From: a virus
Lineage: Duplodnaviria > Caudoviricetes
Strand: one strand, 5' to 3'
IMG/VR virus record: IMGVR_UViG_2895847146_000001
Coordinates: 53,959-117,958 of that record
DNA: 64,000 nucleotides
Shown: in pieces, positions 1-64,000 of the stretch
How the letters are laid out: each line of letters begins with the position of its first letter
How positions within the stretch are numbered: position 1 is the stretch's first letter
The notes under the pieces: generated by a model
Databases searched by the model: none
What the model saw: only the letters and a program-made list of their open reading frames with translations
Told to the model about the DNA's origin: nothing
Made by a program: the position numbers and the translations under genes

Positions 1-343
1 AACGGCCAGTACTGCAACCGGCGCGGGGGATGAGTTGGAGCAGCATTATTGGAGAAAGCTATACAACCAAGAGGTTGAAGTATATGCCGTTCGCAAAGGT
101 GGTGTTACCACTATCAGTCGCTCTACGGGCCAAACGTTAGTAGTTCAAGCCCCCGTTACAGGCCGCAAAAAGATTGGCTATGGCTGGAATACTTGGACGT
201 TTCAGTATGTGGGGGATGCCTCTATTCTAAATGATGTGGCTGGATATTTTTGGGGCCAAGACTCGCGGGGGTATGGCCCAGGGGGGATAGACTCTAAAAC
301 AGATACTGAAGTCGTTTGGGGCCAGTCGGCCAGTTGCGACTAA
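1..343 (+). CDS. hypothetical protein, 5'-truncated by window
   Basis: Frame open from position 2 to TAA at 343; directly followed by the 347 ORF. Confidence 0.5.
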   Translation, partial: TASTATGAGDELEQHYWRKLYNQEVEVYAVRKGGVTTISRSTGQTLVVQAPVTGRKKIGYGWNTWTFQYVGDASILNDVAGYFWGQDSRGYGPGGIDSKTDTEVVWGQSASCD

Positions 344-346
344 GCC

Positions 347-817
347 GTGATTGCCGAGTTTGAAGCCCGCCTGCACGAAGCATTCCAGCCCTTCCTGCAG
401 CAGGCCCAGCGCCGCCGCAACCGCATCAAGGCCCTGGAAGCCCAGCCCCAGACCGAGGCCACGGCCAAGTCCATAGAGATTGAAAAGCGCGAGGTCAAGA
501 CCATTGTGGAGGCCGCCAAGCAGTTCAACGCCCTCTTTGCCGACATGCGGGCTGCCGTCGAGCACCAGCAGCAAGTCACCGAGAAAATGAAGGCCACCCT
601 CATTCCCGAGGTCGAAAAGGCCGACTACTTCGAAACCCAATTCTTCCGCGCCGTCGATGCCCTGACCGAATACGCCCCTGAACTCCCAGACGAAAAGTGG
701 CCCAGCGTGTTGCTGGCCGGCTATATGTCTATCCTGCGCGTAGTCCACCTGCGCAATGCCCCGGCCACGTACCAGGCCACCTATCCGACGCGCTACCCCA
801 TGCCTGCTCATGCTTGA
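347..817 (+). CDS. hypothetical coiled-coil phage protein
   Basis: 156-aa ORF with coding-like composition; overlaps the helicase start. Confidence 0.7.
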   Translation: MIAEFEARLHEAFQPFLQQAQRRRNRIKALEAQPQTEATAKSIEIEKREVKTIVEAAKQFNALFADMRAAVEHQQQVTEKMKATLIPEVEKADYFETQFFRAVDALTEYAPELPDEKWPSVLLAGYMSILRVVHLRNAPATYQATYPTRYPMPAHA

Positions 818-2330
818 CCTTTCCGAACTAGACGAACCTACCACCCTAGCCGATACCAGCGCGGCCTTGCCAGCCATTGTGCCGCCGCACGCTACGGATG
901 TGGAACGGGTTGTGCTCAACACCATTCTTACCCAACCCGACGGCCTGCGTGTAGCCCTCACTCTACTCAAAGCGCCCGAGGTCTTTTACCAGCCCATCCA
1001 CCGCTTTGCCTACGAAGCGGCCGTGGAGCTGCACGGCGCCGGCCTGGCCGTGGACTACCTTTCCGTTACCGAGCAGCTGCGCACGATGGGCCGGCTTTCC
1101 GCTGCTGGCGGCCCAAACGCCATTGCCACGCTGGCCCGGGTCAACAGCAACCACGACACGGAAACCCACTGTCTGAAGCTGCTCGAATACTACACGCTCC
1201 GCCAAGTACTGGCCGCCGCCCAGCAGATGATCCGCGACGTGCAGGACAGCACCCAGAAGCCGCTGGAAATTGTGGCCAAAGCTCAGCAGGGCCTCAGCGC
1301 CTGTGTCGATGCCATGACCACGCGCAAAGCGCAGTCACTGAACGAGCTATACGACCCGGCATTTCAGGCCATCCAGGATGCCATGACCCGTAAGGGCCTC
1401 GTGGGCGTACCCTCCGGCATTGAGGAAATCGACAAAGTAACCGGAGGCTGGCAGGGCGGTAAATTTATCATCATTGCCGCACGGCCAGGTATGGGCAAAA
1501 CCAGCCTGGGCCTGCAAATGGCTCGCAACGCGGTAGTAGACTTCCGCAAGCCCGGCGCCTTCTTCTCGCTGGAAATGAGCGAGCAGGAACTAGCCATCAA
1601 GCTGATTGCCCTGGAAACCTTGTGCACGGCCAGCGAGCTGACCAAGGGCCAACTACCCGACGGCGTGACACTAGACGATCTGCGTGCCAAATCGAAGAAG
1701 CTCCGCACCGACGGACTACTGTTCGATGATAACAGCAGCCTAACCATTTCGCAGCTGCGGGCCAAGGCTTCGCGCATGAAGGCCGAGCAGGGCATTGAGT
1801 GGATAATGATTGACTACGTGCAATTAATGAAGGGCGAGGGCGGCAAGGCAGGTAACCGCGAGCAGGAGCTGGCGGCCATTTCCCGGGGATGCAAGCAGTT
1901 GGCCAAGGAGCTGAATATTCCTGTGATTGCTTTTGCCCAGCTGAGCCGCATCGTGGAAAACCGGCCAGACAAGAAAGCCCTGCTCAGCGACTTGCGCGAG
2001 TCGGGTGCCCTGGAGCAGGACGCGGACATGGTAATCTTTCCGTGGCGGGCAGAAGCCTACAAAATCACGGAGGACGAAATGGGCAACCCCACAGCCGGCA
2101 CCGCTGAGATTCACATTGCCAAGCACCGAGGCGGGCCAACGGCCAACCCAACGATTATGTGCGACATCCAGTACGGCCGCTTCTACACGCCGGAGCCCGA
2201 CTGGAACAGCTTCCACCAAGTGCCGCCCGAGCCGGAGAACAAGTTTCCCGCCAGCACCTTCGAGGACGACGCGCCCCGCAGCTTCCCGCCCCTGGACCCC
2301 AACAAAGCCACCGACGAAATTCCCTTTTGA
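810..2330 (+). CDS. dnaB: replicative DNA helicase (DnaB family)
   Basis: N-terminal PPHATDVERVVL, Walker A AARPGMGKT, FSLEMS, IDYVQLM, AQLSR and LSDLRESGALEQDAD motifs; ATG at 810. Confidence 0.96.
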   Translation: MLDLSELDEPTTLADTSAALPAIVPPHATDVERVVLNTILTQPDGLRVALTLLKAPEVFYQPIHRFAYEAAVELHGAGLAVDYLSVTEQLRTMGRLSAAGGPNAIATLARVNSNHDTETHCLKLLEYYTLRQVLAAAQQMIRDVQDSTQKPLEIVAKAQQGLSACVDAMTTRKAQSLNELYDPAFQAIQDAMTRKGLVGVPSGIEEIDKVTGGWQGGKFIIIAARPGMGKTSLGLQMARNAVVDFRKPGAFFSLEMSEQELAIKLIALETLCTASELTKGQLPDGVTLDDLRAKSKKLRTDGLLFDDNSSLTISQLRAKASRMKAEQGIEWIMIDYVQLMKGEGGKAGNREQELAAISRGCKQLAKELNIPVIAFAQLSRIVENRPDKKALLSDLRESGALEQDADMVIFPWRAEAYKITEDEMGNPTAGTAEIHIAKHRGGPTANPTIMCDIQYGRFYTPEPDWNSFHQVPPEPENKFPASTFEDDAPRSFPPLDPNKATDEIPF

Positions 2331-2332
2331 CC

Positions 2333-2506
2333 ATGAAGCAGCCCCACGAGTACCTGCCCACGCCGACGGCCTCGCCCCTGGGCCTTGTCATTCCGCACGC
2401 CCAAGCCGTGGCCGCCATCGAGGCCGCGCTACAGGACGCCGAGAAGTACCGCACCCTGCTTCAAAAAGCTATTCGAAACTCTCAATCACCTCATTATGGC
2501 AGATAA
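2333..2506 (+). CDS. small hypothetical protein
   Basis: ATG 2 nt after the dnaB stop; overlaps the next gene. Confidence 0.5.
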   Translation: MKQPHEYLPTPTASPLGLVIPHAQAVAAIEAALQDAEKYRTLLQKAIRNSQSPHYGR

Positions 2507-3149
2507 TAAAGAACAAGCGTTTTGCGCCATTGTCACGGCACGCCTGACCGAGGACGGCTGGGCCATCTACCAGGAGGTAGAAACACCCGTGGGACGCGCC
2601 GATATTGTAGCCGTTCGGGACGGAATACGCTGGGCTGTTGAGGTGAAAACATCCATGAACTTGGCCGTCATGGACCAAGCCCGCGCCAACGCTGCCTACT
2701 TCCACTACAGCTCAGTGGCTGTAGCCGCGCCAAAAGGCGGGCCAGTAACGCGGTCCTGGCGCTTCGCTGAAGAATGCGGGCAGGTATTTGGCTTCGGTGT
2801 GATTTCTCTTCACCCCAAGTCACACGAAACGCAAATGATGCGCACTCGCTCCCGGGGCCGCCTGAACCGCCGACCACTACCTGTAAAGCTCCACGAGGAG
2901 CAAAAAAGCGAAGTGCAGGCCGGCAGCAACCGGGGCGGTCAGTGGACCACCTTTAAAAGTACACTGCGCAACCTGGAAATAGCCGTGCGTCACTCCCCGG
3001 GCATTCGGCTCCGGGATGCTATCAAGCGAATCTCGCATCACTACAGCAACGAGCCCTCCGCCACCGGCTCTATTTCTCGCTACATCCGAACCGGAGTTAT
3101 TAAAACGCTTCGACTTGAAAACGGCCTTCTCTACGAGGCAAAGCCATAA
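2496..3149 (+). CDS. PD-(D/E)XK-fold nuclease-like protein with C-terminal HTH-like region
   Basis: QEV...GRADIV...AVEVKTS motif. Confidence 0.7.
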   Translation: MADNKEQAFCAIVTARLTEDGWAIYQEVETPVGRADIVAVRDGIRWAVEVKTSMNLAVMDQARANAAYFHYSSVAVAAPKGGPVTRSWRFAEECGQVFGFGVISLHPKSHETQMMRTRSRGRLNRRPLPVKLHEEQKSEVQAGSNRGGQWTTFKSTLRNLEIAVRHSPGIRLRDAIKRISHHYSNEPSATGSISRYIRTGVIKTLRLENGLLYEAKP

Positions 3150-3193
3150 TCTAACATTTCACTTTTTCCATTCACTTTTTCCCCTTTTACCCC

Positions 3194-3583
3194 ATGAGTA
3201 CTTCGTTCACCACCACCGGCACCATCAGCCACATTTTCGAAGAACGTCAGGTTTCTGAGAAATTCCGCCTGCAGGAATTCGCTATTTCGGTACCCGACGG
3301 CAACTACCCGCAGACCATCAAGTTTCAGGTGACCAATGACCGCATCGACCTGCTTTCCCCCTACGCCGTGGGCCAGGAAATAGAGGTGAGTTTCAACCTA
3401 CGCGGCCGGGAGTTTACCAAGAACGGCCAGGTCAGCGTCTTTAACTCGCTCGATGCGTGGAAGATTCAGACGCCCGGCCAGGGCCAGCAGCCCGCCCAGA
3501 GCGCCAACAAGAACCCGAACCTGCGGGCTCAGCCAGCCGCAGCACCCGCCGCCAACGACGAGGATAATGACCTGCCGTTTTAG
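3194..3583 (+). CDS. DUF3127-family single-stranded DNA-binding protein
   Basis: YPQTIKFQV, VSFNLRGRE and FNSLDAWKI motifs; acidic DNDLPF tail. Confidence 0.9.
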   Translation: MSTSFTTTGTISHIFEERQVSEKFRLQEFAISVPDGNYPQTIKFQVTNDRIDLLSPYAVGQEIEVSFNLRGREFTKNGQVSVFNSLDAWKIQTPGQGQQPAQSANKNPNLRAQPAAAPAANDEDNDLPF

Positions 3584-3651
3584 CAAGTGATTGATTATCA
3601 ATTGTTTAATAGCCTCGCCGGTTCTACTGGCGGGGCTTAACAAACCCAGCC

Positions 3652-4089
3652 ATGACTAAAGAACAATTAGCCGCCAGCCTAGACGGCTGCCAGTACCGCG
3701 ACGAAGTGAATAAGGAGTGGGCCAAGATTGCTGAAGAAGCGGGCCTGATTGTCGTTTTCGGCGCCTCTGACGACCTAATGGAGGTTCGCGGAGCAGTAGA
3801 TGATGAGCTTAATGCTTGGGATGGTGTGGAGGCCGTGTTTTACAAGCATAATACAGGCTTTTCCGTTATCGAGAACAACAGTGAAACCATCCGGGAAATT
3901 GAGGACGACTTTCACCTGTATAAGGCGCTTGGTGCTATGTTAGACCGCCATAACCTAGTTCGTATCACACCCGCCAAAGACTGCCAGTGGGACGTAATCA
4001 CCACCCTACCCCACGCCAAATTCGATGTAAAGGAAGAGGAAGACTTGTACTGTCGCGCCGTCGTTATCGACATTAAAGACCTGAAGTAG
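3652..4089 (+). CDS. conserved phage protein
   Basis: GLIVVFGASDDLMEVRGAVDDE motif common in phage ORFs. Confidence 0.75.
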   Translation: MTKEQLAASLDGCQYRDEVNKEWAKIAEEAGLIVVFGASDDLMEVRGAVDDELNAWDGVEAVFYKHNTGFSVIENNSETIREIEDDFHLYKALGAMLDRHNLVRITPAKDCQWDVITTLPHAKFDVKEEEDLYCRAVVIDIKDLK

Positions 4090-4092
4090 GTA

Positions 4093-4632
4093 ATGGCACG
4101 CATCGGCCTCAGCCAAGAACAACTCGACAAGCTCACCCAGCGCAATCCGCACCTGCGGGTTGCTGCTGCGGAGCGGCCGGCGCCCACGGCGAAAGTGGTG
4201 CCGCACCCGGCCGTGCAGGAATTCATTGACCGCATACAGACGGAATCCGCTATAGCTCCGTTAGTATTTATAGTCGAGCCAATGGGCGCCCCACGGCAAA
4301 CGCGCAAAGACAAATGGGCCAACCCGCCCCGGGAGGTGATTGCCCGCTACCGGGCCACCAAGGACGTCATTCGCGCCCAGGCCCTGCAGCAGGGCTACGA
4401 GCTGGGGCCGACCCTGCACATTTGCTTCGAAGTATCCATGCCAGCCAGCTGGTCCAACAAAAAGAAAGACCAGCTACGCGGTAAGCCGCATCAGCAGAAA
4501 CCGGATGTGGACAACATGAGCAAGTTGTGGATGGATGCTTTTCATATTGACGACAGCCACGTTCACACCCTCCACGCCTCCAAGGTGTGGGCCGATACCG
4601 GCCGCATCTTGGTCTATCCAGAAAAACCATGA
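4093..4632 (+). CDS. rusA: RusA-family Holliday junction resolvase
   Basis: HQQKPDVDNMSKLWMDA...DDSHV motif. Confidence 0.9.
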   Translation: MARIGLSQEQLDKLTQRNPHLRVAAAERPAPTAKVVPHPAVQEFIDRIQTESAIAPLVFIVEPMGAPRQTRKDKWANPPREVIARYRATKDVIRAQALQQGYELGPTLHICFEVSMPASWSNKKKDQLRGKPHQQKPDVDNMSKLWMDAFHIDDSHVHTLHASKVWADTGRILVYPEKP

Positions 4633-5126
4633 GCACTACCCTAGAAATACTACAAGCCTACCCGCTGGGCACCCTAGAAGTGGAAGTAATGAACCGCTTC
4701 AGTGGCAACTCATTTCGCGCATGGGTGCGCGGGCTTCAGGTTGGGGCTGTTGGCGTTGAAGTTGAAAAGGAGGGAGCGAACGGCTACACCTCTTTTCACG
4801 ACCTAGAATATGTAACCCCGGTCCTCCGCTCCTTTGAAGACCTCTGCATTCCCTTAGAAGATGGGACAGTACCAGCGGTAGAAGTAGCAAAAATCATAGG
4901 GCCAGATAAATACGATTGGGCTAGAGCAAGGGCTGAATCCTTTAACGGGCACAAATACATCGTTGTCTTTCATCATAACGGGTCAGAGCTATTCACCCTC
5001 TACAATGATGATTACGGGCTAAGCGAGTGCAGCCTACATGATGGACTAAGGGCTATTGCCTACCTACGCTCCAAGCACTTCGCAGTGAATCTGACCCCCG
5101 ACCAGTACATCCGAAAGACCGCATGA
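4629..5126 (+). CDS. hypothetical protein
   Basis: ATGA overlap with rusA; coding-like ORF. Confidence 0.7.
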   Translation: MSTTLEILQAYPLGTLEVEVMNRFSGNSFRAWVRGLQVGAVGVEVEKEGANGYTSFHDLEYVTPVLRSFEDLCIPLEDGTVPAVEVAKIIGPDKYDWARARAESFNGHKYIVVFHHNGSELFTLYNDDYGLSECSLHDGLRAIAYLRSKHFAVNLTPDQYIRKTA

Positions 5127-5290
5127 GCACCGACCGGCCCCGTGCCAGCGTGCTGGCCTGCCACCGCAAGCCGCAGTATAAAACCAAGAAGGACGCCGAG
5201 CACGCAAACCGCTTCATTCAGCAGTACGAGGCGTTGGCCTACCGCTGCAAGCACTGCCGAAAATTCCACACCATCATCATTCAATACTGA
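5123..5290 (+). CDS. small Zn-finger-like protein (55 aa; not in the ORF track)
   Basis: MSTDRPRASVLACHRKPQY...AYRCKHCRKFH; ATGA overlap with the upstream stop. Confidence 0.65.
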   Translation: MSTDRPRASVLACHRKPQYKTKKDAEHANRFIQQYEALAYRCKHCRKFHTIIIQY

Positions 5291-5292
5291 GC

Positions 5293-5466
5293 ATGTACCC
5301 ACAAGCGAGGCCGCAGGACAAAAGCCGGGAAATCTTTCTGGACGCACGCGGCAACCTGTGCAGAGCCAGTCTGATGTTTCCCGGCGTCCTGCGCACTATC
5401 ACCCACCTGCACGTCCCCCAGGGGTTGCCGGAACTGCCCCAATATATTGCCTTCAGCACTCTTTAG
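5293..5466 (+). CDS. small hypothetical protein (57 aa)
   Basis: ATG 2 nt after the previous stop; fills the operon gap. Confidence 0.45.
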   Translation: MYPQARPQDKSREIFLDARGNLCRASLMFPGVLRTITHLHVPQGLPELPQYIAFSTL

Positions 5467-5493
5467 CCCCCCCCCTCACAAAGACCCAAGACC

Positions 5494-5706
5494 ATGATCC
5501 AGGATTCAGATTGTCAAGATTTTATAGAAATCCAAGCCCGTTTTACTGTCCATATCGGCCAAGGTGGGGTAAGAGAGGAAACGGTAACGGTAGAAGTGCC
5601 TGCTCACTGGGACCAACTCAGTGACAATCAGAAGCGAGAATACCTCTTTGATGATTGGAAGGAGTGGGCTTATCAGTACGTCGATGGTAGCTACGACCCC
5701 ATCTAA
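5494..5706 (+). CDS. small acidic phage protein
   Basis: ORF with typical EYLFDDWKEWAYQYVD ending. Confidence 0.7.
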   Translation: MIQDSDCQDFIEIQARFTVHIGQGGVREETVTVEVPAHWDQLSDNQKREYLFDDWKEWAYQYVDGSYDPI

Positions 5707-5781
5707 GTCAACCCATCCAGCGAGGCCGCAGCCAAGTTGCATTTGCCCCTGTAAGCTCTTACTGCTTGAAAACGAAGAACA

Positions 5782-6081
5782 ATGAAGACGCCCCTATTCC
5801 ACGTCGGTCAGCAAATAGTCTGCACCAACGACGACTTTACCCTGCTGCTGGTCCAGAACCCGAACATCGAGGCGCCCAAGCGCGGCCCGATCTACACTGT
5901 GCGCCAGAACTGCATTTTCCCGCACGCCGTCGGGCTGTTGCTGGAGGAGATTCGCAATGAGCACGTAGCGCCGGGCTTTCCAGAGGCAAATTTCAACCAA
6001 GACCGGTTCGCCCCCGTGCCGCCCGTCGAGGAAATCAGCCTGGCAGCCGTTTTTGAGGAATCACTTTCTACACCTGCATAA
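5782..6081 (+). CDS. hypothetical protein (SH3-like FHVGQQIVC...YTVR...RFAP family)
   Basis: Motif pattern common in phage ORFs. Confidence 0.7.
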   Translation: MKTPLFHVGQQIVCTNDDFTLLLVQNPNIEAPKRGPIYTVRQNCIFPHAVGLLLEEIRNEHVAPGFPEANFNQDRFAPVPPVEEISLAAVFEESLSTPA

Positions 6082-6084
6082 GAA

Positions 6085-6288
6085 ATGGAAATCACCCTAT
6101 TATTCCTCGGCACCAACGACACCCAGCCCTCGCAGGCTTACGCGCCCTGGGCGGCCAGACTTATGCGACGCCGCACCGGAACACCTCGATTAGCCTACCC
6201 CGTAAGCACAAAAACGCGGCGCCGTGCCCAGGCCAGCGCCCGCCATTTCAAACAATGGATATTGAAAACACATGGACGCACCCAATAA
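6085..6288 (+). CDS. small basic hypothetical protein
   Basis: In-operon ORF. Confidence 0.45.
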   Translation: MEITLLFLGTNDTQPSQAYAPWAARLMRRRTGTPRLAYPVSTKTRRRAQASARHFKQWILKTHGRTQ

Positions 6289-6562
6289 CAAAATAAACAG
6301 AGGGCAGCGACTCCGGGAGTTGGGGTTTCGGCCGACGGGCTTCACAATGTTCGATTCTTGGGGCGAGCCCACCGACTACAATAGTTATTCCTGTTCCGTA
6401 TGGGAAAACGAGGCTGGCCACAGGGCGACGGCATATGAAGACCCTCAGCAAACCGTAGTATTCGACCCACCCCTGACCATCGACCACGGCCTGCACACCC
6501 CGAATATTAACAGGCATGCGCTGGCCCTCTTCACAGGGGTGTTGATTGCCAAGAGCCGCTAA
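6272..6562 (+). CDS. hypothetical protein
   Basis: In-operon ORF ending just before a terminator. Confidence 0.6.
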   Translation: MDAPNNKINRGQRLRELGFRPTGFTMFDSWGEPTDYNSYSCSVWENEAGHRATAYEDPQQTVVFDPPLTIDHGLHTPNINRHALALFTGVLIAKSR

Positions 6563-6566
6563 AGAG

Positions 6567-6595
6567 AAAAGCCCGCCTAACCAGCGGGCTTTTTT
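6567..6595 (+). terminator. intrinsic terminator
   Basis: AAAAGCCCGC-loop-GCGGGCTTTTTT. Confidence 0.85.
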
Positions 6596-6643
6596 ATTGC
6601 GCAAACCAACGTATCTTCCGGGCAAGCTATACCTGTACGCCCG

Positions 6644-7096
6644 ATGAAATCCCTCTTCTACACCCTCTTGTTGACCGCAGCCCTGGCCGGCTGCAGTAAA
6701 GAGTCGAACCCTGGGCCAGCCACCCCTCCACCCCCGCCAGCGACTGATAATACAGTCTACCTGCGCGTGACGGCTGACAACGTGCAGCCTGGCCAGAAGG
6801 CATTTGTGCAGCAAGTAGGCACGCTGAAGGATGCGGTGACGCTTACCCTGCCAGCTGGAGCCTCCTCGCCGGCCAAGCAGATAGCCAACGAGAAGTCCGT
6901 GTTTGTCAAGGGCCAGCAAGTCCAGTTTGGCGTCTACACCAGCACGCAGCCGACCAAAGGCACCGGCACCATCCTGGCCGAGCTGGTACGCGGCACTACC
7001 GTTCTTTCCAGCGTTACCTGGGACAACGCCAGCCCACCCGCCTGGGACCAGCCGAGCCAGAGCGCGGTAGTCAATAAGACCATTACCCTGCCCTAA
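6644..7096 (+). CDS. lipoprotein (moron-like, independently transcribed)
   Basis: Signal peptide with LAGC lipobox and Pro-rich linker; flanked by two terminators. Confidence 0.85.
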   Translation: MKSLFYTLLLTAALAGCSKESNPGPATPPPPPATDNTVYLRVTADNVQPGQKAFVQQVGTLKDAVTLTLPAGASSPAKQIANEKSVFVKGQQVQFGVYTSTQPTKGTGTILAELVRGTTVLSSVTWDNASPPAWDQPSQSAVVNKTITLP

Positions 7097-7099
7097 TAC

Positions 7100-7136
7100 A
7101 AAAAGCCCCGCCGTACTGCTACGGCGGGGCTTTTTT
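7100..7136. terminator. bidirectional intrinsic terminator at the early/late convergence
   Basis: AAAAAGCCCCGCCGTA-CTGC-TACGGCGGGGCTTTTTT. Confidence 0.9.
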
Positions 7137-7139
7137 AGC

Positions 7140-7290
7140 AAAGCTGCATTTCTTCCACTTGGCTCAGCCAAGGACACTTTGCGTTCCGCTTCACAGCGGG
7201 AACCTGCTCCACACATTCCAACAGCAGGTAATTTCACGAGGGCACTGCTTTCGCATTCAGTTTGCAACCTGATTTTCAGCCCTTGTATTG
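7140..7290 (-). ncRNA. putative structured ncRNA (multi-hairpin)
   Basis: No credible ORF; stems AGGGC/GCCCT, TGC-GAAA-GCA, ACCTGCT/AGCAGGT, CCGCT-GTGA-AGCGG, CTTGG/CCAAG. Confidence 0.45.
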
Positions 7291-7437
7291 TAGAGAGGGC
7301 GGGATTGGATACCCGCAAGCCACGTTCTGCAAGCCAACTTTCATTCCTGGCCTCCCGGCCCTTGCAGAGCACATGCTTGGCCGAAGCCGCACAACAAGGA
7401 GGATTTTACATATCCAGGGGCAATTGCCAACCTCTCT
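7291..7437 (-). ncRNA. tRNA-like RNA with very long variable arm
   Basis: Acceptor AGAGAGG/CCTCTCT+A; T-arm GCGGG-TATCCAAT-CCCGC; anticodon-like arm GGAT-ATGTAAA-ATCC. Confidence 0.6.
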
Positions 7438-7469
7438 ATTCTGTCAGCCGCTCGATTGGCGGCTGTATT

Positions 7470-7688
7470 CTACTGCATTGCTTCCAAGTCCCGCCGCGCC
7501 TTGTTCCACGTCAGTAGGTGCAGCTCGAAGTTGGCCGCGTCCTGGATGCGTTTTTCGGCCACGGCCTTATCAAACCACTGTTGCTGACGCTGCTGCTCCC
7601 GACGGATGTAGTTTAGCGCATCCTGAAACGAGGGCCCGGGCTGTTTCGGCGTATAGAGCCACGAGAAGAATTTGCAAAGGAAGTCCAC
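7470..7688 (-). CDS. hypothetical protein
   Basis: 72-aa ORF in the minus-strand operon (GTG start). Confidence 0.55.
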   Translation of the reverse strand: MDFLCKFFSWLYTPKQPGPSFQDALNYIRREQQRQQQWFDKAVAEKRIQDAANFELHLLTWNKARRDLEAMQ

Positions 7689-7690
7689 GG

Positions 7691-8230
7691 CTACTTTTCG
7701 ATTTCGATATGAATATCATGCGGGGCTGGCTGGCTGCCGCCGAAATACAGGGAGTGCGTCAGGCCATAGCGTGGAACGCTAATTGTGTCTACCACGCGTA
7801 TACAACCTATTAATCCATCGTCTTCAGCGAGAAAGGCATACTTGGGCAAACTAGATCCAGAAGACCACTGAAAGCACTTCTCAATTGTTAACCGAACCTT
7901 CTGCCCGAGCTTTACCTGGGCCACCAGCGGAAACTCCATCTGCTCGTTCCAGTTGCGTCGGCCGTTGACGTAGCAATACGCCAGCAGGTCGATGCACTGG
8001 TCTTGCTCGTTCCAGCGCCACCCAAAGCGAGCGGAATTTTCATGCACGGCGAAGAAGCCGAAGCTCAGCCCGAACAGCTTGTTTACGTCCAGGCTGTTAT
8101 ACTGCGGTAGCGTGTAGCGGCAGGACTCCCCGAAGGTGACATACCGCGAAATGCTCTTGCGGCCCAGATGCGGCCACGAAGAGAACAGGCGGTTGTCCTG
8201 GTGCTTGCCTTGCTTGATGGTGTGCCGCAT
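7691..8230 (-). CDS. conserved Bacteroidota phage protein (beta-sandwich-like)
   Basis: NKLFGLS...HENSARFGWRW...YFGG...APHDI motifs. Confidence 0.8.
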   Translation of the reverse strand: MRHTIKQGKHQDNRLFSSWPHLGRKSISRYVTFGESCRYTLPQYNSLDVNKLFGLSFGFFAVHENSARFGWRWNEQDQCIDLLAYCYVNGRRNWNEQMEFPLVAQVKLGQKVRLTIEKCFQWSSGSSLPKYAFLAEDDGLIGCIRVVDTISVPRYGLTHSLYFGGSQPAPHDIHIEIEK

Positions 8231-8445
8231 TACAGCTCGCCCTGATTACGATGCTCAGCCCGGCGCTCATTGGTAAAAGCGCCATACACAGCAAACAGGA
8301 AAGTGGGCAGTGCCACGAAGCCCGAGCCGTAGGATAGCCAGCCGAAGGTCAGCGGCGTAATCAGGTAGTAGTCGGCCAGCGTGGCAAGGAAGAAGACGGC
8401 CAGAACGATACCGGTAGGGAGTGCTTTGGGTGCTTTGATTGCCAT
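8230..8445 (-). CDS. small two-TM membrane protein
   Basis: ATG at 8445; two hydrophobic segments. The longer start would overlap tRNA-Trp. Confidence 0.65.
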   Translation of the reverse strand: MAIKAPKALPTGIVLAVFFLATLADYYLITPLTFGWLSYGSGFVALPTFLFAVYGAFTNERRAEHRNQGEL

Positions 8446-8470
8446 GTCGTGAGAATAAATGCGTGAAAAA

Positions 8471-8544
8471 TGGCACACCCTCGTTGGTTCGAACAACGCG
8501 CCCTCGGATTTGGAGTCCAAGGAGCCTCCACTGGCTCCGGGTGC
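8471..8544 (-). tRNA. tRNA-Trp (CCA), short D-arm, encoded CCA end
   Basis: Anticodon arm TTGGA-CTCCAAA-TCCGA; T-arm CGTTG-TTCGAAC-CAACG. Confidence 0.8.
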
Positions 8545-8552
8545 AAGTAAAG

Positions 8553-8624
8553 GGTGTTAGCGGGAGTCGAACCCTGTCCTCCGCATTCACAGTGCGGCGC
8601 TCTAACCAATTAAGCTACTAACAC
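8553..8624 (-). tRNA. tRNA-His (GTG)
   Basis: Acceptor GTGTTAG/CTAACAC+C73; anticodon arm CCGCA-CTGTGAA-TGCGG. Confidence 0.85.
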
Positions 8625-8626
8625 AG

Positions 8627-8700
8627 TCGGGGTGGCAGGACTCGAACCTGCGGCCTCCTGCTCCCAAAGCAGGCATCATAGCCAACTAGACCACACCCCG
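8627..8700 (-). tRNA. tRNA-Pro (TGG)
   Basis: CGGGGTG/CACCCCG acceptor; CCTGC-TTTGGGA-GCAGG; canonical T-arm. Confidence 0.92.
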
Positions 8701-8771
8701 GGTTGGCTTATTTCGCGTGGGAGCCACCCACCAAAGAACGAGCCGCTTGCCTATACTGCGACGAAGGTGTT

Positions 8772-8849
8772 TGGTTTGACTGGTCGATTTCGATACGACA
8801 AATGTTGGCTTATCAAGAGCCAATTGCTTTACCTTTAAGCTACAGTCAA
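8772..8849 (-). tRNA. atypical tRNA with enlarged anticodon arm (identity uncertain), encoded CCA
   Basis: Acceptor TTGACTG/CAGTCAA-ACCA; D-arm GCTT/AAGC; TTGGCT-CTTGATA-AGCCAA; T-loop ATCGAAA. Confidence 0.6.
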
Positions 8850-8897
8850 ATCTTTACCCTACGCGAAGGACCACGACGTTAAGCGCCTACGGCGGTG

Positions 8898-8969
8898 TAG
8901 CGAAACACAGATTCGAACTGCGGACCCCTCGGTTATGAGCCGAGTACTCTACCCCTGAGCTACTTCGCT
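8898..8969 (-). tRNA. tRNA-Met/Ile2 (CAT)
   Basis: AGCGAAG/TTTCGCT acceptor; CTCGG-CTCATAA-CCGAG; TTCGAAT T-loop. Confidence 0.9.
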
Positions 8970-9189
8970 AAGTGTGCCGGTTTCTCCCGGCTATCCAGGC
9001 CGCAAGGTGTCACGTTTTGCTACTTTACAACGCCAAGGGATTCGACCCTATCGGTTATTCAAAACGCGCTTCATGCGCCCCTCGGTGTGATGCGAAATGG
9101 GCCCGTAGCGTACACGGGCGCTGGCTAGATGCGTTTCATGGCTGGAATGGTTAGTGACAGTCGATGCTTGGTCGGGGAAAGAAGAGGCC

Positions 9190-9256
9190 CAAATATACCG
9201 TTTCTATCTTTAAAGTCAAGATTGAAATAACAATTTTTTCTCGAATATCGAGATAG
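9190..9256 (-). promoter_or_regulatory. promoter (TATATTTG -7) with paired 21-bp palindromic operators
   Basis: CTATCTTT-AAAGT-CAAGATTG at 9204 and TTTTCTCG-AATAT-CGAGATAG at 9236. Confidence 0.7.
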
Positions 9257-9260
9257 ACTG

Positions 9261-10823
9261 TTACGCGGCGCTTCGATTGAAGGTGTTGTTCTTGTCGAGC
9301 GGAATCAGGGGCACGTCCACAATGTGCGGGAAGCCCTTCACGGCCCTAATCAGCAGGGAGCCAGCGAGTCCGGTAAATCCAAGGTCTTCCGAGTACTGGT
9401 TGCCCGTGAAGAAGGCCGGGCTGCGCACCCAGCGTTTGCGGTTGCCGTCGAGGAATACGCCCCGGGTGTGCTTGTCGGCCGTCAGCAGCAGGGTAAACAC
9501 GCCCCGCGTCTGGAAATCAGCTATCAGGTCGGTGGCCTTCTTCTCGTTGCTCACGTCGCCGGTGTAGCCGTGCTTGAGAATATAATTGATGCCGTCGATT
9601 TCCCGGGTAACCAGGGCTGGGTTAAACTCAATGTCCAGCAACTTGCCATAATTGAGCTTGAGGAAGTAAAATACGGCCTGCGCGACTTGGGCGGCCGTGT
9701 CCTCCTTGGCGCTGGAGGTAATGCGGTCATGGTTGCCGCCAACGGACAGGATGCCCCGCAGGTTCACGATGCGGTCAATGAAGTACACGAAGAACTCGTA
9801 GGCGTGGGCAATGGCGTCTGCTCCGAACAGATCCGCCCCCTTCCAGCTGTTGGGGTGGTTCAGGCCCGTGAGCGTTTCGATATAGTCCCCCAGACCCAGC
9901 AGCCAGACTTGGCCGGCGCCGACGGCGTTTACTTCGGCAATCAGCTGGTCGGCGTAGTCATACATTTGCTCGCGGTCATAGTCGAACGAGCGAATCATGT
10001 TCTTGATTTTGGCACCGGCGTGGGTGTCCGCCAGGGTGAAGGCCAGCACGTTCGGGGCCGACGGGCCAACAGGGGCCCGGAGCAGATAGCGCACCTTGGC
10101 CTCGGGGAAACGGTCTGCCAGCTCCACCAGCACCGAGTCGTTCAGGAACTTGGTTTGCTCGGCCTCCTGAATGACCTTCTCGTACTTCTTGTGCGTAGCG
10201 GCGTGGTGCTGCTGCTCGATAATCAGGCCCGTGTCCTTGTAGCGCACCGCAATCTTGGCCGCCACCATCTTCTCGCGCAGCTCGGGGGCGGTGGTGTCCC
10301 AGGTGTGGGGAGAAAACACGTTGCTGAGCTTGTTGAGCATCAGGCGGGCCTTCATGCTGTTCCACTGCCAAGTCGAGAGGCGGAACTTGTTGATAACCTG
10401 CGTCTGACTCAGGTTCAGGCCGTGCTTGCTGTAATTGAAAAACAGCTCGTCCACCTGCTCCACCGACAACCGGAAATGACGGGCCGGGCGGCCGTGGGCT
10501 CCCTTCACTTCCCATTCGTAGTGTTCATCGACCACGCGCCAGGGCTCCTCGTCCTCGGCGTCGATGCTAACAGATGGCTCCTCGTCCTCATTGCGAGCTT
10601 CCCGTTCGTGAGGAGGAATAACGTGGCCGTCCAGGGTGACGGCGCCCTGCAGGATGCGCTGGAAGGCTCGGCGCACCGCGTCCCACTGGGTAGGCTCAAC
10701 GACATAGGCCGGATCTTCGACCATTGCCTTTACGAGCGCATCCGAGGTGGTGAGGTGGGAATGGGTTTTGTAAAATTGACGGGCAATAGCTGCCGCCGAA
10801 CCGGGTTGTGGGGTTCCAGCCAT
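9261..10823 (-). CDS. calcineurin-like metallophosphoesterase with N-terminal extension
   Basis: ADTH, GLGDYIE, GGNHD, KHG and ADKH motifs. Confidence 0.85.
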   Translation of the reverse strand: MAGTPQPGSAAAIARQFYKTHSHLTTSDALVKAMVEDPAYVVEPTQWDAVRRAFQRILQGAVTLDGHVIPPHEREARNEDEEPSVSIDAEDEEPWRVVDEHYEWEVKGAHGRPARHFRLSVEQVDELFFNYSKHGLNLSQTQVINKFRLSTWQWNSMKARLMLNKLSNVFSPHTWDTTAPELREKMVAAKIAVRYKDTGLIIEQQHHAATHKKYEKVIQEAEQTKFLNDSVLVELADRFPEAKVRYLLRAPVGPSAPNVLAFTLADTHAGAKIKNMIRSFDYDREQMYDYADQLIAEVNAVGAGQVWLLGLGDYIETLTGLNHPNSWKGADLFGADAIAHAYEFFVYFIDRIVNLRGILSVGGNHDRITSSAKEDTAAQVAQAVFYFLKLNYGKLLDIEFNPALVTREIDGINYILKHGYTGDVSNEKKATDLIADFQTRGVFTLLLTADKHTRGVFLDGNRKRWVRSPAFFTGNQYSEDLGFTGLAGSLLIRAVKGFPHIVDVPLIPLDKNNTFNRSAA

Positions 10824-10904
10824 ACAGGGCGTTGCGTTGAAAAAAAGAGGATTACAGTCCTCGTGACTATAACCCTCTCAAAGCTAATAGATTCTTTGGT
10901 ATTT

Positions 10905-10925
10905 CTATCTCGTTTTTGAAGATAG
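10905..10925. promoter_or_regulatory. 21-bp palindromic operator
   Basis: CTATCTCG-TTTTT-GAAGATAG. Confidence 0.65.
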
Positions 10926-10944
10926 AATGAAAATAAAATTGCAC

Positions 10945-11424
10945 TTATACCGCTTTTCGGGTAAACTCGAAGTGCATGGCGTCACTACGCCCCTTGCCAA
11001 AATCGGCGCCGGCCGTAAAGCCGTGTTTTTTCCAAACGGCCACGAATTCGCGGGTAAACATACCTGGACCGTAAGGCGCCTTGCCCAGGGGGTTCAATTT
11101 AGCATTGAAGTCAAAGGCCAGCCCCCAGCTGTGCACGCTGGGCGTATTTAGGCCCCGCATCAGACGCGGGTTATAACAGCCATCATACGTTTTAATTTCG
11201 TGAATCAGACCCGTGCAAACCAACTCGTGCATCACCGCCTCAAAAGGCTCGATGGCATCCTTGTTCATCCAGATGCGCGTTACCGGCTTGCCCTCGTAGA
11301 CGGTGGCGAAATGTGGCTTCAGCCAGATAGGAAGGGTGTACATTTCCATCCACCGCGTTTCAAACGCGGCTGAACGGGGGTAGGCTGCGCCGTAGCGCTT
11401 GGTAAGCTGTGCTGTCGTTGCCAT
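10945..11424 (-). CDS. endolysin, M15 family peptidase
   Basis: GCYNPR, SVHSWGLAFDFN and DAMHFE motifs. Confidence 0.9.
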   Translation of the reverse strand: MATTAQLTKRYGAAYPRSAAFETRWMEMYTLPIWLKPHFATVYEGKPVTRIWMNKDAIEPFEAVMHELVCTGLIHEIKTYDGCYNPRLMRGLNTPSVHSWGLAFDFNAKLNPLGKAPYGPGMFTREFVAVWKKHGFTAGADFGKGRSDAMHFEFTRKAV

Positions 11425-11792
11425 TAGGTTTGTGCAATGGGGCCGCCGTCGGGGCCGGATACAGTAACGTTCGGCTTGTCGCCGGTAAGCGTGGTGTTGC
11501 TCTGTGATTCAGGTACCTGCTCGTACCCGCCCGCGTCGCCCTTGGCCACGGCGAAGGCTAGGCGGTTGTCCAGGGCGAAGGCTCCTACGATAATGGTAGC
11601 TAAGCAAATGGTGATTTCCCGGGGCGGGTACTGGTACATTTTGGCCTGCTCGATGGAGCCAATGAACATACCCCGAATGATGATGGCAAAGAGCATTCCC
11701 AGGCAGAGCCAAGCCACCAGGATGGCCGAGGAGCTATTGCCCAGGGCGTCTTCGAGAAAGCCCGTGCGCGGGCGTTGGATGCGCTGTTTCAT
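11424..11792 (-). CDS. putative holin
   Basis: Two TM segments; adjacent to the endolysin. Confidence 0.6.
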   Translation of the reverse strand: MKQRIQRPRTGFLEDALGNSSSAILVAWLCLGMLFAIIIRGMFIGSIEQAKMYQYPPREITICLATIIVGAFALDNRLAFAVAKGDAGGYEQVPESQSNTTLTGDKPNVTVSGPDGGPIAQT

Positions 11793-12206
11793 TTAGCGGG
11801 TGATAAGGAGGGCGGTTCCGCTGACCACAACACTGCTCAGGGCTACGTTGACCCAGAAGCGGCGTTTAGCCTTCAGCTTCCACTGGTTGGATTCGGCTCG
11901 GGCGCTGGCCGTCAGGGCGGCTTGCAGGTTACCGGCTTGGCGGAACTGGTCGGCGGCCAGCAGTGCCTCAGCCGTGGCCTTCTTCTGCTCGGCCAACAGC
12001 AGCGTCTTCTCCCGGCTAGTCTGCCGCACACTGGCCAGCGCCCGCTTGACTTCCTGAAAGCGGTAAAGCGAGTCGTTGACAACCTGGGCTTGGCGCGGGG
12101 TCAGGCAGATGTTATTGAGCGGTGTCGGCTTTCGTGCGCCCGTAGTTTGAGAGAATGCGGTGGAGCTGCTGAGCAGAAGCAGCAGGCCGAGTGCGAATGA
12201 TTTCAT
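11793..12206 (-). CDS. putative spanin-like/secreted coiled-coil protein with C-terminal TM
   Basis: Signal peptide, coiled coil and C-terminal hydrophobic helix in the lysis cluster. Confidence 0.55.
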   Translation of the reverse strand: MKSFALGLLLLLSSSTAFSQTTGARKPTPLNNICLTPRQAQVVNDSLYRFQEVKRALASVRQTSREKTLLLAEQKKATAEALLAADQFRQAGNLQAALTASARAESNQWKLKAKRRFWVNVALSSVVVSGTALLITR

Positions 12207-12558
12207 AGTTGACGAGTAAAAGGCTGTCGATGTGTTTTTCCTTGGCCGTGACCTTGGCCAGCTTGCGCGTGGCCGCGCTGTCGCGGCGCACGGCGGCGGC
12301 CTGGAGCTTCACGGCGCTGTCCTTTTTGGCGGCAATGGCCTTTTCGTGGGCCCTCACCTGCTTCTTGGTCAGCGGCGGATTTTCGGCCACAGTGTCTTCG
12401 AGTCGGTTGACGGAGAAGCAAAGCACGCCCGCGCTGATAACCAGCACCACGCCGCTGACGGCCAGGATGATGTAGAGATTCCGGGCAAGCCAGGAAACCG
12501 TCTTTTCTTTGGCTTCGGTTGGGGTCGGGAGTTTCATTATTTCTGAGGGTTGATCCAC
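12112..12558 (-). CDS. putative i-spanin-like protein
   Basis: N-terminal TM plus coiled coil; overlaps the downstream gene by 95 nt. Confidence 0.55.
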   Translation of the reverse strand: MDQPSEIMKLPTPTEAKEKTVSWLARNLYIILAVSGVVLVISAGVLCFSVNRLEDTVAENPPLTKKQVRAHEKAIAAKKDSAVKLQAAAVRRDSAATRKLAKVTAKEKHIDSLLLVNYEIIRTRPAASAQQLHRILSNYGRTKADTAQ

Positions 12559-13034
12559 TTGTTAATCTGCTCCAGGTGGGTAATACCCCACCAGATGGCC
12601 GAGCCGATAGCCGTCCCGGCGCCGCCGAGCCACATAGCAGCCTTGGCTCGCAGCCAGCGCCGAGTGCCGTCGAGGCTGTTCACGGTGGCGTCGGTGGTGC
12701 GCTGCTTTTCCTTGATGCTGGCCACCTCCTGCGTTAAGATTTCCAGGTTCTGTACAATGCCTTTCTGCCCGAACTTGACGTTGCCGACGGTAGCCAGCAG
12801 CAGTTCCTTCACGCCGTTGTCGAGAATGTCGAGGGTGGCGCGAAGGCTCTGGTTTTCGGCGGTGGCGGCTTCGAGCTTACGCATGGATTTGGCGAGGTCA
12901 AAGCGGGCCTGGGTGAGTTGGCGCGTAAGTTTGCGAACCTGCTCGGGCAGCCCTTCCAGGCTCTTGACCTGCTGCTCCAATACCCTGATCCGCTCCTGCA
13001 GCTGCTCTAATCGGGAGGACTCCCATTGTGTCAT
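12537..13034 (-). CDS. coiled-coil protein with C-terminal TM (lysis-associated)
   Basis: Heptad-rich ORF with hydrophobic C-terminus. Confidence 0.65.
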   Translation of the reverse strand: MTQWESSRLEQLQERIRVLEQQVKSLEGLPEQVRKLTRQLTQARFDLAKSMRKLEAATAENQSLRATLDILDNGVKELLLATVGNVKFGQKGIVQNLEILTQEVASIKEKQRTTDATVNSLDGTRRWLRAKAAMWLGGAGTAIGSAIWWGITHLEQINKWINPQK

Positions 13035-13096
13035 ATCTCGTATTCTGGTAGCAGGAGCACTCCTGCTGAGTCGTGGGAGTCATTGAGGGCAGCGGA

Positions 13097-14824
13097 TTAG
13101 GCCGTTGCCAGTGAGCCAACATTGGCCGCGCCGGGGCCGGCCACCAGGCTTGCCAGCGTTCCGCCGTAGCCGACAAAGCGGATGGTGGTAATCGAGCTGT
13201 TGGCCTCCAGGTACACGGGCTTAATGCCGCCGCTCAGGCTGGTGCCGGTCAGGTCGAGGGTGGTAATGGCCCCGTCGTTCATCTTGAGCAGGTATTCCAG
13301 GTTCTGGGCCGTGGTGCCCGCCAGGTCCAGCGTACCGATGGTGGCTTGGTCCATCTTTATCAGGCAGGAGCCCGAGGCCGTAGCCGCCACGCGGGTGTGC
13401 GTCAGGTTCTTGATCTCAATGGTGGCGGCCGTCAGGCGCGGGTGCGACACCAGCGTATCAAGCTGCACGATTGGGGCCGTGAACGTAGAGCCCGCCGCCG
13501 TGTCCTGCTCCACCCCGTCGTTGTAGGTAATGGTAGTGTGGCTGTAGCCCATCACCCGCCACGAGCACCAGTTAGCCGTGTAGTCGGTGCGCGTCACGCG
13601 CAGGAAGTTCACGACATCCGTGTTGCAGGCCACGAAGGCGGTGCCCTTCTTGTTCAGATCCGGGTCGGACTCATCGGGCAGACAGTCCACATGAATATCC
13701 GTGAAGTTGATGTTCTTAGCGTACGTCTGCCCGGGCTGGGCCTGTGGGCTGGTCCCGGCCGAGATATAGAAGTTGTCGAAGGTCAGCCAGTAGTCGTGCG
13801 TGTAGCCGAACAGGTCCGAGATAAAGACATTCTCGATGAGCGAGGCGGCGGGCAGGATGCGCACAAACCAGCGGCCCCCGATGGCCTCAATCCGGCGCAC
13901 GGTGATGTTCTTCTGCCCGCTGTAAGTCTTCATGGCGTCGTACACGTTCGGCGCGTTCGGCGTATTGAGCAGGTTGTTCAGTGAGAAACTGTAGGGGTCG
14001 GAACTGCCGTTAATGGCAATCTTGTCATCGTGGGTGCCTTCTACCGAGCAGTCCTCAATGACCATTCCGTCAATGGCCCCGTTCAGGTGGAAGCCATCGG
14101 TGTAGATTTGGCCTTCCTGGTTCTTGACGTGGCAGTTACTGACCCGGCCATTCTTGATGTTTTGCAGGTGTACGCTTTGCACCTTGGCCCGCACGAGCTG
14201 CATGTTTTCCAGAATCAGCCCGTCCACGCCCCGGAAATTGAGCACCCCAGGCAAGCCCTCGGTAGCCGTCCAGGTCTGGTCAAAGCCCTTGGCGTTCCAA
14301 CTGCCGCCGCTGATGCGGATGTTCTGGTCGATAATGGCGGCCGGGTTCCAGGTCAGGTTTTTGTTGCGGAAAATATCCTTGTTGGTGCCGCTACGCAGCA
14401 TGGCCCCCACCGTCAGGTCGTCGGCCGTGGCAAGAATGGTCGTGTCGCTGTTGAGCAACAGGGTCCGCACGCTGGCTGCCTTGTTCCACGTCAGCGTTTT
14501 GGGGCCGTTCTGATCGAGAAACGCCTGTACGGCCGCTGTGGAATCGTGAACGGGAATGTTGTCTTCCTGCGCCTGGCTATAGTACTGGTACGTAAAGGGG
14601 CGCATTTCTAACTGGCCGGGGTCCATCTCCGGCTCCGGGTCGATACTGCTCAGCGTGGCCGTGGTACCGCCTCCTCCGGCCGGCCGCTGGGGCACGACAA
14701 TGCTAATGGTGTTGGTCCCGTCAACAGCCCGCAGGGTAATGCGGCGCTTGTCCGTGTTGGGCGAGGTGTAGCGGCTTTTCCCATCCGACCCGGGAAAGGG
14801 CGCTGGTTCAAACGTTAAAGGCAT
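13097..14824 (-). CDS. tail spike/depolymerase, pectin-lyase-like right-handed beta-helix
   Basis: DSTAAVQAFLD, TDGFHL and THDDKIAIN motifs reminiscent of GH28-type beta-helices. Confidence 0.8.
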   Translation of the reverse strand: MPLTFEPAPFPGSDGKSRYTSPNTDKRRITLRAVDGTNTISIVVPQRPAGGGGTTATLSSIDPEPEMDPGQLEMRPFTYQYYSQAQEDNIPVHDSTAAVQAFLDQNGPKTLTWNKAASVRTLLLNSDTTILATADDLTVGAMLRSGTNKDIFRNKNLTWNPAAIIDQNIRISGGSWNAKGFDQTWTATEGLPGVLNFRGVDGLILENMQLVRAKVQSVHLQNIKNGRVSNCHVKNQEGQIYTDGFHLNGAIDGMVIEDCSVEGTHDDKIAINGSSDPYSFSLNNLLNTPNAPNVYDAMKTYSGQKNITVRRIEAIGGRWFVRILPAASLIENVFISDLFGYTHDYWLTFDNFYISAGTSPQAQPGQTYAKNINFTDIHVDCLPDESDPDLNKKGTAFVACNTDVVNFLRVTRTDYTANWCSWRVMGYSHTTITYNDGVEQDTAAGSTFTAPIVQLDTLVSHPRLTAATIEIKNLTHTRVAATASGSCLIKMDQATIGTLDLAGTTAQNLEYLLKMNDGAITTLDLTGTSLSGGIKPVYLEANSSITTIRFVGYGGTLASLVAGPGAANVGSLATA

Positions 14825-14835
14825 AATAGGGAGAA

Positions 14836-15711
14836 TTAGCGACCCAGGGCCGTATCCAGGTTTTGAACCAGGGTGGTAAAGTTTTGAATCTCAGCAGCAG
14901 ACAGGGCTTGGCTAAAGAAATAAGCGCCTGTGAACACCTTATCAGAAAACTGATTATTGTTGCGGCTGCCCAACTTGAAGTCAGAGCCAGTAAAGGTGAT
15001 TCCCGGCAGAGCACTTACTTGACCGCCTCCTAGCAACGACCCGTTCTTGTATATATCATGGCGAGTCTCAGGCCGGTTGCCGACTGTCAATCCTGCCGAC
15101 GAAGCCACGGCTTGGCCTTGCGTAGCTGGTCCCGCCTCAAAGAAGGCGCTTCCATTAAAAAATGCTTGCAATTCCACCAGTTGACCATTACTAAGCACGG
15201 CCGCTATTTCCGAGGCACTTTCTGAAATAGCTGAGGGCGTGTTGAAGGCCAGGGCGAAGTTGTCGGGGTCCAGCTCGGATACGTTCAGGTGGGTCTCCGC
15301 GTACTGCCCGTTACCGCTTTGGTCAAAGCTCATCACACTGTTGCCATGCACGGCCCCGTTGGGGAACGTGAGGCGGTACGCCGCATCCGTGTTGAGCGGA
15401 TTGACCATGTTCAGGCTGTGCGACAAGGCCGTGCTGCCGCCAATGGGATAGGCCGCCTTCAGCTTCGGGTAGATACCCGCTGATTTGAGCCCTTTAAAAA
15501 AGGCATCCCACGCATGGCCGCCCGTATCGGCGAAACCCGCATTGGTTAGGTAGGTTTGTGCGTCCGGGTCGATGCTGGGGTTGCCGCCGCCGCCCGTGGC
15601 GGGCACGGCGGCCGTGGCAACGGCAGTGCCCCCCACGGGGCGTACTCGCAACGTGCCCGCCGTGGTGCCGGGTACCGTGAAAGGAATAGAGGGAGCGGGA
15701 GTAAAGGCCAT
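14836..15711 (-). CDS. tail appendage protein with putative lectin/LamG-like domain
   Basis: DPDAQTYLTNAG...LKAAYPIGG...QNFTTLVQNLDTALGR pattern typical of Bacteroidota phage fibres. Confidence 0.7.
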   Translation of the reverse strand: MAFTPAPSIPFTVPGTTAGTLRVRPVGGTAVATAAVPATGGGGNPSIDPDAQTYLTNAGFADTGGHAWDAFFKGLKSAGIYPKLKAAYPIGGSTALSHSLNMVNPLNTDAAYRLTFPNGAVHGNSVMSFDQSGNGQYAETHLNVSELDPDNFALAFNTPSAISESASEIAAVLSNGQLVELQAFFNGSAFFEAGPATQGQAVASSAGLTVGNRPETRHDIYKNGSLLGGGQVSALPGITFTGSDFKLGSRNNNQFSDKVFTGAYFFSQALSAAEIQNFTTLVQNLDTALGR

Positions 15712-17081
15712 TATGCTTCGGGCGAGTCGTTGATTTCAAGAGTGGTGCCGGGCTGCGGCGTCCAGGAAACTTCCCCGGTGGCCTCGTTCACCGTCAGGTC
15801 GGTGGGCAAGGCCGGCTCCTGTGCGGGAGCTTCGATGAACTCATATTCGTAGTTCACCCCCTGGATTGGGGTCCAGCTTGCCAGCCGGGCGGCGCTAACA
15901 GTCAGGTCGTTCGGGGCCACTAGGTTGTTGCCGGTGGTTACCTGTGCCGGGGCGGTGTAGTCGGACGGCGAGGCGCCCAGGGCGCGGATGCGCAGGAAGT
16001 AGAGGGTCGAGGCTGTCAGACCTGTAATGGAAAGCTGCGTGGCGTTGGCTGCCGTCGATACTTTCGTGGAGGGGCTGAAGTTGGCGCTTAGGGCGTACTC
16101 AACCTCGTAGCCGGTATTGCCTGTCGAGGTGTTATTCCAACTCGTGCCAATGCTGGACGAGGACTGTGGCTCGGCCGTAAAGCCGGTGGGCGCTACCAGT
16201 TGCGGAACCCCGGCCAAGTTCACGGTGCGAATCACCGACCATTCCGAGTTCGTGTAGTTCGGCAACTGCCCCTTGGCGCGGACGCGCACGTAGTAAGTCA
16301 GGCCGCCGGTCAGGCCGGTAATCGAGCCGCCGCCAAAGTCGGGCAGCACCTGCACGGTCTTGGTCGCAGCCGTTTCGGGAAAACTGGTGCTGGTGGAGGC
16401 TTGCAGCTCGTAGCCGTTGTTGTTGAGTACCGAATCCCAGGCGGCGGCAATGGTGCCCGCGCCGTTTTCGTTGGCCGAAAAGCCGCTTGGCGGGTCAAGC
16501 TGCACACCCTGCACGGTGAAGACAGCGCTACTCGTGGCGGGCCCGCCCGGCGTATATACCTTCACCGTGCCCGTGGTAGCAATAGCCGAAACGGTTGCCG
16601 TAAGGGAGGTTGCCGTGTTGTTAGTAATCTGGCCGACGGCCCCGTTGATTGCCACGGCCAGCGCGTTGCTCAGGTTGGTGCCCGTAATGGTGAAGGTCGA
16701 GCCGATCGAGCCGGTTGTAGGCGAGAACGAGGTAATGGTAGGGGCGGGCGTGGTACCTGCTCCCTCCACTATCTCCTTGATCTTGATGGACGTGGGCAGT
16801 TCCCAGGATACCACGGGGTTGCCCCCGGTGTAGACCTCGTAGGTTTCACCGTTCACGAGCTGCCCCAACACCCCGCCTGGGGTTTTGCCGCCATACTTAC
16901 CGGTGTACACCGTCTTGGCGTTGATGCCCGTGGTGGCGTTGCGGGGGCCAATCAACACGATTTTATCCACGTTGACCACCCACGGGGCAGCGGTAATAGC
17001 ACCGGAGCCGGAAGGCAAGGTTAAAGTTGTGCCCGTCCAGCGGACGAGCACAATCTTGGTGTTAATGATGGTTGAAGGCAT
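15711..17081 (-). CDS. IPT/TIG + FN3 domain virion adaptor/decoration protein
   Basis: PTITSFSPTTGSIGSTFTITGTNL (IPT) and two full FN3 repeats (TGLTxxxTYYVRVRA). Confidence 0.85.
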   Translation of the reverse strand: MPSTIINTKIVLVRWTGTTLTLPSGSGAITAAPWVVNVDKIVLIGPRNATTGINAKTVYTGKYGGKTPGGVLGQLVNGETYEVYTGGNPVVSWELPTSIKIKEIVEGAGTTPAPTITSFSPTTGSIGSTFTITGTNLSNALAVAINGAVGQITNNTATSLTATVSAIATTGTVKVYTPGGPATSSAVFTVQGVQLDPPSGFSANENGAGTIAAAWDSVLNNNGYELQASTSTSFPETAATKTVQVLPDFGGGSITGLTGGLTYYVRVRAKGQLPNYTNSEWSVIRTVNLAGVPQLVAPTGFTAEPQSSSSIGTSWNNTSTGNTGYEVEYALSANFSPSTKVSTAANATQLSITGLTASTLYFLRIRALGASPSDYTAPAQVTTGNNLVAPNDLTVSAARLASWTPIQGVNYEYEFIEAPAQEPALPTDLTVNEATGEVSWTPQPGTTLEINDSPEA

Positions 17082-17083
17082 CG

Positions 17084-18829
17084 TTAGTAGGAAAGCGTGA
17101 AATCAGCAGCCGGATTCGGGAAAGCAAACTCGTGGCGCACCCCGGCGCCGTCGTACCACGCCCCGCTGTCGCCCTTGTAGTCACCCGACCAGTTGACGTA
17201 GGAGGTCACCCCGCCGTCGGTGATGGTGAGCACCTGCGGGTCAGCGGTGGTGGACTTCTGGTTGAATTCGAGCTTGCGGGGGCCTTCGGTGGCCAGTACC
17301 ATGCCATCGAGGCCGGTACCGCCGTTGTTGTCAGCGGCCAGGAAGTGGGAATAAGTGGGCAGCGGGGCCGTGGCCGTTACCAGAATCGTAGTGCCGAAGG
17401 CGGCGCCCTCAGCCGTGCCGTCGTAGGCTTTGGCCGTCAGCGTGTGGTTGCCCGCTGCCAGCGCCGAGGTGGTCGTAGAACCCGACGCGCCCGTAATGGT
17501 GCCGACCAGCGCGGCGCCGTCGTAAATGCGGATACTGGCTACCGTGCCGTCGCTGTCCGTGGCCGTGGCCTGCACCGTTACCGTGCCGCCAGCGGCAATG
17601 CTGGTGGCGGTGGTGGCTGAGAAGGCGGTAACCACGGGAGCCAGGTTGGCGGCCGTCACGGTAATGTTCTTGCCTCCAGCAGTAATGGTTTCGCCGTTGT
17701 TGTCGAGGGCCCGGGCCGTGAAGACTTTGGTGCCGGCCGTCGCGGGCGTGTACACCAACTCGTAGAGGCCGCTGGCCTCCTTGACCGTCTTCAGGCCGAG
17801 AGAGTTGCCGTCAATCAGGAATTCTACCGAGTCCACGCCCGACGGGGCCGTAGCGGCTACCTTGAGCACCACCGACTGGCCAGCCACCACCGAGGAGGCA
17901 GACAACGAGGTGGTGATGGTACTCGTGGCGGGCGCGGCGGTAACAAAAATGTTGACCACGGACGAAATGGTGGTGTTGCCGTCCAAGTCGAGCACCTTGG
18001 CCGTCAGGGCGTGGTTGCCCGGGGTGGTTGGCTTCCAGTCAAAGGCATAGGGCGCGGTTAGTACCGGGTCATTCAGCGGCGTAGCGCCGTCGAAGAACGT
18101 TACCTCGTCCACGCCGTAGGTGCCAGCGGTTACTACGGCGGTCAGCGGCAGCGTGCCGCCCAGGGCCAGCGTAGTTACCGGCACGTTCAGCGTAACCAGC
18201 GTCGGCACCTGGTTAGCAGCCACCACACTAATGTTCTTGGGAGCCGAAACCGAGGCCGCACCCTGGCTATCGGTGGCTTTGGCCGTGAAGGTAAAGCCGC
18301 CAACAGCCGTCGGCTTGTACTCAATGGCATACGGCGGAGACGTGGCGCGGCCAATTTGCAGTTGGCCCTGGTAGAACTCCACCACGATAATAGAGCCGTC
18401 GGGGTCTGAGGCCGTGGCGTTCAGGGTGACTTTCTGGCCCAGGGTAATAGCGCCCACGCTTACGTCGAGCGTAACGACGGGCAGCTTGTTGTCGGTTTCG
18501 TCGGTGGTGTAGACCAGCACCCACACGCCCGCCTGGTACTGGTACCAATCGAGCTTGTTGCCCCCGCGCTTGTGCAACCAGAGCTGGTTTTCTACGCCGG
18601 CCGTGGCGGGAAACGCATTGGAGGGCGCCGTGATTTCGAAGCGGGCGCGCGGGGCCAGCACCTTGCGCTGGTCGGCCTGGGTCACCTCAAAGGTTTTGCC
18701 TGGATAGGTGGGGTGCGTGGGCGGGGCCGTGAATAGCCCTACCCAATCATCACCGGGAAGTACCCCCTCGGGCAGAAAGCCAACCTCAAGCGGGGTTTGG
18801 CCTTCTAAGGCGGTTGGATCAAGCAGCAT
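17084..18829 (-). CDS. multi Ig-like (Big) domain virion protein
   Basis: Repeated ATASDPDGSI..VEFY..G...APY..WT...G.H.LTAKA.D units. Confidence 0.85.
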   Translation of the reverse strand: MLLDPTALEGQTPLEVGFLPEGVLPGDDWVGLFTAPPTHPTYPGKTFEVTQADQRKVLAPRARFEITAPSNAFPATAGVENQLWLHKRGGNKLDWYQYQAGVWVLVYTTDETDNKLPVVTLDVSVGAITLGQKVTLNATASDPDGSIIVVEFYQGQLQIGRATSPPYAIEYKPTAVGGFTFTAKATDSQGAASVSAPKNISVVAANQVPTLVTLNVPVTTLALGGTLPLTAVVTAGTYGVDEVTFFDGATPLNDPVLTAPYAFDWKPTTPGNHALTAKVLDLDGNTTISSVVNIFVTAAPATSTITTSLSASSVVAGQSVVLKVAATAPSGVDSVEFLIDGNSLGLKTVKEASGLYELVYTPATAGTKVFTARALDNNGETITAGGKNITVTAANLAPVVTAFSATTATSIAAGGTVTVQATATDSDGTVASIRIYDGAALVGTITGASGSTTTSALAAGNHTLTAKAYDGTAEGAAFGTTILVTATAPLPTYSHFLAADNNGGTGLDGMVLATEGPRKLEFNQKSTTADPQVLTITDGGVTSYVNWSGDYKGDSGAWYDGAGVRHEFAFPNPAADFTLSY

Positions 18830-19226
18830 ACGGTTGTTCTAGGAGGTCAGAAGAAAGAGTGGAGCTGAGAACCAGCAGTTTGCTATTGACCACCAGCAAC
18901 TTGCCGTTGACCACGAGCACGCGGTGGCGCACCGTGGCGCCGGTTGTCGGAATGACGGGGAACTGTGCTCGCAGGAACGGGTCGGTGCCGACGGCGAGCA
19001 GGCCGTATAGTTCCTGCAGGGAGCCAGCCAGGGCCTCGCGCACGCCTGGGTCAGCCTCCAGGGCAATCTGCTCCAGGCCCAGCTTGAGGTGGAGCATCGA
19101 GGCTTCCACGGCAAACGTGGGCAGGCACTCCTTTTCGAGGTAGAGCAGGTGGGCGCCGAGTTCCGCGAGGCGAACCTGGGCCGCACCTTCCAGCTGCGCC
19201 CAGCCCGGTAGTGGGTTACTTGCCAT
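18819..19226 (-). CDS. hypothetical structural protein
   Basis: ATG at 19226 overlaps the upstream stop. Confidence 0.6.
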   Translation of the reverse strand: MASNPLPGWAQLEGAAQVRLAELGAHLLYLEKECLPTFAVEASMLHLKLGLEQIALEADPGVREALAGSLQELYGLLAVGTDPFLRAQFPVIPTTGATVRHRVLVVNGKLLVVNSKLLVLSSTLSSDLLEQPYAA

Positions 19227-20208
19227 ACAGGAAGGGATATAAAGCCGTGGGAGTAGGCGCCCCGGGCAAGGCCGCAGCCGAGGCCGCCAGGGCGGTGGCC
19301 AGGGCAGGGTTGCCGGTGCGAGCGGCGGCCTCCACGCCAATCAGGCGGGCCGCGCGGGAAAGCCAGCCCTCGTCAATGCGGGCGGCCCGGTCCCCCATCG
19401 TCAGGGCCAGGTTGCGGATTTCGGCGGCAAAGACGCGGAACTGCTCGCGCTGCACCGGCACGTAGAGCGTGGCCAGGGGCGAGCCGCTGAGGCTGATTTC
19501 CAGGCGGTAGATACCGTCTTTGCTGACGGGAGCCGTGAAGGTCAGGCGCTGCGGCGTGGTGGTCACGCTGGCCACAAGGCCCTTGGTGGCTTTGGGGGCA
19601 AACACAAGGCAGGTGACAGCGGACGTGTCGGCGTTGGCCATGTCCACAATGACGGTCATGGTGCCGGCCGTGGGGCTGTCTACGAGGTAGTACACCCCGG
19701 GCGCGGGCGCCGGCAGGCCGGGGGCCAGCAGCGAAAGGGGGCTGGTGGCGGGCTGGGTAGCAAACGCGGTAGCCGGCGCGGGCGTCGCCAGCGTGGCCCG
19801 CACGAGGTGCAAGTTCTGCTCAGCGGCGGCGTTGCGGGTTTTGTAAAGCCGGACCCACGCCACCCGGTAGGCCGTGTCGGTACCCCGCTCATAGGGGCGT
19901 AACGAGTGGCGTAGGTATAAATCAGCAAAGGCCCGCTGGTGCTGGGCCGTTTCGATATGCAGGAAAGGCTCGGACTCGTCCAGTACGGTGGTCAGGTCGG
20001 CCGCTACTTTGGCCAGCACGAGTTGGTACACACCGTCGCCGGGAAAGACCACCGAGGCAGACAAGGCCCCGGGAATACCCACAAACTGCCGCACGCCCCG
20101 CGTAAGCAGGATGAGTTGACGCAGTTCACCCGCAGCAGCAATGCCGTCACGGTCTGTAACGGTCAGCTGGCGGGTGCTGGTGGTATAGGTGCGAGTCGTT
20201 TGCAGCAT
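19216..20208 (-). CDS. putative tail-fibre attachment protein (internal duplication)
   Basis: Two DGVY/DGIY-containing halves joined by a Pro/Ala linker. Confidence 0.65.
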   Translation of the reverse strand: MLQTTRTYTTSTRQLTVTDRDGIAAAGELRQLILLTRGVRQFVGIPGALSASVVFPGDGVYQLVLAKVAADLTTVLDESEPFLHIETAQHQRAFADLYLRHSLRPYERGTDTAYRVAWVRLYKTRNAAAEQNLHLVRATLATPAPATAFATQPATSPLSLLAPGLPAPAPGVYYLVDSPTAGTMTVIVDMANADTSAVTCLVFAPKATKGLVASVTTTPQRLTFTAPVSKDGIYRLEISLSGSPLATLYVPVQREQFRVFAAEIRNLALTMGDRAARIDEGWLSRAARLIGVEAAARTGNPALATALAASAAALPGAPTPTALYPFLYGK

Positions 20209-20430
20209 TTAGTATTGTTGGCCGAGGGGCAACAGTTTGCGCCGGCTTCGCTCGGCTTCGATTTCTTTTTTCCGCTCAGATGCGAACCTCTTAGCAATAG
20301 GGCCATAGTGGCCTTCTGCTATTTCATTGCACTCCAGAATGGCCATATCCAGATACCGAAGGGCATAGACATGAAGCTTGCCCATATTGTAGGCAAGCGT
20401 CTTGGTGAAATGGAGTGCCGTCTTTAGCAT
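20209..20430 (-). CDS. small hypothetical protein
   Basis: First ORF after the operator-bearing promoter. Confidence 0.55.
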   Translation of the reverse strand: MLKTALHFTKTLAYNMGKLHVYALRYLDMAILECNEIAEGHYGPIAKRFASERKKEIEAERSRRKLLPLGQQY

Positions 20431-20476
20431 GACAAGGGAGACAAAAAAGTACAGGGAAGTAGAGAGCTTAGTGGGT

Positions 20477-20544
20477 CAAATATACAAATTCTATCCCGGA
20501 ATCCGAGATAGAATTTGCACGTTTCGTCTTGACTTTCAAGATAG
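20477..20544 (-). promoter_or_regulatory. promoter (TATATTTG) with paired operators
   Basis: CTATCCCG-GAATC-CGAGATAG at 20491; TCGTCTTG-ACTTT-CAAGATAG at 20524. Confidence 0.75.
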
Positions 20545-20553
20545 CCGGAGCGG

Positions 20554-23500
20554 CTACAGCATTTCCCGGAATACAATCCGGTCCGGGTCTTTCATCTTGG
20601 CGCCGACCACGGCGTACTTGGCCCGCTTGGTGGCGGCCTTGCTGATAGCGGCCATCCGTTTGGCGGCTTGGTCGTGGTTCAGCGAGCGGAAGTTCTCAAT
20701 ATCCTGTAACAGAATCTGCTTCAGCACTTTGCCGCGCAGTTCCAGGAACCTGTAGAACGTTTCATCACTCATGGGCCCCTCCTTCCACTGGCCGGCCACC
20801 CCGGCAGAAGCGGGTAGCTGCCCTTCGGCCTGCTGGAAGGTGAAGGCCACCGTTGTGCGCTGGTTGGGCACGGGAATGCCCACCCCTTTTTCCGTCAACA
20901 CGTCCCAGATGCGTTGCGTGGCCGCGTCGCGGTGCGTGGGCCGGCCGCTCGTCAAGCGGTCTGATTGCACTTTCATGGGCTCGCCCAGCGCGTCGAGGGC
21001 CGGGCGCATGCCCGAGCGGAACACGGGCAGGTCTTGCTGCACCACTTCCCAGGCCCGCTTGGCTTCTACTTTGTCCGTGTCGGTGAAGTCCTGCAGGTCG
21101 CGGCTGAACTGGCGTAGCAGGCCCGAGGCGGGAACGTAGCCCGTGACCGAGTAGCCCAGGGTGCGCTCCAGGTAGGTCTGCATCTTTTTCAGGCCGCTGG
21201 TTTCTCCGCCGTAGCCGCCCGAGCTGGTCAGCGCGTCCAGGGCTTCGGAAATGTTCTTGGTGGCCGTCGTTTCCACCACCATGCCCATTGTGCGGAAAAC
21301 CAGCAGGCTGGCCCCGCTCACGTAGGAGTCGTCGGTTTCGGGGTTGGCCTTCTCGTACAGCTCGCGGTCTTTCATGGCACCGACCACGCCGAGCACGAAG
21401 AACAGCGGGCTTTCCTTGTAGCTGACCCACTTGCTGCCGAGCTTGACCGCGTAGGGCCGCCAGCCGTTTTGCAGCAGCTGGTTGCGCTGGGCCGAGTCGC
21501 GCGGGCCGGGGCCGCTGATTTCCAGGTTATCGTCGTCGTCCTCGCGGTGCGTGGCGGCGTAGAGGCCCGCCAATAAGGCGGTGCCCATCGTGGCCTTGGC
21601 CAGTACTTTGGCCCGCTCCTCGGCCGTGTAGGGCCGGTATTGGGAACCCTGACGCTCGAAGCCGATACCACCCTTGGCTGCCCGCACGAAGCCGTGCAGG
21701 GTGTAGTCGAGGTAGGCATTGGCCACGTTGGTAATGACGCGGGAGAAAGGCACCACCCACTTGCCCAGCGGACCAACCCGCTCTACTACGTTGCTTACGC
21801 CGGTAAAGACCACGCCCAGCGTGCCTTCCATTTCGCCGTTGAACACGGCCCGCGTGGCGTACTGGCGGGTATCTTCCTGCATCGGCATGGGGCGGCTCTG
21901 CTCCATTAGTTCCCACACGCGCAATACCGCGTCTCGCCCCGTGCGGCCTTCGGCCGTGGCCGTAGCCACCGCGTCGGCGTGGCGCTGGGCTGAGTTGCCC
22001 AGCTTTTCGTGCACGGCCTCCCAGGTGGCGCGGGAAGGGTCTTGGCGGCCTTCCTTGGTGGCTTCTACGGCCGCCAGCTCCCAGGCCCGCATTTCGCGCA
22101 GGCCCGACTGGTAGAACACGTCCGAGGCTTTCAGCAGGCGGGGCACAAACTTGAGCACCCCGGCCAAGCGGTTGCCGCCCAGGGCCGCCACTTCCAGCGT
22201 GTTCGGCACGTCGTACTTGCCCAGCTGGCCCGAAGGTTCGTAGCCGGTCTGCAGTACTTCGGTAGCCAGCCGGGCGCCGGCCTTCAAGCCGGCTGCCAGC
22301 CCGCGCACCGGGGCCGTGACCTTGCCGCCCTGGCGGAGTACGTTACCGGTGGACAACAGGGCCTCCATGAAGGTCTGGTGGGTGTTGGCCGTGAAGTTGA
22401 CCAGGTGCGTAGCGTAGGAGCTGAGCACGTTGGCGTACCACATGGCCTGTGAGAGGTCCAGGAAGCTCACGCCCTTAATGCCCTGCAGAAACAGGTTCAG
22501 CTCGCGCACGGCCTTCTCCTTGTCCCGGCCGACGGGCGCCTTCTCTACGGCCGCGCCCAGCGTGCGCAGGCGGGCCACGTCCTGCACCGTCAAGTCGGGT
22601 AGGTCAGTGGCTTCCGCAATCAGGCCAATGACGCGACTGTCGGACAGGGGCGAAAGATTGAGCAGTTCCAGGGTTTTGTCCAGGGCGGTCTTGCCCTTTT
22701 TGCCCAGGCCCACCCGCACCCGTAGCGAGTACATGCGGTTGAGGATGCTTTCGCGCTTGGCGGTGAGCTGGCGCTGAAACTCCCTCTCCAGGGTGGCGGC
22801 GTACTCGCGGGCGGTGGCCGGGTCCAGGCCCGCGTCGGCCACGAGCTTTTGCACCAGCGTGCGGCCTGTATCTTCCTGCTCGCTGACGTGTAGGCGCACG
22901 ATGGCATCGAGCTTCAGGCTCATTTCCCGAAGGCCCTCCCCCACTACGGCTGCCGCCTGCTTGTTGCTGTTAGGCTGACCGATTATCTGGTCTGCATAGC
23001 CGCGCAGCAGTTCCAGTAAGTCCGATTTCTGGTCGTCCGTCAGGGCCAGCTTCTGGATCTGGGCTTCTACTTCCTGCTTGCTGCGCTCCCACACATCGGC
23101 GTATTCAGCCTTGTTACGCAAGGCAGCTACCAGCGCATCCCGGTTGCTGATTTTCTTCTTGCCGGGGGCGGGTGGCAACGATTCGCGGACTTTGCCCATC
23201 AAGGTGGACAGAAGTTGTTTCACCGGGTCGAACTGGCCCGGGGCGGTGGGGGTGACTTCCGCCAGGATACGGGCGGCCAGCAGACGGGCCTGCTCCTGCG
23301 CTATCTGGTCGTCAATGTCCTGGGCAGAGTTCAAGCCCGTGGCATCGCCGCCGTCGGCCAGATACTGCTGCGTGGCTTGCTCGTAGGCGTCGCGCAGGTA
23401 GGGCTTGGCCTTGGCGCCGAAGTCGCGCACGAGTTTGGCGGCCACGTCAGCAAACTTGCGGGTGCCGGCTTCCAAGTGAAAAACGGCACCGACAATCAGC

Positions 23501-26500
23501 TGAGGCGGAATAGGTGTGGAGAAGGCCATTTTCTTGAATGCCTTCTTCAGCTCCTCGTATTTCTCGCGGGTGACCAGCTTGTTCTTCGAGCCGTAGGAAG
23601 CGGGCTCGGGCTGCGCGGCGGCTGGCGCCACCTTGGCCTTGGCCGCCTCTACGGCTTTGCTTTTCAGCGTAGCCTCCAGCACCTCGCCCTGCACCTGGCG
23701 GGCTTGTTTGGCCACGGCGCGGCCCTTGGTGCGGGTCTTTTCCTTGACCTCCTTCTGCTGGCGGGCTACTTCCTTGCGGGCCTGGTACACGGCCTGGCGT
23801 GGAGAGTAGCGGGCAATGGCGCGGTTGGCGCTGATAGCGCGGCCATACTCAGTGTTGGCCAGGGCCTTCTCCGTGTCGATAGTCAGCGCCTGCTGCATGT
23901 ATTGGGCGGCCAACTCGTCGTTGCCGGCTAGGTCAGCCTCGATGCCCAGGCGGTCCAGTTCGTCGGCCACCTTGTCGCGCACGAGCAGGCGCACATCGTC
24001 GGGCAGCTGCTGGTCCACGTCCAGGGCAATATCGTAGGCTTGGGCAATGGTTTTGCCCAGAATGGCCGCGTCCGCCTGGGCCTCCGATTCACTCAGGGGC
24101 TTGGGCGTGTAGTTGAGCACTTCCGATTCCAGGCGGGCTTTGCGCACCTCGGAAAGGGACGGGTTTCCCAGCTGGTTGACAACGGTAGCCCGCTCACCGG
24201 GCTTGGCCTGGGTGCGGCTCGTCGGCGCAGAAGCGGCCGGGGCCTGCTTGGGGCGAAACACACCCTCCTGCTTCAGCACTTGCCGCACCAGCGGGCGCAG
24301 CTGCTCGTCGGTGGCGTCGTCCTCGGTCAGGCCAGCGGCCCGGAGCTTGGCAATGGTCAGCTTGGTATTGACCACGCCCAGCTTGATAAGGGCGCGGACC
24401 ATCTTCTGAATGGCAGCGGATTCCTCGGCCGAGAAGGACGGAATACCCAGCAGCGAGGATTGGGCCACGCGGGAGCCTTTCTTGCGGGCAGCCTTGAACT
24501 CGGCCAGCGCGTCGGAAAGCTCGGCTTTGGCCGCTACGTTCTGCTCGCGCAGGCTGGGCGTTACTTTTTGGGCTGGCCCTGCGCTTCCCGTGCCAGGGCT
24601 TGCAGGGCGCGGAACGCTGCCCGTTTCTGTTCCGGTGTTTTCTCCTGAAACGCTTCCTGCTTCTGCTCTTTGGTCAGAATTACTGCTTTGCTGAATTGGT
24701 CTGTTTGCTCGCTCATCGACAAGGGCTTTTAGTTTGGTGGCGGTAGTTTCATCTACGCCGAATACGAAAGAATAGCCAGCCGCATCTGTGTAGGTGTCGG
24801 CCATACGCTGGTAATCTACGATTCCGTCGTTGGAAACGAAATCATTAATGGCCTGCTGCACGTTGGCGTCCTCGGCAATCAAGGCGTCAATGTCGGCGTC
24901 GCTGAGCGGCACTTCCTCGCGGCTGCGAATGGAAGCCGTGTCCGGGTTGCCCAAAAAGTCCTCGGCCGATACCCGCTCCTTCTTGGTCGCTAGGCCGGTG
25001 CCGGTGCTGACCTCGGCATAGCCGGTTTCGACTATCTCCTGAATCTTATTCAGTAGCGCGTCGGCCCGCAGGGTGTTGCGGCCTTCCTGAATGTCCTTGG
25101 CGGCGGCGGCAGCGTCGCGGGGGTTCAGGCGTTTGCCGTTGACCTCAATGCCCAGGGCCACGAAGTCCCCTCCCCCACGGCCTGCCAGCGTCAGGGCCGC
25201 GTCGCGCACGGCGGGCGCACGGTCACGGGCCGGTACATGGCCCTCAACGGGGCTGGTGCCGGTAACCGTGTTGGTACGGGTCACGCGCTTGCCACCACGG
25301 GTGATTTTCACCGACAAGTCATTGCCCACCTCAAAGTCGAGGCCAGCGGCTTTCGCCAGCTTAGCAAGTTCAGCGCGGGCAGCTTGGCCTTTCGCCCCCT
25401 TCTTCTCACGGGTAGAAAGCTCCTTGTAGCCCGCTAGGTCGTCCAGCACACCGTTGACGCGCTCCTGCTCGGGCGTGAGGGCGGCGGCTACAGGCTGGGC
25501 CGAGGCTTCTTGCGGGGTGGCGGGTTCTTCGGTTGGGATGGTCTGCTCATCGGCTACAGGGGCAACCGGTGAGGGGCCAGCAGGAACTTCGGCCTGGGTG
25601 ACAGCGCCTGCGTCAGCATTGCTTTCGGGCACATCGCCAGTGCCAGCCGCTGCCTGCTGGCTATCGTATAGCCCCTCCAAGTCGGCACTAGCAGCTTCGG
25701 GTGTAGCTGAGTTAGGGCCTCCTGTACTTTGCACTGCTGGAAGAACAGTCTCTCCGCTTGCTGTTGATTGAGCATCTATTTGGCTAGTTGGTTGTTCTGC
25801 AATATACTCCACCGGCACGGCGGTATCCACGGGTTGGCCGGAATTATCTTCGCCTACTACACGAGCCATCTTGCCATCGGGCGAGAGGGCTACTACCTGG
25901 GCGTTGGGGGCCAATACCTGCCCATCCGGGCGTACAATCTGCACGGGGGCTGGGTAGGCTTGCTGGGCAGCGGCTTGTTCTTCGGGCGTCACGTCCTGCG
26001 GCACCTCGAACTGCGGAGCGGTGGCCTGCGCATCCTGCACGGGCGCGTTCTGTGGGCCACCCGCGAAGCTACCAGCCGCGCCGCCGAGCAACGCCCCGGC
26101 AACGGCCTGTTCCAGTGGGTTTTTGACCAGCGCATCCATTGCGGAAATGCCGTAGCCCTTCTCCCCTTCCGGACGCAGGGCGTCGGCTAGGAGCTGAGCG
26201 CCGCCCTCGGCTTCGCCTTGCAGAAACTCGGTAGCGCCTTCGCCCACGGCCCCGGTAGCGGCCCGTCCGGCAAACTTAGTCACGACGGCGGGCATAACTT
26301 TGCCCACGGCCTGGGCGAGTGCTGATTGCGAGATCTTGCCTTTGCCGTAGCGCAGCGCCTCTTGCAGCAGCTTGCTTTGGAGCACCTGCGTCGCGGCTTT
26401 ATTCTTGGTAATGAAGCCCAGGCCCACTTCTTCCAACATGCCGACCACCGGGGCCAGCAACACGGCTGTCGTCGCCGCTTCGCCCTCGGAGATACCGGCC

Positions 26501-27468
26501 TGCCGGGCGGCATCCTTGGTCGAGGATGCGCTTAGGCCCATACCCACGGCCGAGGCCGCACCGGGGCCACCGAGGGCACCGGTCACGCCCACCTGCACCA
26601 GACTGCCCGCGCCGCCACCGAGTAGCGCCGCCCAGGCTTGTCCGTTGCCGGGGTTGTCGAGAATGCTTTGCTTGGCAGCGGCCGAGGTGGGCTTGGTGGC
26701 TGCGTCCGCCAGTTGGCGGTACTGCTCCCCGAACGCATCGGTGGCCTTGCCGCCCGTCACGTAGCGCGAGCCGAGCGGGTCGGTCACGTCGCCCGTAGGC
26801 AACTGCATCCCCTGCCACAAGTCACCGGCCAGGTCTACCAGGTTGCCTACTACACGCCGAGCACCGGGCGTACCGGCTGCGTTAAAGAGAGTCTTGCCCA
26901 GCGTGTCGAGAAAACCATCTTCTTCGGCCGTGGCTTGGTCACGGGCGCGTAGTTCCTCGATAGAGGGCGCAGGCAGGCCCGCATTGATTTCCTCGTCGCC
27001 GGGCACGGCTTGGATGGCGTTGCGGCCCGTGGGCATGTCCGTGTCGCCGTTGTAGCCACTCAGCGTAATGGGGAGCGGCTGTTTAATTTGCTCGTCGGCG
27101 CTGGTGGGTTGTGTGGGCACCTCGGCCGGTACATCTCCTACCCCAACGGCGCCGGGGGCAACCTCCTGGTTTTCATTTTCGAGCCCCGGAAAGGGTTCAT
27201 TCGAATAAGTAGGCGCAGAATCGTTGCCAGAAAGTCCTTTTTTTTTTAGGCCGAGGTCGGTAGCAAAGTCGTCAAAACTAATCGTAAACTCCTTGCGCCT
27301 TTCAGTAAGTGAAGTGTGCAGTTGACGTAGATTATCCTCGTCCTGCATGTCCTGCTCGAACGTGGGATAATCAAGGGTGAATTCCTTTTCCTGCTTGCGC
27401 AAGTTACTCCACAGGCGCTTGAGAGCGGGCTCCTCGGTAGCCGGAACTTGTTGGTTTTCGTCAATCAT
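20554..27468 (-). CDS. large virion ejection/polyvalent protein (2304 aa)
   Basis: Very long ORF with Gly/Ala hydrophobic segment and C-terminal GWRPYAVKLGSKWVSY region like large polyvalent-protein C-termini. Confidence 0.8.
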   Translation of the reverse strand: MIDENQQVPATEEPALKRLWSNLRKQEKEFTLDYPTFEQDMQDEDNLRQLHTSLTERRKEFTISFDDFATDLGLKKKGLSGNDSAPTYSNEPFPGLENENQEVAPGAVGVGDVPAEVPTQPTSADEQIKQPLPITLSGYNGDTDMPTGRNAIQAVPGDEEINAGLPAPSIEELRARDQATAEEDGFLDTLGKTLFNAAGTPGARRVVGNLVDLAGDLWQGMQLPTGDVTDPLGSRYVTGGKATDAFGEQYRQLADAATKPTSAAAKQSILDNPGNGQAWAALLGGGAGSLVQVGVTGALGGPGAASAVGMGLSASSTKDAARQAGISEGEAATTAVLLAPVVGMLEEVGLGFITKNKAATQVLQSKLLQEALRYGKGKISQSALAQAVGKVMPAVVTKFAGRAATGAVGEGATEFLQGEAEGGAQLLADALRPEGEKGYGISAMDALVKNPLEQAVAGALLGGAAGSFAGGPQNAPVQDAQATAPQFEVPQDVTPEEQAAAQQAYPAPVQIVRPDGQVLAPNAQVVALSPDGKMARVVGEDNSGQPVDTAVPVEYIAEQPTSQIDAQSTASGETVLPAVQSTGGPNSATPEAASADLEGLYDSQQAAAGTGDVPESNADAGAVTQAEVPAGPSPVAPVADEQTIPTEEPATPQEASAQPVAAALTPEQERVNGVLDDLAGYKELSTREKKGAKGQAARAELAKLAKAAGLDFEVGNDLSVKITRGGKRVTRTNTVTGTSPVEGHVPARDRAPAVRDAALTLAGRGGGDFVALGIEVNGKRLNPRDAAAAAKDIQEGRNTLRADALLNKIQEIVETGYAEVSTGTGLATKKERVSAEDFLGNPDTASIRSREEVPLSDADIDALIAEDANVQQAINDFVSNDGIVDYQRMADTYTDAAGYSFVFGVDETTATKLKALVDERANRPIQQSSNSDQRAEAGSVSGENTGTETGSVPRPASPGTGSAGPAQKVTPSLREQNVAAKAELSDALAEFKAARKKGSRVAQSSLLGIPSFSAEESAAIQKMVRALIKLGVVNTKLTIAKLRAAGLTEDDATDEQLRPLVRQVLKQEGVFRPKQAPAASAPTSRTQAKPGERATVVNQLGNPSLSEVRKARLESEVLNYTPKPLSESEAQADAAILGKTIAQAYDIALDVDQQLPDDVRLLVRDKVADELDRLGIEADLAGNDELAAQYMQQALTIDTEKALANTEYGRAISANRAIARYSPRQAVYQARKEVARQQKEVKEKTRTKGRAVAKQARQVQGEVLEATLKSKAVEAAKAKVAPAAAQPEPASYGSKNKLVTREKYEELKKAFKKMAFSTPIPPQLIVGAVFHLEAGTRKFADVAAKLVRDFGAKAKPYLRDAYEQATQQYLADGGDATGLNSAQDIDDQIAQEQARLLAARILAEVTPTAPGQFDPVKQLLSTLMGKVRESLPPAPGKKKISNRDALVAALRNKAEYADVWERSKQEVEAQIQKLALTDDQKSDLLELLRGYADQIIGQPNSNKQAAAVVGEGLREMSLKLDAIVRLHVSEQEDTGRTLVQKLVADAGLDPATAREYAATLEREFQRQLTAKRESILNRMYSLRVRVGLGKKGKTALDKTLELLNLSPLSDSRVIGLIAEATDLPDLTVQDVARLRTLGAAVEKAPVGRDKEKAVRELNLFLQGIKGVSFLDLSQAMWYANVLSSYATHLVNFTANTHQTFMEALLSTGNVLRQGGKVTAPVRGLAAGLKAGARLATEVLQTGYEPSGQLGKYDVPNTLEVAALGGNRLAGVLKFVPRLLKASDVFYQSGLREMRAWELAAVEATKEGRQDPSRATWEAVHEKLGNSAQRHADAVATATAEGRTGRDAVLRVWELMEQSRPMPMQEDTRQYATRAVFNGEMEGTLGVVFTGVSNVVERVGPLGKWVVPFSRVITNVANAYLDYTLHGFVRAAKGGIGFERQGSQYRPYTAEERAKVLAKATMGTALLAGLYAATHREDDDDNLEISGPGPRDSAQRNQLLQNGWRPYAVKLGSKWVSYKESPLFFVLGVVGAMKDRELYEKANPETDDSYVSGASLLVFRTMGMVVETTATKNISEALDALTSSGGYGGETSGLKKMQTYLERTLGYSVTGYVPASGLLRQFSRDLQDFTDTDKVEAKRAWEVVQQDLPVFRSGMRPALDALGEPMKVQSDRLTSGRPTHRDAATQRIWDVLTEKGVGIPVPNQRTTVAFTFQQAEGQLPASAGVAGQWKEGPMSDETFYRFLELRGKVLKQILLQDIENFRSLNHDQAAKRMAAISKAATKRAKYAVVGAKMKDPDRIVFREML

Positions 27469-27474
27469 AGAGGA

Positions 27475-29334
27475 TTAGTAGAGCCCGCCGTTACCAGTGC
27501 GGGTTGGTTTGTTGGTAGTAGAATTCGCCTTGCCTGGTTTGGCGCCGTAGAGTCCGCCGCTGGTTGGTTGCTGGCGGGCGCGAGTATTTAGGCGCTCTAT
27601 TTCGGCTCGCATCTGGGCCTCTTGCTGTCGATAAACCGGAGTGGCACTGTCGAGCTTCCGCTTTGTATCACCAGTGTATTCAAGATAATACACCCCGTTT
27701 TGTCGGCCATAGATCTTTCGCGCTCTATCACGCAGCTCTGCATCTGATGGCTTTGCCCGCGCCTTGTTACCGCCGACTGCCGCCTGTAATCCCTTCATGG
27801 ACGCATCCATTGCGGTGGCCGGCTGCTCGTAACTCTGCTTCAGCGACTGAAACACCTCTTCCTCGGAGCCAAGGTTGTTCTCCTTGATGGGCGTGGACTC
27901 AATTGCGTACGTCAGCCGGTAGCCCGCCTCTTTGGCCACTGGCTTGCGGAGAGCGTCAATTACCCACTGTTCGGTAGCCTCCTTTGACTCTGCCACCCGG
28001 GGGTCGGTTGGCCGGAAAATGCGCCCGCGTTTGTCCATCAAAACCATTCTGGCTTGACCTGGATAGAGGTCTTGTGGTTCAGAGTTATTTTCGATCAACT
28101 CTAGGTTCTTGCCCGGCACCTGAATATTAAAGTTGCGCAGAACAATGCCCTTGATTGGCACAGGTTTGCGCGTGCCATCGGACGACTGAATATAAGGGGC
28201 CGGGAACACTATGGGCGAGGGCAACGCCGAGGGGCCGGTGCTGTCTGTTTGCACGCCAGCCACGCCAAAGCCGGCTGTGCCGTCGGTGCCCGGCCCTTTG
28301 TCACTCCCTGCCCGGCCAACACGCGGCTGCGGTTTTGCACGGTAGGTCTCAACGTTGCTGGTACGCTGATAGGCGTGTGGCAGCAGCAACTCATTCAGGA
28401 AGTCCTTGCGGGTTTTGGGGGCAATTGTTTCCTGGCCGACCAACTGCCGCTCTTCGGGCGTGAGCTGCTCATAATTCTGCATTTTGGCTTCTATTGCCTG
28501 CAGGACAGCTTGATGCTCCCGCTGCTTAAGGTCAATCTGACCGCGCATAAAGGGATCCTTTTCTGCGGCCATTAGCACTTCCGGCAATTCAGTGCGAGGA
28601 ATTGGCTTGTTGGTGTTTGAGTCTAGTTTAATTTGGCCGTTTTCTACCAGAAACCAGTTAGACACTGCCTTTTGGGTTTTGCCATATCCGCCAGGACGGG
28701 CGGCCGACGAAACTAGTGACTGGTCGTCACTAAGTGTTTTGTCCAGCCATTGATTCACAACCTCCGTCGTATCATGGTTGCGGGGGTCGTTCAACACCTC
28801 CTGCACAGATTCGGGGCTAAAGGTGCCAATCGGCAAGGTATTACCTTGGGAATCCTTAATTTTATTCAATAACCCCTCGTCTATCCTTTGACCTATATAT
28901 CGCTTATCCTTACTCGTTAGCTGGACCACCTCCTTGAATCGCTCGCCCAGATTTTCAGTCCACCTCGCTTGGTTATTGTAGTCATCGGCCAGCTTCTGGC
29001 CTTGCAAGTATCGCTCATCCCGAGAAAGCCCCGGCGTCTGATAAATAGAACCCAATTTGTCAAAGAATTGGGTTCTGCCCTGAGTGAGTTGTTTGTGGTA
29101 TGGCAGAAAGCCCCTGTCCGTCAAGCCCGACCGCACTTTTTGGAGGTCCTGCAACTCTTGGTCGCGTGCCTTGAGCTTTTGCGCCTCGGCCAACTGACGC
29201 TGACGCTGGGCTTGCGCGTCCAAGCGCATAATTGTATTTAACGGGGCTGAACCGCCCTGCAAGATAACCGCCTCACCAGTCCCGGCCACGCCCAGCGGCA
29301 CTGGATTTAGTGAAGGAATTGAAATTGTCGCCAT
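27475..29334 (-). CDS. putative ejection (cargo) protein
   Basis: 619-aa helical ORF adjacent to the giant protein. Confidence 0.7.
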   Translation of the reverse strand: MATISIPSLNPVPLGVAGTGEAVILQGGSAPLNTIMRLDAQAQRQRQLAEAQKLKARDQELQDLQKVRSGLTDRGFLPYHKQLTQGRTQFFDKLGSIYQTPGLSRDERYLQGQKLADDYNNQARWTENLGERFKEVVQLTSKDKRYIGQRIDEGLLNKIKDSQGNTLPIGTFSPESVQEVLNDPRNHDTTEVVNQWLDKTLSDDQSLVSSAARPGGYGKTQKAVSNWFLVENGQIKLDSNTNKPIPRTELPEVLMAAEKDPFMRGQIDLKQREHQAVLQAIEAKMQNYEQLTPEERQLVGQETIAPKTRKDFLNELLLPHAYQRTSNVETYRAKPQPRVGRAGSDKGPGTDGTAGFGVAGVQTDSTGPSALPSPIVFPAPYIQSSDGTRKPVPIKGIVLRNFNIQVPGKNLELIENNSEPQDLYPGQARMVLMDKRGRIFRPTDPRVAESKEATEQWVIDALRKPVAKEAGYRLTYAIESTPIKENNLGSEEEVFQSLKQSYEQPATAMDASMKGLQAAVGGNKARAKPSDAELRDRARKIYGRQNGVYYLEYTGDTKRKLDSATPVYRQQEAQMRAEIERLNTRARQQPTSGGLYGAKPGKANSTTNKPTRTGNGGLY

Positions 29335-29340
29335 AGAGGC

Positions 29341-29391
29341 GAAAGATACGAAATTCTATCTTGAAAACCGGGATATAACTTCGTATCTTTC
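29341..29391. promoter_or_regulatory. symmetric promoter/operator
   Basis: Operator CTATCTTG-AAAAC-CGGGATAT flanked by inverted GAAAGATACGAA / TTCGTATCTTTC. Confidence 0.65.
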
Positions 29392-29402
29392 CCTTGTCGG
29401 CC

Positions 29403-29870
29403 TCACTTTAAATTTTTCAACATTCCCTCCGCCCAATTCTCATTTGTCATCTCGTATTCAACCCACGCCCCGTCAAATATCCGCCGAATATGGGTATGTG
29501 TTTTGAGGTCAATCCAGTAGTTGCCTTCTCTCTTTGTGAATTGGTCGGCGTAAGCCATTGCGTCACACCTTGATGCTTCGTCGGGTGCGTAGAACCGCAA
29601 GTATGAGGCTGTTAGTCTTCCTTTTTCAAATCCAAAAGCCCGCAAAACCCCCTCCCTTTCGGCAGAAAACAGTATCACCTTGCGAGTTCCTTCCTGCCCA
29701 GCAAGCATGGTCGTGTCTTTCTGCCACCCATGCTGCCCCAACATAATATCCTCTACGGCATATTCTGTTATATTCCAGTCAGTGGGCGCCAGGGTTTTGG
29801 GCACTGCAACCTGTGCATAGGATTGACAACTTAATATCATCAACGACAATAGGAACACAAGATTCTTCAT
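29403..29870 (-). CDS. secreted/lipoprotein-like moron protein
   Basis: Signal peptide MKNLVFLLSLMILSC; lower GC than flanks. Confidence 0.7.
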   Translation of the reverse strand: MKNLVFLLSLMILSCQSYAQVAVPKTLAPTDWNITEYAVEDIMLGQHGWQKDTTMLAGQEGTRKVILFSAEREGVLRAFGFEKGRLTASYLRFYAPDEASRCDAMAYADQFTKREGNYWIDLKTHTHIRRIFDGAWVEYEMTNENWAEGMLKNLK

Positions 29871-29908
29871 GCCCCTATAATCGGAATAATTTCTGAAATA
29901 TCAACCGG

Positions 29909-30079
29909 TTATACGGCTTTCGCCTGACGCTCTATCTCATCTTGTAGTAGAACTCTAATCAAGGCCGATAGGCTGAGGCGACGTTTCTTGGCCGCCTCCT
30001 TGGCCTGCTCCAACAAGTCGTCTTCAATCTGCATGTTAAGGGCGGACTTGCCGCTGGACTCTTTCTTGTCTGCTCGCAT
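29909..30079 (-). CDS. ribbon-helix-helix DNA-binding protein
   Basis: ALNMQIEDDLLEQAKEAAKKRRLSLSALIRVLL pattern. Confidence 0.75.
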   Translation of the reverse strand: MRADKKESSGKSALNMQIEDDLLEQAKEAAKKRRLSLSALIRVLLQDEIERQAKAV

Positions 30080-30208
30080 CGGTGTATTGTTTACGCTAAG
30101 GAACACATACTACATAACAACTACAAAGGTTATATAGAAAATAAATAACAACAGGGTTGTTTTGTATATTTTTTGTAGTACATTTACCATGTATTCAACT
30201 TAATAATT

Positions 30209-30532
30209 ATGGTAAACACAGCTACAAAGCTCGACACGGTTTTCGAAGTTATCGGAAACGCAATGGCTTCCACCATGCCCGCTGGGACACTGGTTATAGC
30301 CGAAAAACTACGGCGCAATCACTGGCACAAGATTCAGAATCGAGTGGTTGTAGTGGCCGTGGGCAAGCGCCTCGTTGCGGGCCGGGTGAAGCAAAACGAC
30401 CTGCGCGAGCAAGGGGTGTTCTTGCTCTACTCCGACAGCCACACCACGGCCGACCCCTTCCTGCTGCCCATTGCCAGTATTCGCGGCCTGTGGCTAGTTG
30501 AGGAGTTTTTAGAGCGCAAACAGATTCGGTAG
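30209..30532 (+). CDS. stand-alone S24/LexA C-terminal-like domain, catalytic residues degenerate
   Basis: FEVIGNAM (cf. VxGDSM), VAGRV (cf. VKR), LLYSDS (cf. LxSxN), IRGLWLV. Confidence 0.65.
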   Translation: MVNTATKLDTVFEVIGNAMASTMPAGTLVIAEKLRRNHWHKIQNRVVVVAVGKRLVAGRVKQNDLREQGVFLLYSDSHTTADPFLLPIASIRGLWLVEEFLERKQIR

Positions 30533-30534
30533 GT

Positions 30535-31473
30535 ATGAAAATCTATAAACTTACCTGTCAGTATTGTGGTAAGGATTTTGAGCGATACTGGAAGAAAAAG
30601 GGCAAGCCGATTTTTTGCAGCTCAACTTGCGCTGGAAAGCACAATCATAAAAAACAGGGGGTTGAGATTAATTGTGCCGAGTGCGGGTCAGTATTCTACC
30701 GGGCTCAATCAATGTTGCATCAAGCAAAGTATTGCAGCAAACAATGCTATTCGAAGGCCAGGCCCAGCAAGATTGAACTTACATGCGTTTGTTGTGGAAT
30801 AAATGTGACTCGCGCACCATCGCTGGTGAATGGCAGAGTGTTTTGCGGTCGCAAATGCAAAGCAATTGTTACGAACGAAGAACGCACACAGGATCTGACA
30901 GGTAAAATATATGGGAGGCTAACCGTGGAATCTTATTTTCCAACTAAAAAACTTGGCGCTTATTGGAATTGCAGGTGCGAATGCGGTGTATTAAGGCCAG
31001 TCAAAGCGCAGTCCTTAACAAACGGAAACACCCGTAGTTGCGGTTGCCTTAGTGCGGACCTCGCAAGCCTTCTTGGCTCTAGGCTTGGGCTGAGAAACTC
31101 AAAAATGGGTAATCAAATCCGATGGTATGTCAATTTCAAAGACAAAGAGTATCGGCTTCGCTCAGGATTCGAGTGGATATATTTTAAATATCTTGTTTCG
31201 AGGAATACCCCTTTCGAGTATGAATCAGAGGTGTTTAGGCTTGCTAACGGCTGTCGCTACACACCCGATTTTTACTTGCCAGAAACCAATGAATATGTGG
31301 AAATTAAAGGATACCTAACCGACAGAGCGGCACACAAGATGGACTTGTTCCGTATGGTTACCGGCCACAAGCTAACAGTGCTTTATGAGAAGGATATAAT
31401 AAAGCTACTCCCCCAGGGCATGACAATATCCAAGTTCTATAAGCACCATAAAAAATCCCCGCTACCAGCGTAG
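30535..31473 (+). CDS. homing-endonuclease-like protein: Zn fingers, NUMOD/AP2-associated segment and T7 endo I-like nuclease
   Basis: Repeated CxxC..FCSxxC, DLTGKIYGRLTV, RSCGC, RSGFE..YE..YTPDFYL..VEIKG; low GC. Confidence 0.8.
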   Translation: MKIYKLTCQYCGKDFERYWKKKGKPIFCSSTCAGKHNHKKQGVEINCAECGSVFYRAQSMLHQAKYCSKQCYSKARPSKIELTCVCCGINVTRAPSLVNGRVFCGRKCKAIVTNEERTQDLTGKIYGRLTVESYFPTKKLGAYWNCRCECGVLRPVKAQSLTNGNTRSCGCLSADLASLLGSRLGLRNSKMGNQIRWYVNFKDKEYRLRSGFEWIYFKYLVSRNTPFEYESEVFRLANGCRYTPDFYLPETNEYVEIKGYLTDRAAHKMDLFRMVTGHKLTVLYEKDIIKLLPQGMTISKFYKHHKKSPLPA

Positions 31474-31485
31474 CGGGGATTTTTT
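31450..31485. terminator. bidirectional terminator
   Basis: AAAAAATCCCCGCTAC-CAGC-GTAGCGGGGATTTTTT. Confidence 0.85.
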
Positions 31486-31486
31486 G

Positions 31487-32194
31487 TTACGTAATCTCAG
31501 GGTAGCCCATCCAGGGAGGGCCAAGGCGAACCAACTCCCTAACATGGGCAATATCGAGCCGATTAACAGAAAGGCACTCCTGGCCTGCGGGCAAGCCAGC
31601 CCTGTTTTCAGCGCCAGTTAGCAAGGTCAACAAGGGGCCGCCAGTAGCCTGCGGGTGGCCATAGCCAATAGTCGCCCACCCTTTTGAGGCGCCACCCTCG
31701 CGCCACCCGGCCCGCGCTTGAGCGTCCTCAAGTGCTCCTTGCTGGCCATCACTTAGATCGGGCAAATCCTCCAGTGTGTAGGGAATTGCTTTTTGGTTAA
31801 AATAGGCTTGCAGGGTACTGGCACTCATGCCCCACCACTCTGGGTGGCGCCACAGACCGTCGTAGATAAAGCCGCCGCCTTGTTGCTGCTCAAGCCGGGA
31901 CTTGTGTACCGTCACCTCGTATAGGCGTGACGGGTTCAGTTGCCCCCAATCGGTATCTGGCACATTGCGCCAGATACCGATTCCATTGCTTGGCCCCAAG
32001 CGGTACTCAGTTTCGAGTCCAGCAGCGCGTTCCTGGGGTGACATAAACCGCGCTTGGTAATAGGCGTTTTCGACCATCAGACTGCTTGCGGGTATACCGT
32101 TTATAGCCCAATCCGCTGGCAGCGCGTCCAGATTGTAGGTGAAATTGACAAAGGTGCGCACGGGAAGCCAGCGTGGCACAGGAACGAGTGCCAT
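31487..32194 (-). CDS. hypothetical protein
   Basis: 235-aa ORF in the operon. Confidence 0.65.
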   Translation of the reverse strand: MALVPVPRWLPVRTFVNFTYNLDALPADWAINGIPASSLMVENAYYQARFMSPQERAAGLETEYRLGPSNGIGIWRNVPDTDWGQLNPSRLYEVTVHKSRLEQQQGGGFIYDGLWRHPEWWGMSASTLQAYFNQKAIPYTLEDLPDLSDGQQGALEDAQARAGWREGGASKGWATIGYGHPQATGGPLLTLLTGAENRAGLPAGQECLSVNRLDIAHVRELVRLGPPWMGYPEIT

Positions 32195-32196
32195 AT

Positions 32197-32937
32197 CTAC
32201 CGGCTAACGAATTCGGCGGGAATGGGCAGGCTCACGGCCTGCTCCTTGCCACCACCGATAAAGTCGGCGGCCTTCACCTGAAACTGGACGTGGTAGGTCA
32301 CGGCACCAGCTTGGGAATTGTGGCCTACTACCGTGCCCTGGCCGCTGAGCGACTCGCCCACTTTCACCGTCACGAATTCACCGTAGCCAATGATTTCGGG
32401 CTTATTCAGCTCGGCAATCAGGCTGCGTACTTCGTCGTTGTCGAATGGGTCAGGCTGCTCGGGGCCAGCCTCTTCCTCTTCCTGGGCAGCGGCGGCGCTA
32501 TCGTCCGGCTGTTGCTCGAAATGAGCGTCCGGCTCGGCGGCGAATAACGCCACCCCTGCTATGTCGCCGTTATCCTCGGCCGGAGCTTCCTCGACCACAC
32601 GGGTACCGGCTTTTACCTGCACGTCGGCGCCGTCCTGGTCTACGCCTTCCACATCCTCTTCAATCACGCCCTCGCCACCGTTGAGGGTGCCGGCTGGCAC
32701 GGTAGCCACCTCTTGCTCAGCTTCAGCATTTTCAGCGGCCTGGGCGTGCTGCTCGTCGTTGGCCTGCACCTCGGCGCCACCGGCTGCGGCTTCCGCCTCG
32801 GCCAGGGCCACGTTTTCTACGGGGCCTACGACTTCCTGCACGTCATGGGCCGGAGATTCAGAGTTGCCCTGGGCGTCTACCACGGGCGCGGCGTTTTCTT
32901 TTGCTTTGTCGCTCACGTTCTTGTTTTTCTTAGGCAT
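32197..32937 (-). CDS. acidic low-complexity protein
   Basis: Glu/Ala-rich ORF with small C-terminal beta domain. Confidence 0.7.
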   Translation of the reverse strand: MPKKNKNVSDKAKENAAPVVDAQGNSESPAHDVQEVVGPVENVALAEAEAAAGGAEVQANDEQHAQAAENAEAEQEVATVPAGTLNGGEGVIEEDVEGVDQDGADVQVKAGTRVVEEAPAEDNGDIAGVALFAAEPDAHFEQQPDDSAAAAQEEEEAGPEQPDPFDNDEVRSLIAELNKPEIIGYGEFVTVKVGESLSGQGTVVGHNSQAGAVTYHVQFQVKAADFIGGGKEQAVSLPIPAEFVSR

Positions 32938-32970
32938 TGCTGGTTGTGTTCGGCGCGTCCGTCCCCCCGT

Positions 32971-33732
32971 TTAGTAGTTCGGCGCAGCGGCCCCGCGCGG
33001 GTACTTGCGCTTGTAGGTGAGTACGTTATTGGTGTAGACGGCTTCGTTGTACGTCAGCGGAGCACCAACGGCTCCAACTTGAACCGCCTGCCGCTGGTGT
33101 TTCAACAGCAGCTCGACATGCCCCTTGAGTTGGTCTAGGGTGCCGGAGTTGTCAATGATAGCATCGAAATAGGGGTAGTCGTCCAACGCCGTTTCGCTGG
33201 GGTGGGAGTCATCGCGGGTGCCGTCGCCCTGCTGCTTGAGCGGGTCGCCCTCGATGCGAAGGAGCAGGCCACCACGGGCGCGGATAGCTTCGGCCTCGTT
33301 GGGAAAACGGCAATCGGTGATAATGTATTTCTGGTCTTCCTCCATGCCCGCAAAGCAGGCCAGAATCCAAGCATCCTTGTGTAGGCCGTCGCGGATTGCA
33401 TCTGTACCCAGCTTTTGTAGCAGTTCGCCTACTGTCATTCCCCACTCGGACAAGAAGGTGGTTTTGCCAGCCTGGCTATACACATCCATGTGGCCGGTCA
33501 GCTCCTGGGCAAACTTCTTGAGCTTTCCGGCGAATGAGCGGCAGGTGTAAGGGGAAACCCACGTATGGGCGTTGCTCAAAAAGAAATCCAGTGATTGGTC
33601 GGCCCAAACACCCGGATAATCTTGTTGCAGGGTCAGGTATTTTATCAGGTTTGCTACCGTGTCCTTTCCGCTGCCGCGACGGCCGGATAGTCCGATGATC
33701 TTTGGCAGGTTTGCGCTGGCTAGGGGCTTCAT
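32971..33732 (-). CDS. deoxynucleoside monophosphate kinase
   Basis: GLSGRRGSGKDT P-loop, LQKLGTD, ITDCRFPNE and HPSETALD motifs. Confidence 0.92.
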   Translation of the reverse strand: MKPLASANLPKIIGLSGRRGSGKDTVANLIKYLTLQQDYPGVWADQSLDFFLSNAHTWVSPYTCRSFAGKLKKFAQELTGHMDVYSQAGKTTFLSEWGMTVGELLQKLGTDAIRDGLHKDAWILACFAGMEEDQKYIITDCRFPNEAEAIRARGGLLLRIEGDPLKQQGDGTRDDSHPSETALDDYPYFDAIIDNSGTLDQLKGHVELLLKHQRQAVQVGAVGAPLTYNEAVYTNNVLTYKRKYPRGAAAPNY

Positions 33733-33733
33733 C

Positions 33734-34288
33734 TTACAGCACGAATTGGTCTACGACTTCCTTCCAGTTATTCACCCGGAAGAACGAGGGGTTGTTGACA
33801 GCCGCGTTGTGGCGGGCGCTGAACAGAATTCGAATGCCACAGAAGTTCTTCAGGTTGTGCTCGCCATCATCAATCAGGGCGCCACCGTGGAGCAGCGACT
33901 TGTCGTGCACCTCCATGTAGTCGGGCGAAAGGGTGCCGTACTTCAAGTCCAGAAAGCCGTGCTCAGCTAACCACAGGAGCTTGCGGCCAGCCATGTGCAC
34001 GTTGGTTGAGGTGGCAAAGACCACCCGAAAGCCCAGCTCACGCAACCGCGCCACACCTTCTACAGAACCCTCAATGGGCTGCACGCCGTCGTACAGGGTT
34101 TTGTCGTGGAGGTAGTTGTAGATTTTTTGGCCACACTCCGGCTTGACAAACGGAGTCATATCCCAGCCGGTCACGCCGGTTTTGTAGCACAGGTTGTCGT
34201 TGTAGTCGGCATTGTAGCGCCGTACCCACTCAGGGCCAAGGTCGGCTACTACGCCGTCCACATCACAGAAAATTACTTTTTCACTCAT
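33734..34288 (-). CDS. 5'(3')-deoxyribonucleotidase (NT5C, HAD)
   Basis: DVDGVVAD, K..WL..H and LIDD...N motifs. Confidence 0.9.
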   Translation of the reverse strand: MSEKVIFCDVDGVVADLGPEWVRRYNADYNDNLCYKTGVTGWDMTPFVKPECGQKIYNYLHDKTLYDGVQPIEGSVEGVARLRELGFRVVFATSTNVHMAGRKLLWLAEHGFLDLKYGTLSPDYMEVHDKSLLHGGALIDDGEHNLKNFCGIRILFSARHNAAVNNPSFFRVNNWKEVVDQFVL

Positions 34289-34316
34289 AAAACAGGGGGT
34301 TGGGTTGGTGAAGGGG

Positions 34317-34940
34317 TTATGCATAGCCGCGCATCAGCGCACGGGTATTGGGGTTGGAATCGTAGGCGCCAGAACCGCCGAGCAGGTTGAAGCCGCCTAC
34401 GCCGTTTACTTGGTTCTGGCCGGCCGTGCTGCCAAAATAGGCACCGGTATTGGCCAGACCGTCCACGGCGCCGAAGACATTGGTAGCCGAAGCCTGTTTG
34501 AGGGCGGCGCGGGTACGGCTGGCCGTGTCCTGGTCCGCCTTCTGGTAGGCAGCCTGTTGCAGCAAGCCCGCCGAAAGAGCACGGCGGCCCTGGGCCTGAT
34601 ACTGCTGGTTCTGCACGTTCAGGTTGGCCAGGCCCTGCTGCCGGCGAGCGTCGGCGGCGCCAATCGAGGCCATAATGTCGGACGAGCTGCCGCCAGCGCG
34701 TAGGGCTTGGCCCGCAACAGCGGCTTGATTCTGGGCCAGTTGGCCTTCCATCAGCCCGTAGCCGGGCATTTGGGCGTTGGCGGAGCCACGCAGCAGGGCC
34801 AGATTTTCCTTGGAGGCGGCCGGCTGAGTGTCCTCAACCTTCACCTTCTTGGCTTTCTGGCCTTGCAGAATGCCCTGGCCGAGCTTGAGTAGCTGGGGGG
34901 CGGCGGAAATGCCCGCGAGGGCTAAGAGCGGAAGCGGCAT
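34317..34940 (-). CDS. small ejection/internal virion protein
   Basis: Gly/Ala/Gln-rich with hydrophobic N-terminus, as in podovirus internal proteins. Confidence 0.7.
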   Translation of the reverse strand: MPLPLLALAGISAAPQLLKLGQGILQGQKAKKVKVEDTQPAASKENLALLRGSANAQMPGYGLMEGQLAQNQAAVAGQALRAGGSSSDIMASIGAADARRQQGLANLNVQNQQYQAQGRRALSAGLLQQAAYQKADQDTASRTRAALKQASATNVFGAVDGLANTGAYFGSTAGQNQVNGVGGFNLLGGSGAYDSNPNTRALMRGYA

Positions 34941-34947
34941 AGTGGCG

Positions 34948-35015
34948 GAAAGATAGTAATTCTATCCCGAAAATCGAGATACTTTTTCTGAAATCTGTCC
35001 CGATTTTCGGAACAG
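34948..35015 (-). promoter_or_regulatory. promoter (TATCTTTC) with paired operators
   Basis: CTATCCCG-AAAAT-CGAGATAC at 34962; CTGTCCCG-ATTTT-CGGAACAG at 34995. Confidence 0.7.
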
Positions 35016-35021
35016 CACTAC

Positions 35022-38000
35022 TCAGGGGGCTAAGGGCAAGAAAATCAGGTCGGTGCTTACCAGTTGGGCCTTTTCCGTGCCGGTGTAGGAAAGCGTCACA
35101 TCGAGAGTGGGGCTTTGCAGCTCCCGGCCCAGGTGCAGGGCGGTGGCGGGCGTCAGGTTCGGGGTGTTTTCGTCCCGACGGAAGGCTGCCCGCCAGATAC
35201 CCTTCTCCGTGACCATCCACGGGGCCAGGATGCGGCTTTGCTGGCCCAGGTCGTTGGATACGACCACGCTCCACTTCTGCGGGCTGACCACGGCAAGGGC
35301 CTTCCAGGTTTTGGAGGCTTCCGAGCCTTCGTTGACGGCTGCCGTCACCTGCATCGTTACCGGCTTGCCAAAGAAGCGCAGGCGGTCATGCTCGGGGCGG
35401 TGCTGCCAGGGCAACCCGTTTTCGAAGCTCAGCAGGTGGTCGTCATAGGCCATGCCCGCTTCGGCCGGCAAGTCCCAGAGGTCGGCAAACTGGCCGGCCC
35501 GTTCGCTGAAGACCAGGGCCACGGGCGGATTGCCGTTGGCCTCGCCAAAGAACAACAGGTAGCTTTCCGTGCCTGGGTCGTAGGCCCCGTGCACGGTGGC
35601 GCCGGCGTACTGGGCTGCCAACTCCCGCACCCGCGCCCGGGCGGTTTTGTCTTTGGCCAGCGGAGAGGCCCCGTTTTGGGCGTAGCGAATCACTTCACGT
35701 CGGCGCTGGCAGTAGTAGAAGACGCGGCCGGCAAACTCGCTCACGGTAGCCGCGTGCTCGGGCAGGCAGCCATAGCCGCCGCGCAGGGCGTTGCCGCCGC
35801 CAATGACGCCCTTGGTCAGGGCCAGCGTGGTTTGCCCGTCGGCCTGCTGCAGGGCGGTCTGGCCGAGGTAGCGGGACTCGGCCCCGTTTTCCTGCACGGC
35901 CAGCAGCAGCGTGCCCTCGGCCTGGGTCTGGTCGGCTACTTCCAGGGCCACAATGGCGCCCTGCTCCTGCGGCAAGTCGTCCTGCGCCGTCGCGTCCCAG
36001 ACGGAGAGGCCCATCAGGCGGGTGCCCTGGACCTTCACGCCCGAATAGCGCAGCAGCGAGAAGCGGCGGATCTGCTCGCCGTTGATAATGACGGGAATAG
36101 CCCGGCCGCGGGACGCATCGAGCCAGATATTGGCCTGGGTCGCCGTCGGGTTCATGGCCTCGTAGCCGTTGAGCAGGAAGGTGTCGCCGGTAAGCACGCC
36201 GCTGGTGGTGGTGTAGCGGCGCTGCTGAAAGCCTCCCTCGGGCGTGAAGCGGGCAATCGGGAAGCGCGGGCTACGCTCGTACAGCACCGACTCTTCGGAG
36301 AAGGTGACGGGCCGGTAGATTTCTACCCGGGGCTGGGGGCTGCTGATTTCGTCGCCGGAAGGGCTGACGAACTGGTACAGGGCCAGCGGCGACAGGGCCA
36401 GATACTCGCCGCGCTGGTAGAGAATGGGGTAGTCGGCCGTAGGGTCGAGGTCGGGAAAGCGCACCCGGTCTCCGGGCTGAAACTCGTAGCCGCGGCCACT
36501 GGTCTGCAGCGTGGTCATGGAAACCCACAGCGACTTCATCAGGGACGTGTTGTTTTCGTCCACGGGCACGAGGTCGGCCGAGCCGTCGGCCTTGTCGCCC
36601 CGGTACTGGCGGAGCTGGTCGGTGATAAACTGCTGAAAGAAACGGATGGTGCGGTTCTTGGAAAGCAGGATGGCGTAGGTATAGGCCCAGGCCGGAATCT
36701 CGGCCGTCTGGTCGAGTTCGGCCGTGTTCAGCTTCCAGGACACGTTGCGGGCGGCCAGTAGGCCCACCTGCTGACGGGGAATGTTCAAGTCCTTCAGGGA
36801 CGTGGCGCCCGCGGTGCGGCCCAATCGGTCATAGAAGGCCACGCCCAGGCGGTAGGACGTGTTTTCGTGAAAGGTTTCCTGGCCGTCCAGGGTAGGCGGG
36901 GGCTGCGTGCCGAAGGGGGCAATCTGCTGGTTGGGCAGCGGGGTGACAATGCGGTTCTCGCCCAGCTGCTCGTCGGGCGCAAAGTCTACAAATACCTGCT
37001 GGTAGGTCTTGGGCGTAGTGGCCACCACGGCGTAGTACACGCCATTGTTGAGGGCCACCTGCTGGTAGGTGCTGCCCGCATCCGGGTAAGCGCCGGAAGC
37101 CACGGCGTAAAAGGCAGTTCGCACGCGCGACTCCTGGTGGGTGCCGCCGTCGGGGTCGCCTACCTGCTCCACGTAGTCGGTATCGACCTGATACACGGTG
37201 CCCGTCGTGTTACCGGTGGGCGCACCGGTGCCCGTAATCAGGTCCAGCGACCAGTTGACGGGCGTTACCGTCAGGCTTTCCCTGCAGTCTCCAACGAAGA
37301 TATGGCTACGGGCCACGGTCATGGCGCCGGCCTCAATAGGAATGGACTCGTAGAGTTTGGCGGCGTCCAGGGCGGGAATGGCTTCGCCGGTGGTCACGCC
37401 GTAGAAGTCATAGGAGGTCGGAAACAGGCCGCTGACGCGCTCCAGGGCGGCGGCCACCTCCCACTGCGGCTCGTCGTCGCGGCGCACCAGCACGCGCACG
37501 GTTTGCACCAAGGGCGGTACCTCCGTAGGCAGTGTGACGTGGATGTAGTTGCGCGGGTCGGCTTCGACGGCGGCGGCCGTGGTGATACGACGGGGCAGCA
37601 CGGGCGAATAGGAGCCCAGCGGGGTACGCTCGCCGTTGGTGTACTCGTACTGCAGGGCCACCTGCCACGCATTGCCCGCAATCCGGTTCAGGGTGCTGCG
37701 CACGTCGGATACGTTGGTGTTGGCCAGGCGCTCCACCCCTACCGTGCCCTGGTGGGGCTGGCGCACCACATGCAGGGCCAGCGGGTCGGCCTGGAGTACG
37801 GCGGGAGCAAACTCCGCTGGCTTGCCCACGGGCAGGGCGCGAATCTCCTTGTTGGCGTCGAGCCAGAGCAGCAGCCCGTCCAGGAAGCAGACGTTCTTGG
37901 TCACGGTGGCGGGCACGGCTAGCCCCTCCCATTGCAGCACCAGCTCGTAGGCGTTGTTATCGGCCGGCGTGAGGCGAGCAATTAGGTGCTGGCCGCCCGA

Positions 38001-38240
38001 GTGGTGCAGCAGGAAGTAGTGGCGGCCGGTAGCACCGTCCTGCGCCCCGCCGACACAGCGCACGGTTCCTTCCGTCGGCAGCCAGTCGGCCTCAGCCAGC
38101 AGGCGGTTGCCCCAGGCGGCCTCGATGGCGCCACGTTCCAGGACCACGTTGCGGGCCGCGGTGAACTTGTTGGCCGGCACGTTGTCCTTGGCGGTGTCGG
38201 TATCGAGCCCTCCGACGAAGATTTGGCGGGAAATGAGCAT
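35022..38240 (-). CDS. tail stabilisation/muzzle protein (P22 gp10-like)
   Basis: FVGGLDTD..FTAARNV N-terminus, beta-propeller-like composition, 1072 aa, gene position. Confidence 0.8.
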   Translation of the reverse strand: MLISRQIFVGGLDTDTAKDNVPANKFTAARNVVLERGAIEAAWGNRLLAEADWLPTEGTVRCVGGAQDGATGRHYFLLHHSGGQHLIARLTPADNNAYELVLQWEGLAVPATVTKNVCFLDGLLLWLDANKEIRALPVGKPAEFAPAVLQADPLALHVVRQPHQGTVGVERLANTNVSDVRSTLNRIAGNAWQVALQYEYTNGERTPLGSYSPVLPRRITTAAAVEADPRNYIHVTLPTEVPPLVQTVRVLVRRDDEPQWEVAAALERVSGLFPTSYDFYGVTTGEAIPALDAAKLYESIPIEAGAMTVARSHIFVGDCRESLTVTPVNWSLDLITGTGAPTGNTTGTVYQVDTDYVEQVGDPDGGTHQESRVRTAFYAVASGAYPDAGSTYQQVALNNGVYYAVVATTPKTYQQVFVDFAPDEQLGENRIVTPLPNQQIAPFGTQPPPTLDGQETFHENTSYRLGVAFYDRLGRTAGATSLKDLNIPRQQVGLLAARNVSWKLNTAELDQTAEIPAWAYTYAILLSKNRTIRFFQQFITDQLRQYRGDKADGSADLVPVDENNTSLMKSLWVSMTTLQTSGRGYEFQPGDRVRFPDLDPTADYPILYQRGEYLALSPLALYQFVSPSGDEISSPQPRVEIYRPVTFSEESVLYERSPRFPIARFTPEGGFQQRRYTTTSGVLTGDTFLLNGYEAMNPTATQANIWLDASRGRAIPVIINGEQIRRFSLLRYSGVKVQGTRLMGLSVWDATAQDDLPQEQGAIVALEVADQTQAEGTLLLAVQENGAESRYLGQTALQQADGQTTLALTKGVIGGGNALRGGYGCLPEHAATVSEFAGRVFYYCQRRREVIRYAQNGASPLAKDKTARARVRELAAQYAGATVHGAYDPGTESYLLFFGEANGNPPVALVFSERAGQFADLWDLPAEAGMAYDDHLLSFENGLPWQHRPEHDRLRFFGKPVTMQVTAAVNEGSEASKTWKALAVVSPQKWSVVVSNDLGQQSRILAPWMVTEKGIWRAAFRRDENTPNLTPATALHLGRELQSPTLDVTLSYTGTEKAQLVSTDLIFLPLAP

Positions 38241-38243
38241 TTA

Positions 38244-38450
38244 CTATGCTTCTTGAGGCGTACTCGTTGAAAACTCCACTTCGGTGCCACTTATGCCCTT
38301 GGCGCAGAACTCTTTCATGGCTTCGTGTAGATTGGCGGGGTGTAGTTGGTAAGAAGTAATGACTGTTTCTTTCGATGGCGCCCCGCTAAAGAAGGTTATC
38401 GTGGTCATTTCGCCAGGCTTAGAATCTGAAATAATGGCTTTTTGGGTCAT
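38244..38450 (-). CDS. small hypothetical protein
   Basis: Tightly packed ORF. Confidence 0.5.
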   Translation of the reverse strand: MTQKAIISDSKPGEMTTITFFSGAPSKETVITSYQLHPANLHEAMKEFCAKGISGTEVEFSTSTPQEA

Positions 38451-38457
38451 GGTATGG

Positions 38458-38787
38458 TTATAGGGCAGAAAATTGGGATTCGAGCTGAGCGACTTCGCTC
38501 TGCCACACTTGAATTTGGCTTTTGATGGCTTCGGCTAAGACCCTCTCGGATACCTCAACAGTTATGTCGGGAATCATCTTGGAGAGCAGGTCTTTAGCGG
38601 GAAAACCATCATACCCTGTCTTTTCAGCTACCGACAAAATGGCGAGTTTGCGGCGAGCTATCGGCTTCGCGTAGCCAACAGCAATAAACTCCTGATCCAG
38701 TGCCTGGGTGGCTTGGGAAATTTTGCGCTCCAATGCGCTTATTCTCTGGCGCAGGTCGGTTGCTTGATTGTGTTTTTGTAAATCCAT
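38458..38787 (-). CDS. hypothetical coiled-coil protein
   Basis: Tightly packed ORF. Confidence 0.6.
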   Translation of the reverse strand: MDLQKHNQATDLRQRISALERKISQATQALDQEFIAVGYAKPIARRKLAILSVAEKTGYDGFPAKDLLSKMIPDITVEVSERVLAEAIKSQIQVWQSEVAQLESQFSAL

Positions 38788-38805
38788 GACAGGGATTGGT
38801 GAGGG

Positions 38806-39570
38806 TTAGCGGAAGATGCCCCGGGCGTGGTTGGCCTGGGCGGCGTAAGCGTCGGTAATACTAAAGGTGGAACTGCGGTCCTCGGCCTTGTCTTTGGCCT
38901 TGTGATACAGGCGCTCAAACTCACGGGCGGCTCCCAAGTCCTTTTTGACGTAGAGGTAAAACTGCCACGTCAGATACAGGCTTAGCGGCTTGTCCCAGAG
39001 CGGGTTAATCACCCACCCCTCGTTGCCCACGGTAGAAAAGGCGTGGTACTGCAGAATTAGGGTGCGGTCTTGCGGTACTTCCGTCGAGCAGATAATGCGG
39101 CGGCCGGGGCCGTCAATCTTAAACTCCTGCCCGTAGCCAGGGTAGCCCTCCCCGTACAGCTCGCCGCCTGGCCAGCCCAGGTAGGCGTGGCGCAGGCCGA
39201 CACGGGGCACTACGCCCTCGGCTTCGGGTACGGCTACGACTTCCTCCGCCAGCGAGCCTTGTAGAAACGGCTCGTAGCTGGGCGGCAGGTTGGTCAGGCT
39301 ACCGTTGTAGGTGAGGTTGCGCACGTAGTCCCCGTTGCGCACCCCCACCATCACGTAGTTGTCGTAGTCGTCCGGCAGAACAGCCGTGCGGTCAGGCAGA
39401 ATAGCCAACTCCACGGTGCGGTTTTCCCGGCCGGTATCGGATACGTAGCCCACCCAGAAGTCGAAGACGTGGGGCAGCATCTGCGCGTAGTAGTGGGCCG
39501 GCGCATCCCCCATTTTCTGGAGGAACTTGCGCAGTACCGTGTCGAGCGTGAAAAGTTGGCGGGTCTGCAT
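38806..39570 (-). CDS. tail ring/tubular protein
   Basis: LPDDYDNYVMVG motif seen in crAss-related ring proteins; gene position. Confidence 0.7.
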   Translation of the reverse strand: MQTRQLFTLDTVLRKFLQKMGDAPAHYYAQMLPHVFDFWVGYVSDTGRENRTVELAILPDRTAVLPDDYDNYVMVGVRNGDYVRNLTYNGSLTNLPPSYEPFLQGSLAEEVVAVPEAEGVVPRVGLRHAYLGWPGGELYGEGYPGYGQEFKIDGPGRRIICSTEVPQDRTLILQYHAFSTVGNEGWVINPLWDKPLSLYLTWQFYLYVKKDLGAAREFERLYHKAKDKAEDRSSTFSITDAYAAQANHARGIFR

Positions 39571-39765
39571 CTAAACGAATTGAGTGGCTTTTGCCTCAGC
39601 CAAAATGTATTCGAGTTCGGCTACTGTGAGTTTAATTTGGCACTCGCCGTGCTGATAAATATTCACATGATCTGACTCAAAAAAGGCGTCCGTATCGCCG
39701 TTAATCTCGTGAACATTAGCGCCGGGTAAGCACTGATTTGCGGGGTATTTACGCGGGCTACTCAT
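39571..39765 (-). CDS. small hypothetical protein
   Basis: Packed ORF. Confidence 0.5.
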   Translation of the reverse strand: MSSPRKYPANQCLPGANVHEINGDTDAFFESDHVNIYQHGECQIKLTVAELEYILAEAKATQFV

Positions 39766-39955
39766 AGCACTTCGCTACTTTATCGGGCCGGAGCAGTACA
39801 TCATCTTCCTGGTCGGGGTGCTGGACCACCAATATGTCACCGCTGGTTGAGGGCAGTATCTCGGAAATCAAGTAGTCGATGCCTTCCTGGAAGGTCAGCG
39901 GCTTGGCTACATCGTCGTAGTGCGTGTAGTCGCGGGAGGGTGTGAGGTGCTGCAT
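39758..39955 (-). CDS. small hypothetical protein
   Basis: Packed ORF. Confidence 0.5.
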   Translation of the reverse strand: MQHLTPSRDYTHYDDVAKPLTFQEGIDYLISEILPSTSGDILVVQHPDQEDDVLLRPDKVAKCYE

Positions 39956-39958
39956 TGA

Positions 39959-40252
39959 CTACTCTACTGATATGGTGTGCGTGATAAAGCCTTTAGGTAC
40001 ATCAGCCACAACAAGCCGAATATTTACGCCGCGAATCACAAACGATGTGATATTGGCAAAGTCAAATCCCCCTGGAATTTGCACGGTGGCATAGTCGATA
40101 TATACCGCCATGAACCGGTTAAATTGACGCATTACAGCCCTGTACTCCTCTTCTGGCAGCAAGCACAGTAGCCCCCACCCGTTCGGTATTGGGTAAATTC
40201 TCTCCTGGCACTTACTTATCTCGTCGTTTACTTTATCAAAAAAGGCTTCCAT
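39959..40252 (-). CDS. hypothetical protein
   Basis: Packed ORF, lower GC. Confidence 0.55.
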   Translation of the reverse strand: MEAFFDKVNDEISKCQERIYPIPNGWGLLCLLPEEEYRAVMRQFNRFMAVYIDYATVQIPGGFDFANITSFVIRGVNIRLVVADVPKGFITHTISVE

Positions 40253-40262
40253 TGGTCAGGGG

Positions 40263-41129
40263 TTATGGAATGGTGGTGGAATTGTTGTCGTTCAGTTTGT
40301 CCTCGGCCTTGCGCTTGAGGGCGAATTGCTGGGCCAGCTTCAGGATTTCAAAGTCGTGGGCGGCGGCAATCAGCGGGGCCTCGGGCAAAGTGGTCAGGCG
40401 GGAGTCGCGGAGAATGAGCTTGGCCAGCAACTTTGCAGCGGCAATAGGCTTCATGCCCCGGTCCCGCGAGTATTTGATGCGGGCGCCTTCACGGCGGAAC
40501 CCGTAGCGGCCAAATAGTCCAAAGGGCAGCGTCTGGTCGATGAGCAGCTCCTGGCCTGGGGTCAGTTTTACCAGCGTGCCCTCGGTGTGGCGCCGGTCTA
40601 CTTCCTTGACGGCCATTACCGCGTACACGCCCTCCTCGCCGGGCAGGTTCTGGTAGCGGCGCAGGTTTACAAACGCCTCGGGCAGCTCCGAATACTGCTC
40701 CTCCGTATCGGGGTCGGTCAGTACCTGCAGAATAAAGGTCTGCATCCACCGCTCCGGAGTTTCGCCAAACTCGGACTTGGCCCGCACGTCGTCAAAGAAG
40801 CTCTCGCGCTCCAGCTTCTGCCGGGTTACGAAGTCAGCCTGCTCTATTTCCTTGTTCTTGCGGGTAATTTCGGCATCGAGCCACAACCGGGCCTGCTGCA
40901 CCCACAACCGCAGTTCGCGGGTGGTGTAGGGCGAATCGGCCGTGGGTGGCCCGCCCACCAGCCAGTGGTGGAGCTGGTCGGCCAGAATCAGGTCACGGGC
41001 CGCGTCAGGCCGGCCCAGAAAGGCGTAGGGCAAGGCCGGGGCCGGCACCACGGGAGCCGTGTCGCCCGCGCCGGGCGCGTCCAGTCCTCTCGTTGCCTCG
41101 TCTTCGGTTGTAAGTGCCTCGTCTGCCAT
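40263..41129 (-). CDS. tail ring/structural protein
   Basis: Position between ring genes; 288 aa. Confidence 0.6.
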   Translation of the reverse strand: MADEALTTEDEATRGLDAPGAGDTAPVVPAPALPYAFLGRPDAARDLILADQLHHWLVGGPPTADSPYTTRELRLWVQQARLWLDAEITRKNKEIEQADFVTRQKLERESFFDDVRAKSEFGETPERWMQTFILQVLTDPDTEEQYSELPEAFVNLRRYQNLPGEEGVYAVMAVKEVDRRHTEGTLVKLTPGQELLIDQTLPFGLFGRYGFRREGARIKYSRDRGMKPIAAAKLLAKLILRDSRLTTLPEAPLIAAAHDFEILKLAQQFALKRKAEDKLNDNNSTTIP

Positions 41130-41132
41130 TGC

Positions 41133-41858
41133 TTATTCGCCTTTTTCTGCTTGATACTGCCCAAACTGCTGCACGGCAGCGTCGCGTCCTTCCACGCCCA
41201 GGATTTTCAGCGCCCGGGCAATCAACTCGTTTTCGTTGGCCTCGGGCCAGCCGTGGTCTACACTGTTGGCGTCGTCATACGTTGGCTCGCCTTCCGCATC
41301 ACGGATGATTTCGCCTTGGGAGTCGAGTTTCAGCGCGTAGCGGGGTTCGGGCGGCAAGGCCAGGTAGCCGAAGGTGACGGCGGCCACGTCCTTGGGGTAG
41401 AGCTGGTAGCCCTTGTCTACCACGGCGATAATCGGGTACTCAGCCGTGGGCGCGTTTACGGGGCTTTTCAGGCGGAAGGCCAGCTGGTTGTCGTTGACAA
41501 TGCGGGCGGTTTCCTCGGCCCCGGGCACGTCGAAGGCCGTGGGCCGCACATAGCCCTTGGGAAAGGGAATGAACCCGTTGGCGAGCTTCACGGCCGGGGC
41601 AGTGGGAGAAACCGCGTAGTCCTGGCTCTTTTTGAAGGGGTGCAGGGCCACGTTAATGGTCGTGTTCAGCTGGTAACCCTCGCGGGGAATGGGCCGGCCG
41701 GGAGCGTACTCCGAAACCGGCCCATTGTAGTGCGCAAACAACTCCCGGGAGGCTACCAGCAGGGCGTCGTCAATCTCGGGGTCAGTACTATAGCCCCGGG
41801 TCTGGTTGACCATCTGCTTGAGAAAGCGATGCACGAAATAGATCCGCTTGTTAGCCAT
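41133..41858 (-). CDS. head-tail ring protein (P22 gp4-like)
   Basis: NQTRGY..PEID, SPVNAPT.EYPI, Y...P..P.Y and ALKILGV motifs. Confidence 0.75.
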   Translation of the reverse strand: MANKRIYFVHRFLKQMVNQTRGYSTDPEIDDALLVASRELFAHYNGPVSEYAPGRPIPREGYQLNTTINVALHPFKKSQDYAVSPTAPAVKLANGFIPFPKGYVRPTAFDVPGAEETARIVNDNQLAFRLKSPVNAPTAEYPIIAVVDKGYQLYPKDVAAVTFGYLALPPEPRYALKLDSQGEIIRDAEGEPTYDDANSVDHGWPEANENELIARALKILGVEGRDAAVQQFGQYQAEKGE

Positions 41859-41869
41859 TCCCTCGTTGC

Positions 41870-42799
41870 TTATTTATTCTTTTCGCGCTGGGCTACCGCT
41901 TTCTCGATAGCCTTCTTAATCGGCTCGTGGTTGGGCAGAATCAGGAAGTCCGCCATTGCATCCTCCACTTTCTGGCCCGGCAGCACGATGCACAGGAACT
42001 TGCGCTCAGGCAGCAATACCCACTGCGCCTGCTGGCGGTCATAGGCAATCACCTCGTGCTTCACGGCGTTGTCCACGAGCTTGAACAGGCGCTCCTCGTC
42101 AGCCTCGAACCGCTTGATAAGGGTTTCTGGGTCGCTCTCGGCCAGCGCCATGTAGTTGTTGCGCAATTCGCTGTCGTCGTCCTCCTTGAGGGTGCCCGCT
42201 TCCAGACGCTCGGTGATGTAGGCCGGCACCGATACGCCCACTTTGGGGGCCAGACGCACGAGCTGGGTCACGTCGGCCAGGATAATGGCCTCGTTGGCAA
42301 TGGCCACGTTCTTCTTACGCTTGAACAGGTCGGCGGCCGTCTTCTCGGGGCGAATCACCTCAAACATATAGCCGTCGGCGGGCTGGCTATGGGCCGGATT
42401 GCAGCAGTTCTTATTGTAGTTGCTGAACATGAGCCGATGGTAGAGGTCGGGCTGCCGGTTGGGAACCACCTCCACCTGGGCCATTGACGCCCGTTTGAAC
42501 TCGACCAGCAAGGGCTTGGCCGTCGGCGTTACCGGCCCCCCGAAGTAGGCCAGGCCCACATACTGACTTGTGCCGGGGTCGAGAATGTTTTCCACCAGGG
42601 GCAGGTTCGACCAGTTTTTGGTCACGTTGCGCTTGCTGGTGCCGTACATGCTGGATTCAATTTCCTGCATGGGTGAGCCCTTCTGGATGGCGCGGAAAAT
42701 AACCTTCTGGTTGGGGTTAATATCCTTAGGCAGCGAGTCGAGTAGATCCTGGCTAAAGTTGTTGTAGACCGCTTGCGGTACTTGGAATAGTTGAGTCAT
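41870..42799 (-). CDS. conserved protein downstream of the major capsid gene
   Basis: 309 aa; synteny with crAss-related capsid modules. Confidence 0.7.
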   Translation of the reverse strand: MTQLFQVPQAVYNNFSQDLLDSLPKDINPNQKVIFRAIQKGSPMQEIESSMYGTSKRNVTKNWSNLPLVENILDPGTSQYVGLAYFGGPVTPTAKPLLVEFKRASMAQVEVVPNRQPDLYHRLMFSNYNKNCCNPAHSQPADGYMFEVIRPEKTAADLFKRKKNVAIANEAIILADVTQLVRLAPKVGVSVPAYITERLEAGTLKEDDDSELRNNYMALAESDPETLIKRFEADEERLFKLVDNAVKHEVIAYDRQQAQWVLLPERKFLCIVLPGQKVEDAMADFLILPNHEPIKKAIEKAVAQREKNK

Positions 42800-42829
42800 G
42801 GGTTGTTGTGAAGGGGTTGGTTTGGGCGA

Positions 42830-42896
42830 GAAAGATACACATTCTATCTCGTTTTTCCAGATAGAAAAATTGGATTTGTCTGGAAAAGCGAGACAG
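42830..42896 (-). promoter_or_regulatory. promoter (TATCTTTC) with paired operators
   Basis: CTATCTCG-TTTTT-CCAGATAG at 42844; TTGTCTGG-AAAAG-CGAGACAG at 42876. Confidence 0.7.
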
Positions 42897-42925
42897 AAAA
42901 AAAGCCGACCCTATAAGAGCCGGCC
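42897..42925 (-). terminator. capsid operon terminator
   Basis: GGCCGGCTCT-TAT-AGGGTCGGC followed by TTTTTTT on the minus strand. Confidence 0.75.
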
Positions 42926-42927
42926 TT

Positions 42928-42957
42928 TCTCACCAAAACCCAACCCCTGTCGTTGGG
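42928..42957 (-). ncRNA. capsid 3'-UTR antisense element complementary to the terL leader
   Basis: CAACGACAGGGGTTGGGTTTTGGTGAGA is complementary to 52807-52833 on the terL mRNA. Confidence 0.6.
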
Positions 42958-42971
42958 AAGTTTAGGCGGGC

Positions 42972-44411
42972 TTAGGCAGCCAGCGCCTTGATTTTAATCA
43001 TTTTTCGGGTGTTCGTGATCTGGGGAACAACCTGCGTGAGCAGTTCCAGAGCCGTCTGGTCGCGGCCGGTGATGGCGCGGGGGAACGGGTCGAACTTGTA
43101 GCGGCGAATCGAGCCGTCAAACTCGGTGGTGTACTTCACCTCCAGGGTGTTGACGCTGATTTTGTTCTTGCGGCCGTTCTCGCTTACGTCTACCGATTGC
43201 CGCTTGGAAGGAATCAGGTAGCCGTCGTTGGGGAAGTTGTAGCCGTTGATACCGGTCAACTCGGGCAGGCTCAGCATGTCGGTCTGAATCAGACGGAAGG
43301 TGATGCCGCCGTAGACAATGGCCATTACGCCCAGGTCTACCATCTTCTGCTTGGGGTCGCCGTCACCGAAGTTGCTGTAGTCGATACCGGTCTGGCCGGT
43401 AGCACCGATAGCCTGGTTGAAGACTTTCTGCACGGCGCGGAACAGAGCCGAGCCCGCATAGAAGTCGTACACGTTGCCGCCGTTCACCGCGTCAATCTGG
43501 GCCACAATCAGGTCCAGGTCGGCCAGCGAGAAGGTGCCGACGGTGTAGCGGTACTCGTTACCCATCTTGTCGATGGCGGTATCCACGCCCAAGCACATGC
43601 GAACCGGCTCATTGGCTTCGTTCATCGTGAAGCCACCCGAACCGAACCAGATAGCGAGCAATTCCTTGATGCGGTGCTCAGCGCCCATTTCTACTTCCTG
43701 CTTGAAGTAGTAGCGGTTCTTGCCGGTCCAGTCAATAATCTCCACGGCGTTGGCGTCGCCGGTGGCGGCACGGTGGGTCTTGATGATCTGAGCCTGGTTG
43801 CGCCACTGCGTGGTGCTCTGCTCCAGCCCTTCGGTTGGGGCGTAGGTACCTTCCCCGAAGGCGTTGGAGTACACGAACAGCGGGGTGCCGCTGGTAATGT
43901 GGTCCTGAACGGCCTGGGTGATGTTTTCCGACGAGCCGGTGACGCCGCGCAGGGTGAACTGCGTGGTAGCGCCCGAGCCGGCCTTGATGCGGACAATACC
44001 CGTCGCGCCGTTCCGGAAGCGAATCAGGTCGTCCTTCATCAGGGACGTGCGAGCCACGGTGCCGCCGAGCGATTCGGTATCCAGGAACGAGTCGGCGGTG
44101 AGGGTAACGACCACTTCCGAAGCGGTGCCGGAGCCCACGATAGCGCCGATTTTCACGGGGCGGAACATGGGGCCTTGCTCGAAGGAGCGGACTTCCAGGT
44201 CTTTGGTGGTGCTTACCCGCTTGCTGGTTTCCAGCATGGCCAGCACGTCGCGCCAGTTGTAGTAGGGAGAAACCTCCGAAATGGCCTGACGCACAACCAG
44301 CGGCGCATTGTCGCTGAAATAGTCGTTCAGACCCATGAATTTGGTATCTACCCGGGGTACGGCAACTACGTTGTTGTCGAGGGTAGTAACGTTTACAAAA
44401 CCGTTAGGCAT
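42972..44411 (-). CDS. major capsid protein
   Basis: 479 aa after the scaffold gene; SNAFGEGT..P, NQAQIIK, E..H...E...WFG and GV...I features; followed by a terminator. Confidence 0.85.
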   Translation of the reverse strand: MPNGFVNVTTLDNNVVAVPRVDTKFMGLNDYFSDNAPLVVRQAISEVSPYYNWRDVLAMLETSKRVSTTKDLEVRSFEQGPMFRPVKIGAIVGSGTASEVVVTLTADSFLDTESLGGTVARTSLMKDDLIRFRNGATGIVRIKAGSGATTQFTLRGVTGSSENITQAVQDHITSGTPLFVYSNAFGEGTYAPTEGLEQSTTQWRNQAQIIKTHRAATGDANAVEIIDWTGKNRYYFKQEVEMGAEHRIKELLAIWFGSGGFTMNEANEPVRMCLGVDTAIDKMGNEYRYTVGTFSLADLDLIVAQIDAVNGGNVYDFYAGSALFRAVQKVFNQAIGATGQTGIDYSNFGDGDPKQKMVDLGVMAIVYGGITFRLIQTDMLSLPELTGINGYNFPNDGYLIPSKRQSVDVSENGRKNKISVNTLEVKYTTEFDGSIRRYKFDPFPRAITGRDQTALELLTQVVPQITNTRKMIKIKALAA

Positions 44412-44443
44412 GGTCTAGAAAAAGAGAGGTGTCGAAAAGTGGA

Positions 44444-45637
44444 TTAGTTGCCGATGCCGTTCTGCGCCGCAAACTGGCGGGCGAAGGCTTCGGGGCTGAA
44501 GGTGGTGCTGGCAGCGGAGGCGGTGGCCGTAGTGCCCGCGTTGGTGAGCGTATCCAGCTCGACATGCGGCGGCACGAGGTCTTGGCCGATTTTCACCGCG
44601 TTGGCGAACAGTTTGTTGCCTTGGGAGAAGACGGCACTGAGCAGGGCCAGATTCTCCAGGGAAACGGTTTTGCCGTCGGGGTAAACAAAGTTCTGGATGT
44701 GCGTCAGCGGGTCGCGCATTACCTGCCGGGCCAGTTCCGTTTCTTCCGGGGTACTCCCCGCGCTCAGCGTCACCTGCTTGCCGTCGGGTAGCTCTACCGT
44801 CAGGTCAAGGCCAGCGCCAATGAACGAATCCACGTTGGCGTAGTGCGAATCGAGCTGCGCCTGGATTTCGGGGGTAATGGTGGGCGCGGCGGCCGTCTGA
44901 TCCGACGAGGCCGTGGGCACCGATACCCCCGCAAGCAAGGCGCTGGTGCGCTCGTCGCGGTATGAAGTGAGTTCCTGGCGGTCCCGCTCTGCCTGCTTGT
45001 CCATCAACAGCTTGTCAGCGCGGTACTCGGCCGTTTCCTCGAAATCGGGGTGGTCGGGGTCAACACCCACGGCCGCGCCGAATTTTTCAGTAGCCCACTT
45101 GTTGAACCAGCCATCAGCCTCCTCGGCGTCATACTGCGGGTTCTTGCGGGCGAAGTTTTCGCGCATAGCCTGCAGCGCGTCCATCTTCGTGTAGTCTGTA
45201 TCAGCCAGCCGCAGGTACTCGCGGCGGGTTTCGGGGTCCGACAGCAGGGCCAGCGAGCGTTTGTGCTCGTCGGTCAACTGGTTCTGGCGCAGCTGCTCCG
45301 CTTGGGAGAGTTCAGCCGCCAACTCGTCGGCGGTCTTGTACTTGTCACCAAACTTGCTCGTCAGGTAGGCCGTCTCGTCAAAGGCGGTGGCCTGCGTGGT
45401 ATCGGTGCTCGTGCTGGCATCCGTGCCGGCGCCCGCTGTGGGTTCCGTGGCGGCGTCCGTGCTCGTCTTCTCGGCCGGGGCCGCAGCGGCGGCCGTCGAG
45501 GGAGCCGCCGAGTCGCTGCCGGTGGAGGCGTAGCTGCTGGCGAAATTCTGCGTAAAAGCGGTCAGTGCATCCGGCGTCGAAACGTCGGCGGTACTGGTGT
45601 CTGTCGCTAGATTTTGGGAGGTTGCTTCGTCGGCCAT
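44444..45637 (-). CDS. capsid scaffolding protein
   Basis: Acidic low-complexity N-terminus, DYTKMD motif, immediately upstream of the capsid gene. Confidence 0.75.
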   Translation of the reverse strand: MADEATSQNLATDTSTADVSTPDALTAFTQNFASSYASTGSDSAAPSTAAAAAPAEKTSTDAATEPTAGAGTDASTSTDTTQATAFDETAYLTSKFGDKYKTADELAAELSQAEQLRQNQLTDEHKRSLALLSDPETRREYLRLADTDYTKMDALQAMRENFARKNPQYDAEEADGWFNKWATEKFGAAVGVDPDHPDFEETAEYRADKLLMDKQAERDRQELTSYRDERTSALLAGVSVPTASSDQTAAAPTITPEIQAQLDSHYANVDSFIGAGLDLTVELPDGKQVTLSAGSTPEETELARQVMRDPLTHIQNFVYPDGKTVSLENLALLSAVFSQGNKLFANAVKIGQDLVPPHVELDTLTNAGTTATASAASTTFSPEAFARQFAAQNGIGN

Positions 45638-45671
45638 CGGAACACAGGGGGATTTGGTTCCGAAATTTCGT

Positions 45672-45707
45672 CTATCTTGATTTTCGAGATAGAAAACCGT
45701 ACCTTAG
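45672..45707 (+). promoter_or_regulatory. operator plus rightward -7 element in the divergent promoter region
   Basis: CTATCTTG-ATTTT-CGAGATAG followed by TACCTTAG. Confidence 0.65.
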
Positions 45708-45738
45708 ACGCACACATACCGTACAACAGCACAATTTC

Positions 45739-45924
45739 ATGGCCGAGGAGCGTCCCAAGAAGCGGGAGTACCACCGCAAAACAATATTTAAGGCGGAGTA
45801 CACGCCGGAGAGTGCGGCGGAGCGGCGGGCGTTTGCCCTGTTCGCCAAGCTAGACATGAGCCACCAAGCGGGCATCAAGCTGCTTATCAAGCAAGAGGCT
45901 GACCGTCAAGGCATACCGCAATAG
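45739..45924 (+). CDS. small basic, possibly RHH-like, regulator
   Basis: 61 aa; beta strand then two helices (DMSHQAGIKLLIKQEADRQGI). Confidence 0.55.
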   Translation: MAEERPKKREYHRKTIFKAEYTPESAAERRAFALFAKLDMSHQAGIKLLIKQEADRQGIPQ

Positions 45925-45983
45925 ATTGCACCCCCGCACCCCGAGATATTCCCTTTTAGACAACCACAGAAGCCGCCTAAGCC

Positions 45984-46466
45984 ATGTATACTGAAATCTG
46001 CAAAATCATACAAGCCGCGTTGTCGGGCGACAAGGCCAGCGCCGAAGCGTATGCTCGACTACTTGCTGAGAACCTGGATAAAGCTGGACAGCATACAGAG
46101 TCCAACCGAATTCTCCGCGCCCTTGGCGACCAAACCATCCAAGCAACAGCAGCCTCCCTTGACCAAAGTGTGGTTGCGATAGAGCATGCTCCATTCACCG
46201 TGTTACCAGACTGTCGCGCCCCGATTACAAAAGGGAGTATTACCCGCTTGGCGTCTACCTCTTTGCTCAACAACACAAATCCTTGGGTAGCAACCTGCGG
46301 CGTCTGCCATTGTACTGAAGATCTAGGCAAAGGTACGCTAACGCTGCCATCTGACCTCACCGGTCGGGGCTGGCTGAATAGCGAACGTCTAGGGTGGGTA
46401 TGCCCCGGCTGCCAGAAGTTCATGACCCCAGCCGACAATTGCTGGCTAACCGCCGAAAACCGCTAA
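45984..46466 (+). CDS. chimeric protein: AAA-ATPase-like N-terminal helical domain + Zn ribbon
   Basis: MYTEICKIIQAALSGDK..AYARLLAENL N-terminus; CGVCHC...CPGC; no Walker motifs. Confidence 0.6.
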   Translation: MYTEICKIIQAALSGDKASAEAYARLLAENLDKAGQHTESNRILRALGDQTIQATAASLDQSVVAIEHAPFTVLPDCRAPITKGSITRLASTSLLNNTNPWVATCGVCHCTEDLGKGTLTLPSDLTGRGWLNSERLGWVCPGCQKFMTPADNCWLTAENR

Positions 46467-46487
46467 GCCCTTCTAGTTTCTTCCCCC

Positions 46488-46946
46488 TTAACAGCAGAAC
46501 CCTAAGAACCATGAACCAGGAACGATTGAACCAGATACGGGAACGGTGTCAGAAGGCAAGCCTTGGCCCCTGGATGCCGGCCCCAACTGCGCCGAAGAAC
46601 AAGTTTCGGGTATACCCTCAATACCCGAACTATGGCAACCCGGCCCCCTTATTCCAGCCTAGCAATCATATCTGCACCATGAACAGCGGCGTGAACAGGG
46701 CAGTAGCACAATTGCAGGCTGATACCCTGTTTATTGCTGCTGCTCGGCAGGACATCCCCGACCTGCTAGCCGAGATAGACCGCCTACGGGCCTTGCTCCC
46801 CGCCTATGGCACTTGCCCGCGCTGTCACGGCACGAATCGGATGGCAGCCGCTGGAGAGTCTAGAGCCTGTGTCTCCTGTGCTGATGAGGCGTGGCATGCC
46901 CGTCAGACGCCCCCTCATCATCGTTAACAGCAGAACCCTAAGAACC
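46488..46946 (+). repeat. 23-bp direct repeat flanking one gene
   Basis: TTAACAGCAGAACCCTAAGAACC at 46488 and 46924. Confidence 0.85.
46511..46927 (+). CDS. Ead/Ea22-like protein with C-terminal Zn ribbon
   Basis: LNQIRERCQKASLGPW...FIAAARQDIPDLLAEIDRLR; CPRC..CVSC. Confidence 0.75.
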   Translation: MNQERLNQIRERCQKASLGPWMPAPTAPKNKFRVYPQYPNYGNPAPLFQPSNHICTMNSGVNRAVAQLQADTLFIAAARQDIPDLLAEIDRLRALLPAYGTCPRCHGTNRMAAAGESRACVSCADEAWHARQTPPHHR

Positions 46947-46953
46947 CTGAGTT

Positions 46954-47133
46954 ATGAACTACGCCGCTCACATCCTGCCAGGCCAAACCCTACCCGCCTG
47001 CAACCGCTGCCAGTACATCGCCCGAAGTGCCAATGTTGAATCCTGCCCGTATTGCGGCGGCAATTGGACGCACGATGTGACCCGGCCTGCTACCATATCC
47101 CCTTCATCGACTCCTTCAGAGCATGAACAATAA
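46954..47133 (+). CDS. small Zn-ribbon protein (59 aa; not in the ORF track)
   Basis: CNRC...CPYCGG. Confidence 0.6.
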   Translation: MNYAAHILPGQTLPACNRCQYIARSANVESCPYCGGNWTHDVTRPATISPSSTPSEHEQ

Positions 47134-47347
47134 ACTTCCGCCTGGGGCTCAGGCCGATATAGCGCGAGTGACGGGCCTTAGCCGTCAAGCTGTAAGCAAG
47201 GTGCTGCAAGGCAAATTCAAGAATGAGCAGGTCAGCCAACTAGCAGAAGAGTATGCTGCCCGCTACGCTACCCAAATCAGAGTCGGTCAATTCCGGCTAT
47301 TTATCAACAACCTCTCCGATGAGGCGCTAGCCACCTACTTAAAATGA
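47123..47347 (+). CDS. HTH DNA-binding protein
   Basis: QADIARVTGLSRQAVSKVLQG. Confidence 0.8.
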   Translation: MNNKLPPGAQADIARVTGLSRQAVSKVLQGKFKNEQVSQLAEEYAARYATQIRVGQFRLFINNLSDEALATYLK

Positions 47348-47643
47348 AAGAACCTGCCAAACTCATGACCCAGGCTGATATAAACGCCTCTGCGCCAATC
47401 ATTGCGTCCTTTATCTTCCCAGGGCAGGAAGTTGCGGAGTATAGTTCAGTTGAATTAACCGAGATAAGCGAGGCTATCAGCATTGTGCATCTGCGTCGGC
47501 CTGATCTTGCGCGAGTCATGCGGCGGTTTTTCAACGACATGAAGGCCGGGAAGGTCTTGCGAGAAACTAACGCCTTGAATCCGCCCCAGGGAGCCCCCGT
47601 AGGTTGTGCAGGGTGCGCCGGAAAGGAGGTGTATGGTGAGTAA
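47344..47643 (+). CDS. hypothetical protein
   Basis: Overlapping operon ORF. Confidence 0.5.
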   Translation: MKEPAKLMTQADINASAPIIASFIFPGQEVAEYSSVELTEISEAISIVHLRRPDLARVMRRFFNDMKAGKVLRETNALNPPQGAPVGCAGCAGKEVYGE

Positions 47644-47857
47644 GCCAACGAAACCGCAGTACACCTTAGCAGCTCGGTTATATGCCCTGTCACTGGTTAC
47701 TCATCTAGACTTGGATACTGAGAACGATGATTCTGAAATTATCAGGCAGTTGGCGATTGATAAAGCATTAGCCGCACTCGCTCGGCTAAAAGTTGACCCT
47801 GCCGAGTTGCTAAGCGAAGATGATTGCCTAAAAGTAGCCAGAAGGCTGAAGCCATGA
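47633..47857 (+). CDS. hypothetical protein
   Basis: Overlapping operon ORF. Confidence 0.55.
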   Translation: MVSKPTKPQYTLAARLYALSLVTHLDLDTENDDSEIIRQLAIDKALAALARLKVDPAELLSEDDCLKVARRLKP

Positions 47858-47903
47858 CCCTGCTTAGCAACCAAGAAGGCCGTGCCCAAAACCCACGTTT
47901 GGT

Positions 47904-48239
47904 TTAGCCAAACAAGCCAGCACCGGCCGGAGCCAGCTGCACCTTCTTGGTCGCAGCTGGCTTTTTTGCTTTCGGGACGGGCATAATGGCCCCGCCCTGC
48001 TCCTTCGGGGCCGGTACCCCTACCCCACCCTTGCGGGGCGCACTAAAGCGCGTGGCTCGCATGTGCGGCTGGCCGTCCACCCAGAACTCCTCTACGCCAA
48101 ACTGACTGCGGTAACACACCAAGTCCAGGGCCACCGCCTCCGCGAGCTGGTCGGCGGAGAGGTGGCGCTGGAAGGTTTGGCGCGTGTAGAGCTTGTCCTT
48201 TTCCAGGGGCAAGCCAGCTACCAGGGCGGCTAGGCTCAT
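47904..48239 (-). CDS. hypothetical protein
   Basis: ATGA overlap with the portal stop. Confidence 0.6.
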   Translation of the reverse strand: MSLAALVAGLPLEKDKLYTRQTFQRHLSADQLAEAVALDLVCYRSQFGVEEFWVDGQPHMRATRFSAPRKGGVGVPAPKEQGGAIMPVPKAKKPAATKKVQLAPAGAGLFG

Positions 48240-50647
48240 GCGGCGGCCGAGGTAGGTTCCGGGGCCAGGGCCGCCTCGCGCAGCTGCTCATCGGCCCGCT
48301 GCTGGCCACCCAACACCTGCTCGGTCAGCTTGTGCTCGACTTTCAGGTTTTCGCGGTCCGTCTTGCCCTGCTCCTGCACGCCCAGGGCGGTGAGCTTGGT
48401 TTGGTTGCCCAGCTCGCCCAGGTAGATAGTGGCCTCGGTCTGCTTCTCAATGGCACCCCACTGCGTCTCGCGGCGAAACTGCTCGATCTGCATGTTCTGC
48501 TCGAAGGTGGCCTGGGCCAATTGCATATCGGCCTGCGACTTGGCTTGCAGACTCTGGTTCTGCACGTCGCCGTTCTGCTGTTGCAGCTGCTGGCTTTCCT
48601 GCTGCAGGCGCTTGCGCCGGCGCTTGATACGGCGGGCCAACTCCCGGCTGGCCTTTTTCAGGTTGGGAATGCGGCGCACAAACAGGTAGTCTTCGAAGTC
48701 GATACCGTCGGGGCTGCCAGCCACCCCCTGCTGCAGGGCGAGCTTGGCCGTGTCGTACAAGTCCACCCACTCCTCGGGCGTGGGGCGGGGCTCAATACCG
48801 GTTGTGAAGTCGTAGCGAAAAAGGTCCGGATACGGGCCTACCTGCTTGCTGGCCCCTCCGGGTAAGCTCATCGTGCCCGTGACGGGCGAACGATGCTCTG
48901 TGAGCTTAATACGGCCCGCTAGGTTGCGGAATATTGTCTCATGTACGGACTCCTGGGCGCGGAACAGATACTTCAGCACGTTCTGGGTGCCCATCAGCGC
49001 CTGCTCCTGCACGCCCTTGCCCACGCCATCCTTGGGTGTGGCGGCCGAGGCCACGGCGTTGGCGCCGGTAATGACTTCGAGCAGCTGCATGGAATTCCAA
49101 AAGTCGTTCCAGTGCTGGCCCGCCGTGGTTGGCACGCCGCCCGGGTTTTTCACTACAGCCAGGCCCAGCGGCTCGTTGCTGTCGTTGACGCGCTTGCCGA
49201 ACGTGGTACCGGTTTCCAGGAAAAACTCGTAGGCTTCCTGCGCTGAGAGGGGCTTGCCGTCGGCGCCCTTCAGCGGAATGTCTTTCAGCACGTCCGGGTC
49301 GATGTTGAAGCCCTCGGGTACGTAGGTCTTCATATCGGCCCGCCACATGCGAATACTGCGCTCCATGTCGTTGACAATGGAAATGCAGTGGTCCACCACG
49401 CTGATGGCCTTGTTGCCTACCCGGCCGGCCACGTAGGCGGCAAACGGCAGGCGGGCCTTGAGCGGGTTGGCCAAGTCGCGGCCCTGCTCCAAGGACTTGC
49501 GGCAGTTATAGGCAATGTCCATCCCGACTACCAGCGTAGCCTCGTAGAGGTTGGTAATGGTGCGGCGCACCACGCGGCCTTTATCCGACTCGTTTTTGAA
49601 GCCAGCGGGCTTGCGGTAGGTTTTCGGGTTGCCCTTGCTCGTGGGCTTCACCTGCTGCACCTCGTCGTCGTCACTGAGGAAGAACACGCGCACTACCTGA
49701 ATGGTAGCCGTATCCTCTTTCAGGCCGATGGCCGGGTCTACGGTGCCCATGTTGCTGGTGAGCAGGCTGGCGGCGTGGGTTTCCAGGGCTTTCCACTGGT
49801 GCTGCTCCAGCCCTTTCAGCTTCGGGTCGAGGGCCTTGCCGGCTTCCACCTCGGAGCGTAGCTGCTCCAGGGTGATGTTTTCCAGGTAGGCACCCGCCCA
49901 CCAGTCGCGACAGTCGGCGTAGCGCGAGGTCAGCATCAGGGCCATATCGGGCGAAACGCGCACCACCGTGGGCGCCTGGCCGGGAATCTGCTTGTCGTGG
50001 AGCAGGCAGAGGCCGTGACGCAGCAACTGCTGGCGCAACTCGGCGGCCAGCTGCTTGTAGCGGCTGCGGTCCAGGCACAGGGCCAGCTTTTCCTCCAGGG
50101 CAATGGCGGCGTCCAGCTCGATGCTTTCCACCCACTCGCGCATTTCGTCCTCGTCGGCGGGCACCTGCTCGGGCAGGCCGTCCTGGCTGGGCCGCATGCC
50201 CATCTGGCGGGCGAACTGGCCGGCGTCCTGCCACTTCTCCATGTTGCGGATCTGGCGCTCAATTTCCTGCGCAGCCCGGGAGCCCGATACGCTGATGGTG
50301 GGGTCGTACTCGCGCTCCTCCAGCATGGCTTCCAGGGCGTGGAGCTTAATAGGCAGGATGGGCAGCGGGGACTGGTCTACGATTTGGCCGAGCTGCACCG
50401 GGTCGTTGGTCTTGCCCCGCTTGGTGCGGCGGTATTGCAACGTGTCCTGCACACCCTCGGCGTAGGTATCGAGGCGGGCGTAGTGGTCCCGGCCGCCGTA
50501 CCACATGGTGGAATTGTTGCGCAGCACGTCGCTGATGTAAGCGCAGGCGTTCTGCTTGATCCACTCCTGGGTTTTCTTCTTGGGATTTCGCTCGCTCCGG
50601 GAAGCGTAAGCAACGGCGTAGTTGGCGGTCAGGTCGAGGGACGGCAT
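48236..50647 (-). CDS. portal protein
   Basis: 803 aa directly after terL; YAEGVQD, PLPILP and ITGANA motifs; Gln-rich C-terminal barrel. Confidence 0.88.
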   Translation of the reverse strand: MPSLDLTANYAVAYASRSERNPKKKTQEWIKQNACAYISDVLRNNSTMWYGGRDHYARLDTYAEGVQDTLQYRRTKRGKTNDPVQLGQIVDQSPLPILPIKLHALEAMLEEREYDPTISVSGSRAAQEIERQIRNMEKWQDAGQFARQMGMRPSQDGLPEQVPADEDEMREWVESIELDAAIALEEKLALCLDRSRYKQLAAELRQQLLRHGLCLLHDKQIPGQAPTVVRVSPDMALMLTSRYADCRDWWAGAYLENITLEQLRSEVEAGKALDPKLKGLEQHQWKALETHAASLLTSNMGTVDPAIGLKEDTATIQVVRVFFLSDDDEVQQVKPTSKGNPKTYRKPAGFKNESDKGRVVRRTITNLYEATLVVGMDIAYNCRKSLEQGRDLANPLKARLPFAAYVAGRVGNKAISVVDHCISIVNDMERSIRMWRADMKTYVPEGFNIDPDVLKDIPLKGADGKPLSAQEAYEFFLETGTTFGKRVNDSNEPLGLAVVKNPGGVPTTAGQHWNDFWNSMQLLEVITGANAVASAATPKDGVGKGVQEQALMGTQNVLKYLFRAQESVHETIFRNLAGRIKLTEHRSPVTGTMSLPGGASKQVGPYPDLFRYDFTTGIEPRPTPEEWVDLYDTAKLALQQGVAGSPDGIDFEDYLFVRRIPNLKKASRELARRIKRRRKRLQQESQQLQQQNGDVQNQSLQAKSQADMQLAQATFEQNMQIEQFRRETQWGAIEKQTEATIYLGELGNQTKLTALGVQEQGKTDRENLKVEHKLTEQVLGGQQRADEQLREAALAPEPTSAAA

Positions 50648-52783
50648 TTAGTTATTGAAGTAGTTGCGTGGGTCGAAAGCGGCCAACGACGGCAGCGTGT
50701 CAGCAGCAGGGGCAGACTTAAAGGGCTGGTAGCGGGTAATGTCGCAGAGGGCGTAGCCGCCGCTCACCGATAAGTCAAATTTAGTGGTTTTATTCGGGTC
50801 AAACTGAAGTATCTGATTCAGCGTGCGGGGGAAGGGCATCCGGCGCGGGTCGTAGGGGATGCCGTCGTCGTTTATTCCAACTTCCCCCCGGCTGTTCTTG
50901 CTCAGGCTCGTGCCGACGTACTGACTCACGTACTTTACCCATTCTTCGGTATAGCGGCCAATCATCAGTGGCGAGGAGGCGGCCCCGGCGTTTTTCTGGT
51001 TCTTGGTGTGCTCGGTCTGCGTCGAGGCCGGGCGCTTGGAAATAAAGGCTTCGTAGCCCCGCCCCATCAGTTCCTCTTTCAGGGCCGGGCGGTTGGTTTC
51101 CGGGAAGATGGAGCAGCCAAAGAAGTGAATAGCCTTGATTACGTCCTCGAAGTACACGTTCGGGTCGCTCATCCGTTCCGCGTATTCCAGAATCTGGCTG
51201 TGGCTGGGCCAGTAGTGGGGCGCGTCGTCGGGCAACGCCTCCATGTCCTCATCGAACTTGTAGAACAGCGTCAGGGCCGTGAGCGAGGCCCCGGAGAGCT
51301 TTTCCGGGTCGCGGTGGTCCACGGGGTCAGCGCCGGAGCCGAAGCGGTGGGTGTTCAGCGGCTTCCACTTCACCACCTCCCCGTACTTGGTTTTGATACG
51401 GCCGGTGGCCTCCACCTGGTTGAGCCAGGAATCCGGGGGCAGCCAGGAAATGTAGAAGCGGCCCGCCACCTCGTCCTGCATGGCCTTGACCTTCGTTTTA
51501 CTCTCGTCGGTCCAGTCCAGGCGGTAGCGCCGGTAGATGGGCTGGTCGAGCTGGGCCAGGTGGCTCAAAACGTGGCCGACGTGCTCGGCGTTGACCACGC
51601 AATCCACCTTGACGCTGGGCGACAGGGCTTCCTCGATGGTGAACGGGTTGGCCCGCTTCTCTTTCAGGAGCAGAATTGGGTCATGGGCCACGGAGCGGCG
51701 CCGGGCCAGAAAGTGCTCCTTGCCAGCGGCGGTGTCGCGGCCGTACTCGTCCACCTTGAACCCTTCGTAGGCCGGAATGAACAGGCGAAACAGGCCCGAA
51801 GCGGTGCGAATCAGCGGGTTTTTCGGGTCGTAGCCGTTGGGGCCAATGAGCGTCTGGTTCGAGTTGTTCCAGAATTGGGCGCACATGCCCACCGAGTCGT
51901 CGTCGTCCTCGTCGGAAGTGGTGGTATTGGCACCCTTGCCCACAATTTCGCCGTCGGGCTCGAACTGCTTGCTGACAACAGACCAGCGGTTATAGGAGTT
52001 GAATTTCTGCTTCTTGCCTACCTCGTCGTTGAGGAAGAAGGTCACGCCGTCACCGTCGAGGGCGGTTTCCGTCGATTCCTTCCAGAAAATCTTGCTTTTC
52101 AGGCCCTTTACCCGGTCAGGCATGTTGGCCGCGCCCTTCTTCTGGTTGACAGGCGTATCAAAGACGATTTCGTACTTGGGCCGCGAGCTGCCGGCCATCT
52201 GCGGGGCGAACCACGGGGCCTCCTTCAGCGCGTCCACGGCCGGAATCACTTCCTTGCGGTACACGGTTTCCTCGGCGGATTCCTCGTTTTTCGACTGAAT
52301 GCCGAAACGGAAGAAGGCAATGCGGGTCGCGCCCTCCACCCCGATAGAGGCAAAGCGGGACGTTTTGCCGTCGCGGCGCCGGGTCTGCAGGTAGCCGCCC
52401 AGGCAGTTCGGGCTGGTCATAACGTGCTCCCACCACCAGTAGAAACGGCGGTTGTGCTCCCGGTAGTCCGGCTTTTTGCTACCGTAGCGGTGGTAGTTCA
52501 GGTAGAAGTAGTGCCGGCCGGTGATGTAGGTCGGCACGCCGTCGTTGTAGAACCACACGCCGTTTTCGCGACGGTCCCACTCCTGGTCTTCCAGCTGCTG
52601 CTGCTTGTAGCGGGGCCACGCCAGATATTCCTCGGGCGTGGGCAGCGCGGTATGGGCAAACTTCTGGTCTTTCTTCTTGGTAATGTGGCCGTTCAGGAAC
52701 TCGGAACGGTCAGGCACAACAGGGCTACCGAGGGTGTATTCCCCGATAACGTCCCACATTCTGCCGTCTTTCTCTTTCTTCAT
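50648..52783 (-). CDS. terL: terminase large subunit
   Basis: YITGRHYFYLN, RRDGKT (Walker A-like), LNDEVGK (Walker B) and nuclease GADPVD motifs. Confidence 0.93.
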   Translation of the reverse strand: MKKEKDGRMWDVIGEYTLGSPVVPDRSEFLNGHITKKKDQKFAHTALPTPEEYLAWPRYKQQQLEDQEWDRRENGVWFYNDGVPTYITGRHYFYLNYHRYGSKKPDYREHNRRFYWWWEHVMTSPNCLGGYLQTRRRDGKTSRFASIGVEGATRIAFFRFGIQSKNEESAEETVYRKEVIPAVDALKEAPWFAPQMAGSSRPKYEIVFDTPVNQKKGAANMPDRVKGLKSKIFWKESTETALDGDGVTFFLNDEVGKKQKFNSYNRWSVVSKQFEPDGEIVGKGANTTTSDEDDDDSVGMCAQFWNNSNQTLIGPNGYDPKNPLIRTASGLFRLFIPAYEGFKVDEYGRDTAAGKEHFLARRRSVAHDPILLLKEKRANPFTIEEALSPSVKVDCVVNAEHVGHVLSHLAQLDQPIYRRYRLDWTDESKTKVKAMQDEVAGRFYISWLPPDSWLNQVEATGRIKTKYGEVVKWKPLNTHRFGSGADPVDHRDPEKLSGASLTALTLFYKFDEDMEALPDDAPHYWPSHSQILEYAERMSDPNVYFEDVIKAIHFFGCSIFPETNRPALKEELMGRGYEAFISKRPASTQTEHTKNQKNAGAASSPLMIGRYTEEWVKYVSQYVGTSLSKNSRGEVGINDDGIPYDPRRMPFPRTLNQILQFDPNKTTKFDLSVSGGYALCDITRYQPFKSAPAADTLPSLAAFDPRNYFNN

Positions 52784-52833
52784 GGTGTCGTTGCGAATTC
52801 AGGGCGCAACGACAGGGGTTGGGTCTGGTGAGA
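52784..52833 (-). promoter_or_regulatory. structured terL 5' leader (toehold + 10-bp hairpin abutting the ATG)
   Basis: TCTCACCAGACCCAACCCC-TGTCGTTGCG-CCCTGAATT-CGCAACGACA-CC-ATG. Confidence 0.7.
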
Positions 52834-53070
52834 CTACTTGCGGCGTATTGCCTGAAAGGCTAGGCCCATTGCCATTACAAGGTCACTCTTAGGGTATAAG
52901 TGGCTGTATTTCCTCTCGATGCGGTCAGCTAATTCGGTCTTGCCAGCACGCCGACATTTGACTTCGAGCCGCAAAGCTTTGCGGGCTATATCTTTCGCTG
53001 GAGAAATTTGGTGGTAGTTGCAGAGTTCGTCTAGCAAGCCGGGGAATGGCAGCATGGGTTTTATTGACAA
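52834..53070 (-). CDS. small hypothetical protein
   Basis: Packed ORF. Confidence 0.55.
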   Translation of the reverse strand: MSIKPMLPFPGLLDELCNYHQISPAKDIARKALRLEVKCRRAGKTELADRIERKYSHLYPKSDLVMAMGLAFQAIRRK

Positions 53071-53501
53071 GGCGTGAGTGTGTAGGCCATTTCTGGCAGA
53101 TCTTTCAGTCCCTCGCGTGACGGGTGTGGGTCGTGAACAATTTCCATGTTGCGGCCGTGGGCAACAACTGCGTGGTGCATGATAGTGCCATCTGGGTACG
53201 TCCTTGGGGAAACGCCTGAAGCAACATAGTAGCCATCCAACAGCTCCAGTGTACCCGGCGCCATTTCTCGGCCCTCCCGAATAGCTTTTAGGTTGACGGT
53301 ATCCAACTCATACCCCTGCTCGCGAAACCAATGAATCAGATCCAAAAACCAGCCGGGGCCAGCCTCTGTCAAATCCTCATTGTAAGTAAATAGTGGCAGA
53401 TCGTTCGGCTTCTCTTTATCTAGAACACAGGCAAATGCTGTCCTCAAACAGTCACCAATGCCGTGCTCAGCAACCGTGTATAGTTGAGTTAATGGCTTCA
53501 T
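53061..53501 (-). CDS. conserved phage protein with putative Cys/His (papain-like) motif
   Basis: GDCLRTAFACVL...HHAVV...HDPHPS. Confidence 0.7.
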   Translation of the reverse strand: MKPLTQLYTVAEHGIGDCLRTAFACVLDKEKPNDLPLFTYNEDLTEAGPGWFLDLIHWFREQGYELDTVNLKAIREGREMAPGTLELLDGYYVASGVSPRTYPDGTIMHHAVVAHGRNMEIVHDPHPSREGLKDLPEMAYTLTPCQ

Positions 53502-54115
53502 TTTCGTTTGGGCACAAATGATTGGCCCACGGCCCGTTTCTCCACGCTACCGGTCTGGTTCAGCACGTCACGCTGCTGGACTTCCTTCAATTCCTCGTCG
53601 TTGAGGAACAGGGTATTGCCCAGACTTTCGAGCTTGGGCACCTGCTCAAACATGGCGTCCAGGTTATCCTTGCGGGTTTTCTGGGCGGTCTGGATCTTGG
53701 TTTCGTCCAGGCTACCCCGCTCAATCGGGGCACTCAGGCCCTCAATGGTCTGCCACGCGGATTCCAGGCCGTGAAACCAGAGGGCGTAGCTCAGCGAGCT
53801 TTGCAGGCGCACGTATTGGTTAATCATGGCCGCCACATCTTTGTCCTCCCACTTCTCCACGGCGGCGCGGCGCTTGTCAGTAGCTGGCACGCCAGCGCGG
53901 CGCATACACTCGCGCTTTTTGTGGTCCACGGGCAAGTCGCGGTACTCGCTCCCCTTGTCGGCGTAGAAGATGGTAAAGCGCAGCCAGCAGTCGTTTTCGC
54001 CCGCGCCGTGCTCCACGAAAGCCGGGTAAGCCCGTAGCTCCGGGTGCGCGTCGAGCACGCGCTGGCCTGCCTTCAGCTTGTCAATAGGGAAGCGCAGGGT
54101 GGATTTCTCGGCCAT
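53498..54115 (-). CDS. conserved protein, candidate terminase small subunit
   Basis: Helical 205 aa upstream of terL; function inferred from position only. Confidence 0.5.
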   Translation of the reverse strand: MAEKSTLRFPIDKLKAGQRVLDAHPELRAYPAFVEHGAGENDCWLRFTIFYADKGSEYRDLPVDHKKRECMRRAGVPATDKRRAAVEKWEDKDVAAMINQYVRLQSSLSYALWFHGLESAWQTIEGLSAPIERGSLDETKIQTAQKTRKDNLDAMFEQVPKLESLGNTLFLNDEELKEVQQRDVLNQTGSVEKRAVGQSFVPKRK

Positions 54116-54291
54116 TATTCTAAATATTTAACAAGTGCCTGCGCCAGCGTATACCTGTCGGGCTCGGACGTTATAGATACACCGCCTAATGGCATCCATC
54201 CGTGGGCAATCAATCCCTTAACAGTATTTGCAAGGAGGACTGGGGTGCGCTCTGTAGCAACAGTGTAGTTGACAATTCTTTTCTCGTCCAT
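54115..54291 (-). CDS. DUF1737-like small protein (not in the ORF track)
   Basis: MDEKRIVNYTV...VKGLIAHGWMPLGGVS...AQALVK. Confidence 0.7.
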   Translation of the reverse strand: MDEKRIVNYTVATERTPVLLANTVKGLIAHGWMPLGGVSITSEPDRYTLAQALVKYLE

Positions 54292-54503
54292 CACCGTGTT
54301 TTGTAGTAGTGCGGGCGTGTGTAGCCGTGCTTAACAGTCTTCTCGGCCACAGTCGCCCGTCGGGACGAAGTGCAGCTGGAAAAGTAGAAAAGACACCCCA
54401 CCAAGATAGCTGCATATAGCAGCCACTGCGCCCAGCCCTTGGGGTTGAAGAACCACAGAAAGCCGTCCACTAGGCCCTCCAGGTAATCGTCGTTATCGTG
54501 CAT
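54291..54503 (-). CDS. small membrane protein
   Basis: ATG at 54503; one TM segment. Confidence 0.55.
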   Translation of the reverse strand: MHDNDDYLEGLVDGFLWFFNPKGWAQWLLYAAILVGCLFYFSSCTSSRRATVAEKTVKHGYTRPHYYKTR

Positions 54504-54505
54504 GG

Positions 54506-54895
54506 CTACTTCTTCAGTTCGCCCATAACACCCCGGCCCTGCCGCTCGCGCACCCGGCGCTCCAGGGCGGCCAGGGCCTTGTCGATACCAGCAATAAACT
54601 CGTCGTGGTCCTCGGAGGGGAATACGTTGTTGAGCTTGTTGTGCCGGTCTTTCAGCAGCAACAGTAGTTGCTCGGTCTGCACGCCGGGCTGCCACGTTCC
54701 GTCCTCGTTACGCTTTACGAATGTAATAGCATGGGTGCCCTCCCCATAGACAGCAGCGCCGTTTTCGAAGCGCATCATGGGGTGAATCTCGTAGTTGTGG
54801 GCGCCTTGAAACTTCTCGTCCGTAGGCAGGGCTACGATGGTTTGCTCCTGGCTCGGGAATACGGTAGCGGCAAGTAGAATGCGATTTTCTTCCAT
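54506..54895 (-). CDS. Tad1/Acb2-like immune-signal sponge protein
   Basis: GAHNY..ITFVK..PGVQTEQLL..LKDR..FPS..RRVRERQGRGVMG parallels Tad1 (GAYHEY..IKFQK..HGV..DLL..RDRL..F..RRVEDRIERNVLG). Confidence 0.75.
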   Translation of the reverse strand: MEENRILLAATVFPSQEQTIVALPTDEKFQGAHNYEIHPMMRFENGAAVYGEGTHAITFVKRNEDGTWQPGVQTEQLLLLLKDRHNKLNNVFPSEDHDEFIAGIDKALAALERRVRERQGRGVMGELKK

Positions 54896-54902
54896 TGTGG
54901 GG

Positions 54903-55088
54903 CTAATAAATGGGTTGAGGTAAGGCTAGCACTCCGCCGAGGCGTCGCAGCTCAGCGCATAGATCCAGTCCGTTGTGAACGAGCGGCTGATTGTCGCAAT
55001 AGGCGCTGAGTACGTCGGTGGCGCGGTAAGGCGTACCGAGTACCAGCCGGTCCAATACGGAAAGGTCGAAGTTATAGCCACGGCTCAT
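54903..55088 (-). CDS. small hypothetical protein
   Basis: ATGA overlap. Confidence 0.45.
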   Translation of the reverse strand: MSRGYNFDLSVLDRLVLGTPYRATDVLSAYCDNQPLVHNGLDLCAELRRLGGVLALPQPIY

Positions 55089-55963
55089 GCGGTTTGGCGG
55101 TAAGAGGCGGCAATTTCGGCGGCCACCCGGTCGTCGTCGGTGTGGTTGATACTGAACACCTTGGCGTATTCAGGCTCGGGCCGGGAAATGCGCAGGTGGG
55201 TTTCGTTGAGCATGGGCGGGTGGGGTGCCCGCACGGCGTCGATGAAGTCCCGACGGACGGCGTAGTACTCGCGGCCCTCCAACGTTACCCGCAGTGGGTA
55301 GCCGTGGCGGCCGGTGATCGAGCGGCTGAATACTACGTGGTCGAAGGCTTTCACTTCGTCGGGCTGGCCCTTCAGCGGCTTGCCGGTGTAGCGCACCAGG
55401 CCCTCGCGCTTGATGGCCAGCACGCCGTTGCGGGTGGGCAGGTTCTCGCGGGTGGTGCTTTCGTCGCCTTCCTGCGGACCTTTGTTCACGCCCAGGGCGG
55501 GCAGGAACAAGCCGCTGGGCAGCAGCGTGCCCTCGGCGTGGGCCAGCTCGGGCGCTTTCTCTACTTCGGGGAAAATGGGCTCACAAAGCACATAGCCAGC
55601 GAAACCCAGGAAGCCACCGCAGCCGTCGGGCGTAGCCACCAACTGGGCCAGATCCACCAAATACAGGTTGGGGTGGTTGTCCGGGTCGGGCTGGTTGGCA
55701 TCTTCCAGGGCGCTCCACTTCACGTACACTGTATCGCCGGCTGACGGCAGATGGTCCTTCAGGGAGGAGTAGGTGTAGTTGCGGCCCGTGCCCTGAATGC
55801 GGTACGGAGACAAGCCCAGCGGGCCGCACATGACTTCAACGGCCGTGCAGGTGGCTACGTCGTCGTAGTCGGTAGACTTGTAGAGGGTCTGGCCGGCCAA
55901 CTGGAACGTGTCTTCATTGCGCTTGGGCGCAGAAACCAGCAGTTTATCGTACAGGGGTTGCAT
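55085..55963 (-). CDS. GroES-like (double) domain protein
   Basis: MQPLYDKLLV, GDTVYV, SGLFLP, EGLVRY and EGREYY motifs. Confidence 0.65.
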   Translation of the reverse strand: MQPLYDKLLVSAPKRNEDTFQLAGQTLYKSTDYDDVATCTAVEVMCGPLGLSPYRIQGTGRNYTYSSLKDHLPSAGDTVYVKWSALEDANQPDPDNHPNLYLVDLAQLVATPDGCGGFLGFAGYVLCEPIFPEVEKAPELAHAEGTLLPSGLFLPALGVNKGPQEGDESTTRENLPTRNGVLAIKREGLVRYTGKPLKGQPDEVKAFDHVVFSRSITGRHGYPLRVTLEGREYYAVRRDFIDAVRAPHPPMLNETHLRISRPEPEYAKVFSINHTDDDRVAAEIAASYRQTA

Positions 55964-56224
55964 TTAGTAGAAGAAATAGATCGTGTGCTCCAAGTACATA
56001 GCTTCCTTTTCGCCAACACCGCCAGCGGCAAGGCACATTACCAGCCACCTTACATCATCGTCATTGCGAGAGACGAGAATTGCGTTTGGCTCGATTTCAC
56101 CGTCACCGGCTACGGCTCGCAACTCTTGGGGTGCCTTATCGAACGGTACAACCACCCAGCCGAGCGAATCGGCCAGGTGGAAGATAGCGCCGAGGGTTAT
56201 TCCCTCTTTCAGCGAAAAGCTCAT
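55964..56224 (-). CDS. hypothetical protein
   Basis: Packed ORF. Confidence 0.55.
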   Translation of the reverse strand: MSFSLKEGITLGAIFHLADSLGWVVVPFDKAPQELRAVAGDGEIEPNAILVSRNDDDVRWLVMCLAAGGVGEKEAMYLEHTIYFFY

Positions 56225-56716
56225 TTACCGGCTGCGGGCGTTGTCCCGGGCAATTTCGTTCGGAGTGCGGGGCTCGTCCTGGCTCCGGGGGCGGGCTAAG
56301 GACACCAGTTCACCTCCTACATATTTTACTCTAGCTCGGCGGGAGTCGTTCATCGGCATGTCGTCCCCGAATGCGCCGGTATTCACCTTGCAGCCATACG
56401 GAACTTTGTGGTGCGGCTTGGGCCGGTTGGCAGGGTTGGCATAGTGCCGAGCGAAGCGATTCTGGTCGCGGTTGTTGGCTTTGCGCACCTCGTCGGCCAG
56501 CACCACGTCCTCGTGACGGTCTAGGTCGGCGGGAGAAAGGGTAATCAGGCCCAGGCTATACAGGCGCAGCAGCTGGCGGCTGGCCTTGCCCTCGCGGGCA
56601 GTGCGCACTACTACTGGCTCTTTTTTCACGGGCTCCGCTTGCGTGGGAACAGTAGTGGTGGCACCCAGGACGGCGGCGGCCAGGGCAGAAGCGGCGGATT
56701 TCACGTTTTTGAACAT
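56225..56716 (-). CDS. hypothetical basic protein
   Basis: Packed ORF. Confidence 0.6.
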   Translation of the reverse strand: MFKNVKSAASALAAAVLGATTTVPTQAEPVKKEPVVVRTAREGKASRQLLRLYSLGLITLSPADLDRHEDVVLADEVRKANNRDQNRFARHYANPANRPKPHHKVPYGCKVNTGAFGDDMPMNDSRRARVKYVGGELVSLARPRSQDEPRTPNEIARDNARSR

Positions 56717-56747
56717 ACTGCAGGGGTTGTTGGAGGTTGGAAATGGG

Positions 56748-56996
56748 TTAGAGAATGATCCAGCCGCGCGTCGTGCGAATACGCCGGTTTTGTTTGTGGT
56801 ATTGGGGGCCGTAGCCGCGCAGGAAATCTGGTTGGCCGGTCAGGTCGCGCTGATGCTTGGGCGCTGCAGGTAGACGCAGTTCGTAGCCGACAAGGCCCAG
56901 CACGCGGCAGGAGCGCCAGTCGGTGCGGAAGCGGGCCGAGCTGAACCCGAGGAACATTGGCAGCGTCAGGGCTGCAAAAAGACAGAGGAGCAGCAT
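56748..56996 (-). CDS. small membrane-anchored protein
   Basis: ATG at 56996; hydrophobic N-terminus. Confidence 0.5.
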   Translation of the reverse strand: MLLLCLFAALTLPMFLGFSSARFRTDWRSCRVLGLVGYELRLPAAPKHQRDLTGQPDFLRGYGPQYHKQNRRIRTTRGWIIL

Positions 56997-56997
56997 C

Positions 56998-57555
56998 TTA
57001 GGGGAGCTTGATAAGGCGGCGGGTGGCGGTGCCGGGGGCCACGGCAACGGAATTGGCGGTATTGGCGGCACCCTGGGCGGCGAAGTAGCGGGCCAGCGGG
57101 TCGTTGGCGTACTGCGTTTCGTTCACGTAGGCGGCGCGGCGCGGGGCCATGTAGGCTTCCACGGCTTCGGGGGCGAAAGCCAACTGCCCGGGGTTTTTCT
57201 CCGCCGCTGCCAGCAGGCGCCCACGGCCGGCATCAAACTCTGCCTGGGCGTGCTCAACGGGCGTCATGGTGCGGTTCAGGCCCATTGCGCGGCCGTAGGC
57301 TTCGGCCCGCTTCACTCCTTCCGGCGTGCGCATGCCGGCCAGCAGTTGCCCATAGGTCAGGGTTTTGCCCGGGTTCAGTGGGTCGGCAATGTCCCGAATA
57401 GCCTCCCGGTAGAGTTCCTGCATGCCGCGCTGGTCGTGGCCGACCTCTTCCAGGAACTGCTGGGTGACGTTGCCGGCCTTGCCGCGCGTCTGGGTGGCGT
57501 TGGAGTAGGTGCCTACCGGTACGGAGCGGCGGTTATTCTTCGAGTCTTTCGGCAT
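56998..57555 (-). CDS. hypothetical protein
   Basis: ATG at 57555; coding-like composition. Confidence 0.65.
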   Translation of the reverse strand: MPKDSKNNRRSVPVGTYSNATQTRGKAGNVTQQFLEEVGHDQRGMQELYREAIRDIADPLNPGKTLTYGQLLAGMRTPEGVKRAEAYGRAMGLNRTMTPVEHAQAEFDAGRGRLLAAAEKNPGQLAFAPEAVEAYMAPRRAAYVNETQYANDPLARYFAAQGAANTANSVAVAPGTATRRLIKLP

Positions 57556-57739
57556 AGCGCAGATGATAGATGAGTACCCAGAAACAATCAGCCAGCAGCA
57601 GCAGAACGCCAAACCCCATTTGCCATACTGCATACACGACTGGATTAGTAGGTGCAGGCAGCAGCCAAGGATACGCGGTCAGCAGCAACAGCACGCTGAG
57701 AAAGGCACCGCCAAAACAAATGAGTATTCCTTTGGTCAT
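57533..57739 (-). CDS. small two-TM protein
   Basis: First ORF after the operator-bearing promoter. Confidence 0.6.
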   Translation of the reverse strand: MTKGILICFGGAFLSVLLLLTAYPWLLPAPTNPVVYAVWQMGFGVLLLLADCFWVLIYHLRYAERLEE

Positions 57740-57761
57740 GTAGCGTGGCTGAGGTTGGGAC

Positions 57762-57828
57762 GAAAGATACGAATTCTGTCTTGATTTACGATATAGAAAA
57801 ACAAATTTTGTCTCGATTTTCAAGATAA
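57762..57828 (-). promoter_or_regulatory. promoter (TATCTTTC) with paired operators
   Basis: CTGTCTTG-ATTTA-CGATATAG at 57776; TTGTCTCG-ATTTT-CAAGATAA at 57808. Confidence 0.7.
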
Positions 57829-57923
57829 AGAAAGAAGCACCTCCGGCTCAGCCAGGGGTGCTTCTACAAAAGGGCGGAGCCTTTTAAAATATATTTGTTT
57901 TTTAATGTTCCAACTGGCAAAAG

Positions 57924-58035
57924 TTACCGATACCGCAAGTTTTCCAGAGTTTCGGTAAGTTTTCAGGGAGTTTCGGTAATTCTTGCACCGAGTTTCGGTA
58001 AGATTTGCCCGGGCAAAAGTTGAGGTTTCGGTAAG
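57924..58035. repeat. iteron-like repeats
   Basis: GAGTTTCGGTAAG-type units at 57947, 57968, 57990 and 58023; inverted partial copy at 57924; AT-rich tract alongside. Confidence 0.8.
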
Positions 58036-58202
58036 ATTTGGCCAGCTGCTACAGGATGCTCAAGACTAGAAGGACGATGCAGCCGCCCAGGGCAATCTTC
58101 AGGGTGGCGTTTTCTTCCGGGCGCTGCGAAATAAAGACCAATACGCCGGTAAAGCCAATGATTACCAGGAATTTGACGAGTACGGTGATGATTTCGAGCA
58201 TA

Positions 58203-58880
58203 TCAGGAAGGGGTGTTGAGGCGGTCATGGGTGCCGAAGGGGCGGAAGTCTCGGCGCGGGGGCGTCGCCGGTGGCTCCTGCTGAGCCGGTTCTGCGGCGG
58301 GTGGCGGCGCCGGTACTGCTTTAGGCTTGTTCTTCGAGCCGGGTTGCCGGCCGCGCCGTCGGACAGGTGCGGGTTCCGGAGCAAATATGGGCGTCCAGGA
58401 TATGCTCACGGCAGCGGGCGCTGCGTCTTCGGCTGGCAGCTCAGCAGGTTCCTCACCAGCTACTTCACCAGTTGCCTTTTCGCGCATCCGGTCCAGGCGG
58501 GCCTTGATTTCCTCGCGCTTGTGCTCGTCTGGCTCCAGCAGAAACTCCTTTTCCAATTCGACCACGCGCCGGGCGTAGGCACCCGCCTTCACGCGGACCT
58601 GCGGCAACTCGGGCTCGGCTAGTGTCGGCTCAGGCGCTGGCAGGTGGGCTTGGGCCAGCAAGGTAACCTGGGCAAGGGCCTGGCGGTCTTTCTTGTGCGG
58701 GCCGCGTAGCTTTTTTGGGCTATCAGCTGGCTTGGCCAGCCGACGGCCGCGCCGGGAGCAGGCCGCAATAGCGAGGTGGCCGATAGCCTCGGCAATTTCA
58801 GGGAAGCCGTTGGCGGCCAGGATGGCGGCGAACTTGGGGGCGCCGTCGATGGCATCGAGCAGGGCTTGGGTGGTGCGCAT
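58203..58880 (-). CDS. Pro/Ala-rich protein with AT-hook-like motif
   Basis: RRRGRQPGSKNKPK. Confidence 0.6.
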   Translation of the reverse strand: MRTTQALLDAIDGAPKFAAILAANGFPEIAEAIGHLAIAACSRRGRRLAKPADSPKKLRGPHKKDRQALAQVTLLAQAHLPAPEPTLAEPELPQVRVKAGAYARRVVELEKEFLLEPDEHKREEIKARLDRMREKATGEVAGEEPAELPAEDAAPAAVSISWTPIFAPEPAPVRRRGRQPGSKNKPKAVPAPPPAAEPAQQEPPATPPRRDFRPFGTHDRLNTPS

Positions 58881-58884
58881 GGTG

Positions 58885-59244
58885 TTATTGAGGGCTGAGA
58901 ATTTCGAGTTCGTTGGCTGAAAAGTATTCTTCCAACTCCAATACACGGTATACTTTCTTGCCGTAGGCTAGGTGGGCCTCCTCAACGGTAACGAGGCACC
59001 CAACAAACTTTTTCTTCCAGGATTGCCGGTTTTCAGGCAATTCACCCTCTGAGTACAAGTGGTTCATGCCGGTTTGGTTGAACGAGTCCACAGAACGGAT
59101 GATGGCTCGCAGCTGCGGGCAGTGGCGGTGCTCGGCAGCTGAATAATGGGTACCAGTCTGCAGGCCAACGTAGTGGCCCTCAGTTGACCAGAGGCACTTT
59201 TCATTGAGAAAAGCAGGGCCTTTTATTACATGCAGGATTTCCAT
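58885..59244 (-). CDS. hypothetical protein
   Basis: Packed ORF. Confidence 0.6.
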   Translation of the reverse strand: MEILHVIKGPAFLNEKCLWSTEGHYVGLQTGTHYSAAEHRHCPQLRAIIRSVDSFNQTGMNHLYSEGELPENRQSWKKKFVGCLVTVEEAHLAYGKKVYRVLELEEYFSANELEILSPQ

Positions 59245-59246
59245 CG

Positions 59247-59654
59247 CTACTTATCGGTTGGAATGCAGCACCCAGGGCAGGACGGGTTGCCCGAAGCATT
59301 CCGGCAGCCCTCGGTGCAGTTGGTGGCACGTTGCAGACGGTCAATTTCAGCGGCAATCAGGGCGCCAGCTACAATTAGTTTTTCCAGGGGCGACTTGCGC
59401 TCAATCTTGCGGAAGAAAACCAAGCCGAATTCGGTTTGCCACGGCCACATTTTCACTTCCTCAGTTTGGCCAGCAACACAGATGTTTGCCATATCGCCAC
59501 TAGCATACAGGGACAAGGCGGTTGCAGCTGCCTGCATTAGCTCGCCGCGCCCATAATCATCATCGTGGGCCACGTCCCAGCCGTGCTTGTGAATCTGCTC
59601 CTGGCGCTCAGCGGCTATCAGCTCGGCGCCGGTCAATGCGGTGTTGTCTTTCAT
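59247..59654 (-). CDS. conserved phage protein
   Basis: IAAERQEQ..HGW...HDD...WPW...AGALIAAEIDRL family motif. Confidence 0.75.
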   Translation of the reverse strand: MKDNTALTGAELIAAERQEQIHKHGWDVAHDDDYGRGELMQAAATALSLYASGDMANICVAGQTEEVKMWPWQTEFGLVFFRKIERKSPLEKLIVAGALIAAEIDRLQRATNCTEGCRNASGNPSCPGCCIPTDK

Positions 59655-59683
59655 GGTCTTGGGTCTACTGTAAAGGAGAAAAA

Positions 59684-60436
59684 CTAGGCAGCGAAAAGAG
59701 TTGGTGTAGCGGCTATGGCTTGCAAGCGAGTAAGGGCGGCGGTGTAATACTCGAGGTGTAGCTCACAACCTATAAAGCGCCGCCCTTCAACCAAGCAAGC
59801 GTGGCCGGTACTACCACTTCCGGCGAAGCAATCGAGTACTGTATCCCCTTCGTTGGTGTAAGTTGACACCAACCAGCGCAGTAGGTCGACGGGCTTCTCG
59901 GTTGGGTGGGCGCAGTTCACCGTGGGCACACTGGCAAAGTCCAGAACGGTGGTCGGGTGCCGTTCTCCGGTGTCGTTGTATTCGCCGCCTCGGTGTTGCT
60001 GGTAATGTTGTGCTACATCCGGCTTGCGCTTCACGCGGCCAACATTGCGGCTTGTCTGCTGTTTTTGAGCGTTGTAAGTGGCGGCCTTGATGTTTGGGGC
60101 GAACACGATCAGATCTTCATGGCCAGCGAGCGGGCGCCAAGCAGCATCCAAGAAACGAGAGGCCCTGCTTTTAGCCCACACCATTCGATACCGGTACCAC
60201 TCCCGATTGCTTTGAATCAGATCCAGGGTGAATAGGTCAGCAGCGAACAACACTACTACTCCGTTATCCTTCAACACGCGTCGAGCCTGTACCCACCATG
60301 CCGACCAGTTAAAAGCGCCCTGGTCAAAATGCAGATTGGTTGTCAAGTACGGCGGGTCGGCTATAATAGCATCTACTGAGCCATCCGGTAGCGAGGCCAT
60401 TACCTGCAGGCAATCTTGGTGGTGTAAAGCGTACAT
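59684..60436 (-). CDS. N4-C/N6-A DNA methyltransferase (beta class)
   Basis: DPPY, HPTEKP and VLDCFAGSGST motifs. Confidence 0.92.
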   Translation of the reverse strand: MYALHHQDCLQVMASLPDGSVDAIIADPPYLTTNLHFDQGAFNWSAWWVQARRVLKDNGVVVLFAADLFTLDLIQSNREWYRYRMVWAKSRASRFLDAAWRPLAGHEDLIVFAPNIKAATYNAQKQQTSRNVGRVKRKPDVAQHYQQHRGGEYNDTGERHPTTVLDFASVPTVNCAHPTEKPVDLLRWLVSTYTNEGDTVLDCFAGSGSTGHACLVEGRRFIGCELHLEYYTAALTRLQAIAATPTLFAA

Positions 60437-60441
60437 AACTG

Positions 60442-60717
60442 CTAGTTGGTAAAGATTTCGCCACGGAAGTACACCCCAAAGGCATCCTCGCGCACGAAGT
60501 CGAACTGGACCACCTGGGGCCAGGCAGGAATGCGCACTAGGATATCCTGGCCGCGCTCGAAGACGTGGCCGGCCGCGCGAAACTCGTCTACTTTCTCCTG
60601 CAGGGCCATGATGAATTCCACGGCCAGTTTCCCGAGCACGCGCTGGAGACAGTTTTCGCCCGAGCTGGGCGTGTAATTGACGGCGTAAGCGAATTTTTGG
60701 GTTGTTGGCGTGTTCAT
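60442..60717 (-). CDS. hypothetical protein
   Basis: Packed ORF. Confidence 0.55.
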   Translation of the reverse strand: MNTPTTQKFAYAVNYTPSSGENCLQRVLGKLAVEFIMALQEKVDEFRAAGHVFERGQDILVRIPAWPQVVQFDFVREDAFGVYFRGEIFTN

Positions 60718-60724
60718 TTCCGCG

Positions 60725-61039
60725 TTATTTTTGGTAGGTGTAGGCTTTTGCAATTCGCTCCATAAATTCTCTCCCGTCCATTTTTGCCCATTTTCGGCCC
60801 TTAATCCGGTACTTGTACTGGTTGCCGGCCGGTTTCAGGGAAAGGTACACGTCGGGCTTGCCGAGCTTGAGGATGATAACCACATTTTCCGTCGGGGCCT
60901 CTTTGTAGCAGACCTTGGCCTTGTTCAACTCCTGGACTACTCGAAAAGCACGCCAGTCAGCTGCATTCACCCTGGCTGCTTGTGAGGACTCCCTGGTGCA
61001 GTCGCAGAAGTCCTTATGGCAATTCGTGCAGTCGCTCAT
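60725..61039 (-). CDS. hypothetical protein with N-terminal Cys cluster
   Basis: MSDCTNCHKDFCDC. Confidence 0.6.
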   Translation of the reverse strand: MSDCTNCHKDFCDCTRESSQAARVNAADWRAFRVVQELNKAKVCYKEAPTENVVIILKLGKPDVYLSLKPAGNQYKYRIKGRKWAKMDGREFMERIAKAYTYQK

Positions 61040-61325
61040 AGTGGCTCAGACTTGCGGATGGAAGATTCAGGATGAGCAGGGGTAACCACGTAAAGGCTGT
61101 GAACTGGCGTTAACAGTCCTTATGTGGTTACCCAATACCTGCGTCTGGTGAGTTCGAGGAAGTGGCGGGGCTGCCAGTCGCTGAAAGTGGGCAAAGAGCG
61201 GGCTGGCATTTAAAACCGAGAGTGGAAGGTGTGACCCAACTTGCTCGTTAATGCACCGTCGGAGCCGGCACAACAGTTCTTTCAGGGGAACAGGCAAAGA
61301 CCCAAGCGTATCGGCCGGGAAAAAC

Positions 61326-61367
61326 AAAAAGCCCCGACACAGGACCGGATTCCTGGCGGGGCTTTTT
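61326..61367 (-). terminator. leader terminator with large loop
   Basis: AAAAAGCCCCG-CCAGGAATCCGGTCCTGTGT-CGGGGCTTTTT. Confidence 0.65.
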
Positions 61368-61438
61368 CAGCTTTGTGTGACGTGGAACGTCAGAGGCTGT
61401 TAAGGTCGTCTGTCAGTGGATTCCGGCCGCTGATGTTT

Positions 61439-61505
61439 CAAAGGTAAGAATCCTATCTTGAAAGTCAAGACAGAAACGAAAATTATTTCTCGAAATTCGA
61501 GACAG
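61439..61505 (-). promoter_or_regulatory. promoter (TACCTTTG) with paired operators
   Basis: CTATCTTG-AAAGT-CAAGACAG at 61453; ATTTCTCG-AAATT-CGAGACAG at 61485. Confidence 0.72.
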
Positions 61506-61962
61506 AATTCCGGTACCCGCTGGATTCAGTCACCAGCTCCTTGCGGCCGGCTGCCTTGCCCCGCCACCCATACTCCGCCACCAGCACGTAGCGGCCGGTG
61601 CTGGCCCTGGTCAACAGCCCCGCCTTCACCAACTCAGCTAAGGCACGCTGCACGCTCTTGCCCGAGCACTTAAGCAGCTGGCACAGTTCCTCCCGCTCCC
61701 GGGCCCCAAACAGCAGGTAGCCCTTCCCGTTCTGGGCATTCACCAGACACCACATATACAGCTGCGGCGCCACGCCGGCCAGGGCCACCACCAGCAGCAT
61801 GCCCGCCCGGTAGAGAAACCCGAAATCATCCTTGCTCTTGGATTGTACTTTTACGGTACTCGTGGTCGAGCCCAGCAGCTCGCCGGACTCCGCATTTACG
61901 TACACGGTCTCCTTCTTATGGATCTGGCGGAGCCCGCCTTTCAACTGTGGTTTTTCGTCCAT
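61483..61962 (-). CDS. RepL-like winged-HTH replication/maintenance protein
   Basis: YVNAESGEL N-motif, HTH SGKSVQRALAELVKAGLL, GRYVL..YGWRG. Confidence 0.7.
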   Translation of the reverse strand: MDEKPQLKGGLRQIHKKETVYVNAESGELLGSTTSTVKVQSKSKDDFGFLYRAGMLLVVALAGVAPQLYMWCLVNAQNGKGYLLFGAREREELCQLLKCSGKSVQRALAELVKAGLLTRASTGRYVLVAEYGWRGKAAGRKELVTESSGYRNSVSNFEK

Positions 61963-61992
61963 CTTTTCTTCTGCTGGTTTTTCATTCCCAAA

Positions 61993-62031
61993 TGTCCCTC
62001 CCGTGGACAGCTACTGTCCCTCCCGTGGACA
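61993..62031. repeat. two 17-bp direct repeats (TGTCC-N7-GGACA)
   Basis: TGTCCCTCCCGTGGACA at 61993 and 62015. Confidence 0.85.
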
Positions 62032-62427
62032 AACACGCTTTCTAACGTATTGACACACAAAGATATCACGAGACCTTCTTATTCATTCTATATGTACCCA
62101 CCCAAGGTAGTACAACGCTGATAGATAAGGAGTTGCAGAAAAGCCTGTAAAACCCACCACCCATCTTGCTTTTCGAGACAGAACCGCCTACATTTATCCC
62201 GAAACCCCAGATAGAACCTCCGCTGAGCACGCATGAGCAAGCTGCAGTGAGGCGTCTAGCGCAGGATTGGCCACCCCCTCGAACCGCAACCAAAACCGCA
62301 TTCCGTAGACCGGGTACCCCCTTTTCGACACCCCACCCCCTCCCAAATGCACCTCGATAAGGCCGGATAGGGCCACAGCCCCCACCAGTACATAACCCAA
62401 ATCCGCCACTTAACTTACCTTAATTAT

Positions 62428-62455
62428 AAGTCATATAAATAACATTATGTCAAGT
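62428..62455 (+). other. dif-like XerC/XerD recombination site
   Basis: AAGTCATATAA-ATAACA-TTATGTCAAGT; 11-6-11 layout; right arm 9/11 to TTATGTTAAAT. Confidence 0.65.
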
Positions 62456-62635
62456 AGACTTTTTGACAGTCAATTACTTACGTGTTATTACCTCATTCCT
62501 TGCTTGAACCTTAGACCTCCTCACCAATGCCTGATACATCCTATTTCACGTCGAGCCCACAGGTATAGGACGACGAGCCACCCGAACTGAACCAATAAAA
62601 GCATCACATCTTCCTCCTAATCTCTCCTCTTACCC

Positions 62636-62992
62636 ATGCCAACAGAACAACCCGCCAACGTCCAAGCCTTGTTAGTAGCTGCTGTCTGTGATTTGGCCGA
62701 GGTCCAGACCGCCGAACGACTCGGCATTAGCGCCGCTGCCTTGCGTCTGTTGACCAGGTATTTTATCCTTGCCAAGGCCGGCGGACTGGTACGCAACAGC
62801 ACCATCGAAAAGGCCGGATTAACGGCCCAGGCAGCCACCAGTAGAGGCACGAGCGAACTACTAGACAAGCAGTTACTGCGCCGGCCCCACGGCCTACGGG
62901 GAGCGTTAGAGCTGACCGACGAAGGACGCAAAGCAATGCGTTCCTACTACGAGCAGATCCGGCGAATAAGCAACCGATTGACCACGATTTGA
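62636..62992 (+). CDS. winged-HTH (MarR-like) regulator
   Basis: TSRGTSELLDKQLLRR...LELTDEGRK. Confidence 0.6.
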   Translation: MPTEQPANVQALLVAAVCDLAEVQTAERLGISAAALRLLTRYFILAKAGGLVRNSTIEKAGLTAQAATSRGTSELLDKQLLRRPHGLRGALELTDEGRKAMRSYYEQIRRISNRLTTI

Positions 62993-63169
62993 GCGTATTT
63001 CCATTTTGTATTTATTGAAGAATATTCACCTCTACGCAACCTTTTTACATGAATGTTTAGTGATAGTATTGCGTTACGTGAAACTTTGCGTATACTTGTA
63101 TCATCAGAACGGCAGTAAGCCACCTACCCCCTACCCTATCAGCCGCCCAGCGTCACGGGCACCAACACC

Positions 63170-64000
63170 ATGACCCACGTACTAACGACCATCAGCTACG
63201 CCAACGCTCCCGAGTTCGGTGCACAGTATGCCACCATCGAGCAGATCCAGGAAGGCCAGCATGGTATTTTTGTCTACTTCAACGAAGCTAAATACGATGG
63301 TAGCACGAAGGTCTTCAAGCATTGTGTGCGCACCTACGAAGACGGACGCCTAACCAGCGCTCAGGCTATTGAAGACGCCAAATCAGCCCTTCAAAAGCAC
63401 GCTGGTCGCTCAGGCTACTACGGGCCAATGGTGTATACTATCACCAAGCCAGCACAGGTTAAAGTGGTTCAGAAAGACCTCGTGACCGACGAAGCCATTA
63501 CGCTCTTTACTGGCTCGCAGGCTGACTGCATGATCTACTTCCGCCAGCACCTGCAAGACCTCAGCCGCAGCGATGCCCGCAGCAGCGAGTACGCTGCTGA
63601 TCTCGTAGATGGCTCGATTTACACCAGCGTAACCGACGCCTACGGCAATGTGATTGCCCACATTTACAGCGACGAGTCGAGCGAGCCCACGAACCGCTAC
63701 GCTGACCAGCTCGCCAAGAGCCAGCAACTAACCCCCAAAGCCATGTACACTGCCGACGATTTCACCGAAGTAGATAACGGCTATTTCCAGTCAGCCGACG
63801 AGAAATTTGCCATACAGGACAACCTGTGCGAGTACGCTACCGGCCACGCCAAAGACCCCAAAAGCCAGTACGAAAACTACTCGGTATACGTGTCCGACCT
63901 GGGCGACGCATCCGACGAGCGGGCAACCAACCTAACGAGCTTTCAGGCTGCTATTGACTGGATCAACAGCAACTTACACCAAGCCGAGCCGACTATTTAA
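63170..64000 (+). CDS. early hypothetical protein
   Basis: 276-aa ORF after an AT-rich promoter-like region; ends TAA at 64000. Confidence 0.7.
   Translation: MTHVLTTISYANAPEFGAQYATIEQIQEGQHGIFVYFNEAKYDGSTKVFKHCVRTYEDGRLTSAQAIEDAKSALQKHAGRSGYYGPMVYTITKPAQVKVVQKDLVTDEAITLFTGSQADCMIYFRQHLQDLSRSDARSSEYAADLVDGSIYTSVTDAYGNVIAHIYSDESSEPTNRYADQLAKSQQLTPKAMYTADDFTEVDNGYFQSADEKFAIQDNLCEYATGHAKDPKSQYENYSVYVSDLGDASDERATNLTSFQAAIDWINSNLHQAEPTI

Follow-up and report, generated by a model that had tools for sequence, protein, structure and literature searches.

What is an RNA of 147 nt, with the ends of a tRNA and a large block of additional stems, doing inside a phage genome, and where did it come from? 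The window (the whole stretch of viral DNA analysed, 64,000 nt) encodes a DnaB-type helicase, RusA, an M15 endolysin and tail proteins, and is part of a prophage. The element lies on its minus strand and, read from 7437 to 7291, has the order AGAGAGG UU GGCAAUUGCC CCU GGAU-AUGUAAA-AUCC, followed by 84 nt and then by GCGGG-UAUCCAAU-CCCGC CCUCUCU A (Table 1). It was first described, in what we call the original prediction, as a tRNA-like RNA with a Tyr-like anticodon and a giant structured variable arm. The stems described there are all present: written in dot-bracket form they comprise 42 pairs, all canonical, and the structure is near-optimal (-54.0 kcal/mol, compared with -54.8 kcal/mol for the MFE structure). 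Our preferred reading, to which we assign a probability of about 0.5, is that the element is a non-decoding copy of a tRNA-Ser gene at the head of a structured tail, in which the stack of acceptor and T-type helices has been kept as a putative processing mark.

Table 1. Features of the element and of the surrounding tail (coordinates in the window).
Feature	Coordinates	Strand	Basis or remarks
Upstream hairpin AGCCGCC-AAUCGA-GCGGCU	7445..7465	-	Directly past the stop of the 72-aa ORF; a hairpin at the same place in G014
Whole element, very probably tRNA-Ser-derived, 147 nt including discriminator A at 7291	7291..7437	-	Sequence and tRNA-Ser alignment
Acceptor-like helix, 5' strand AGAGAGG	7431..7437	-	Identical to the acceptor 5' strand of host tRNA-Ser(CGA) and tRNA-Ser(GGA); same in G014
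D-arm remnant GGCAAUUGCC, D loop deleted	7419..7428	-	Aligned to host GGCA-GAGUGGUCGA-AUGC with a gap of ~9-10 nt
Anticodon-arm-like hairpin GGAU-AUGUAAA-AUCC	7401..7415	-	Aligned to the anticodon arm of tRNA-Ser(CGA)
Inserted or expanded region, 84 nt	7317..7400	-	GGC-UUCG-GCC; 8-bp stem UCUGCAAG/CUUGCAGA; cap GGCC-GGGA-GGCC; second anticodon-arm-like hairpin
Second anticodon-arm-like hairpin GCCAG-GAAUGAAAG-UUGGC	7351-7333	-	Within the 84-nt insert; used by the tRNA-Ser model R1
T-arm-like hairpin GCGGG-UAUCCAAU-CCCGC, 8-nt loop	7299..7316	-	Relative to the T arm of tRNA-Ser(CGA), one A inserted and one G>C
Acceptor-like helix, 3' strand CCUCUCU	7292..7298	-	Identical to the strand in host tRNA-Ser(CGA) and tRNA-Ser(GGA); inside the prophage att core sequence
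Element 3, small three-way junction directly downstream of the element	7236..7286	-	Fold; 91% over 57 nt to G159
Strong bidirectional intrinsic terminator closing the ~370-nt non-coding tail	7100..7136	-	

Folding energy does not set the element apart. The 147 nt fold no better than chance (z = -1.11, with 32 of 200 shuffles folding at least as well), and the 84-nt insert is no more stable than its shuffles, 26% of 500 being as good or better. A closing helix of such length beside a hairpin is marginally unusual, its score being reached at 0 of 69 background loci and in 2 of 31 reversed-flank controls. The element is lifted above chance by its homology to tRNA-Ser and by a syntenic relative in another genome of the host genus (G014), not by folding energy.

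ARAGORN and Rfam, both proposed as checks with the original prediction, give no tRNA call at the element and no Rfam family at its own gathering score. The four tRNAs that ARAGORN does call in the window are Trp, His, Pro and Met (8471-8969), and Rfam at gathering scores returns four tRNA matches in the window, none of them at the element. The Rfam tRNA model gives no match on 7230-7500 (271 nt) at E ≤ 10, and tmRNA, YrlA and mascRNA likewise give none at the element at E ≤ 10; no tag reading frame is present. A tmRNA identity was rejected, in agreement with the original view that the RNA is too short for one. Within the phage tRNA cluster itself, a fifth tRNA-like gene (8775-8849, minus strand) scores 41.8 bits with the Rfam tRNA model and is not called by ARAGORN; the loop of its anticodon arm, UUGGC-UCUUGAUAA-GCCAA, is 9 nt long.

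The single permissive Rfam match on 7230-7500 is to manA RNA (RF01745), so the element could be imagined as a distant member of that family with a cis-regulatory or ligand-binding function. The model aligns end to end with 17.7 bits (E = 0.014 on 271 nt), and a GGGUAU..AAUCCC hairpin stands beside the closing helix in both RNAs. This score, however, is far under the gathering score of 55.2, the E value is 0.13 on 2.4 kb, the outer helix of the model is deleted in the alignment, and the shared hairpin recurs in other RNAs. Moreover, the terminator and the convergent gene that come after the element show that it does not lie in a 5' UTR. Membership of the manA family is therefore scarcely credible.

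The tRNA-like character that had been noticed is explained by descent from a tRNA. As the comparison set we used the 49 tRNAs called by ARAGORN across the whole host genome. Both strands of the outer helix are identical to the acceptor stem of two of these 49, tRNA-Ser(CGA) and tRNA-Ser(GGA), and the 3' 26 nt of the element match tRNA-Ser(CGA) at 22 of 26 positions, with one extra A and one G>C in the T loop. A global alignment of the element in which long gaps are cheap puts the four tRNA-Ser genes at ranks 1-4 among the 49; the score is reached by none of 1000 shuffles against tRNA-Ser(CGA) and by none of 300 against the best of all tRNAs. The parts aligned to tRNA-Ser are AGAGAGGU, the D stem GGCA..AUGC without the D loop, the anticodon arm GGAU..AAAUCC and the flanks of the Ser variable arm. 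BLAST separately matches the element to the 3' end of tRNA-Ser(CGA) in G168 (90% over 30 nt). A covariance model seeded with six tRNA-Ser genes (R1) gives the element 10.6 bits from a partial alignment covering 7362-7290 only (E = 0.0046 on 231 nt, and 1.4 when 70.6 kb are searched); R1 scores are weak overall, at 10-13 bits with E 0.4-1.5 in the 70.6-kb search. The element is very probably tRNA-Ser-derived and non-decoding, a heavily rearranged and diverged copy of a class II host tRNA-Ser gene inside the prophage. The Tyr-like anticodon is superficial, because the parent is a tRNA-Ser, whose anticodon arm (CGGAU-UCGAAA-UCCG) is the part that aligns with the GUA loop.

At its ends the element is built as a tRNA is, with a 7-bp acceptor helix (AGAGAGG/CCUCUCU), a discriminator A and a T stem (GCGGG/CCCGC) that is flush with the helix. 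Directly after the acceptor-like 5' strand it has UU (7430-7429), compared with UG in the host genes. The D element reads GGC-AAUU-GCC and contains no GG that could serve as G18 G19; the anticodon-arm-like hairpin keeps U33 and A37 in a 7-nt loop on a stem of only 4 pairs; and the T loop UAUCCAAU has 8 nt and not the 7 nt of UUCRANY. The interpretation in the original prediction is therefore supported only in part: the D element, the T loop and the rejection by tRNA finders count against it, and the T arm is absent from the G014 relative. Since the D loop is lost, the T loop has 8 nt and ~65 nt of stems are extra relative to tRNA-Ser, the element is not expected to fold into a decoding, L-shaped tRNA.

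The giant variable arm is in doubt. The insert is present, in or near the variable-arm position and not at the canonical intron position, as had been stated; it is absent from G014, and it may have entered between D arm and anticodon arm, by insertion or by partial duplication, instead of being an enlarged variable arm, because model R1 uses the second anticodon-arm-like hairpin. One sequence fits both readings. No second copy of the 84-nt insert occurs in the host genome. Matches to a sigma-70-like promoter inside the element are not above expectation (2, compared with 1.3 expected from shuffles), and the long ORFs overlapping the element on both strands match no PHROG family.

tRNA-Ser appears again in the surroundings of the element. 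The window belongs to a prophage of ~79 kb (G000:C7 2325273-2404500, about -11240 to 67986 in window coordinates), which is inserted at the 3' end of tRNA-Ser(CGA). The distance from tRNA-Ser(UGA) to tRNA-Ser(CGA), 79 kb in the host genome here, is 53-74 nt in G014, G159 and G168, in which the tRNA-Ser(CGA) integration site is empty. The 3' end of tRNA-Ser(CGA) is repeated beside tRNA-Ser(UGA) as a direct repeat (13 nt by BLAST, 16 nt from the printed flanks, CCCCCCTCTCTGCATT), and repeats of TATAACATA[GA]GTAGAACA lie near both prophage ends. The only tyrosine integrase of the 79 kb is encoded immediately inside the left end; another integrase is found beyond the prophage, to the left of tRNA-Ser(UGA).

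The element is internal to the prophage, 18.5 kb from its left end and 60.5 kb from its right end, and carries, towards its 3' end, CCCGCCCTCTCTACAAT, which is similar and not identical to the core CCCCCCTCTCTGCATT (14/15 over the shared part by BLAST, about 13/17 by eye). With the arm of the left core it shares the 11-mer CAGAACGTGGC and ~30/41 nt, a score reached by 13 of 500 shuffles. These likenesses could mark a relic of recombination at the DNA level, either an old or secondary att site of a tRNA-Ser-integrating phage or a scar of tandem prophages, and mosaic breakpoints do coincide with the element, G014 sharing the part upstream of it and G159 the part downstream. Yet the core is non-identical, the sole integrase of the 79 kb sits at the far left end, 18 kb away, and the prophage with the G014 homologue is 1.1 Mb from the unoccupied tRNA-Ser(CGA) site; furthermore, a core scar leaves the 5' acceptor strand, the D stem and the anticodon arm unexplained. 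We consider such a relic very unlikely. The resemblance may indicate that the internal element and the attachment region share an origin, as they would, for example, if an ancestor had captured the target tRNA.

On the minus strand, the tRNA cluster is followed by a 179-aa ORF (8230-7691), a 72-aa ORF (7688-7470) and ~370 nt without a supported ORF. This tail contains the upstream hairpin, the element, element 3, more hairpins and the terminator, and is faced by a convergent gene (6644-7096). Taken as 381 nt, the tail folds with z = -4.45, none of 100 shuffles being as good, and the element is modelled as the first module of a terminator-ended tail that closes the leftward operon. Element 3 recurs in a prophage region of G159 (L002 1501-1557), and the comparison shows a compensatory change in one pair, CAG/CUG to CCG/CGG. 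Rfam has no match for element 3, and its pattern gives 0 matches in the viral contigs; when 7136-7300 was compared by BLAST across the genus, 6 of 165 genomes gave matches, of which only that in G159 is real, that in G016 looking like chance.

In G159, AAAGAGG...CCUCUUU occurs ~175 nt upstream of element 3 and was considered as a counterpart of the whole element. It scores 12.7 bits under R1, with the opposite strand higher at 14.8 bits, and its likeness to tRNA-Ser by sequence is not significant (39 of 500 shuffles reach the score), so it is a possible relative only. The same region includes a non-coding stretch of ~600 nt past an HNH endonuclease gene (L002 1230-1830; z = -7.4, 0 of 20 shuffles as good), which looks like a modular structured RNA and has only element 3 in common with the window.

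The relative in G014 is more informative. Within the genus, three genomes (G173, G088 and G014) encode close homologues of the 179-aa protein (51-58% identity). No element is found downstream of the homologue in G173 and G088; in G014 one lies 254 nt past the homologous gene, compared with 253 nt in the window, and consists of AUAGAGAGGUUG ... CCUCUCUAC around a different interior of 61 nt. The end blocks of 12 and 9 nt are 100% identical between the window and G014 (21/21), compared with 66% identity for the gene DNA and 50-54% for the flanks. Both phage copies have U9 and A73, where the host tRNA-Ser genes have G9 and G73, and one D-stem pair has changed on both sides, from G-C in the window to C-G in G014, which has GCCA...UGGC. 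The G014 element, too, ranks tRNA-Ser first (1 of 300 shuffles reaches its score). It keeps the D-loop sequence AGUGG..CGAAU in a D arm that has gained 12 nt, and has no T-arm-like hairpin, no large insert and no recognisable anticodon arm. The exact element pattern occurs in 2 of 274 family genomes (1 in the reversed control), and G014 is the only clear relative.

The identical ends, the shared U9 and A73 and the compensatory D-stem pair argue for a common phage-borne ancestor and for a constraint on the closing helix, on the basis of one relative and one such pair. The acceptor helix itself is identical in the two copies and shows no covariation, and its preservation could also be due to gene conversion or to selection acting on the DNA. 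The same comparison bears on a second reading, a pure pseudogene, in which a captured or former phage tRNA-Ser gene decays neutrally and its stems are functionless leftovers. The two relatives have indeed changed in unlike ways, the window copy by losing the D loop and acquiring the insert, the G014 copy by taking 12 nt into the D arm while its anticodon and T arms became unrecognisable; tRNA finders reject both copies alike, and the insert is only as stable as shuffled sequence. Neutral decay accounts poorly, however, for helix ends that agree at 21 of 21 positions amid neighbouring DNA of 50-66% identity, for derived bases at positions 9 and 73 that both phages have and the host genes lack, and for a D-stem pair changed in a compensatory manner. 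Pure decay is thus unlikely in our judgement, and a retained role in processing or structure is put forward as a tentative alternative to it.

A third possibility, a sharper form of the original prediction, is a functional mimic of tRNA-Ser, which would be processed, receive a CCA end and act as a decoy or sponge for a reader of the acceptor helix and the long extra arm (SerRS or a tRNA-directed defence nuclease being candidate targets), or would carry the inserted RNA domain. The variable arm is the main SerRS identity element, and the extra RNA of the element lies in or near this position. The exact acceptor sequence of tRNA-Ser is kept in two phages, and phage tRNA regions encode stable RNAs of unknown role, such as RNAC and RNAD of T4 (as described in part of PMC3014915). 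Against a mimic, the discriminator is A and that of the host is G; the large arm and the T arm, which should make the mimic, are absent in G014 and hence not conserved; and no tRNA-repair or tRNA-targeting gene was found among the 19 ORFs scanned between 756 and 18829. We regard a mimic as distinctly improbable here, and it would be a still longer shot that some phages of the host genus keep a non-decoding, processed and CCA-tailed tRNA-Ser mimic, with the exact acceptor helix and an enlarged extra arm, which titrates or distracts SerRS or an immune nuclease, or delivers an inserted domain.

According to the preferred reading of a non-decoding tRNA-Ser copy with a retained processing mark, an ancestral phage would have captured a host tRNA-Ser gene; the present prophage is itself integrated in tRNA-Ser(CGA). 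From tRNA-Ser the element has kept U8 and the D stem as well as an unaltered 7-bp acceptor helix, together with a hairpin of anticodon type and a T-arm-like one that abuts the acceptor 3' strand. The element would be transcribed at the head of the ~370-nt tail, and its stacked acceptor and T-type helices would have been maintained as a tRNA-style punctuation mark, with RNase P cutting 5' of the element and RNase Z cutting 3' of it. These cuts may separate the upstream mRNA from a downstream small structured RNA, or may simply stabilise the 3' end. Known tRNA mimics suggest that a stack of acceptor and T arm is enough for tRNA-end processing, and both RNase P and RNase Z need a T-arm-like hairpin. 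The lack of a T arm in G014 weakens the processing reading and the mimic reading alike.

The T-arm-like hairpin is also found elsewhere. Its 18-mer occurs at 7 loci in viral contigs, three of which represent a single coding context. A 9-bp closing helix lies directly 3' of the 18-mer in L012 and L013; that in L010 is weaker and not above background, and the L014 locus is a weak tRNA-Lys-like gene. On the latter phage contig (L014 475-795), a tRNA is accompanied by this weak tRNA-Lys-like gene, which has the same 8-nt T loop and scores 25 bits, and by a tRNA domain of 76 nt like that of tmRNA, which lacks the mRNA part and scores 46 bits (gathering score 47). In species genomes, the 18-mer occurs at 39 loci, none inside an ARAGORN tRNA, and ten of the 39 form a repeat family, in which 9 of the 10 copies visibly begin with GTGCGCC. 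The members of this family (L200, L203, L204, L207, L211, L221, L225, L227, L233 and L236) carry the hairpin GCGGGUAUCCAAUCCCGC ~65 nt in, and eight of the ten lie at contig ends of one MAG; the family, with its GTGCGCC start, may represent the 5' portion of a group II intron. Because the 18-mer is present in unrelated structured RNAs, the hairpin seems to be a T-loop-type module that recurs, not a signature of tRNAs, and this recurrence probably also explains the weak manA match.

Wider searches were made by alignment, BLAST, descriptors and protein neighbours. MAFFT does not align the elements of the window, G014 and G159, and blastn against the phage GenBank collection returns no match. The two neighbouring proteins have no relatives in the viral contigs, and a metagenome scan with the 179-aa protein yielded 2 distant loci only. 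A family-wide BLAST of 7250-7480 gave matches in 8 of 274 genomes, meaningful only in G159 (element 3) and G168 (the tRNA-Ser 3' end); a match in G105 was rejected as a homologue because it falls in coding DNA. The 14-mer GGGTATCCAATCCC was likewise dropped, as it occurs at no fewer than 120 loci (at least) in viral contigs, mostly coding or random. The descriptor RAGAGGTW..TGTMAAA..CCTCTY finds 10 places in 9 of 165 genomes (1 in the reversed control). Its new places are unconvincing: those of the G085/G123/G014-C2 type lie opposite the N-terminus of a trypsin-like ORF and are no more stable than their shuffles (z = -0.83), and in G036 the 3' strand is part of a terminator. A conserved UGUAAA loop, resting on three sequences, was abandoned as unproven.

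Other structured RNAs were seen during these searches. Directly after the homologous element in G014 lies a DUF3800-VIII-like RNA hairpin (L139 1088-1153, minus strand), which scores 36.4 bits (gathering score 40.2; E = 3.7e-5 on 401 nt). No DUF3800 (PF12686) gene lies near the element; one is present in G000 on another contig, and none in G014 and G159. Three viral contigs (L043, L046 and L134) have GGGTATCCAATCCCTAGAAGC in common, with flanking hairpin stems that vary in sequence and stay paired, and may contain another conserved phage RNA.

An odd tRNA look-alike thus becomes traceable to a host-type tRNA-Ser gene, apparently captured by a tRNA-Ser-integrating phage and then remodelled. If its end helix is a processing mark, the element would be a bacterial-phage case of tRNA-style punctuation that releases a small structured RNA; if it is a relic only, it would be a record of how phage tRNA genes decay. 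Either way, the first comparison for tRNA-like stems near a phage tRNA cluster should be with the tRNAs of the host itself.

By sequence, the element is a remodelled tRNA-derived RNA in a prophage, which reaches no described Rfam family, and it can be placed beside several known systems. With class II tRNA-Ser (the host CGA and GGA genes) it has in common the 7-bp acceptor helix, U8, the D-stem bases, GGAU..AAAUCC, the flush T stem and also C74 after the discriminator; it differs in the missing D loop, the 8-nt T loop, the 4-bp anticodon stem, GUA in place of CGA, ~65 extra nt and the discriminator A. With manA RNA (RF01745) it shares a multi-stem junction, a purine-rich closing helix and the GGGUAU..AAUCCC hairpin beside the 3' strand of that helix. 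That motif has been found in phages (part of PMC2864571), and is located in 5' UTRs of marine cyanophage and bacterial genes, whereas the element here is at an operon end; among the literature listed for the manA motif and riboswitches, no ligand is reported. The DUF3800-I to -XI, drum and skipping-rope motifs are described, in part of PMC5737381, as structured modules followed by intrinsic terminators and not located in 5' UTRs. To judge from that part, such RNAs of mobile elements resemble the terminator-ended tail of the element, which matches none of them. The YrlA or Y RNA-like RNAs, the tRNA-like domain of tmRNA and mascRNA are tRNA mimics, and the element has no Rfam match to YrlA, tmRNA or mascRNA. 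RNAC and RNAD of phage T4 are processed along with the T4 tRNAs. The stable non-tRNA RNAs of phage tRNA regions appear by analogy to be the closest in function: like the element, the T4 pair are small non-tRNA RNAs that accompany a phage tRNA cluster (part of PMC3014915), a likeness drawn from position and type.

What the first reader, a model, noticed from the sequence alone, without database searches (positions are those of the whole stretch)
14666..15923. Split FN3 domains: an adaptor ends in two half-domains and the next two tail genes begin with the apparent missing halves
Seen: after two complete FN3 repeats, the 15711-17081 protein ends with two truncated units that contain only the first strands (LVAPNDLTVSAARLASWTPIQGVNYEYEF and LPTDLTVNEATGEVSWTPQPGTTLEI). 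The two following ORFs start with short segments resembling FN3 C-terminal halves, each with the F-strand xRVRA-like motif and then a Gly linker: MAFTPAPSIPFTVPGTTAGTLRVRPVGGTAVATAAVPATGGGG and MPLTFEPAPFPGSDGKSRYTSPNTDKRRITLRAVDGTNTISIVVPQRPAGGGG. Their payloads differ (lectin-like versus beta-helix depolymerase). Inference: fold complementation in trans docks two interchangeable receptor-binding modules on one adaptor, a natural plug-and-socket tail system. For the first pair, a recoding fusion at the TAATG overlap (15711) is an alternative.
Basis: partly seen in the sequence, partly recalled or inferred. Interest (0 to 1): 0.8.

Follow-up and report, generated by a model that had tools for sequence, protein, structure and literature searches.

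The report
Two-part connector joining phage tail proteins
A dormant virus in a Hymenobacter-like bacterium appears to fasten its host-recognition proteins to the tail through a small connector whose two pieces lie on neighbouring genes, a new variant of a known plug-in design for swapping such proteins.

Summary
The quoted sequences are there. A 456-aa tail protein with no payload (15711-17081, minus strand) ends in two similar ~30-aa units, U1 and U2 (0 of 2000 shuffles reach their score). The next two genes, a ConA-like lectin and a GH28-like depolymerase, start with homologous ~45-aa tags followed by GGGG (BLASTP E=2e-5).

The pairing recurs. I found five loci in 4 of 274 Hymenobacteraceae genomes, on at least three unrelated tail backbones. 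In each, a U-like unit lies at or near the C-terminus of one protein. The gene directly downstream starts with a tag on varied payloads. U:tag counts are 2:2, 2:2, 1:1, 1:1 and 2:1. This supports a plug-and-socket connector.

That the two pieces co-fold into one FN3-like domain stays inferred. The U family aligns to FN3 strands A-C only modestly (hhalign E=4e-4 to 6.5e-3). It aligns about as well to the He_PIG core, and the tags do not match FN3 significantly.

A recoding fusion at TAATG is unlikely. Docking of receptor-binding proteins by N-terminal peptides, and beta-strand complementation in trans in phage tails, are both already known. I rate this a new variant of a known kind, interest about 0.6.

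The parts
15711..17081 (-). 456-aa payload-less tail adaptor: N-terminal domain (res 1-110), TIG, two FN3-type repeats, then U1-U2
   Evidence: ORF. Pfam TIG and fn3. The only real relatives share res 1-~280 and then carry their own payloads in cis: P0002 (752 aa, 56% id), an 829-aa and a 1029-aa ORF.
16752..17081 (-). N-terminal domain of the adaptor, presumed to attach it to the virion
   Evidence: Conserved in P0002, L020 and L021. Weakly similar to res 48-80 of the 415-aa lectin protein of G147:C2 (E=0.008). No Pfam hit.
15924..16502 (-). two complete FN3-type repeats (res 194-290 and 291-386)
   Evidence: Pfam fn3 16.8 bits (below cut-off) and 38.7 bits.
15834..15926 (-). U1, the first ~30-aa socket unit (res 386-416)
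   Evidence: Repeat of U2. z=10.8-11.2 to the U of G069:C9 and z about 5 to U1' of G147:C41.
15714..15815 (-). U2, the second socket unit and C-terminus (res 423-456)
   Evidence: Repeat of U1. Matches the He_PIG core, 15.8 bits, 0 of 500 shuffles. With U1 it gives the Pfam He_PIG hit, profile 20-78 of 96 or 9-79 of 96 at 23 bits.
14836..15711 (-). 291-aa receptor-binding protein: tag1 + GGGG + ConA-like lectin payload
   Evidence: The payload family starts at res ~45; the 20 homologues aligned out of 46 found lack this tag.
15580..15711 (-). tag1 (res 1-44), the plug
   Evidence: Homologous to tag2. 49% identical to the tag of G069:C9. In the AF2 model it is apart from the payload: pLDDT about 50, strands 9-11, 19-26 and 29-34, linker 36-43 below 50.
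13097..14824 (-). 575-aa receptor-binding protein: tag2 + GGGG + GH28-like beta-helix depolymerase
   Evidence: Pfam Glyco_hydro_28 E=9e-7. 118 relatives, most aligned from res ~94 on; only P0108 aligns from res 11.
14663..14824 (-). tag2 (res 1-54), the plug
   Evidence: z=4.7 to the depolymerase tag of G147:C41 and z=3.2 to that of G147:C2.
17084..18829 (-). 581-aa Big_7-repeat tail protein just upstream (context)
   Evidence: Pfam Big_7 E=3.5e-29. Its C-terminal ~100 aa resemble the small ORF that precedes the adaptor relative in L020 (tblastn E=1.2e-4).

Best explanation
The window holds a phage-like region, probably a prophage, inside a 5.9-Mb bacterial genome. Its 456-aa tail protein is an adaptor without a payload of its own. 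Its last 72 residues are two ~30-residue beta-rich socket units (U1, U2). The two receptor-binding proteins encoded directly downstream each begin with a ~45-residue plug (the tag), then a Gly linker and a payload: a ConA-like lectin and a GH28-like depolymerase.

Shown: the U units and the tags are two small sequence families. They recur together across gene boundaries in five loci, on unrelated tail backbones and with different payloads.

Inferred: each tag binds one U unit, U1 with the lectin's tag and U2 with the depolymerase's tag, following gene order and sequence type. This fastens both proteins to one adaptor.

Further inferred, and less certain: binding works by beta-sheet complementation. 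U would supply the first three strands and the tag the later strands of one composite Ig/FN3-like sandwich about 75 residues long, tethered flexibly on both sides.
For: 1) Repeats and homology inside the window: U1 against U2, 0 of 2000 shuffles; tag1 against tag2, E=2e-5.

2) Relatives of the adaptor carry payloads in cis after the same N-domain/TIG/FN3 stem. In G147:C2 an adaptor-like N-domain is fused in cis to the lectin payload. So the window's lectin has lost a covalent link and needs a non-covalent one.

3) G069:C9. A U model built from the window alone gave its best hit outside the window's own protein among 3454 sequences (18 bits, E=1.3e-4) on the last 32 residues of a 455-aa fibre, after a GGGGG/Pro-rich linker. 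Two nt later a 185-aa ORF starts with a tag 49% identical to tag1. That locus had been fetched through the tag model, not the U model.

4) G271:C5, another genus. Tag model E=2.6e-8 on a 534-aa ORF. The 479-aa fibre and a ~100-aa ORF directly upstream both end in U units.

5) G147:C41. An 88-aa ORF between a fibre gene and the lectin gene is colinear with U1-U2 (z=3.9, 18 of 5000 shuffles). It is followed by two tagged proteins; the lectin's tag is only marginal (z=2.6).

6) G147:C2. Residues 92-113 of the 415-aa protein match U2' of C41 (z=5.5, 1 of 5000), and one tagged depolymerase follows.

7) U:tag counts are 2:2, 2:2, 1:1, 1:1 and 2:1. Sequence types co-occur.

8) No ORF of 80 aa or more is shared by all five loci at E<1e-4. 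The G069:C9 and G271:C5 stretches share nothing but the first 33 residues of the tag.

9) A U of ~30 aa on a flexible linker is too short to fold alone. In the AF2 model of the lectin the tag forms low-confidence strands detached from the payload.

10) The U family aligns to FN3 positions 1-35, strands A-C (hhalign E=4e-4).
Against: No interaction was tested.

The tags do not match FN3 significantly (hhalign E=0.28 and 0.39) and match He_PIG only marginally (E=0.049). Joining U and tag with X did not extend any He_PIG match. It raised the FN3 score only slightly, for tag1 and the relatives' pairs (p about 0.006-0.07; nothing for tag2).

The U family aligns as well to the He_PIG core (E=1.2e-3) as to FN3 (E=6.5e-3).

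U1+U2 together give a Pfam He_PIG hit and might be one domain.

The U2-like units of G147 are not demonstrably homologous to the window's U2 (z<1.5).

G271:C5 has two U units and one tag.

A genome-wide search of G069, G271 and G147 with the window-only U model did not recover the units at E<=1. Their detection rests on locus-level searches and on models that include relatives.

The sample is five loci in four genomes, and two of the prophages share a tail backbone.
Confidence: 0.55

Rival explanations
1. U1 and U2 fold together into one small Ig-like domain of the He_PIG kind, possibly lacking its last strand, at the tip of the adaptor. The tags dock on it as a whole, for instance by adding an edge strand, or dock elsewhere. 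There are then no two separate half-domains.
For: Pfam He_PIG on the last 72 aa: E=3.2e-5, 24.7 bits against a cut-off of 24, profile 20-78 of 96; 23 bits, profile 9-79, in the genome search. ESM Atlas feature neighbours are mostly He_PIG clusters (0.81-0.84, leads only). The Atlas's own model of res 384-456 aligns as one unit to domains of other models (TM 0.53-0.63). The tandem U1-U2 arrangement recurs in the 88-aa ORF of G147:C41.
Against: A single U occurs alone at the end of flexible linkers in G069:C9 and twice in G271:C5. One U2-like unit stands alone in G147:C2. The He_PIG signal comes almost wholly from U2's core motif. The match stops 17 profile positions short with only about 6 residues left. 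0 of 273 other family genomes hold a relative of the 72-aa tail.
Confidence: 0.12
2. The tags are N-terminal anchors, or trimer-forming necks, that bind some other tail part or only each other. The U units are unrelated C-terminal ends, and U and tag travel together merely because they lie at the edges of one mobile gene cassette.
For: No binding was tested. Lectin and depolymerase move as a pair (3 of 3 loci that have the depolymerase). N-terminal peptides that bind branching domains of other proteins are the known rule (PMC6872550, passages read). The 2:1 count in G271:C5.
Against: No other protein of 80 aa or more is shared by all five loci. The U-bearing proteins are of at least four kinds and the payloads of four or five kinds, yet the U|tag junction is constant. 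Numbers and types match in 4 of 5 loci. The window's lectin has no other candidate attachment region.
Confidence: 0.2
3. Adaptor and lectin are one gene, read through by a programmed -1 frameshift at the TAATG, or split by mutation or sequencing error. The tag is then simply the rest of the last domain.
For: The lectin frame is -1 relative to the adaptor with a one-base overlap. Relatives carry payloads in cis. tag1 against FN3-2 strands E-G has p about 0.02.
Against: No X_XXY_YYZ slippery site in the last 16 codons (read). tag2 has the same module but follows an 11-nt spacer after a complete gene. At the U-tag junctions of the other three loci where U ends its protein, U and tag are again on separate ORFs, with a 2-nt spacer, a 1-nt overlap, or a stop plus one codon. 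One-base stop/start overlaps are ordinary in compact phage operons (general knowledge).
Confidence: 0.03

Closest known systems
Adapter and anchor-branch receptor-binding systems of podophages: K1-5/SP6 adapter gp37 with two tailspikes; KP32 gp37/gp38; G7C gp66/gp63.1; CBA120 (PMC6872550 and PMC13352976, passages read)
   Same: One virion-anchored protein offers docking sites. [quoted passage not shown] Payloads such as depolymerases are exchangeable. In K1-5, one payload-less adapter holds two different enzymes.
   Different: There the socket is a T4gp10-like (XD2/XD3) branching domain. Pfam and PHROGs found none in this adaptor. Here the sockets are ~30-residue terminal units on linkers, one per plug, the plugs are longer (~45 aa, beta-rich), and no sequence relation to those systems was seen. 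The hosts are Hymenobacteraceae prophages.
Podophage A1002 tail: split nozzle and rope-docked fibres (PMC13730344, passages read)
   Same: Missing beta-strands of truncated domains in one tail protein are supplied in trans by another ('structural complementation'). Each of 11 fibre dimers docks on repeated sites of a rope protein by forming an augmented beta-sheet.
   Different: Those are solved cryo-EM structures of other folds (beta-propeller, platform, fibre-dock). Here complementation is only inferred, the fold would be Ig/FN3-like, and I could not compare sequences.
Donor-strand complementation of chaperone-usher pilus subunits (recalled, not looked up here)
   Same: An incomplete Ig-like fold in one subunit is completed by the N-terminal extension of the next, giving very stable non-covalent links.
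   Different: There only one strand (G) is donated. Here about half of the domain would come from each partner. The setting is a phage tail with no chaperone or usher.
He_PIG (PF05345) and fn3 (PF00041) domains
   Same: The U units carry the motifs of these Ig-like families.
   Different: Neither U nor tag is a complete domain of either family. Canonical He_PIG copies in the genus span profile 1-96.

Membership tests
fn3 (PF00041), for a composite of U + tag | Match to the family profile above the curated threshold | tested here: not met
   No fn3 hit for U1, U2+tail, tag1, tag2 or the relatives' U units and tags, even at E<=10. Short pieces may be lost to the filters.
fn3 (PF00041), for a composite of U + tag | N-terminal half (strands A-B-C, with the B-strand Trp and C-strand Tyr) present in U | tested here: inconclusive
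   hhalign of U against a local alignment of FN3 domains (23 distinct): E=4e-4 (5 units) and 6.5e-3 (8 units), columns 1-35. The fit to the He_PIG core is as good, E=1.2e-3. Single units: 0-7 of 500 shuffles reach the score for the relatives' U units, 29-39 of 500 for the window's.
fn3 (PF00041), for a composite of U + tag | C-terminal half (strands E-F-G, with the LxPxT...V.A motif) present in the tag | tested here: not met
   hhalign E=0.28 and 0.39. Single tags: 21 to 434 of 500 shuffles reach the score. The LPGT-type motif is visible by eye only.
fn3 (PF00041), for a composite of U + tag | Seven-strand beta-sandwich formed by the two chains together | not testable with these tools
He_PIG (PF05345), for the last 72 aa of the adaptor | Score at or above the curated cut-off (24 bits) | tested here: inconclusive
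   24.7 bits when scanned as a 72-aa piece; 23.0 bits, marked not over the cut-off, in the genome search.
He_PIG (PF05345), for the last 72 aa of the adaptor | Full-length domain (profile ~1-96), as in the genus's own copies | tested here: not met
   Profile 20-78 or 9-79 of 96, with about 6 residues left after the match. Most matches in the genus cover about 1-96. The alignment shows about 18-20 residues missing.
Anchor-branch / adapter RBP systems (T4gp10-like) | T4gp10-like (XD2/XD3) branching domain in the docking protein | tested here: not met
   Pfam and PHROGs scans of the 456-aa protein list only TIG, fn3-type and tail-protein FN3 hits. No fold-level test was possible: the AF2 single-sequence model had pLDDT 38.
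Anchor-branch / adapter RBP systems (T4gp10-like) | Conserved N-terminal peptide on secondary RBPs with different payloads | tested here: met
   The tag family sits on lectin, depolymerase, a 185-aa payload and a 534-aa payload.
Anchor-branch / adapter RBP systems (T4gp10-like) | Physical attachment of the secondary RBP to the primary protein | not testable with these tools
   Needs binding assays or virion analysis.

The most novel reading that the evidence does not exclude
A single Ig/FN3-like domain is naturally split between two genes. About 30 residues (strands A-C) sit at the C-terminus of a tail adaptor, fibre or mini-protein, and about 45 residues (the later strands) sit at the N-terminus of the next receptor-binding protein. 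The halves fold only together. They come in at least two cognate types, so one adaptor with two half-sockets holds two different enzymes. The connector has also moved between unrelated tail types, acting as a portable, non-covalent plug-and-socket for swapping host-range modules.
Probability: 0.35. Interest if true: 0.8.

Novelty: new variant of a known kind. Interest (0 to 1): 0.62.

Why it matters
Phages change host range by swapping receptor-binding proteins, and the docking rules decide which swaps work. The known rules come mostly from enterobacterial podophages and rest on T4gp10-like branching domains. This case points to a different, very compact connector in Bacteroidota prophages: about 30 plus 45 residues, with flexible tethers on both sides and apparently type-specific. 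It joins lectins, depolymerases and other payloads to adaptors, fibres or mini-proteins on unrelated tails. If the two pieces really co-fold, it would be a natural split Ig-like domain used as a connector. That would be directly testable with two short peptides and useful as a template for modular phage or protein engineering. If they do not, it is still a new family of docking peptides with a defined genomic signature.

Tried and rejected
There is no verdict either way.
- AF2 of the whole adaptor without an alignment: pLDDT 38, unusable.
- Viral contig scans with the adaptor, the 330-aa protein and the depolymerase: no relative.
- GenBank phage collection (tblastn) with the adaptor, the 185-aa and the 534-aa tagged proteins: no match.
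- Word-indexed protein search with the depolymerase: only itself.
- Genome and metagenome scans with the adaptor N-terminal alignment: only the loci already known plus one short contig.
- Pfam on isolated units and tags: nothing except He_PIG for the window's 72-aa tail.
- ESM Atlas on tag1: no usable hit.
- My own first impression that the N-termini of the G147 406-aa and 415-aa proteins hold units like the window's U1/U2: rejected by shuffling, p=0.16-0.9. The later assignments rest on other stretches.
- Search for a cis-fused 'Rosetta stone' (U followed by tag in one chain) among 512 ORFs from the 19 weak-hit loci listed in the script: none.
- X-joined read-through of U and tag against the He_PIG and FN3 models: no extension of He_PIG, only marginal FN3 gains.
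- Window-only U model searched genome-wide in G069, G271 and G147: the units were not recovered at E<=1.
- Tag model over 400 other genomes of the class: one hit, inside a 4245-aa ORF, not an N-terminal tag.
- Sequencing runs: none was listed, and no RNA holder was listed.
- Papers: searches for 'strand complementation' with phage/tail/receptor binding protein (0 papers) and 'donor strand' with phage/tailspike (1 unrelated paper) found no description of a split FN3 connector in phage receptor-binding proteins. These two searches, are the only basis for saying I found none in print.

Full report
CONTEXT. The window lies in contig C7 of a 5.9-Mb genome. It reads as a phage genome, probably a prophage. 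PHROGs finds terminase, portal, virion proteins, an exonuclease and a DnaB-like helicase. Relatives of one of its proteins lie in records titled Hymenobacter and Hymenobacteraceae.

The finding sits in a minus-strand tail and lysis block:
- a 2304-aa protein;
- a 330-aa protein;
- a 581-aa protein with four Big_7 repeats;
- the 456-aa protein in question (15711-17081);
- a 291-aa protein (14836-15711);
- a 575-aa protein (13097-14824);
- small proteins and an M15 peptidase.

THE OBSERVATION. The quoted residues are exactly there. The TAA of the 456-aa gene shares one base with the ATG of the next gene. The 456-aa protein has:
- an N-terminal domain with no Pfam match;
- a TIG domain;
- one FN3 above Pfam's cut-off (38.7 bits) and one below it (16.8 bits);
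- a 72-residue tail made of two units, U1 (res 386-416) and U2 (res 423-456).

U1 and U2 are true repeats: score 48, z=7.0, 0 of 2000 shuffles. The first ~45-54 residues of the two downstream proteins are homologous to each other (BLASTP E=2e-5), and each is followed by GGGG.

One is a GH28-type beta-helix (Pfam E=9e-7). The other is a ConA-like jelly roll: AF2 with 21 sequences gave pLDDT 79.9, and Foldseek matched lectin-like domains at E about 1e-8 with 10-16% identity.

WHAT THE UNITS LOOK LIKE. Taken alone, the window's units do not show that.
- The 72-aa tail hits Pfam He_PIG (E=3.2e-5, 24.7 bits, profile 20-78 of 96; 23 bits, profile 9-79).
- U2 matches the central He_PIG core (positions 44-71 of a model built from 27 He_PIG domains: 24 from the genus search and the genome's own three). 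It scores 15.8 bits and 0 of 500 shuffles reach that. It does not match a local FN3 model (30 of 500 shuffles).
- The match stops about 17 profile positions short of the end.

With relatives added, the U family aligns to FN3 columns 1-35, strands A-C. The hhalign E-value is 4e-4 for 5 units and 6.5e-3 for 8. It aligns equally well to the He_PIG core (E=1.2e-3). Both families are Ig-like, and the motifs overlap.

The tags do not match FN3 (E=0.28 and 0.39) and match He_PIG only marginally (E=0.049). The one pairwise signal is tag1 against strands E-G of the adaptor's own second FN3 (z=2.6, p about 0.02). The 'missing halves' therefore remain a pattern seen by eye: W/F and YEY in U, LPGT and alternating hydrophobics in the tag. 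It is not a statistical result.

RELATIVES OF THE ADAPTOR. Among 5.8 billion proteins only one real relative appeared, P0002 (752 aa, 56% identity over res 1-272). It continues into its own payload. Two further relatives in the family (829 aa and 1029 aa) do the same. The window's protein is the only one of these that stops after the stem. That fits an adaptor whose payloads come in trans.

THE DECISIVE COMPARATIVE RESULT. The depolymerase has two relatives that also share the tag, both in genome G147. A tag model then picked up weaker hits.

In a pool of 3454 sequences, a U model built from the window alone gave its best hit outside the window's own protein (18 bits, E=1.3e-4) on the last 32 residues of a 455-aa fibre in G069:C9. 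That is the ORF ending 2 nt before a weak tag hit. Read out, the fibre ends with a GGGGG/Pro-rich linker and then APTNLAVDPGRNASFTPAAGTTATDYEYQFS. The next ORF (185 aa) begins MAYQNLPSPSVVNGKISFVVPGTTGGVLSVRRRAVGTG, which is 49% identical to tag1.

An improved tag model found G271:C5, in another genus, at E=2.6e-8. There a 479-aa fibre and a ~100-aa ORF each end in a U unit. A 534-aa ORF with the tag follows with a one-base overlap.

In G147:C41 an 88-aa ORF lies between a fibre gene and the lectin gene. It is colinear with U1-U2 (z=3.9, 18 of 5000 shuffles). It is followed by a 406-aa lectin protein, whose N-terminus is marginally tag-like (z=2.6), and then by the tagged depolymerase.

In G147:C2 the lectin is fused in cis to an adaptor-like N-domain. 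Residues 92-113 of that protein match the second unit of the 88-aa ORF (z=5.5, 1 of 5000 shuffles). One tagged depolymerase follows.

U:tag counts in the five loci:
- window 2:2;
- G147:C41 2:2;
- G147:C2 1:1;
- G069:C9 1:1;
- G271:C5 2:1.

Sequence types go together. The YEYxF-type U units occur with the (S/P)F.VPGT-type tags. The G147 second-type units occur with the depolymerase-type tags.

Among ORFs of 80 aa or more, none is shared by all five loci at E<1e-4. The G069:C9 and G271:C5 stretches share only the first 33 residues of the tag. The window shares only lectin, depolymerase and endolysin with G147. G147:C41 and G271:C5 share a siphovirus-like backbone.

In the four genomes, the 8-unit U model finds only these eight units below E=1e-8, by construction, plus one weak hit at E=0.009.

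CAVEATS ON THAT RESULT.
- The window-only U model, run genome-wide through the search tool, did not recover the units in G069, G271 or G147 at E<=1.
- The second-type units of G147 are not demonstrably homologous to the window's U2 (z<1.5).
- The tag of the 406-aa protein is marginal.
- The set is small: tags are significant in 4 of 274 family genomes. In 400 other genomes of the class there was 1 hit, and it is not an N-terminal tag.
- My earlier guesses of U-like units in other stretches of the G147 proteins failed the shuffle test.

MECHANISM. Shown: two short families, one C-terminal and one N-terminal, recur across the same gene boundary on different carriers and payloads.

Inferred: they bind each other, one U per tag, and this fastens lectin and depolymerase to the adaptor. 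Three points favour this.
- A U of ~30 residues on a flexible linker cannot be a domain by itself.
- In the AF2 model of the lectin protein the tag is detached from the payload. It has low confidence and three short strands (9-11, 19-26, 29-34) before the Gly linker.
- U plus tag add up to about 75 residues, the size of an Ig-like domain.

A composite Ig/FN3-like sandwich formed by beta-strand complementation is therefore the most economical picture, but no tool result shows it. The stoichiometry is a guess: beta-helix depolymerases are usually trimers (general knowledge), so three adaptor copies may serve one trimer.

RIVALS.
(a) U1+U2 form one He_PIG-like domain. The Pfam hit and the Atlas leads favour this. 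The single-U loci speak against it.
(b) Tags bind something else, and U and tag are merely neighbours in a cassette. This is not excluded, but no other shared partner exists in the stretches compared.
(c) Recoding or a broken gene at TAATG. There is no slippery site. Tag2 follows a complete gene. At the U-tag junctions of the other three loci where U ends its protein, U and tag are also on separate ORFs with different junctions.

COMPARISON WITH WHAT IS KNOWN. The functional design is established for enterobacterial phages: an anchored protein or payload-less adapter offers docking sites, and secondary receptor-binding proteins carry conserved N-terminal peptides. There the socket is a T4gp10-like branching domain (PMC6872550 and PMC13352976, passages read). 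None was detected here.

Beta-strand complementation in trans, and docking of fibres by beta-sheet augmentation on repeated sites of a rope protein, were described for podophage A1002 (PMC13730344, passages read). Donor-strand complementation in pili is a further analogue, which I recall but did not look up.

My five literature searches turned up no split FN3 or Ig connector for receptor-binding proteins. Subscription journals are not covered.

VERDICT. I rate it a new variant of a known kind and set interest at 0.62. I give 0.55 to the whole reading (cognate docking, probably by co-folding) and about 0.35 to a true split Ig/FN3 domain.

Noticed in passing
L027 (G147:C41) 9796-10059, minus strand: An 88-aa ORF consisting almost only of two U-like units has 17 extra N-terminal residues and sits 5 nt after a 510-aa fibre gene. 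It may itself be plugged onto that fibre, which would make a chain of connectors.
   Followed up: partly
L102 (G271:C5) 5702-6010 and 6011-7450, minus strand: Two consecutive ORFs, a 479-aa fibre and a ~100-aa protein, end in closely similar U units (pairwise z about 25) but only one tagged gene follows. This could be a duplication, or two carriers for one enzyme.
   Followed up: partly
window 17084-18829; L020 9572-10171; L021 9299-9988; L028 5844-6626: In four loci the gene before the N-domain protein encodes a protein whose C-terminal ~100 aa look alike to the eye. Only the window's 581-aa protein against L020 was tested (tblastn E=1.2e-4). It may be the partner of the adaptor's N-terminal domain.
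   Followed up: partly
L020 (G069:C7) and L021 (G110:C473): The adaptor relatives with cis payloads (829 aa and 1029 aa) lie beside an integrase or transposase-like genes and without other tail genes nearby. They may be remnants, or reused outside phages.
   Followed up: no
window 20554-27468, minus strand: A 2304-aa protein upstream of the tail genes has only a weak PHROG hit to DarB-like antirestriction proteins (E=1.2e-6). It is probably a large internal or ejected virion protein.
   Followed up: no
window 28001-32000: G+C drops to 0.49-0.51 against about 0.6 elsewhere in the phage region, so this may be an inserted segment.
   Followed up: no
P0062: One homologue of the lectin-like payload (509 aa) holds two tandem copies of the whole payload domain.
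   Followed up: no
L102 4098-5702, minus strand: The 534-aa tagged protein has a GDS-type motif that suggests an SGNH-like esterase by eye, but Pfam gave no family at E<=0.01.
   Followed up: partly

What the first reader, a model, noticed from the sequence alone, without database searches (positions are those of the whole stretch)
42928..52833. Capsid 3' UTR is antisense to a hairpin-locked terminase leader: candidate natural toehold switch coupling TerL translation to capsid expression
Seen: the whole 50-nt gap before terL (52784-52833, minus strand) reads TCTCACCAGACCCAACCCC-TGTCGTTGCG-CCCTGAATT-CGCAACGACA-CC-ATG. This is an unpaired 19-nt toehold followed by a perfect 10-bp hairpin ending 2 nt before the start codon. 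Ten kb away, between the capsid stop codon and its terminator (42928-42955, same strand), the RNA reads CAACGACAGGGGTTGGGTTTTGGTGAGA. It is complementary to the toehold and to 8 of the 10 nt in the 5' strand of the hairpin: 18 perfect pairs, one G-U, one bulge, then 8 more pairs. The trigger folds on itself as CCCAAC-GACAGGG-GTTGGG. Established: Bacteroidota mostly lack SD sequences and need an unstructured initiation region, so such a hairpin should repress translation. Inference: capsid mRNA, or a 3'-UTR-derived sRNA, opens the hairpin and switches on TerL only once capsid transcripts are abundant, timing DNA packaging. Alternatives are long-range pairing within one transcript, or an inverted DNA repeat bounding a 10-kb invertible segment.
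Basis: partly seen in the sequence, partly recalled or inferred. Interest (0 to 1): 0.92.

Follow-up and report, generated by a model that had tools for sequence, protein, structure and literature searches.

The report
Capsid mRNA tail matches terminase leader
In a prophage of a Bacteroidota bacterium, the untranslated tail of the capsid mRNA is an almost perfect antisense copy of the leader in front of the DNA-packaging (terminase) gene, which could let one mRNA switch on the other, but no experiment or close relative yet shows that it does.

Summary
The 50-nt terL leader (52784-52833, minus strand) has 19 unpaired nt, then a 10-bp hairpin ending 2 nt before the ATG. The capsid 3' UTR (42928-42955) can form 27 pairs with it: 18 perfect, one G-U beside a bulge, then 8 more. 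The pair is unique in the 5.94-Mb genome and beyond chance. Cofolding favours the duplex by about 22 kcal/mol.

Three things change the reading.
1. The 3' UTR element is an antisense copy of a leader motif shared by at least five phage leaders. A third copy in the next gene's leader (42812-42834) pairs with it in cis, closing a 190-nt structure (z = -7.4).
2. A GGUUGG core lies just behind the capsid stop codon in 4 of 6 distantly related prophages, which suggests the element itself is functional.
3. The terL hairpin and its complement appear in no relative: 0 of 39 loci show complementarity, 2 of 102 leaders are as structured, and the closest TerL is 62% identical.

No RNA data were available. 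The toehold-like activation of TerL is therefore feasible but untested (about 0.3-0.35). Rivals are a duplicated leader cassette without function, or a purely cis structure. The scan has not noted this same feature on other DNA; one loosely parallel note exists (e1-3538325).

The parts
52807..52833 (-). Site A: terL leader stretch complementary to the capsid 3' UTR. It comprises the 19-nt unpaired 'toehold' (52815-52833) plus the first 8 nt of the hairpin's 5' arm.
   Evidence: Read. Unique in the genome.
52786..52814 (-). Leader hairpin: 10-bp stem (5' arm 52805-52814, 3' arm 52786-52795) with a 9-nt loop, ending 2 nt before the terL ATG.
   Evidence: -14.2 kcal/mol alone. Start region -35..+15 is -14.4 kcal/mol, 4th of 47 in the phage; 2 of 102 relatives are as structured.
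52780..52809 (-). Possible 9-codon upstream ORF. It starts at a TTG inside the 5' arm, and its TGA overlaps the terL ATG (ATGA).
   Evidence: Read directly. No evidence of use; the TTG itself lies in the stem.
50648..52783 (-). terL, large terminase subunit, 711 aa.
   Evidence: phrog_6681, E = 4.8e-48. The first ATG is supported by the conserved K-D/G-G-R residues at the N-terminus in relatives.
52834..53501 (-). Two small ORFs (146 aa and 78 aa) between the p205 gene and terL. They are absent at this place in the G132 prophage, where the p205 homolog directly precedes terL.
   Evidence: (phrog_5845 for the 146-aa ORF).
42928..42955 (-). Site B: the 'trigger' or anti-leader element in the capsid 3' UTR. 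It contains the GGUUGG core and can self-fold as a 6-bp stem with a 7-nt loop (42939-42957).
   Evidence: The GGUUGG core behind the capsid stop is shared with 3 of 5 related prophages.
42895..42927 (-). Intrinsic-terminator-like hairpin and U-run that ends the capsid transcript, directly 3' of site B.
   Evidence: stable stem followed by seven U.
42812..42834 (-). Site C: leader of the next gene (p309, 41870-42799). It is a third member of the repeat family, 3 edits from the 24-nt complement of site B, and pairs with B in cis.
   Evidence: window; the only site within 3 edits in the whole genome. B:C is the closing helix of the 191-nt intergenic fold (-71.8 kcal/mol, z = -7.40, 0 of 200 shuffles).
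42842..42898 (.). Two copies of the phage's dispersed palindrome (42842-42866 and about 42875-42898), between the terminator and the p309 leader. Candidate operator and promoter cassette.
   Evidence: the repeat finder families D1/D2; fold.
42972..44411 (-). Major capsid protein gene, 479 aa.
   Evidence: phrog_13704, E = 1e-11. Foldseek top 7 hits are VP1 and phicrAss001 capsid entries (the model is of low confidence).
44444..45694 (-). 397-aa gene upstream of the capsid gene (scaffold-like by position). Its hairpin-forming leader and a palindrome cassette lie at 45670-45694. This is probably the start of a separate capsid transcription unit.
   Evidence: That it is a separate unit is inferred, not shown.

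Best explanation
The capsid mRNA of this prophage carries a G/U-rich 'anti-leader' element between its stop codon and its terminator. The element is the antisense of the C/A-rich leader motif used in front of several phage genes. Its core (GGUUGG) is kept behind the capsid stop codon in distantly related prophages, so it probably acts as RNA by base pairing with leaders.

In this phage the element has been extended into a 27-bp match to the terL leader. The proposed sequence of events is:
1. Pairing starts on the unpaired 19 nt of the leader.
2. It runs 8 nt into the 5' arm of the hairpin that abuts the terL start codon.
3. The hairpin can then no longer form, which frees the last 23 nt of the leader and the AUG.
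4. TerL translation rises when capsid mRNA (or a fragment of its 3' end) is abundant.

Shown here: the sequences, their uniqueness, the predicted structures and energies, and the conservation of the core.

Inferred: that both RNAs meet, that the hairpin represses translation, that pairing activates rather than destabilises, and that this times DNA packaging.
For: - A 27-bp complement with an 18-nt exact block, unique in the genome.
- The single substitution is a G-U pair on the mRNA strand; on the other strand it would be a C-A mismatch (read).
- The complement stops inside the 5' arm and leaves the loop and 3' arm alone. The 3' arm repeats the first 8 nt of the trigger, so the two compete for the same partner.
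- Cofold is -72.0 against -50.1 kcal/mol for the separate RNAs.
- Site B matches A better (27 pairs, no mismatch) than it matches its neighbour C (one mismatch, one G-U, one bulge, about 22 pairs).
- The terL start region is unusually structured.
- The host lacks SD sequences. In F. johnsoniae, structure at the start region tunes initiation (PMC6847099, abstract and passages).
- GGTTGG lies 6-26 nt behind the capsid stop in 4 of 6 related prophage loci, although it occurs only 1-5 times per 20-25 kb of coding strand. None of 123 other ORFs has it within 60 nt of its stop.
- It is the most shared hexamer behind capsid genes (4 of 5 loci), against at most 2-3 of 5 behind five other orthologous genes. 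The capsids are only 27-48% identical.
- The layout is seed, then hairpin(s), then terminator, in all four.
- The element's targets are enriched in leaders: AACCCCT is in 5 of 47 leaders where 0.24 is expected. Trigger against the 46 other leaders: mean of the five best duplexes -29.3 against -23.9 kcal/mol for shuffled triggers, 0 of 200 shuffles as good.
Against: - No relative has the terL hairpin or the complement. G132 has a 31-nt unstructured leader. G036 has a 6-nt gap and G267 a 3-nt gap. L009 has about 3 nt after a stop codon. L010 has an ATGA overlap.
- 0 of 39 relatives with both regions fall in the top 5% of their own controls. All relatives are distant, so covariation could not be tested.
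- No RNA or DNA reads were available.
- Enrichment of targets in leaders is also expected if site B is simply a flipped member of the leader family. This phage does duplicate leaders: a 23-nt exact direct repeat precedes two + strand ORFs.
- Host leaders in general are C/U-rich, and TCTCAC is their most enriched hexamer, so part of the similarity among leaders is compositional.
- In the predicted fold of the terminated capsid 3' end, much of the trigger is itself paired.
- The AUG and the two preceding nt are not inside the hairpin.
- The effect of start-region structure in Bacteroidota is described as subtle (PMC6847099).
- TerL is needed in small amounts, so a constitutive damper would be explanation enough for the hairpin.
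Confidence: 0.33

Rival explanations
1. Duplicated leader cassette with no regulatory role. The phage reuses short promoter-leader cassettes. Site B is a flipped copy lying in the palindromic terminator/promoter region behind the capsid gene. Its close match to the terL leader comes from a recent copying or gene-conversion event between family members. The terL hairpin is just a constitutive translation damper for a protein needed in small amounts.
For: - Three family members exist (A, B, C), with looser copies in front of the 34288, 38787, 40252 and 56716 starts.
- Another pair of leaders is a 23-nt exact duplicate.
- Another promoter region (29.3 kb) also carries an inverted copy of its own box on the far side of the palindrome.
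- Related phages also use similar C/A-rich leaders (L010), and host leaders favour TCTCAC.
- The A-B arrangement is found in no relative.
Against: - A 28-nt copy in inverted orientation 9.85 kb away, with no flanking similarity, has no obvious mechanism.
- B shares states with A that C lacks, plus 7 further nt, so it is not simply C's mirror image.
- The repeat ends exactly where strand invasion of the hairpin would need it to end.
- The GGUUGG core behind the capsid stop is kept in phages whose capsids are 27-48% identical, which a neutral relic would not be.
Confidence: 0.3
2. Cis-acting structure only. Site B exists to pair with the p309 leader (site C) on transcripts that read through the capsid terminator. 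This would make an extended hairpin that hides the p309 start region or creates a double-strand RNase site, as in lambda sib retroregulation. Transcripts from p309's own promoter would lack B and be translated. On this view the match to the terL leader is a by-product of A and C being related leaders.
For: - The 191-nt intergenic region folds at -71.8 kcal/mol, z = -7.40, with B:C as the closing helix around the terminator and the two palindromes.
- C is the only sequence in the genome within 3 edits of B's complement, and it lies about 90 nt away.
- In G132 the same intergenic region closes with a different 8-bp helix between the capsid 3' UTR and the p309-homolog leader (z = -4.47).
- In G267 the 3' UTR box and the next gene's leader are again complementary in short blocks (by eye).
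Against: - B pairs better with A than with C.
- In G036 and G272 the GGUUGG box stays behind the capsid stop although other DNA now separates it from the next structural gene. The box therefore goes with the capsid mRNA end, not with a neighbouring leader.
- The 8-bp helix in G132 could be chance (roughly 0.04 by my estimate; not computed by a tool).
Confidence: 0.2
3. Pairing happens but is negative or processing-related. A 27-bp RNA duplex is a substrate for a double-strand-specific RNase. Capsid 3' UTR binding would lead to cleavage in the terL leader. This would either destabilise terL mRNA or cut it free of the upstream ORFs, and other leaders with the motif next to their AUG would be blocked.
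For: - Duplex length and stability.
- In several other leaders the motif lies 0-12 nt from the AUG, where pairing would cover the start region.
- mRNA-mRNA pairs bound by RNase III are known in S. aureus (PMC9217812, abstract).
Against: Nothing here tells the sign of the effect. The extension into the hairpin arm is not needed for simple cleavage or blocking.
Confidence: 0.1
4. DNA-level element. The two copies are ends of an invertible 9.85-kb segment, or paired binding sites for a DNA-binding protein that brackets the head-gene module.
For: A 27/28 inverted repeat brackets terL through the capsid gene. The phage is rich in palindromic protein-binding-like sites.
Against: - Inversion would cut terL and portal from their upstream operon.
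- Gene order and orientation are the same in G132, G036, G267 and G272.
- None of the 18 ORFs scanned between 41.1 and 54.1 kb has a recombinase or invertase domain.
- The one substitution is RNA-compatible on the coding strand.
- No reads were available to test for two orientations.
Confidence: 0.06

Closest known systems
Synthetic toehold switches (de novo riboregulators; original paper recalled, not read; review PMC10132225, passages read)
   Same: An unpaired 5' stretch followed by a hairpin next to the start codon. A trigger RNA is complementary to the unpaired stretch and to the 5' part of the stem, so branch migration opens the hairpin.
   Different: In the designed switches the ribosome-binding site sits in the loop and the AUG in the stem. 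Here there is no SD at all, the AUG and 2 nt before it are outside the stem, the trigger invades 8 of 10 stem pairs, and the trigger is the tail of an mRNA that is partly folded itself. Function is untested.
Anti-antisense activation by bacterial small RNAs (DsrA/RprA/ArcZ on rpoS, RNAIII on hla; recalled, no paper read here)
   Same: A trans RNA pairs with the upstream strand of an inhibitory leader hairpin and frees the start region.
   Different: Those act with Hfq in Proteobacteria, or as a dedicated RNA in Staphylococcus, with shorter imperfect pairing. Here the duplex is 27 bp, the host is a Bacteroidota, no chaperone is known, and both partners are phage late mRNAs.
Regulatory mRNA 3' UTRs and 3' UTR-derived small RNAs (vigR 3' UTR of S. 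aureus, PMC9217812, abstract read; CisR acting on a CTX-phi mRNA, PMC13250501, search listing only)
   Same: The regulatory element lies between a stop codon and the terminator of a protein-coding mRNA and acts by mRNA-mRNA pairing. vigR promotes expression of its targets.
   Different: None of these links two structural-gene mRNAs of one phage. Processing, stability and targets are unknown here.
Lambda sib retroregulation (recalled)
   Same: Sequence on both sides of a terminator forms an extended hairpin only on read-through transcripts. The B:C helix around the capsid terminator has that layout.
   Different: sib controls the upstream gene (int) through RNase III. Here the helix includes the leader of the downstream gene, and no cleavage is shown.
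Phage T4 start-region hairpins (PMC3014915, section 29 passages read): gene e and others are silenced on early transcripts by a hairpin; genes 38 and 25 use a hairpin to bring the SD and AUG together
   Same: A phage leader hairpin at the start codon sets translation. It can be inhibitory or, as a bridge, stimulatory.
   Different: T4 relieves the inhibition by starting late transcripts inside the hairpin, not by a trans RNA. No promoter is seen inside or just upstream of the terL hairpin (by eye). There is no SD to bridge.
Site-specific DNA inversion systems (Gin/Hin/Cin; recalled)
   Same: Short inverted repeats flank a DNA segment.
   Different: No invertase gene nearby, a segment of essential head genes, and constant orientation in relatives.

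Membership tests
Toehold-type / anti-antisense translational activator | A cis hairpin that occludes the translation start region | tested here: inconclusive
   A 10-bp hairpin of -14.2 kcal/mol covers -31 to -3, but the AUG and -1/-2 are free. Whether it blocks a Bacteroidota 30S subunit cannot be computed.
Toehold-type / anti-antisense translational activator | An unpaired stretch 5' of the hairpin that is complementary to the trigger | tested here: met
   19 nt are complementary over their full length. They are predicted mostly unpaired; only a weak 4-bp local helix appears in the minimum-energy fold.
Toehold-type / anti-antisense translational activator | Trigger complementarity continues into the 5' arm of the stem, so the stem is displaced | tested here: met
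   8 of 10 arm nucleotides are covered. The cofold shows the hairpin replaced by the intermolecular duplex, a net gain of 21.9 kcal/mol.
Toehold-type / anti-antisense translational activator | Trigger RNA is made and meets the target; translation rises with the trigger | not testable with these tools
   No sequencing run was listed. Needs reporters and RNA mapping.
Toehold-type / anti-antisense translational activator | Pairing kept, by covariation, in relatives | tested here: not met
   0 of 39 relatives show leader/3' UTR complementarity above their own controls. All relatives are 52% TerL identity or less, so this is a weak test.
3' UTR-borne base-pairing regulator | Lies between the stop codon and the intrinsic terminator of an mRNA | tested here: met
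3' UTR-borne base-pairing regulator | Seed conserved among relatives | tested here: met
   The GGTTGG core lies behind the capsid stop in 4 of 6 prophage loci, and after 0 of 123 other ORFs. G036, G267 and G272 form one subclade (capsids 39-48% identical), so this amounts to about two independent lineages.
3' UTR-borne base-pairing regulator | Stable processed RNA species, and a target effect | not testable with these tools
   No RNA data.
sib-like read-through hairpin | An extended helix formed by sequences on both sides of a terminator | tested here: met
   The B:C closing helix; fold z = -7.40, 0 of 200 shuffles.
sib-like read-through hairpin | RNase III cleavage of read-through RNA only | not testable with these tools
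   No RNA data.
Invertible DNA segment | Inverted repeats at both ends | tested here: met
   A 27/28 match.
Invertible DNA segment | A site-specific recombinase gene in or beside the segment | tested here: not met
   No recombinase domain in the 18 ORFs scanned against Pfam. PHROGs scan of 10 of them gave none.
Invertible DNA segment | Both orientations present in reads or among relatives | tested here: not met
   Same order and orientation in G132, G036, G267 and G272. Reads were not available.
Known RNA families (Rfam 15) | A match above the gathering score | tested here: not met
   Only 3 sub-threshold matches (E = 0.076-0.76), all on the palindromic region 42827-42933.

The most novel reading that the evidence does not exclude
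The tail of the capsid mRNA is a master 'anti-leader' riboregulator of a clade of Bacteroidota podophages. Its conserved GGUUGG seed would pair with the CCAACC-type leaders of several phage mRNAs. Leaders that carry the motif next to the AUG would be damped. In this phage the tail would also open a hairpin-locked terL leader by toehold-mediated strand displacement. The amount of the most abundant late mRNA would then set the translation of the packaging enzyme and other virion genes, in a phylum that has no SD-based initiation and no Hfq-type sRNA paradigm.
Probability: 0.2. Interest if true: 0.85.

Novelty: new variant of a known kind. Interest (0 to 1): 0.6.

Why it matters
If the pairing works as drawn, it would be a natural example of the exact logic that synthetic biologists designed as the toehold switch. 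It would be built from two structural-gene mRNAs of one phage and would tie packaging-enzyme synthesis to capsid expression.

It would also give a testable case of trans RNA control of translation in Bacteroidota, where initiation does not use SD pairing and post-transcriptional regulators are poorly known.

The conserved GGUUGG box behind capsid genes is a separate lead that can be tested in several prophages at once.

If instead the match is a by-product of leader-cassette duplication, the locus is an ordinary, if neat, piece of phage mosaicism.

Tried and rejected
**Closer relatives**
- Single-protein scans of genome contigs and viral contigs found no relative.
- The 5.8-billion-protein search gave a best TerL identity of 62% (P0002).
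- Profile scans gave 80 + 80 + 4 loci, nearly all about 30% identical marine phages.
- Genus and family genome searches gave 2 and 4 other prophages at 36-49% identity.
- Named phages reach about 26% identity in the 12 records listed; all 87 matching records are below 60%.
- The exact 16-mer core occurs in 16 viral contigs. All are chance matches with no flanking similarity and no related protein.

**Expression and inversion reads**
- None was listed, and no RNA holder was listed.

**Known RNA families**
- None found.

**Dispersed-repeat idea**
- Rejected. Neither the hairpin nor the toehold recurs in the genome.

**Idea that leaders pair with the 16S rRNA 3' tail, with the box as a mimic of it**
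- The host 16S tail reads GGCUGG, not GGUUGG, at the relevant place. Dropped.

**Idea that CCCCUG is a host-wide initiation signal**
- Not enriched in host leaders: 31 against 30 in the control.

**General test of 'capsid 3' UTR complementary to all leaders' in 40 loci**
- 12 of 40 loci had p of 0.05 or less. In the AT-rich marine phages this is driven by A/T runs of terminators and leaders, so I do not use it.

**Test of 3' UTR against next-gene-leader pairing across relatives**
- Only 3 loci qualified, and the start of one was misassigned. Not used.

**Upstream ORF**
- Its TTG lies inside the stem, so it does not obviously relieve the hairpin. Kept only as a listed part.

**Capsid identification**
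- A sequence search against the PDB and a tblastn search against named phages found nothing. The fold search did, on a low-confidence model.

**Failed or partial calls**
- A fuzzy-regex script timed out with no output. It was replaced by a bit-parallel edit-distance scan.
- One script stopped with an error at L176 after printing three loci. L176 was covered.

**Supplements**
- Supplementary files of papers were not opened.

Full report
**What is there**

The window is part of a 5.94-Mb bacterial genome (contig C7). The host carries 133 type-IX-secretion C-terminal domains. Its gene leaders are C/U-rich, G-poor and virtually free of SD sequences: AGGAGG occurs in 7 of 3213 leaders.

The region is a prophage of the Flavobacterium/Cellulophaga podophage kind, with TerL about 26% identical to named phages. 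On the minus strand lie these genes:
- p205, a 146-aa ORF and a 78-aa ORF;
- terL (50648-52783, phrog_6681) and portal (48236-50647, phrog_6547), then a 111-aa ORF;
- a roughly 2.2-kb stretch whose ORFs and base skews point to the + strand;
- a 397-aa gene and the capsid gene (42972-44411);
- p309 and p241.

The capsid call rests on phrog_13704 and on a fold search whose seven best hits are capsid entries of VP1 and phicrAss001 (E = 3.6e-7 to 7.3e-6). The model itself is poor, with pLDDT 51.

The 50 nt between the stop of the 78-aa ORF and the terL ATG read as the finding says: 19 nt, a 10-bp hairpin with a 9-nt loop, CC, then ATG. The hairpin alone is -14.2 kcal/mol, and the 91-nt region folds with z = -3.24.

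Between the capsid stop and a strong terminator lies a 28-nt stretch that can form 27 pairs with the leader: an 18-nt exact block, a G-U next to one bulged U, then 8 pairs.

The core 17-mer occurs nowhere else in the genome. The only significant non-self match of the leader in the genome is this partner (E = 0.003; next best 0.73). Exact inverted repeats of 17 nt or more occur at just two loci in the window, where Markov simulations give a mean of 0.25 17-mer pairs. So this is not chance.

Cofolding replaces the hairpin with the intermolecular duplex: -72.0 against -50.1 kcal/mol for the two RNAs apart.

**The trigger is not private to terL**

A scan for the complement of site B found a third copy, site C, in the leader of p309, about 90 nt downstream of B on the same strand. 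C differs by 3 edits in 24 nt and is the only such site in the whole genome.

The 191-nt capsid-p309 intergenic region folds at -71.8 kcal/mol (z = -7.40, 0 of 200 shuffles). B:C forms the closing helix around the terminator and two copies of a palindrome that recurs 12 times in the window.

Looser versions of the same leader motif sit in front of other start codons. AACCCCT is in 5 of 47 leaders, out of 7 occurrences on 53 kb of minus strand, where 0.24 would be expected. The trigger also pairs better with the 46 other leaders than shuffled triggers do (mean of the five best duplexes: 0 of 200 shuffles as good).

Site B is therefore the antisense of a leader family. Among the three close copies, B shares with A three states and a 7-nt extension that C lacks. 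There is thus a specific A-B relationship on top of the family resemblance.

**Relatives**

No close relative exists in any collection I could reach.

I tested 102 other distinct terL leaders from prophages, metagenomes and viral contigs. Their start regions average -5.3 kcal/mol (sd 3.9). Only 2 are as structured as this one at -14.4 kcal/mol.

In 39 loci with both a terL leader and a capsid 3' UTR, none shows complementarity in the top 5% of its own controls. The window's pair ranks 0 of 148. The prophages and contigs closest to the window look like this:
- G132 (47-49% TerL identity): a 31-nt unstructured leader.
- L009 (52%): about 3 nt after a stop codon.
- G036 and G267 (36-37%): gaps of 6 and 3 nt.
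- L010 (34%): an ATGA overlap.

In G132 the p205 homolog directly precedes terL, so the 146-aa and 78-aa ORFs are an insertion in the window's phage.

**A conserved core**

GGTTGG is rare on the coding strand of these prophages: 2, 3, 1 and 5 copies per 20-25 kb. Even so, one copy lies 6-26 nt behind the capsid stop in the window, G036, G267 and G272. It is absent there in G132 and L010.

None of 123 other ORFs in the six loci has the hexamer within 60 nt of its stop. It is the hexamer most shared behind capsid genes (4 of 5 loci); behind five other orthologous genes no hexamer is shared by more than 2-3.

The capsids of G036, G267 and G272 are 39-48% identical to each other and 27-29% identical to the window's. 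Neutral non-coding sequence should therefore not be conserved. In G036 and G272 other DNA now separates the capsid terminator from the next structural gene, yet the box stays. The layout is box, small hairpin(s), then terminator in all four.

The complementary CCAACC sits in 2-5 leaders per locus. This speaks for a function of the 3' UTR element as RNA. It does not by itself show that terL is the target.

**Weighing**

For a functional A:B pairing:
- the length and near-perfection of the match;
- its discrete ends, one at the stop codon of the upstream ORF and the other 8 nt inside the stem;
- the G-U-compatible substitution on the mRNA strand;
- competition between the 3' arm and the trigger for the same 8 nt;
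- the unusual structure of this start region;
- the conserved core of the trigger.

Against it:
- no conservation of the pair;
- no RNA evidence;
- a phage that demonstrably duplicates leaders (a 23-nt exact direct repeat before two + strand ORFs);
- a good cis partner for B next door;
- a predicted self-fold of the trigger;
- an AUG that is not itself paired;
- the modest ('subtle') effect of start-region structure reported for F. johnsoniae (PMC6847099, passages read).

A constitutive damper is explanation enough for the hairpin alone, since TerL is needed in small amounts. A T4-like bridging role is also conceivable (PMC3014915, section 29).

Pairing within one long transcript is less likely. 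The capsid gene pair has its own palindrome cassette at 45670-45694, and + strand ORFs lie in between. That reading is inferred, not shown.

DNA inversion is unlikely. Orientation is constant in four relatives, and no recombinase domain was found in the 18 ORFs scanned.

**Verdict**

The toehold-switch reading is physically sound and remains the most attractive single mechanism, but it is one of three live explanations. I put it at about one third.

It is a new variant of known kinds: anti-antisense activation and regulatory mRNA 3' UTRs (PMC9217812, abstract). It is not a new category. A search of the paper library for phage-encoded or 3' UTR-derived RNAs and for natural toehold-like activators listed no case of one phage structural mRNA controlling another. 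I read only listings and abstracts there, so this is not proof of absence.

Noticed in passing
window 42928-42955; L008 14212-14240; L175 11736-11765; L176 12496-12525: A GGUUGG-containing G/U-rich box lies 6-26 nt behind the capsid stop codon in 4 of 6 related prophages. Their capsids are only 27-48% identical. None of 123 other ORFs has the hexamer within 60 nt of its stop. It looks like a conserved 3' UTR element.
   Followed up: partly
window 9202-9258, 10903-10927, 20489-20513, 29351-29381, 34957-34981, 42842-42898, 45670-45694, 57774-57830, 61451-61507, 62159-62183: A dispersed palindrome (TTCTATCTCG, 5 nt, CGAGATAGAA and variants) occurs in 12 copies, often as pairs 32 nt apart. Each is followed by a T-rich box and a leader in front of minus-strand gene blocks. 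These are candidate operator-plus-promoter cassettes of the phage. At 29.3 kb and 42.8 kb the symmetry extends to an inverted copy of the box itself.
   Followed up: partly
window 46488-46510 and 46924-46946: A 23-nt exact direct repeat, each copy just upstream of the ATG of a + strand ORF in the 45.9-47.7 kb cassette. These are duplicated leaders.
   Followed up: partly
window 52834-53501: The 146-aa (phrog_5845) and 78-aa ORFs lie between p205 and terL here. In the G132 prophage the p205 homolog abuts terL. Homologs of the 146-aa ORF (G036) and the 78-aa ORF (G272, other strand) lie elsewhere in their prophages. This is a small mobile gene pair.
   Followed up: partly
window 34286-34324: The gene listed as 33734-34324 more likely starts at the ATG at 34288. 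That ATG is preceded by a copy of the leader motif (CACCAACCCAACCCCCTGT).
   Followed up: no
window 45638-45662: The leader of the 397-aa gene upstream of the capsid gene forms a 6-bp hairpin abutting its ATG. Its loop shows CCCCCUGU, which is complementary to the 7-nt loop of the trigger's own hairpin at the other end of the same presumed mRNA. This is a possible 5'-3' kissing contact.
   Followed up: no
L007 12530-12735 (G132 prophage): The capsid-to-next-gene intergenic region also folds strongly (z = -4.47). It has an 8-bp helix between the capsid 3' UTR and the next gene's leader, of different sequence from the window's B:C helix.
   Followed up: partly
own genome, leaders of 3213 long ORFs: Host leaders are pyrimidine-rich and G-poor, and TCTCAC is the most enriched hexamer (22-fold). 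SD-like hexamers are depleted.
   Followed up: partly
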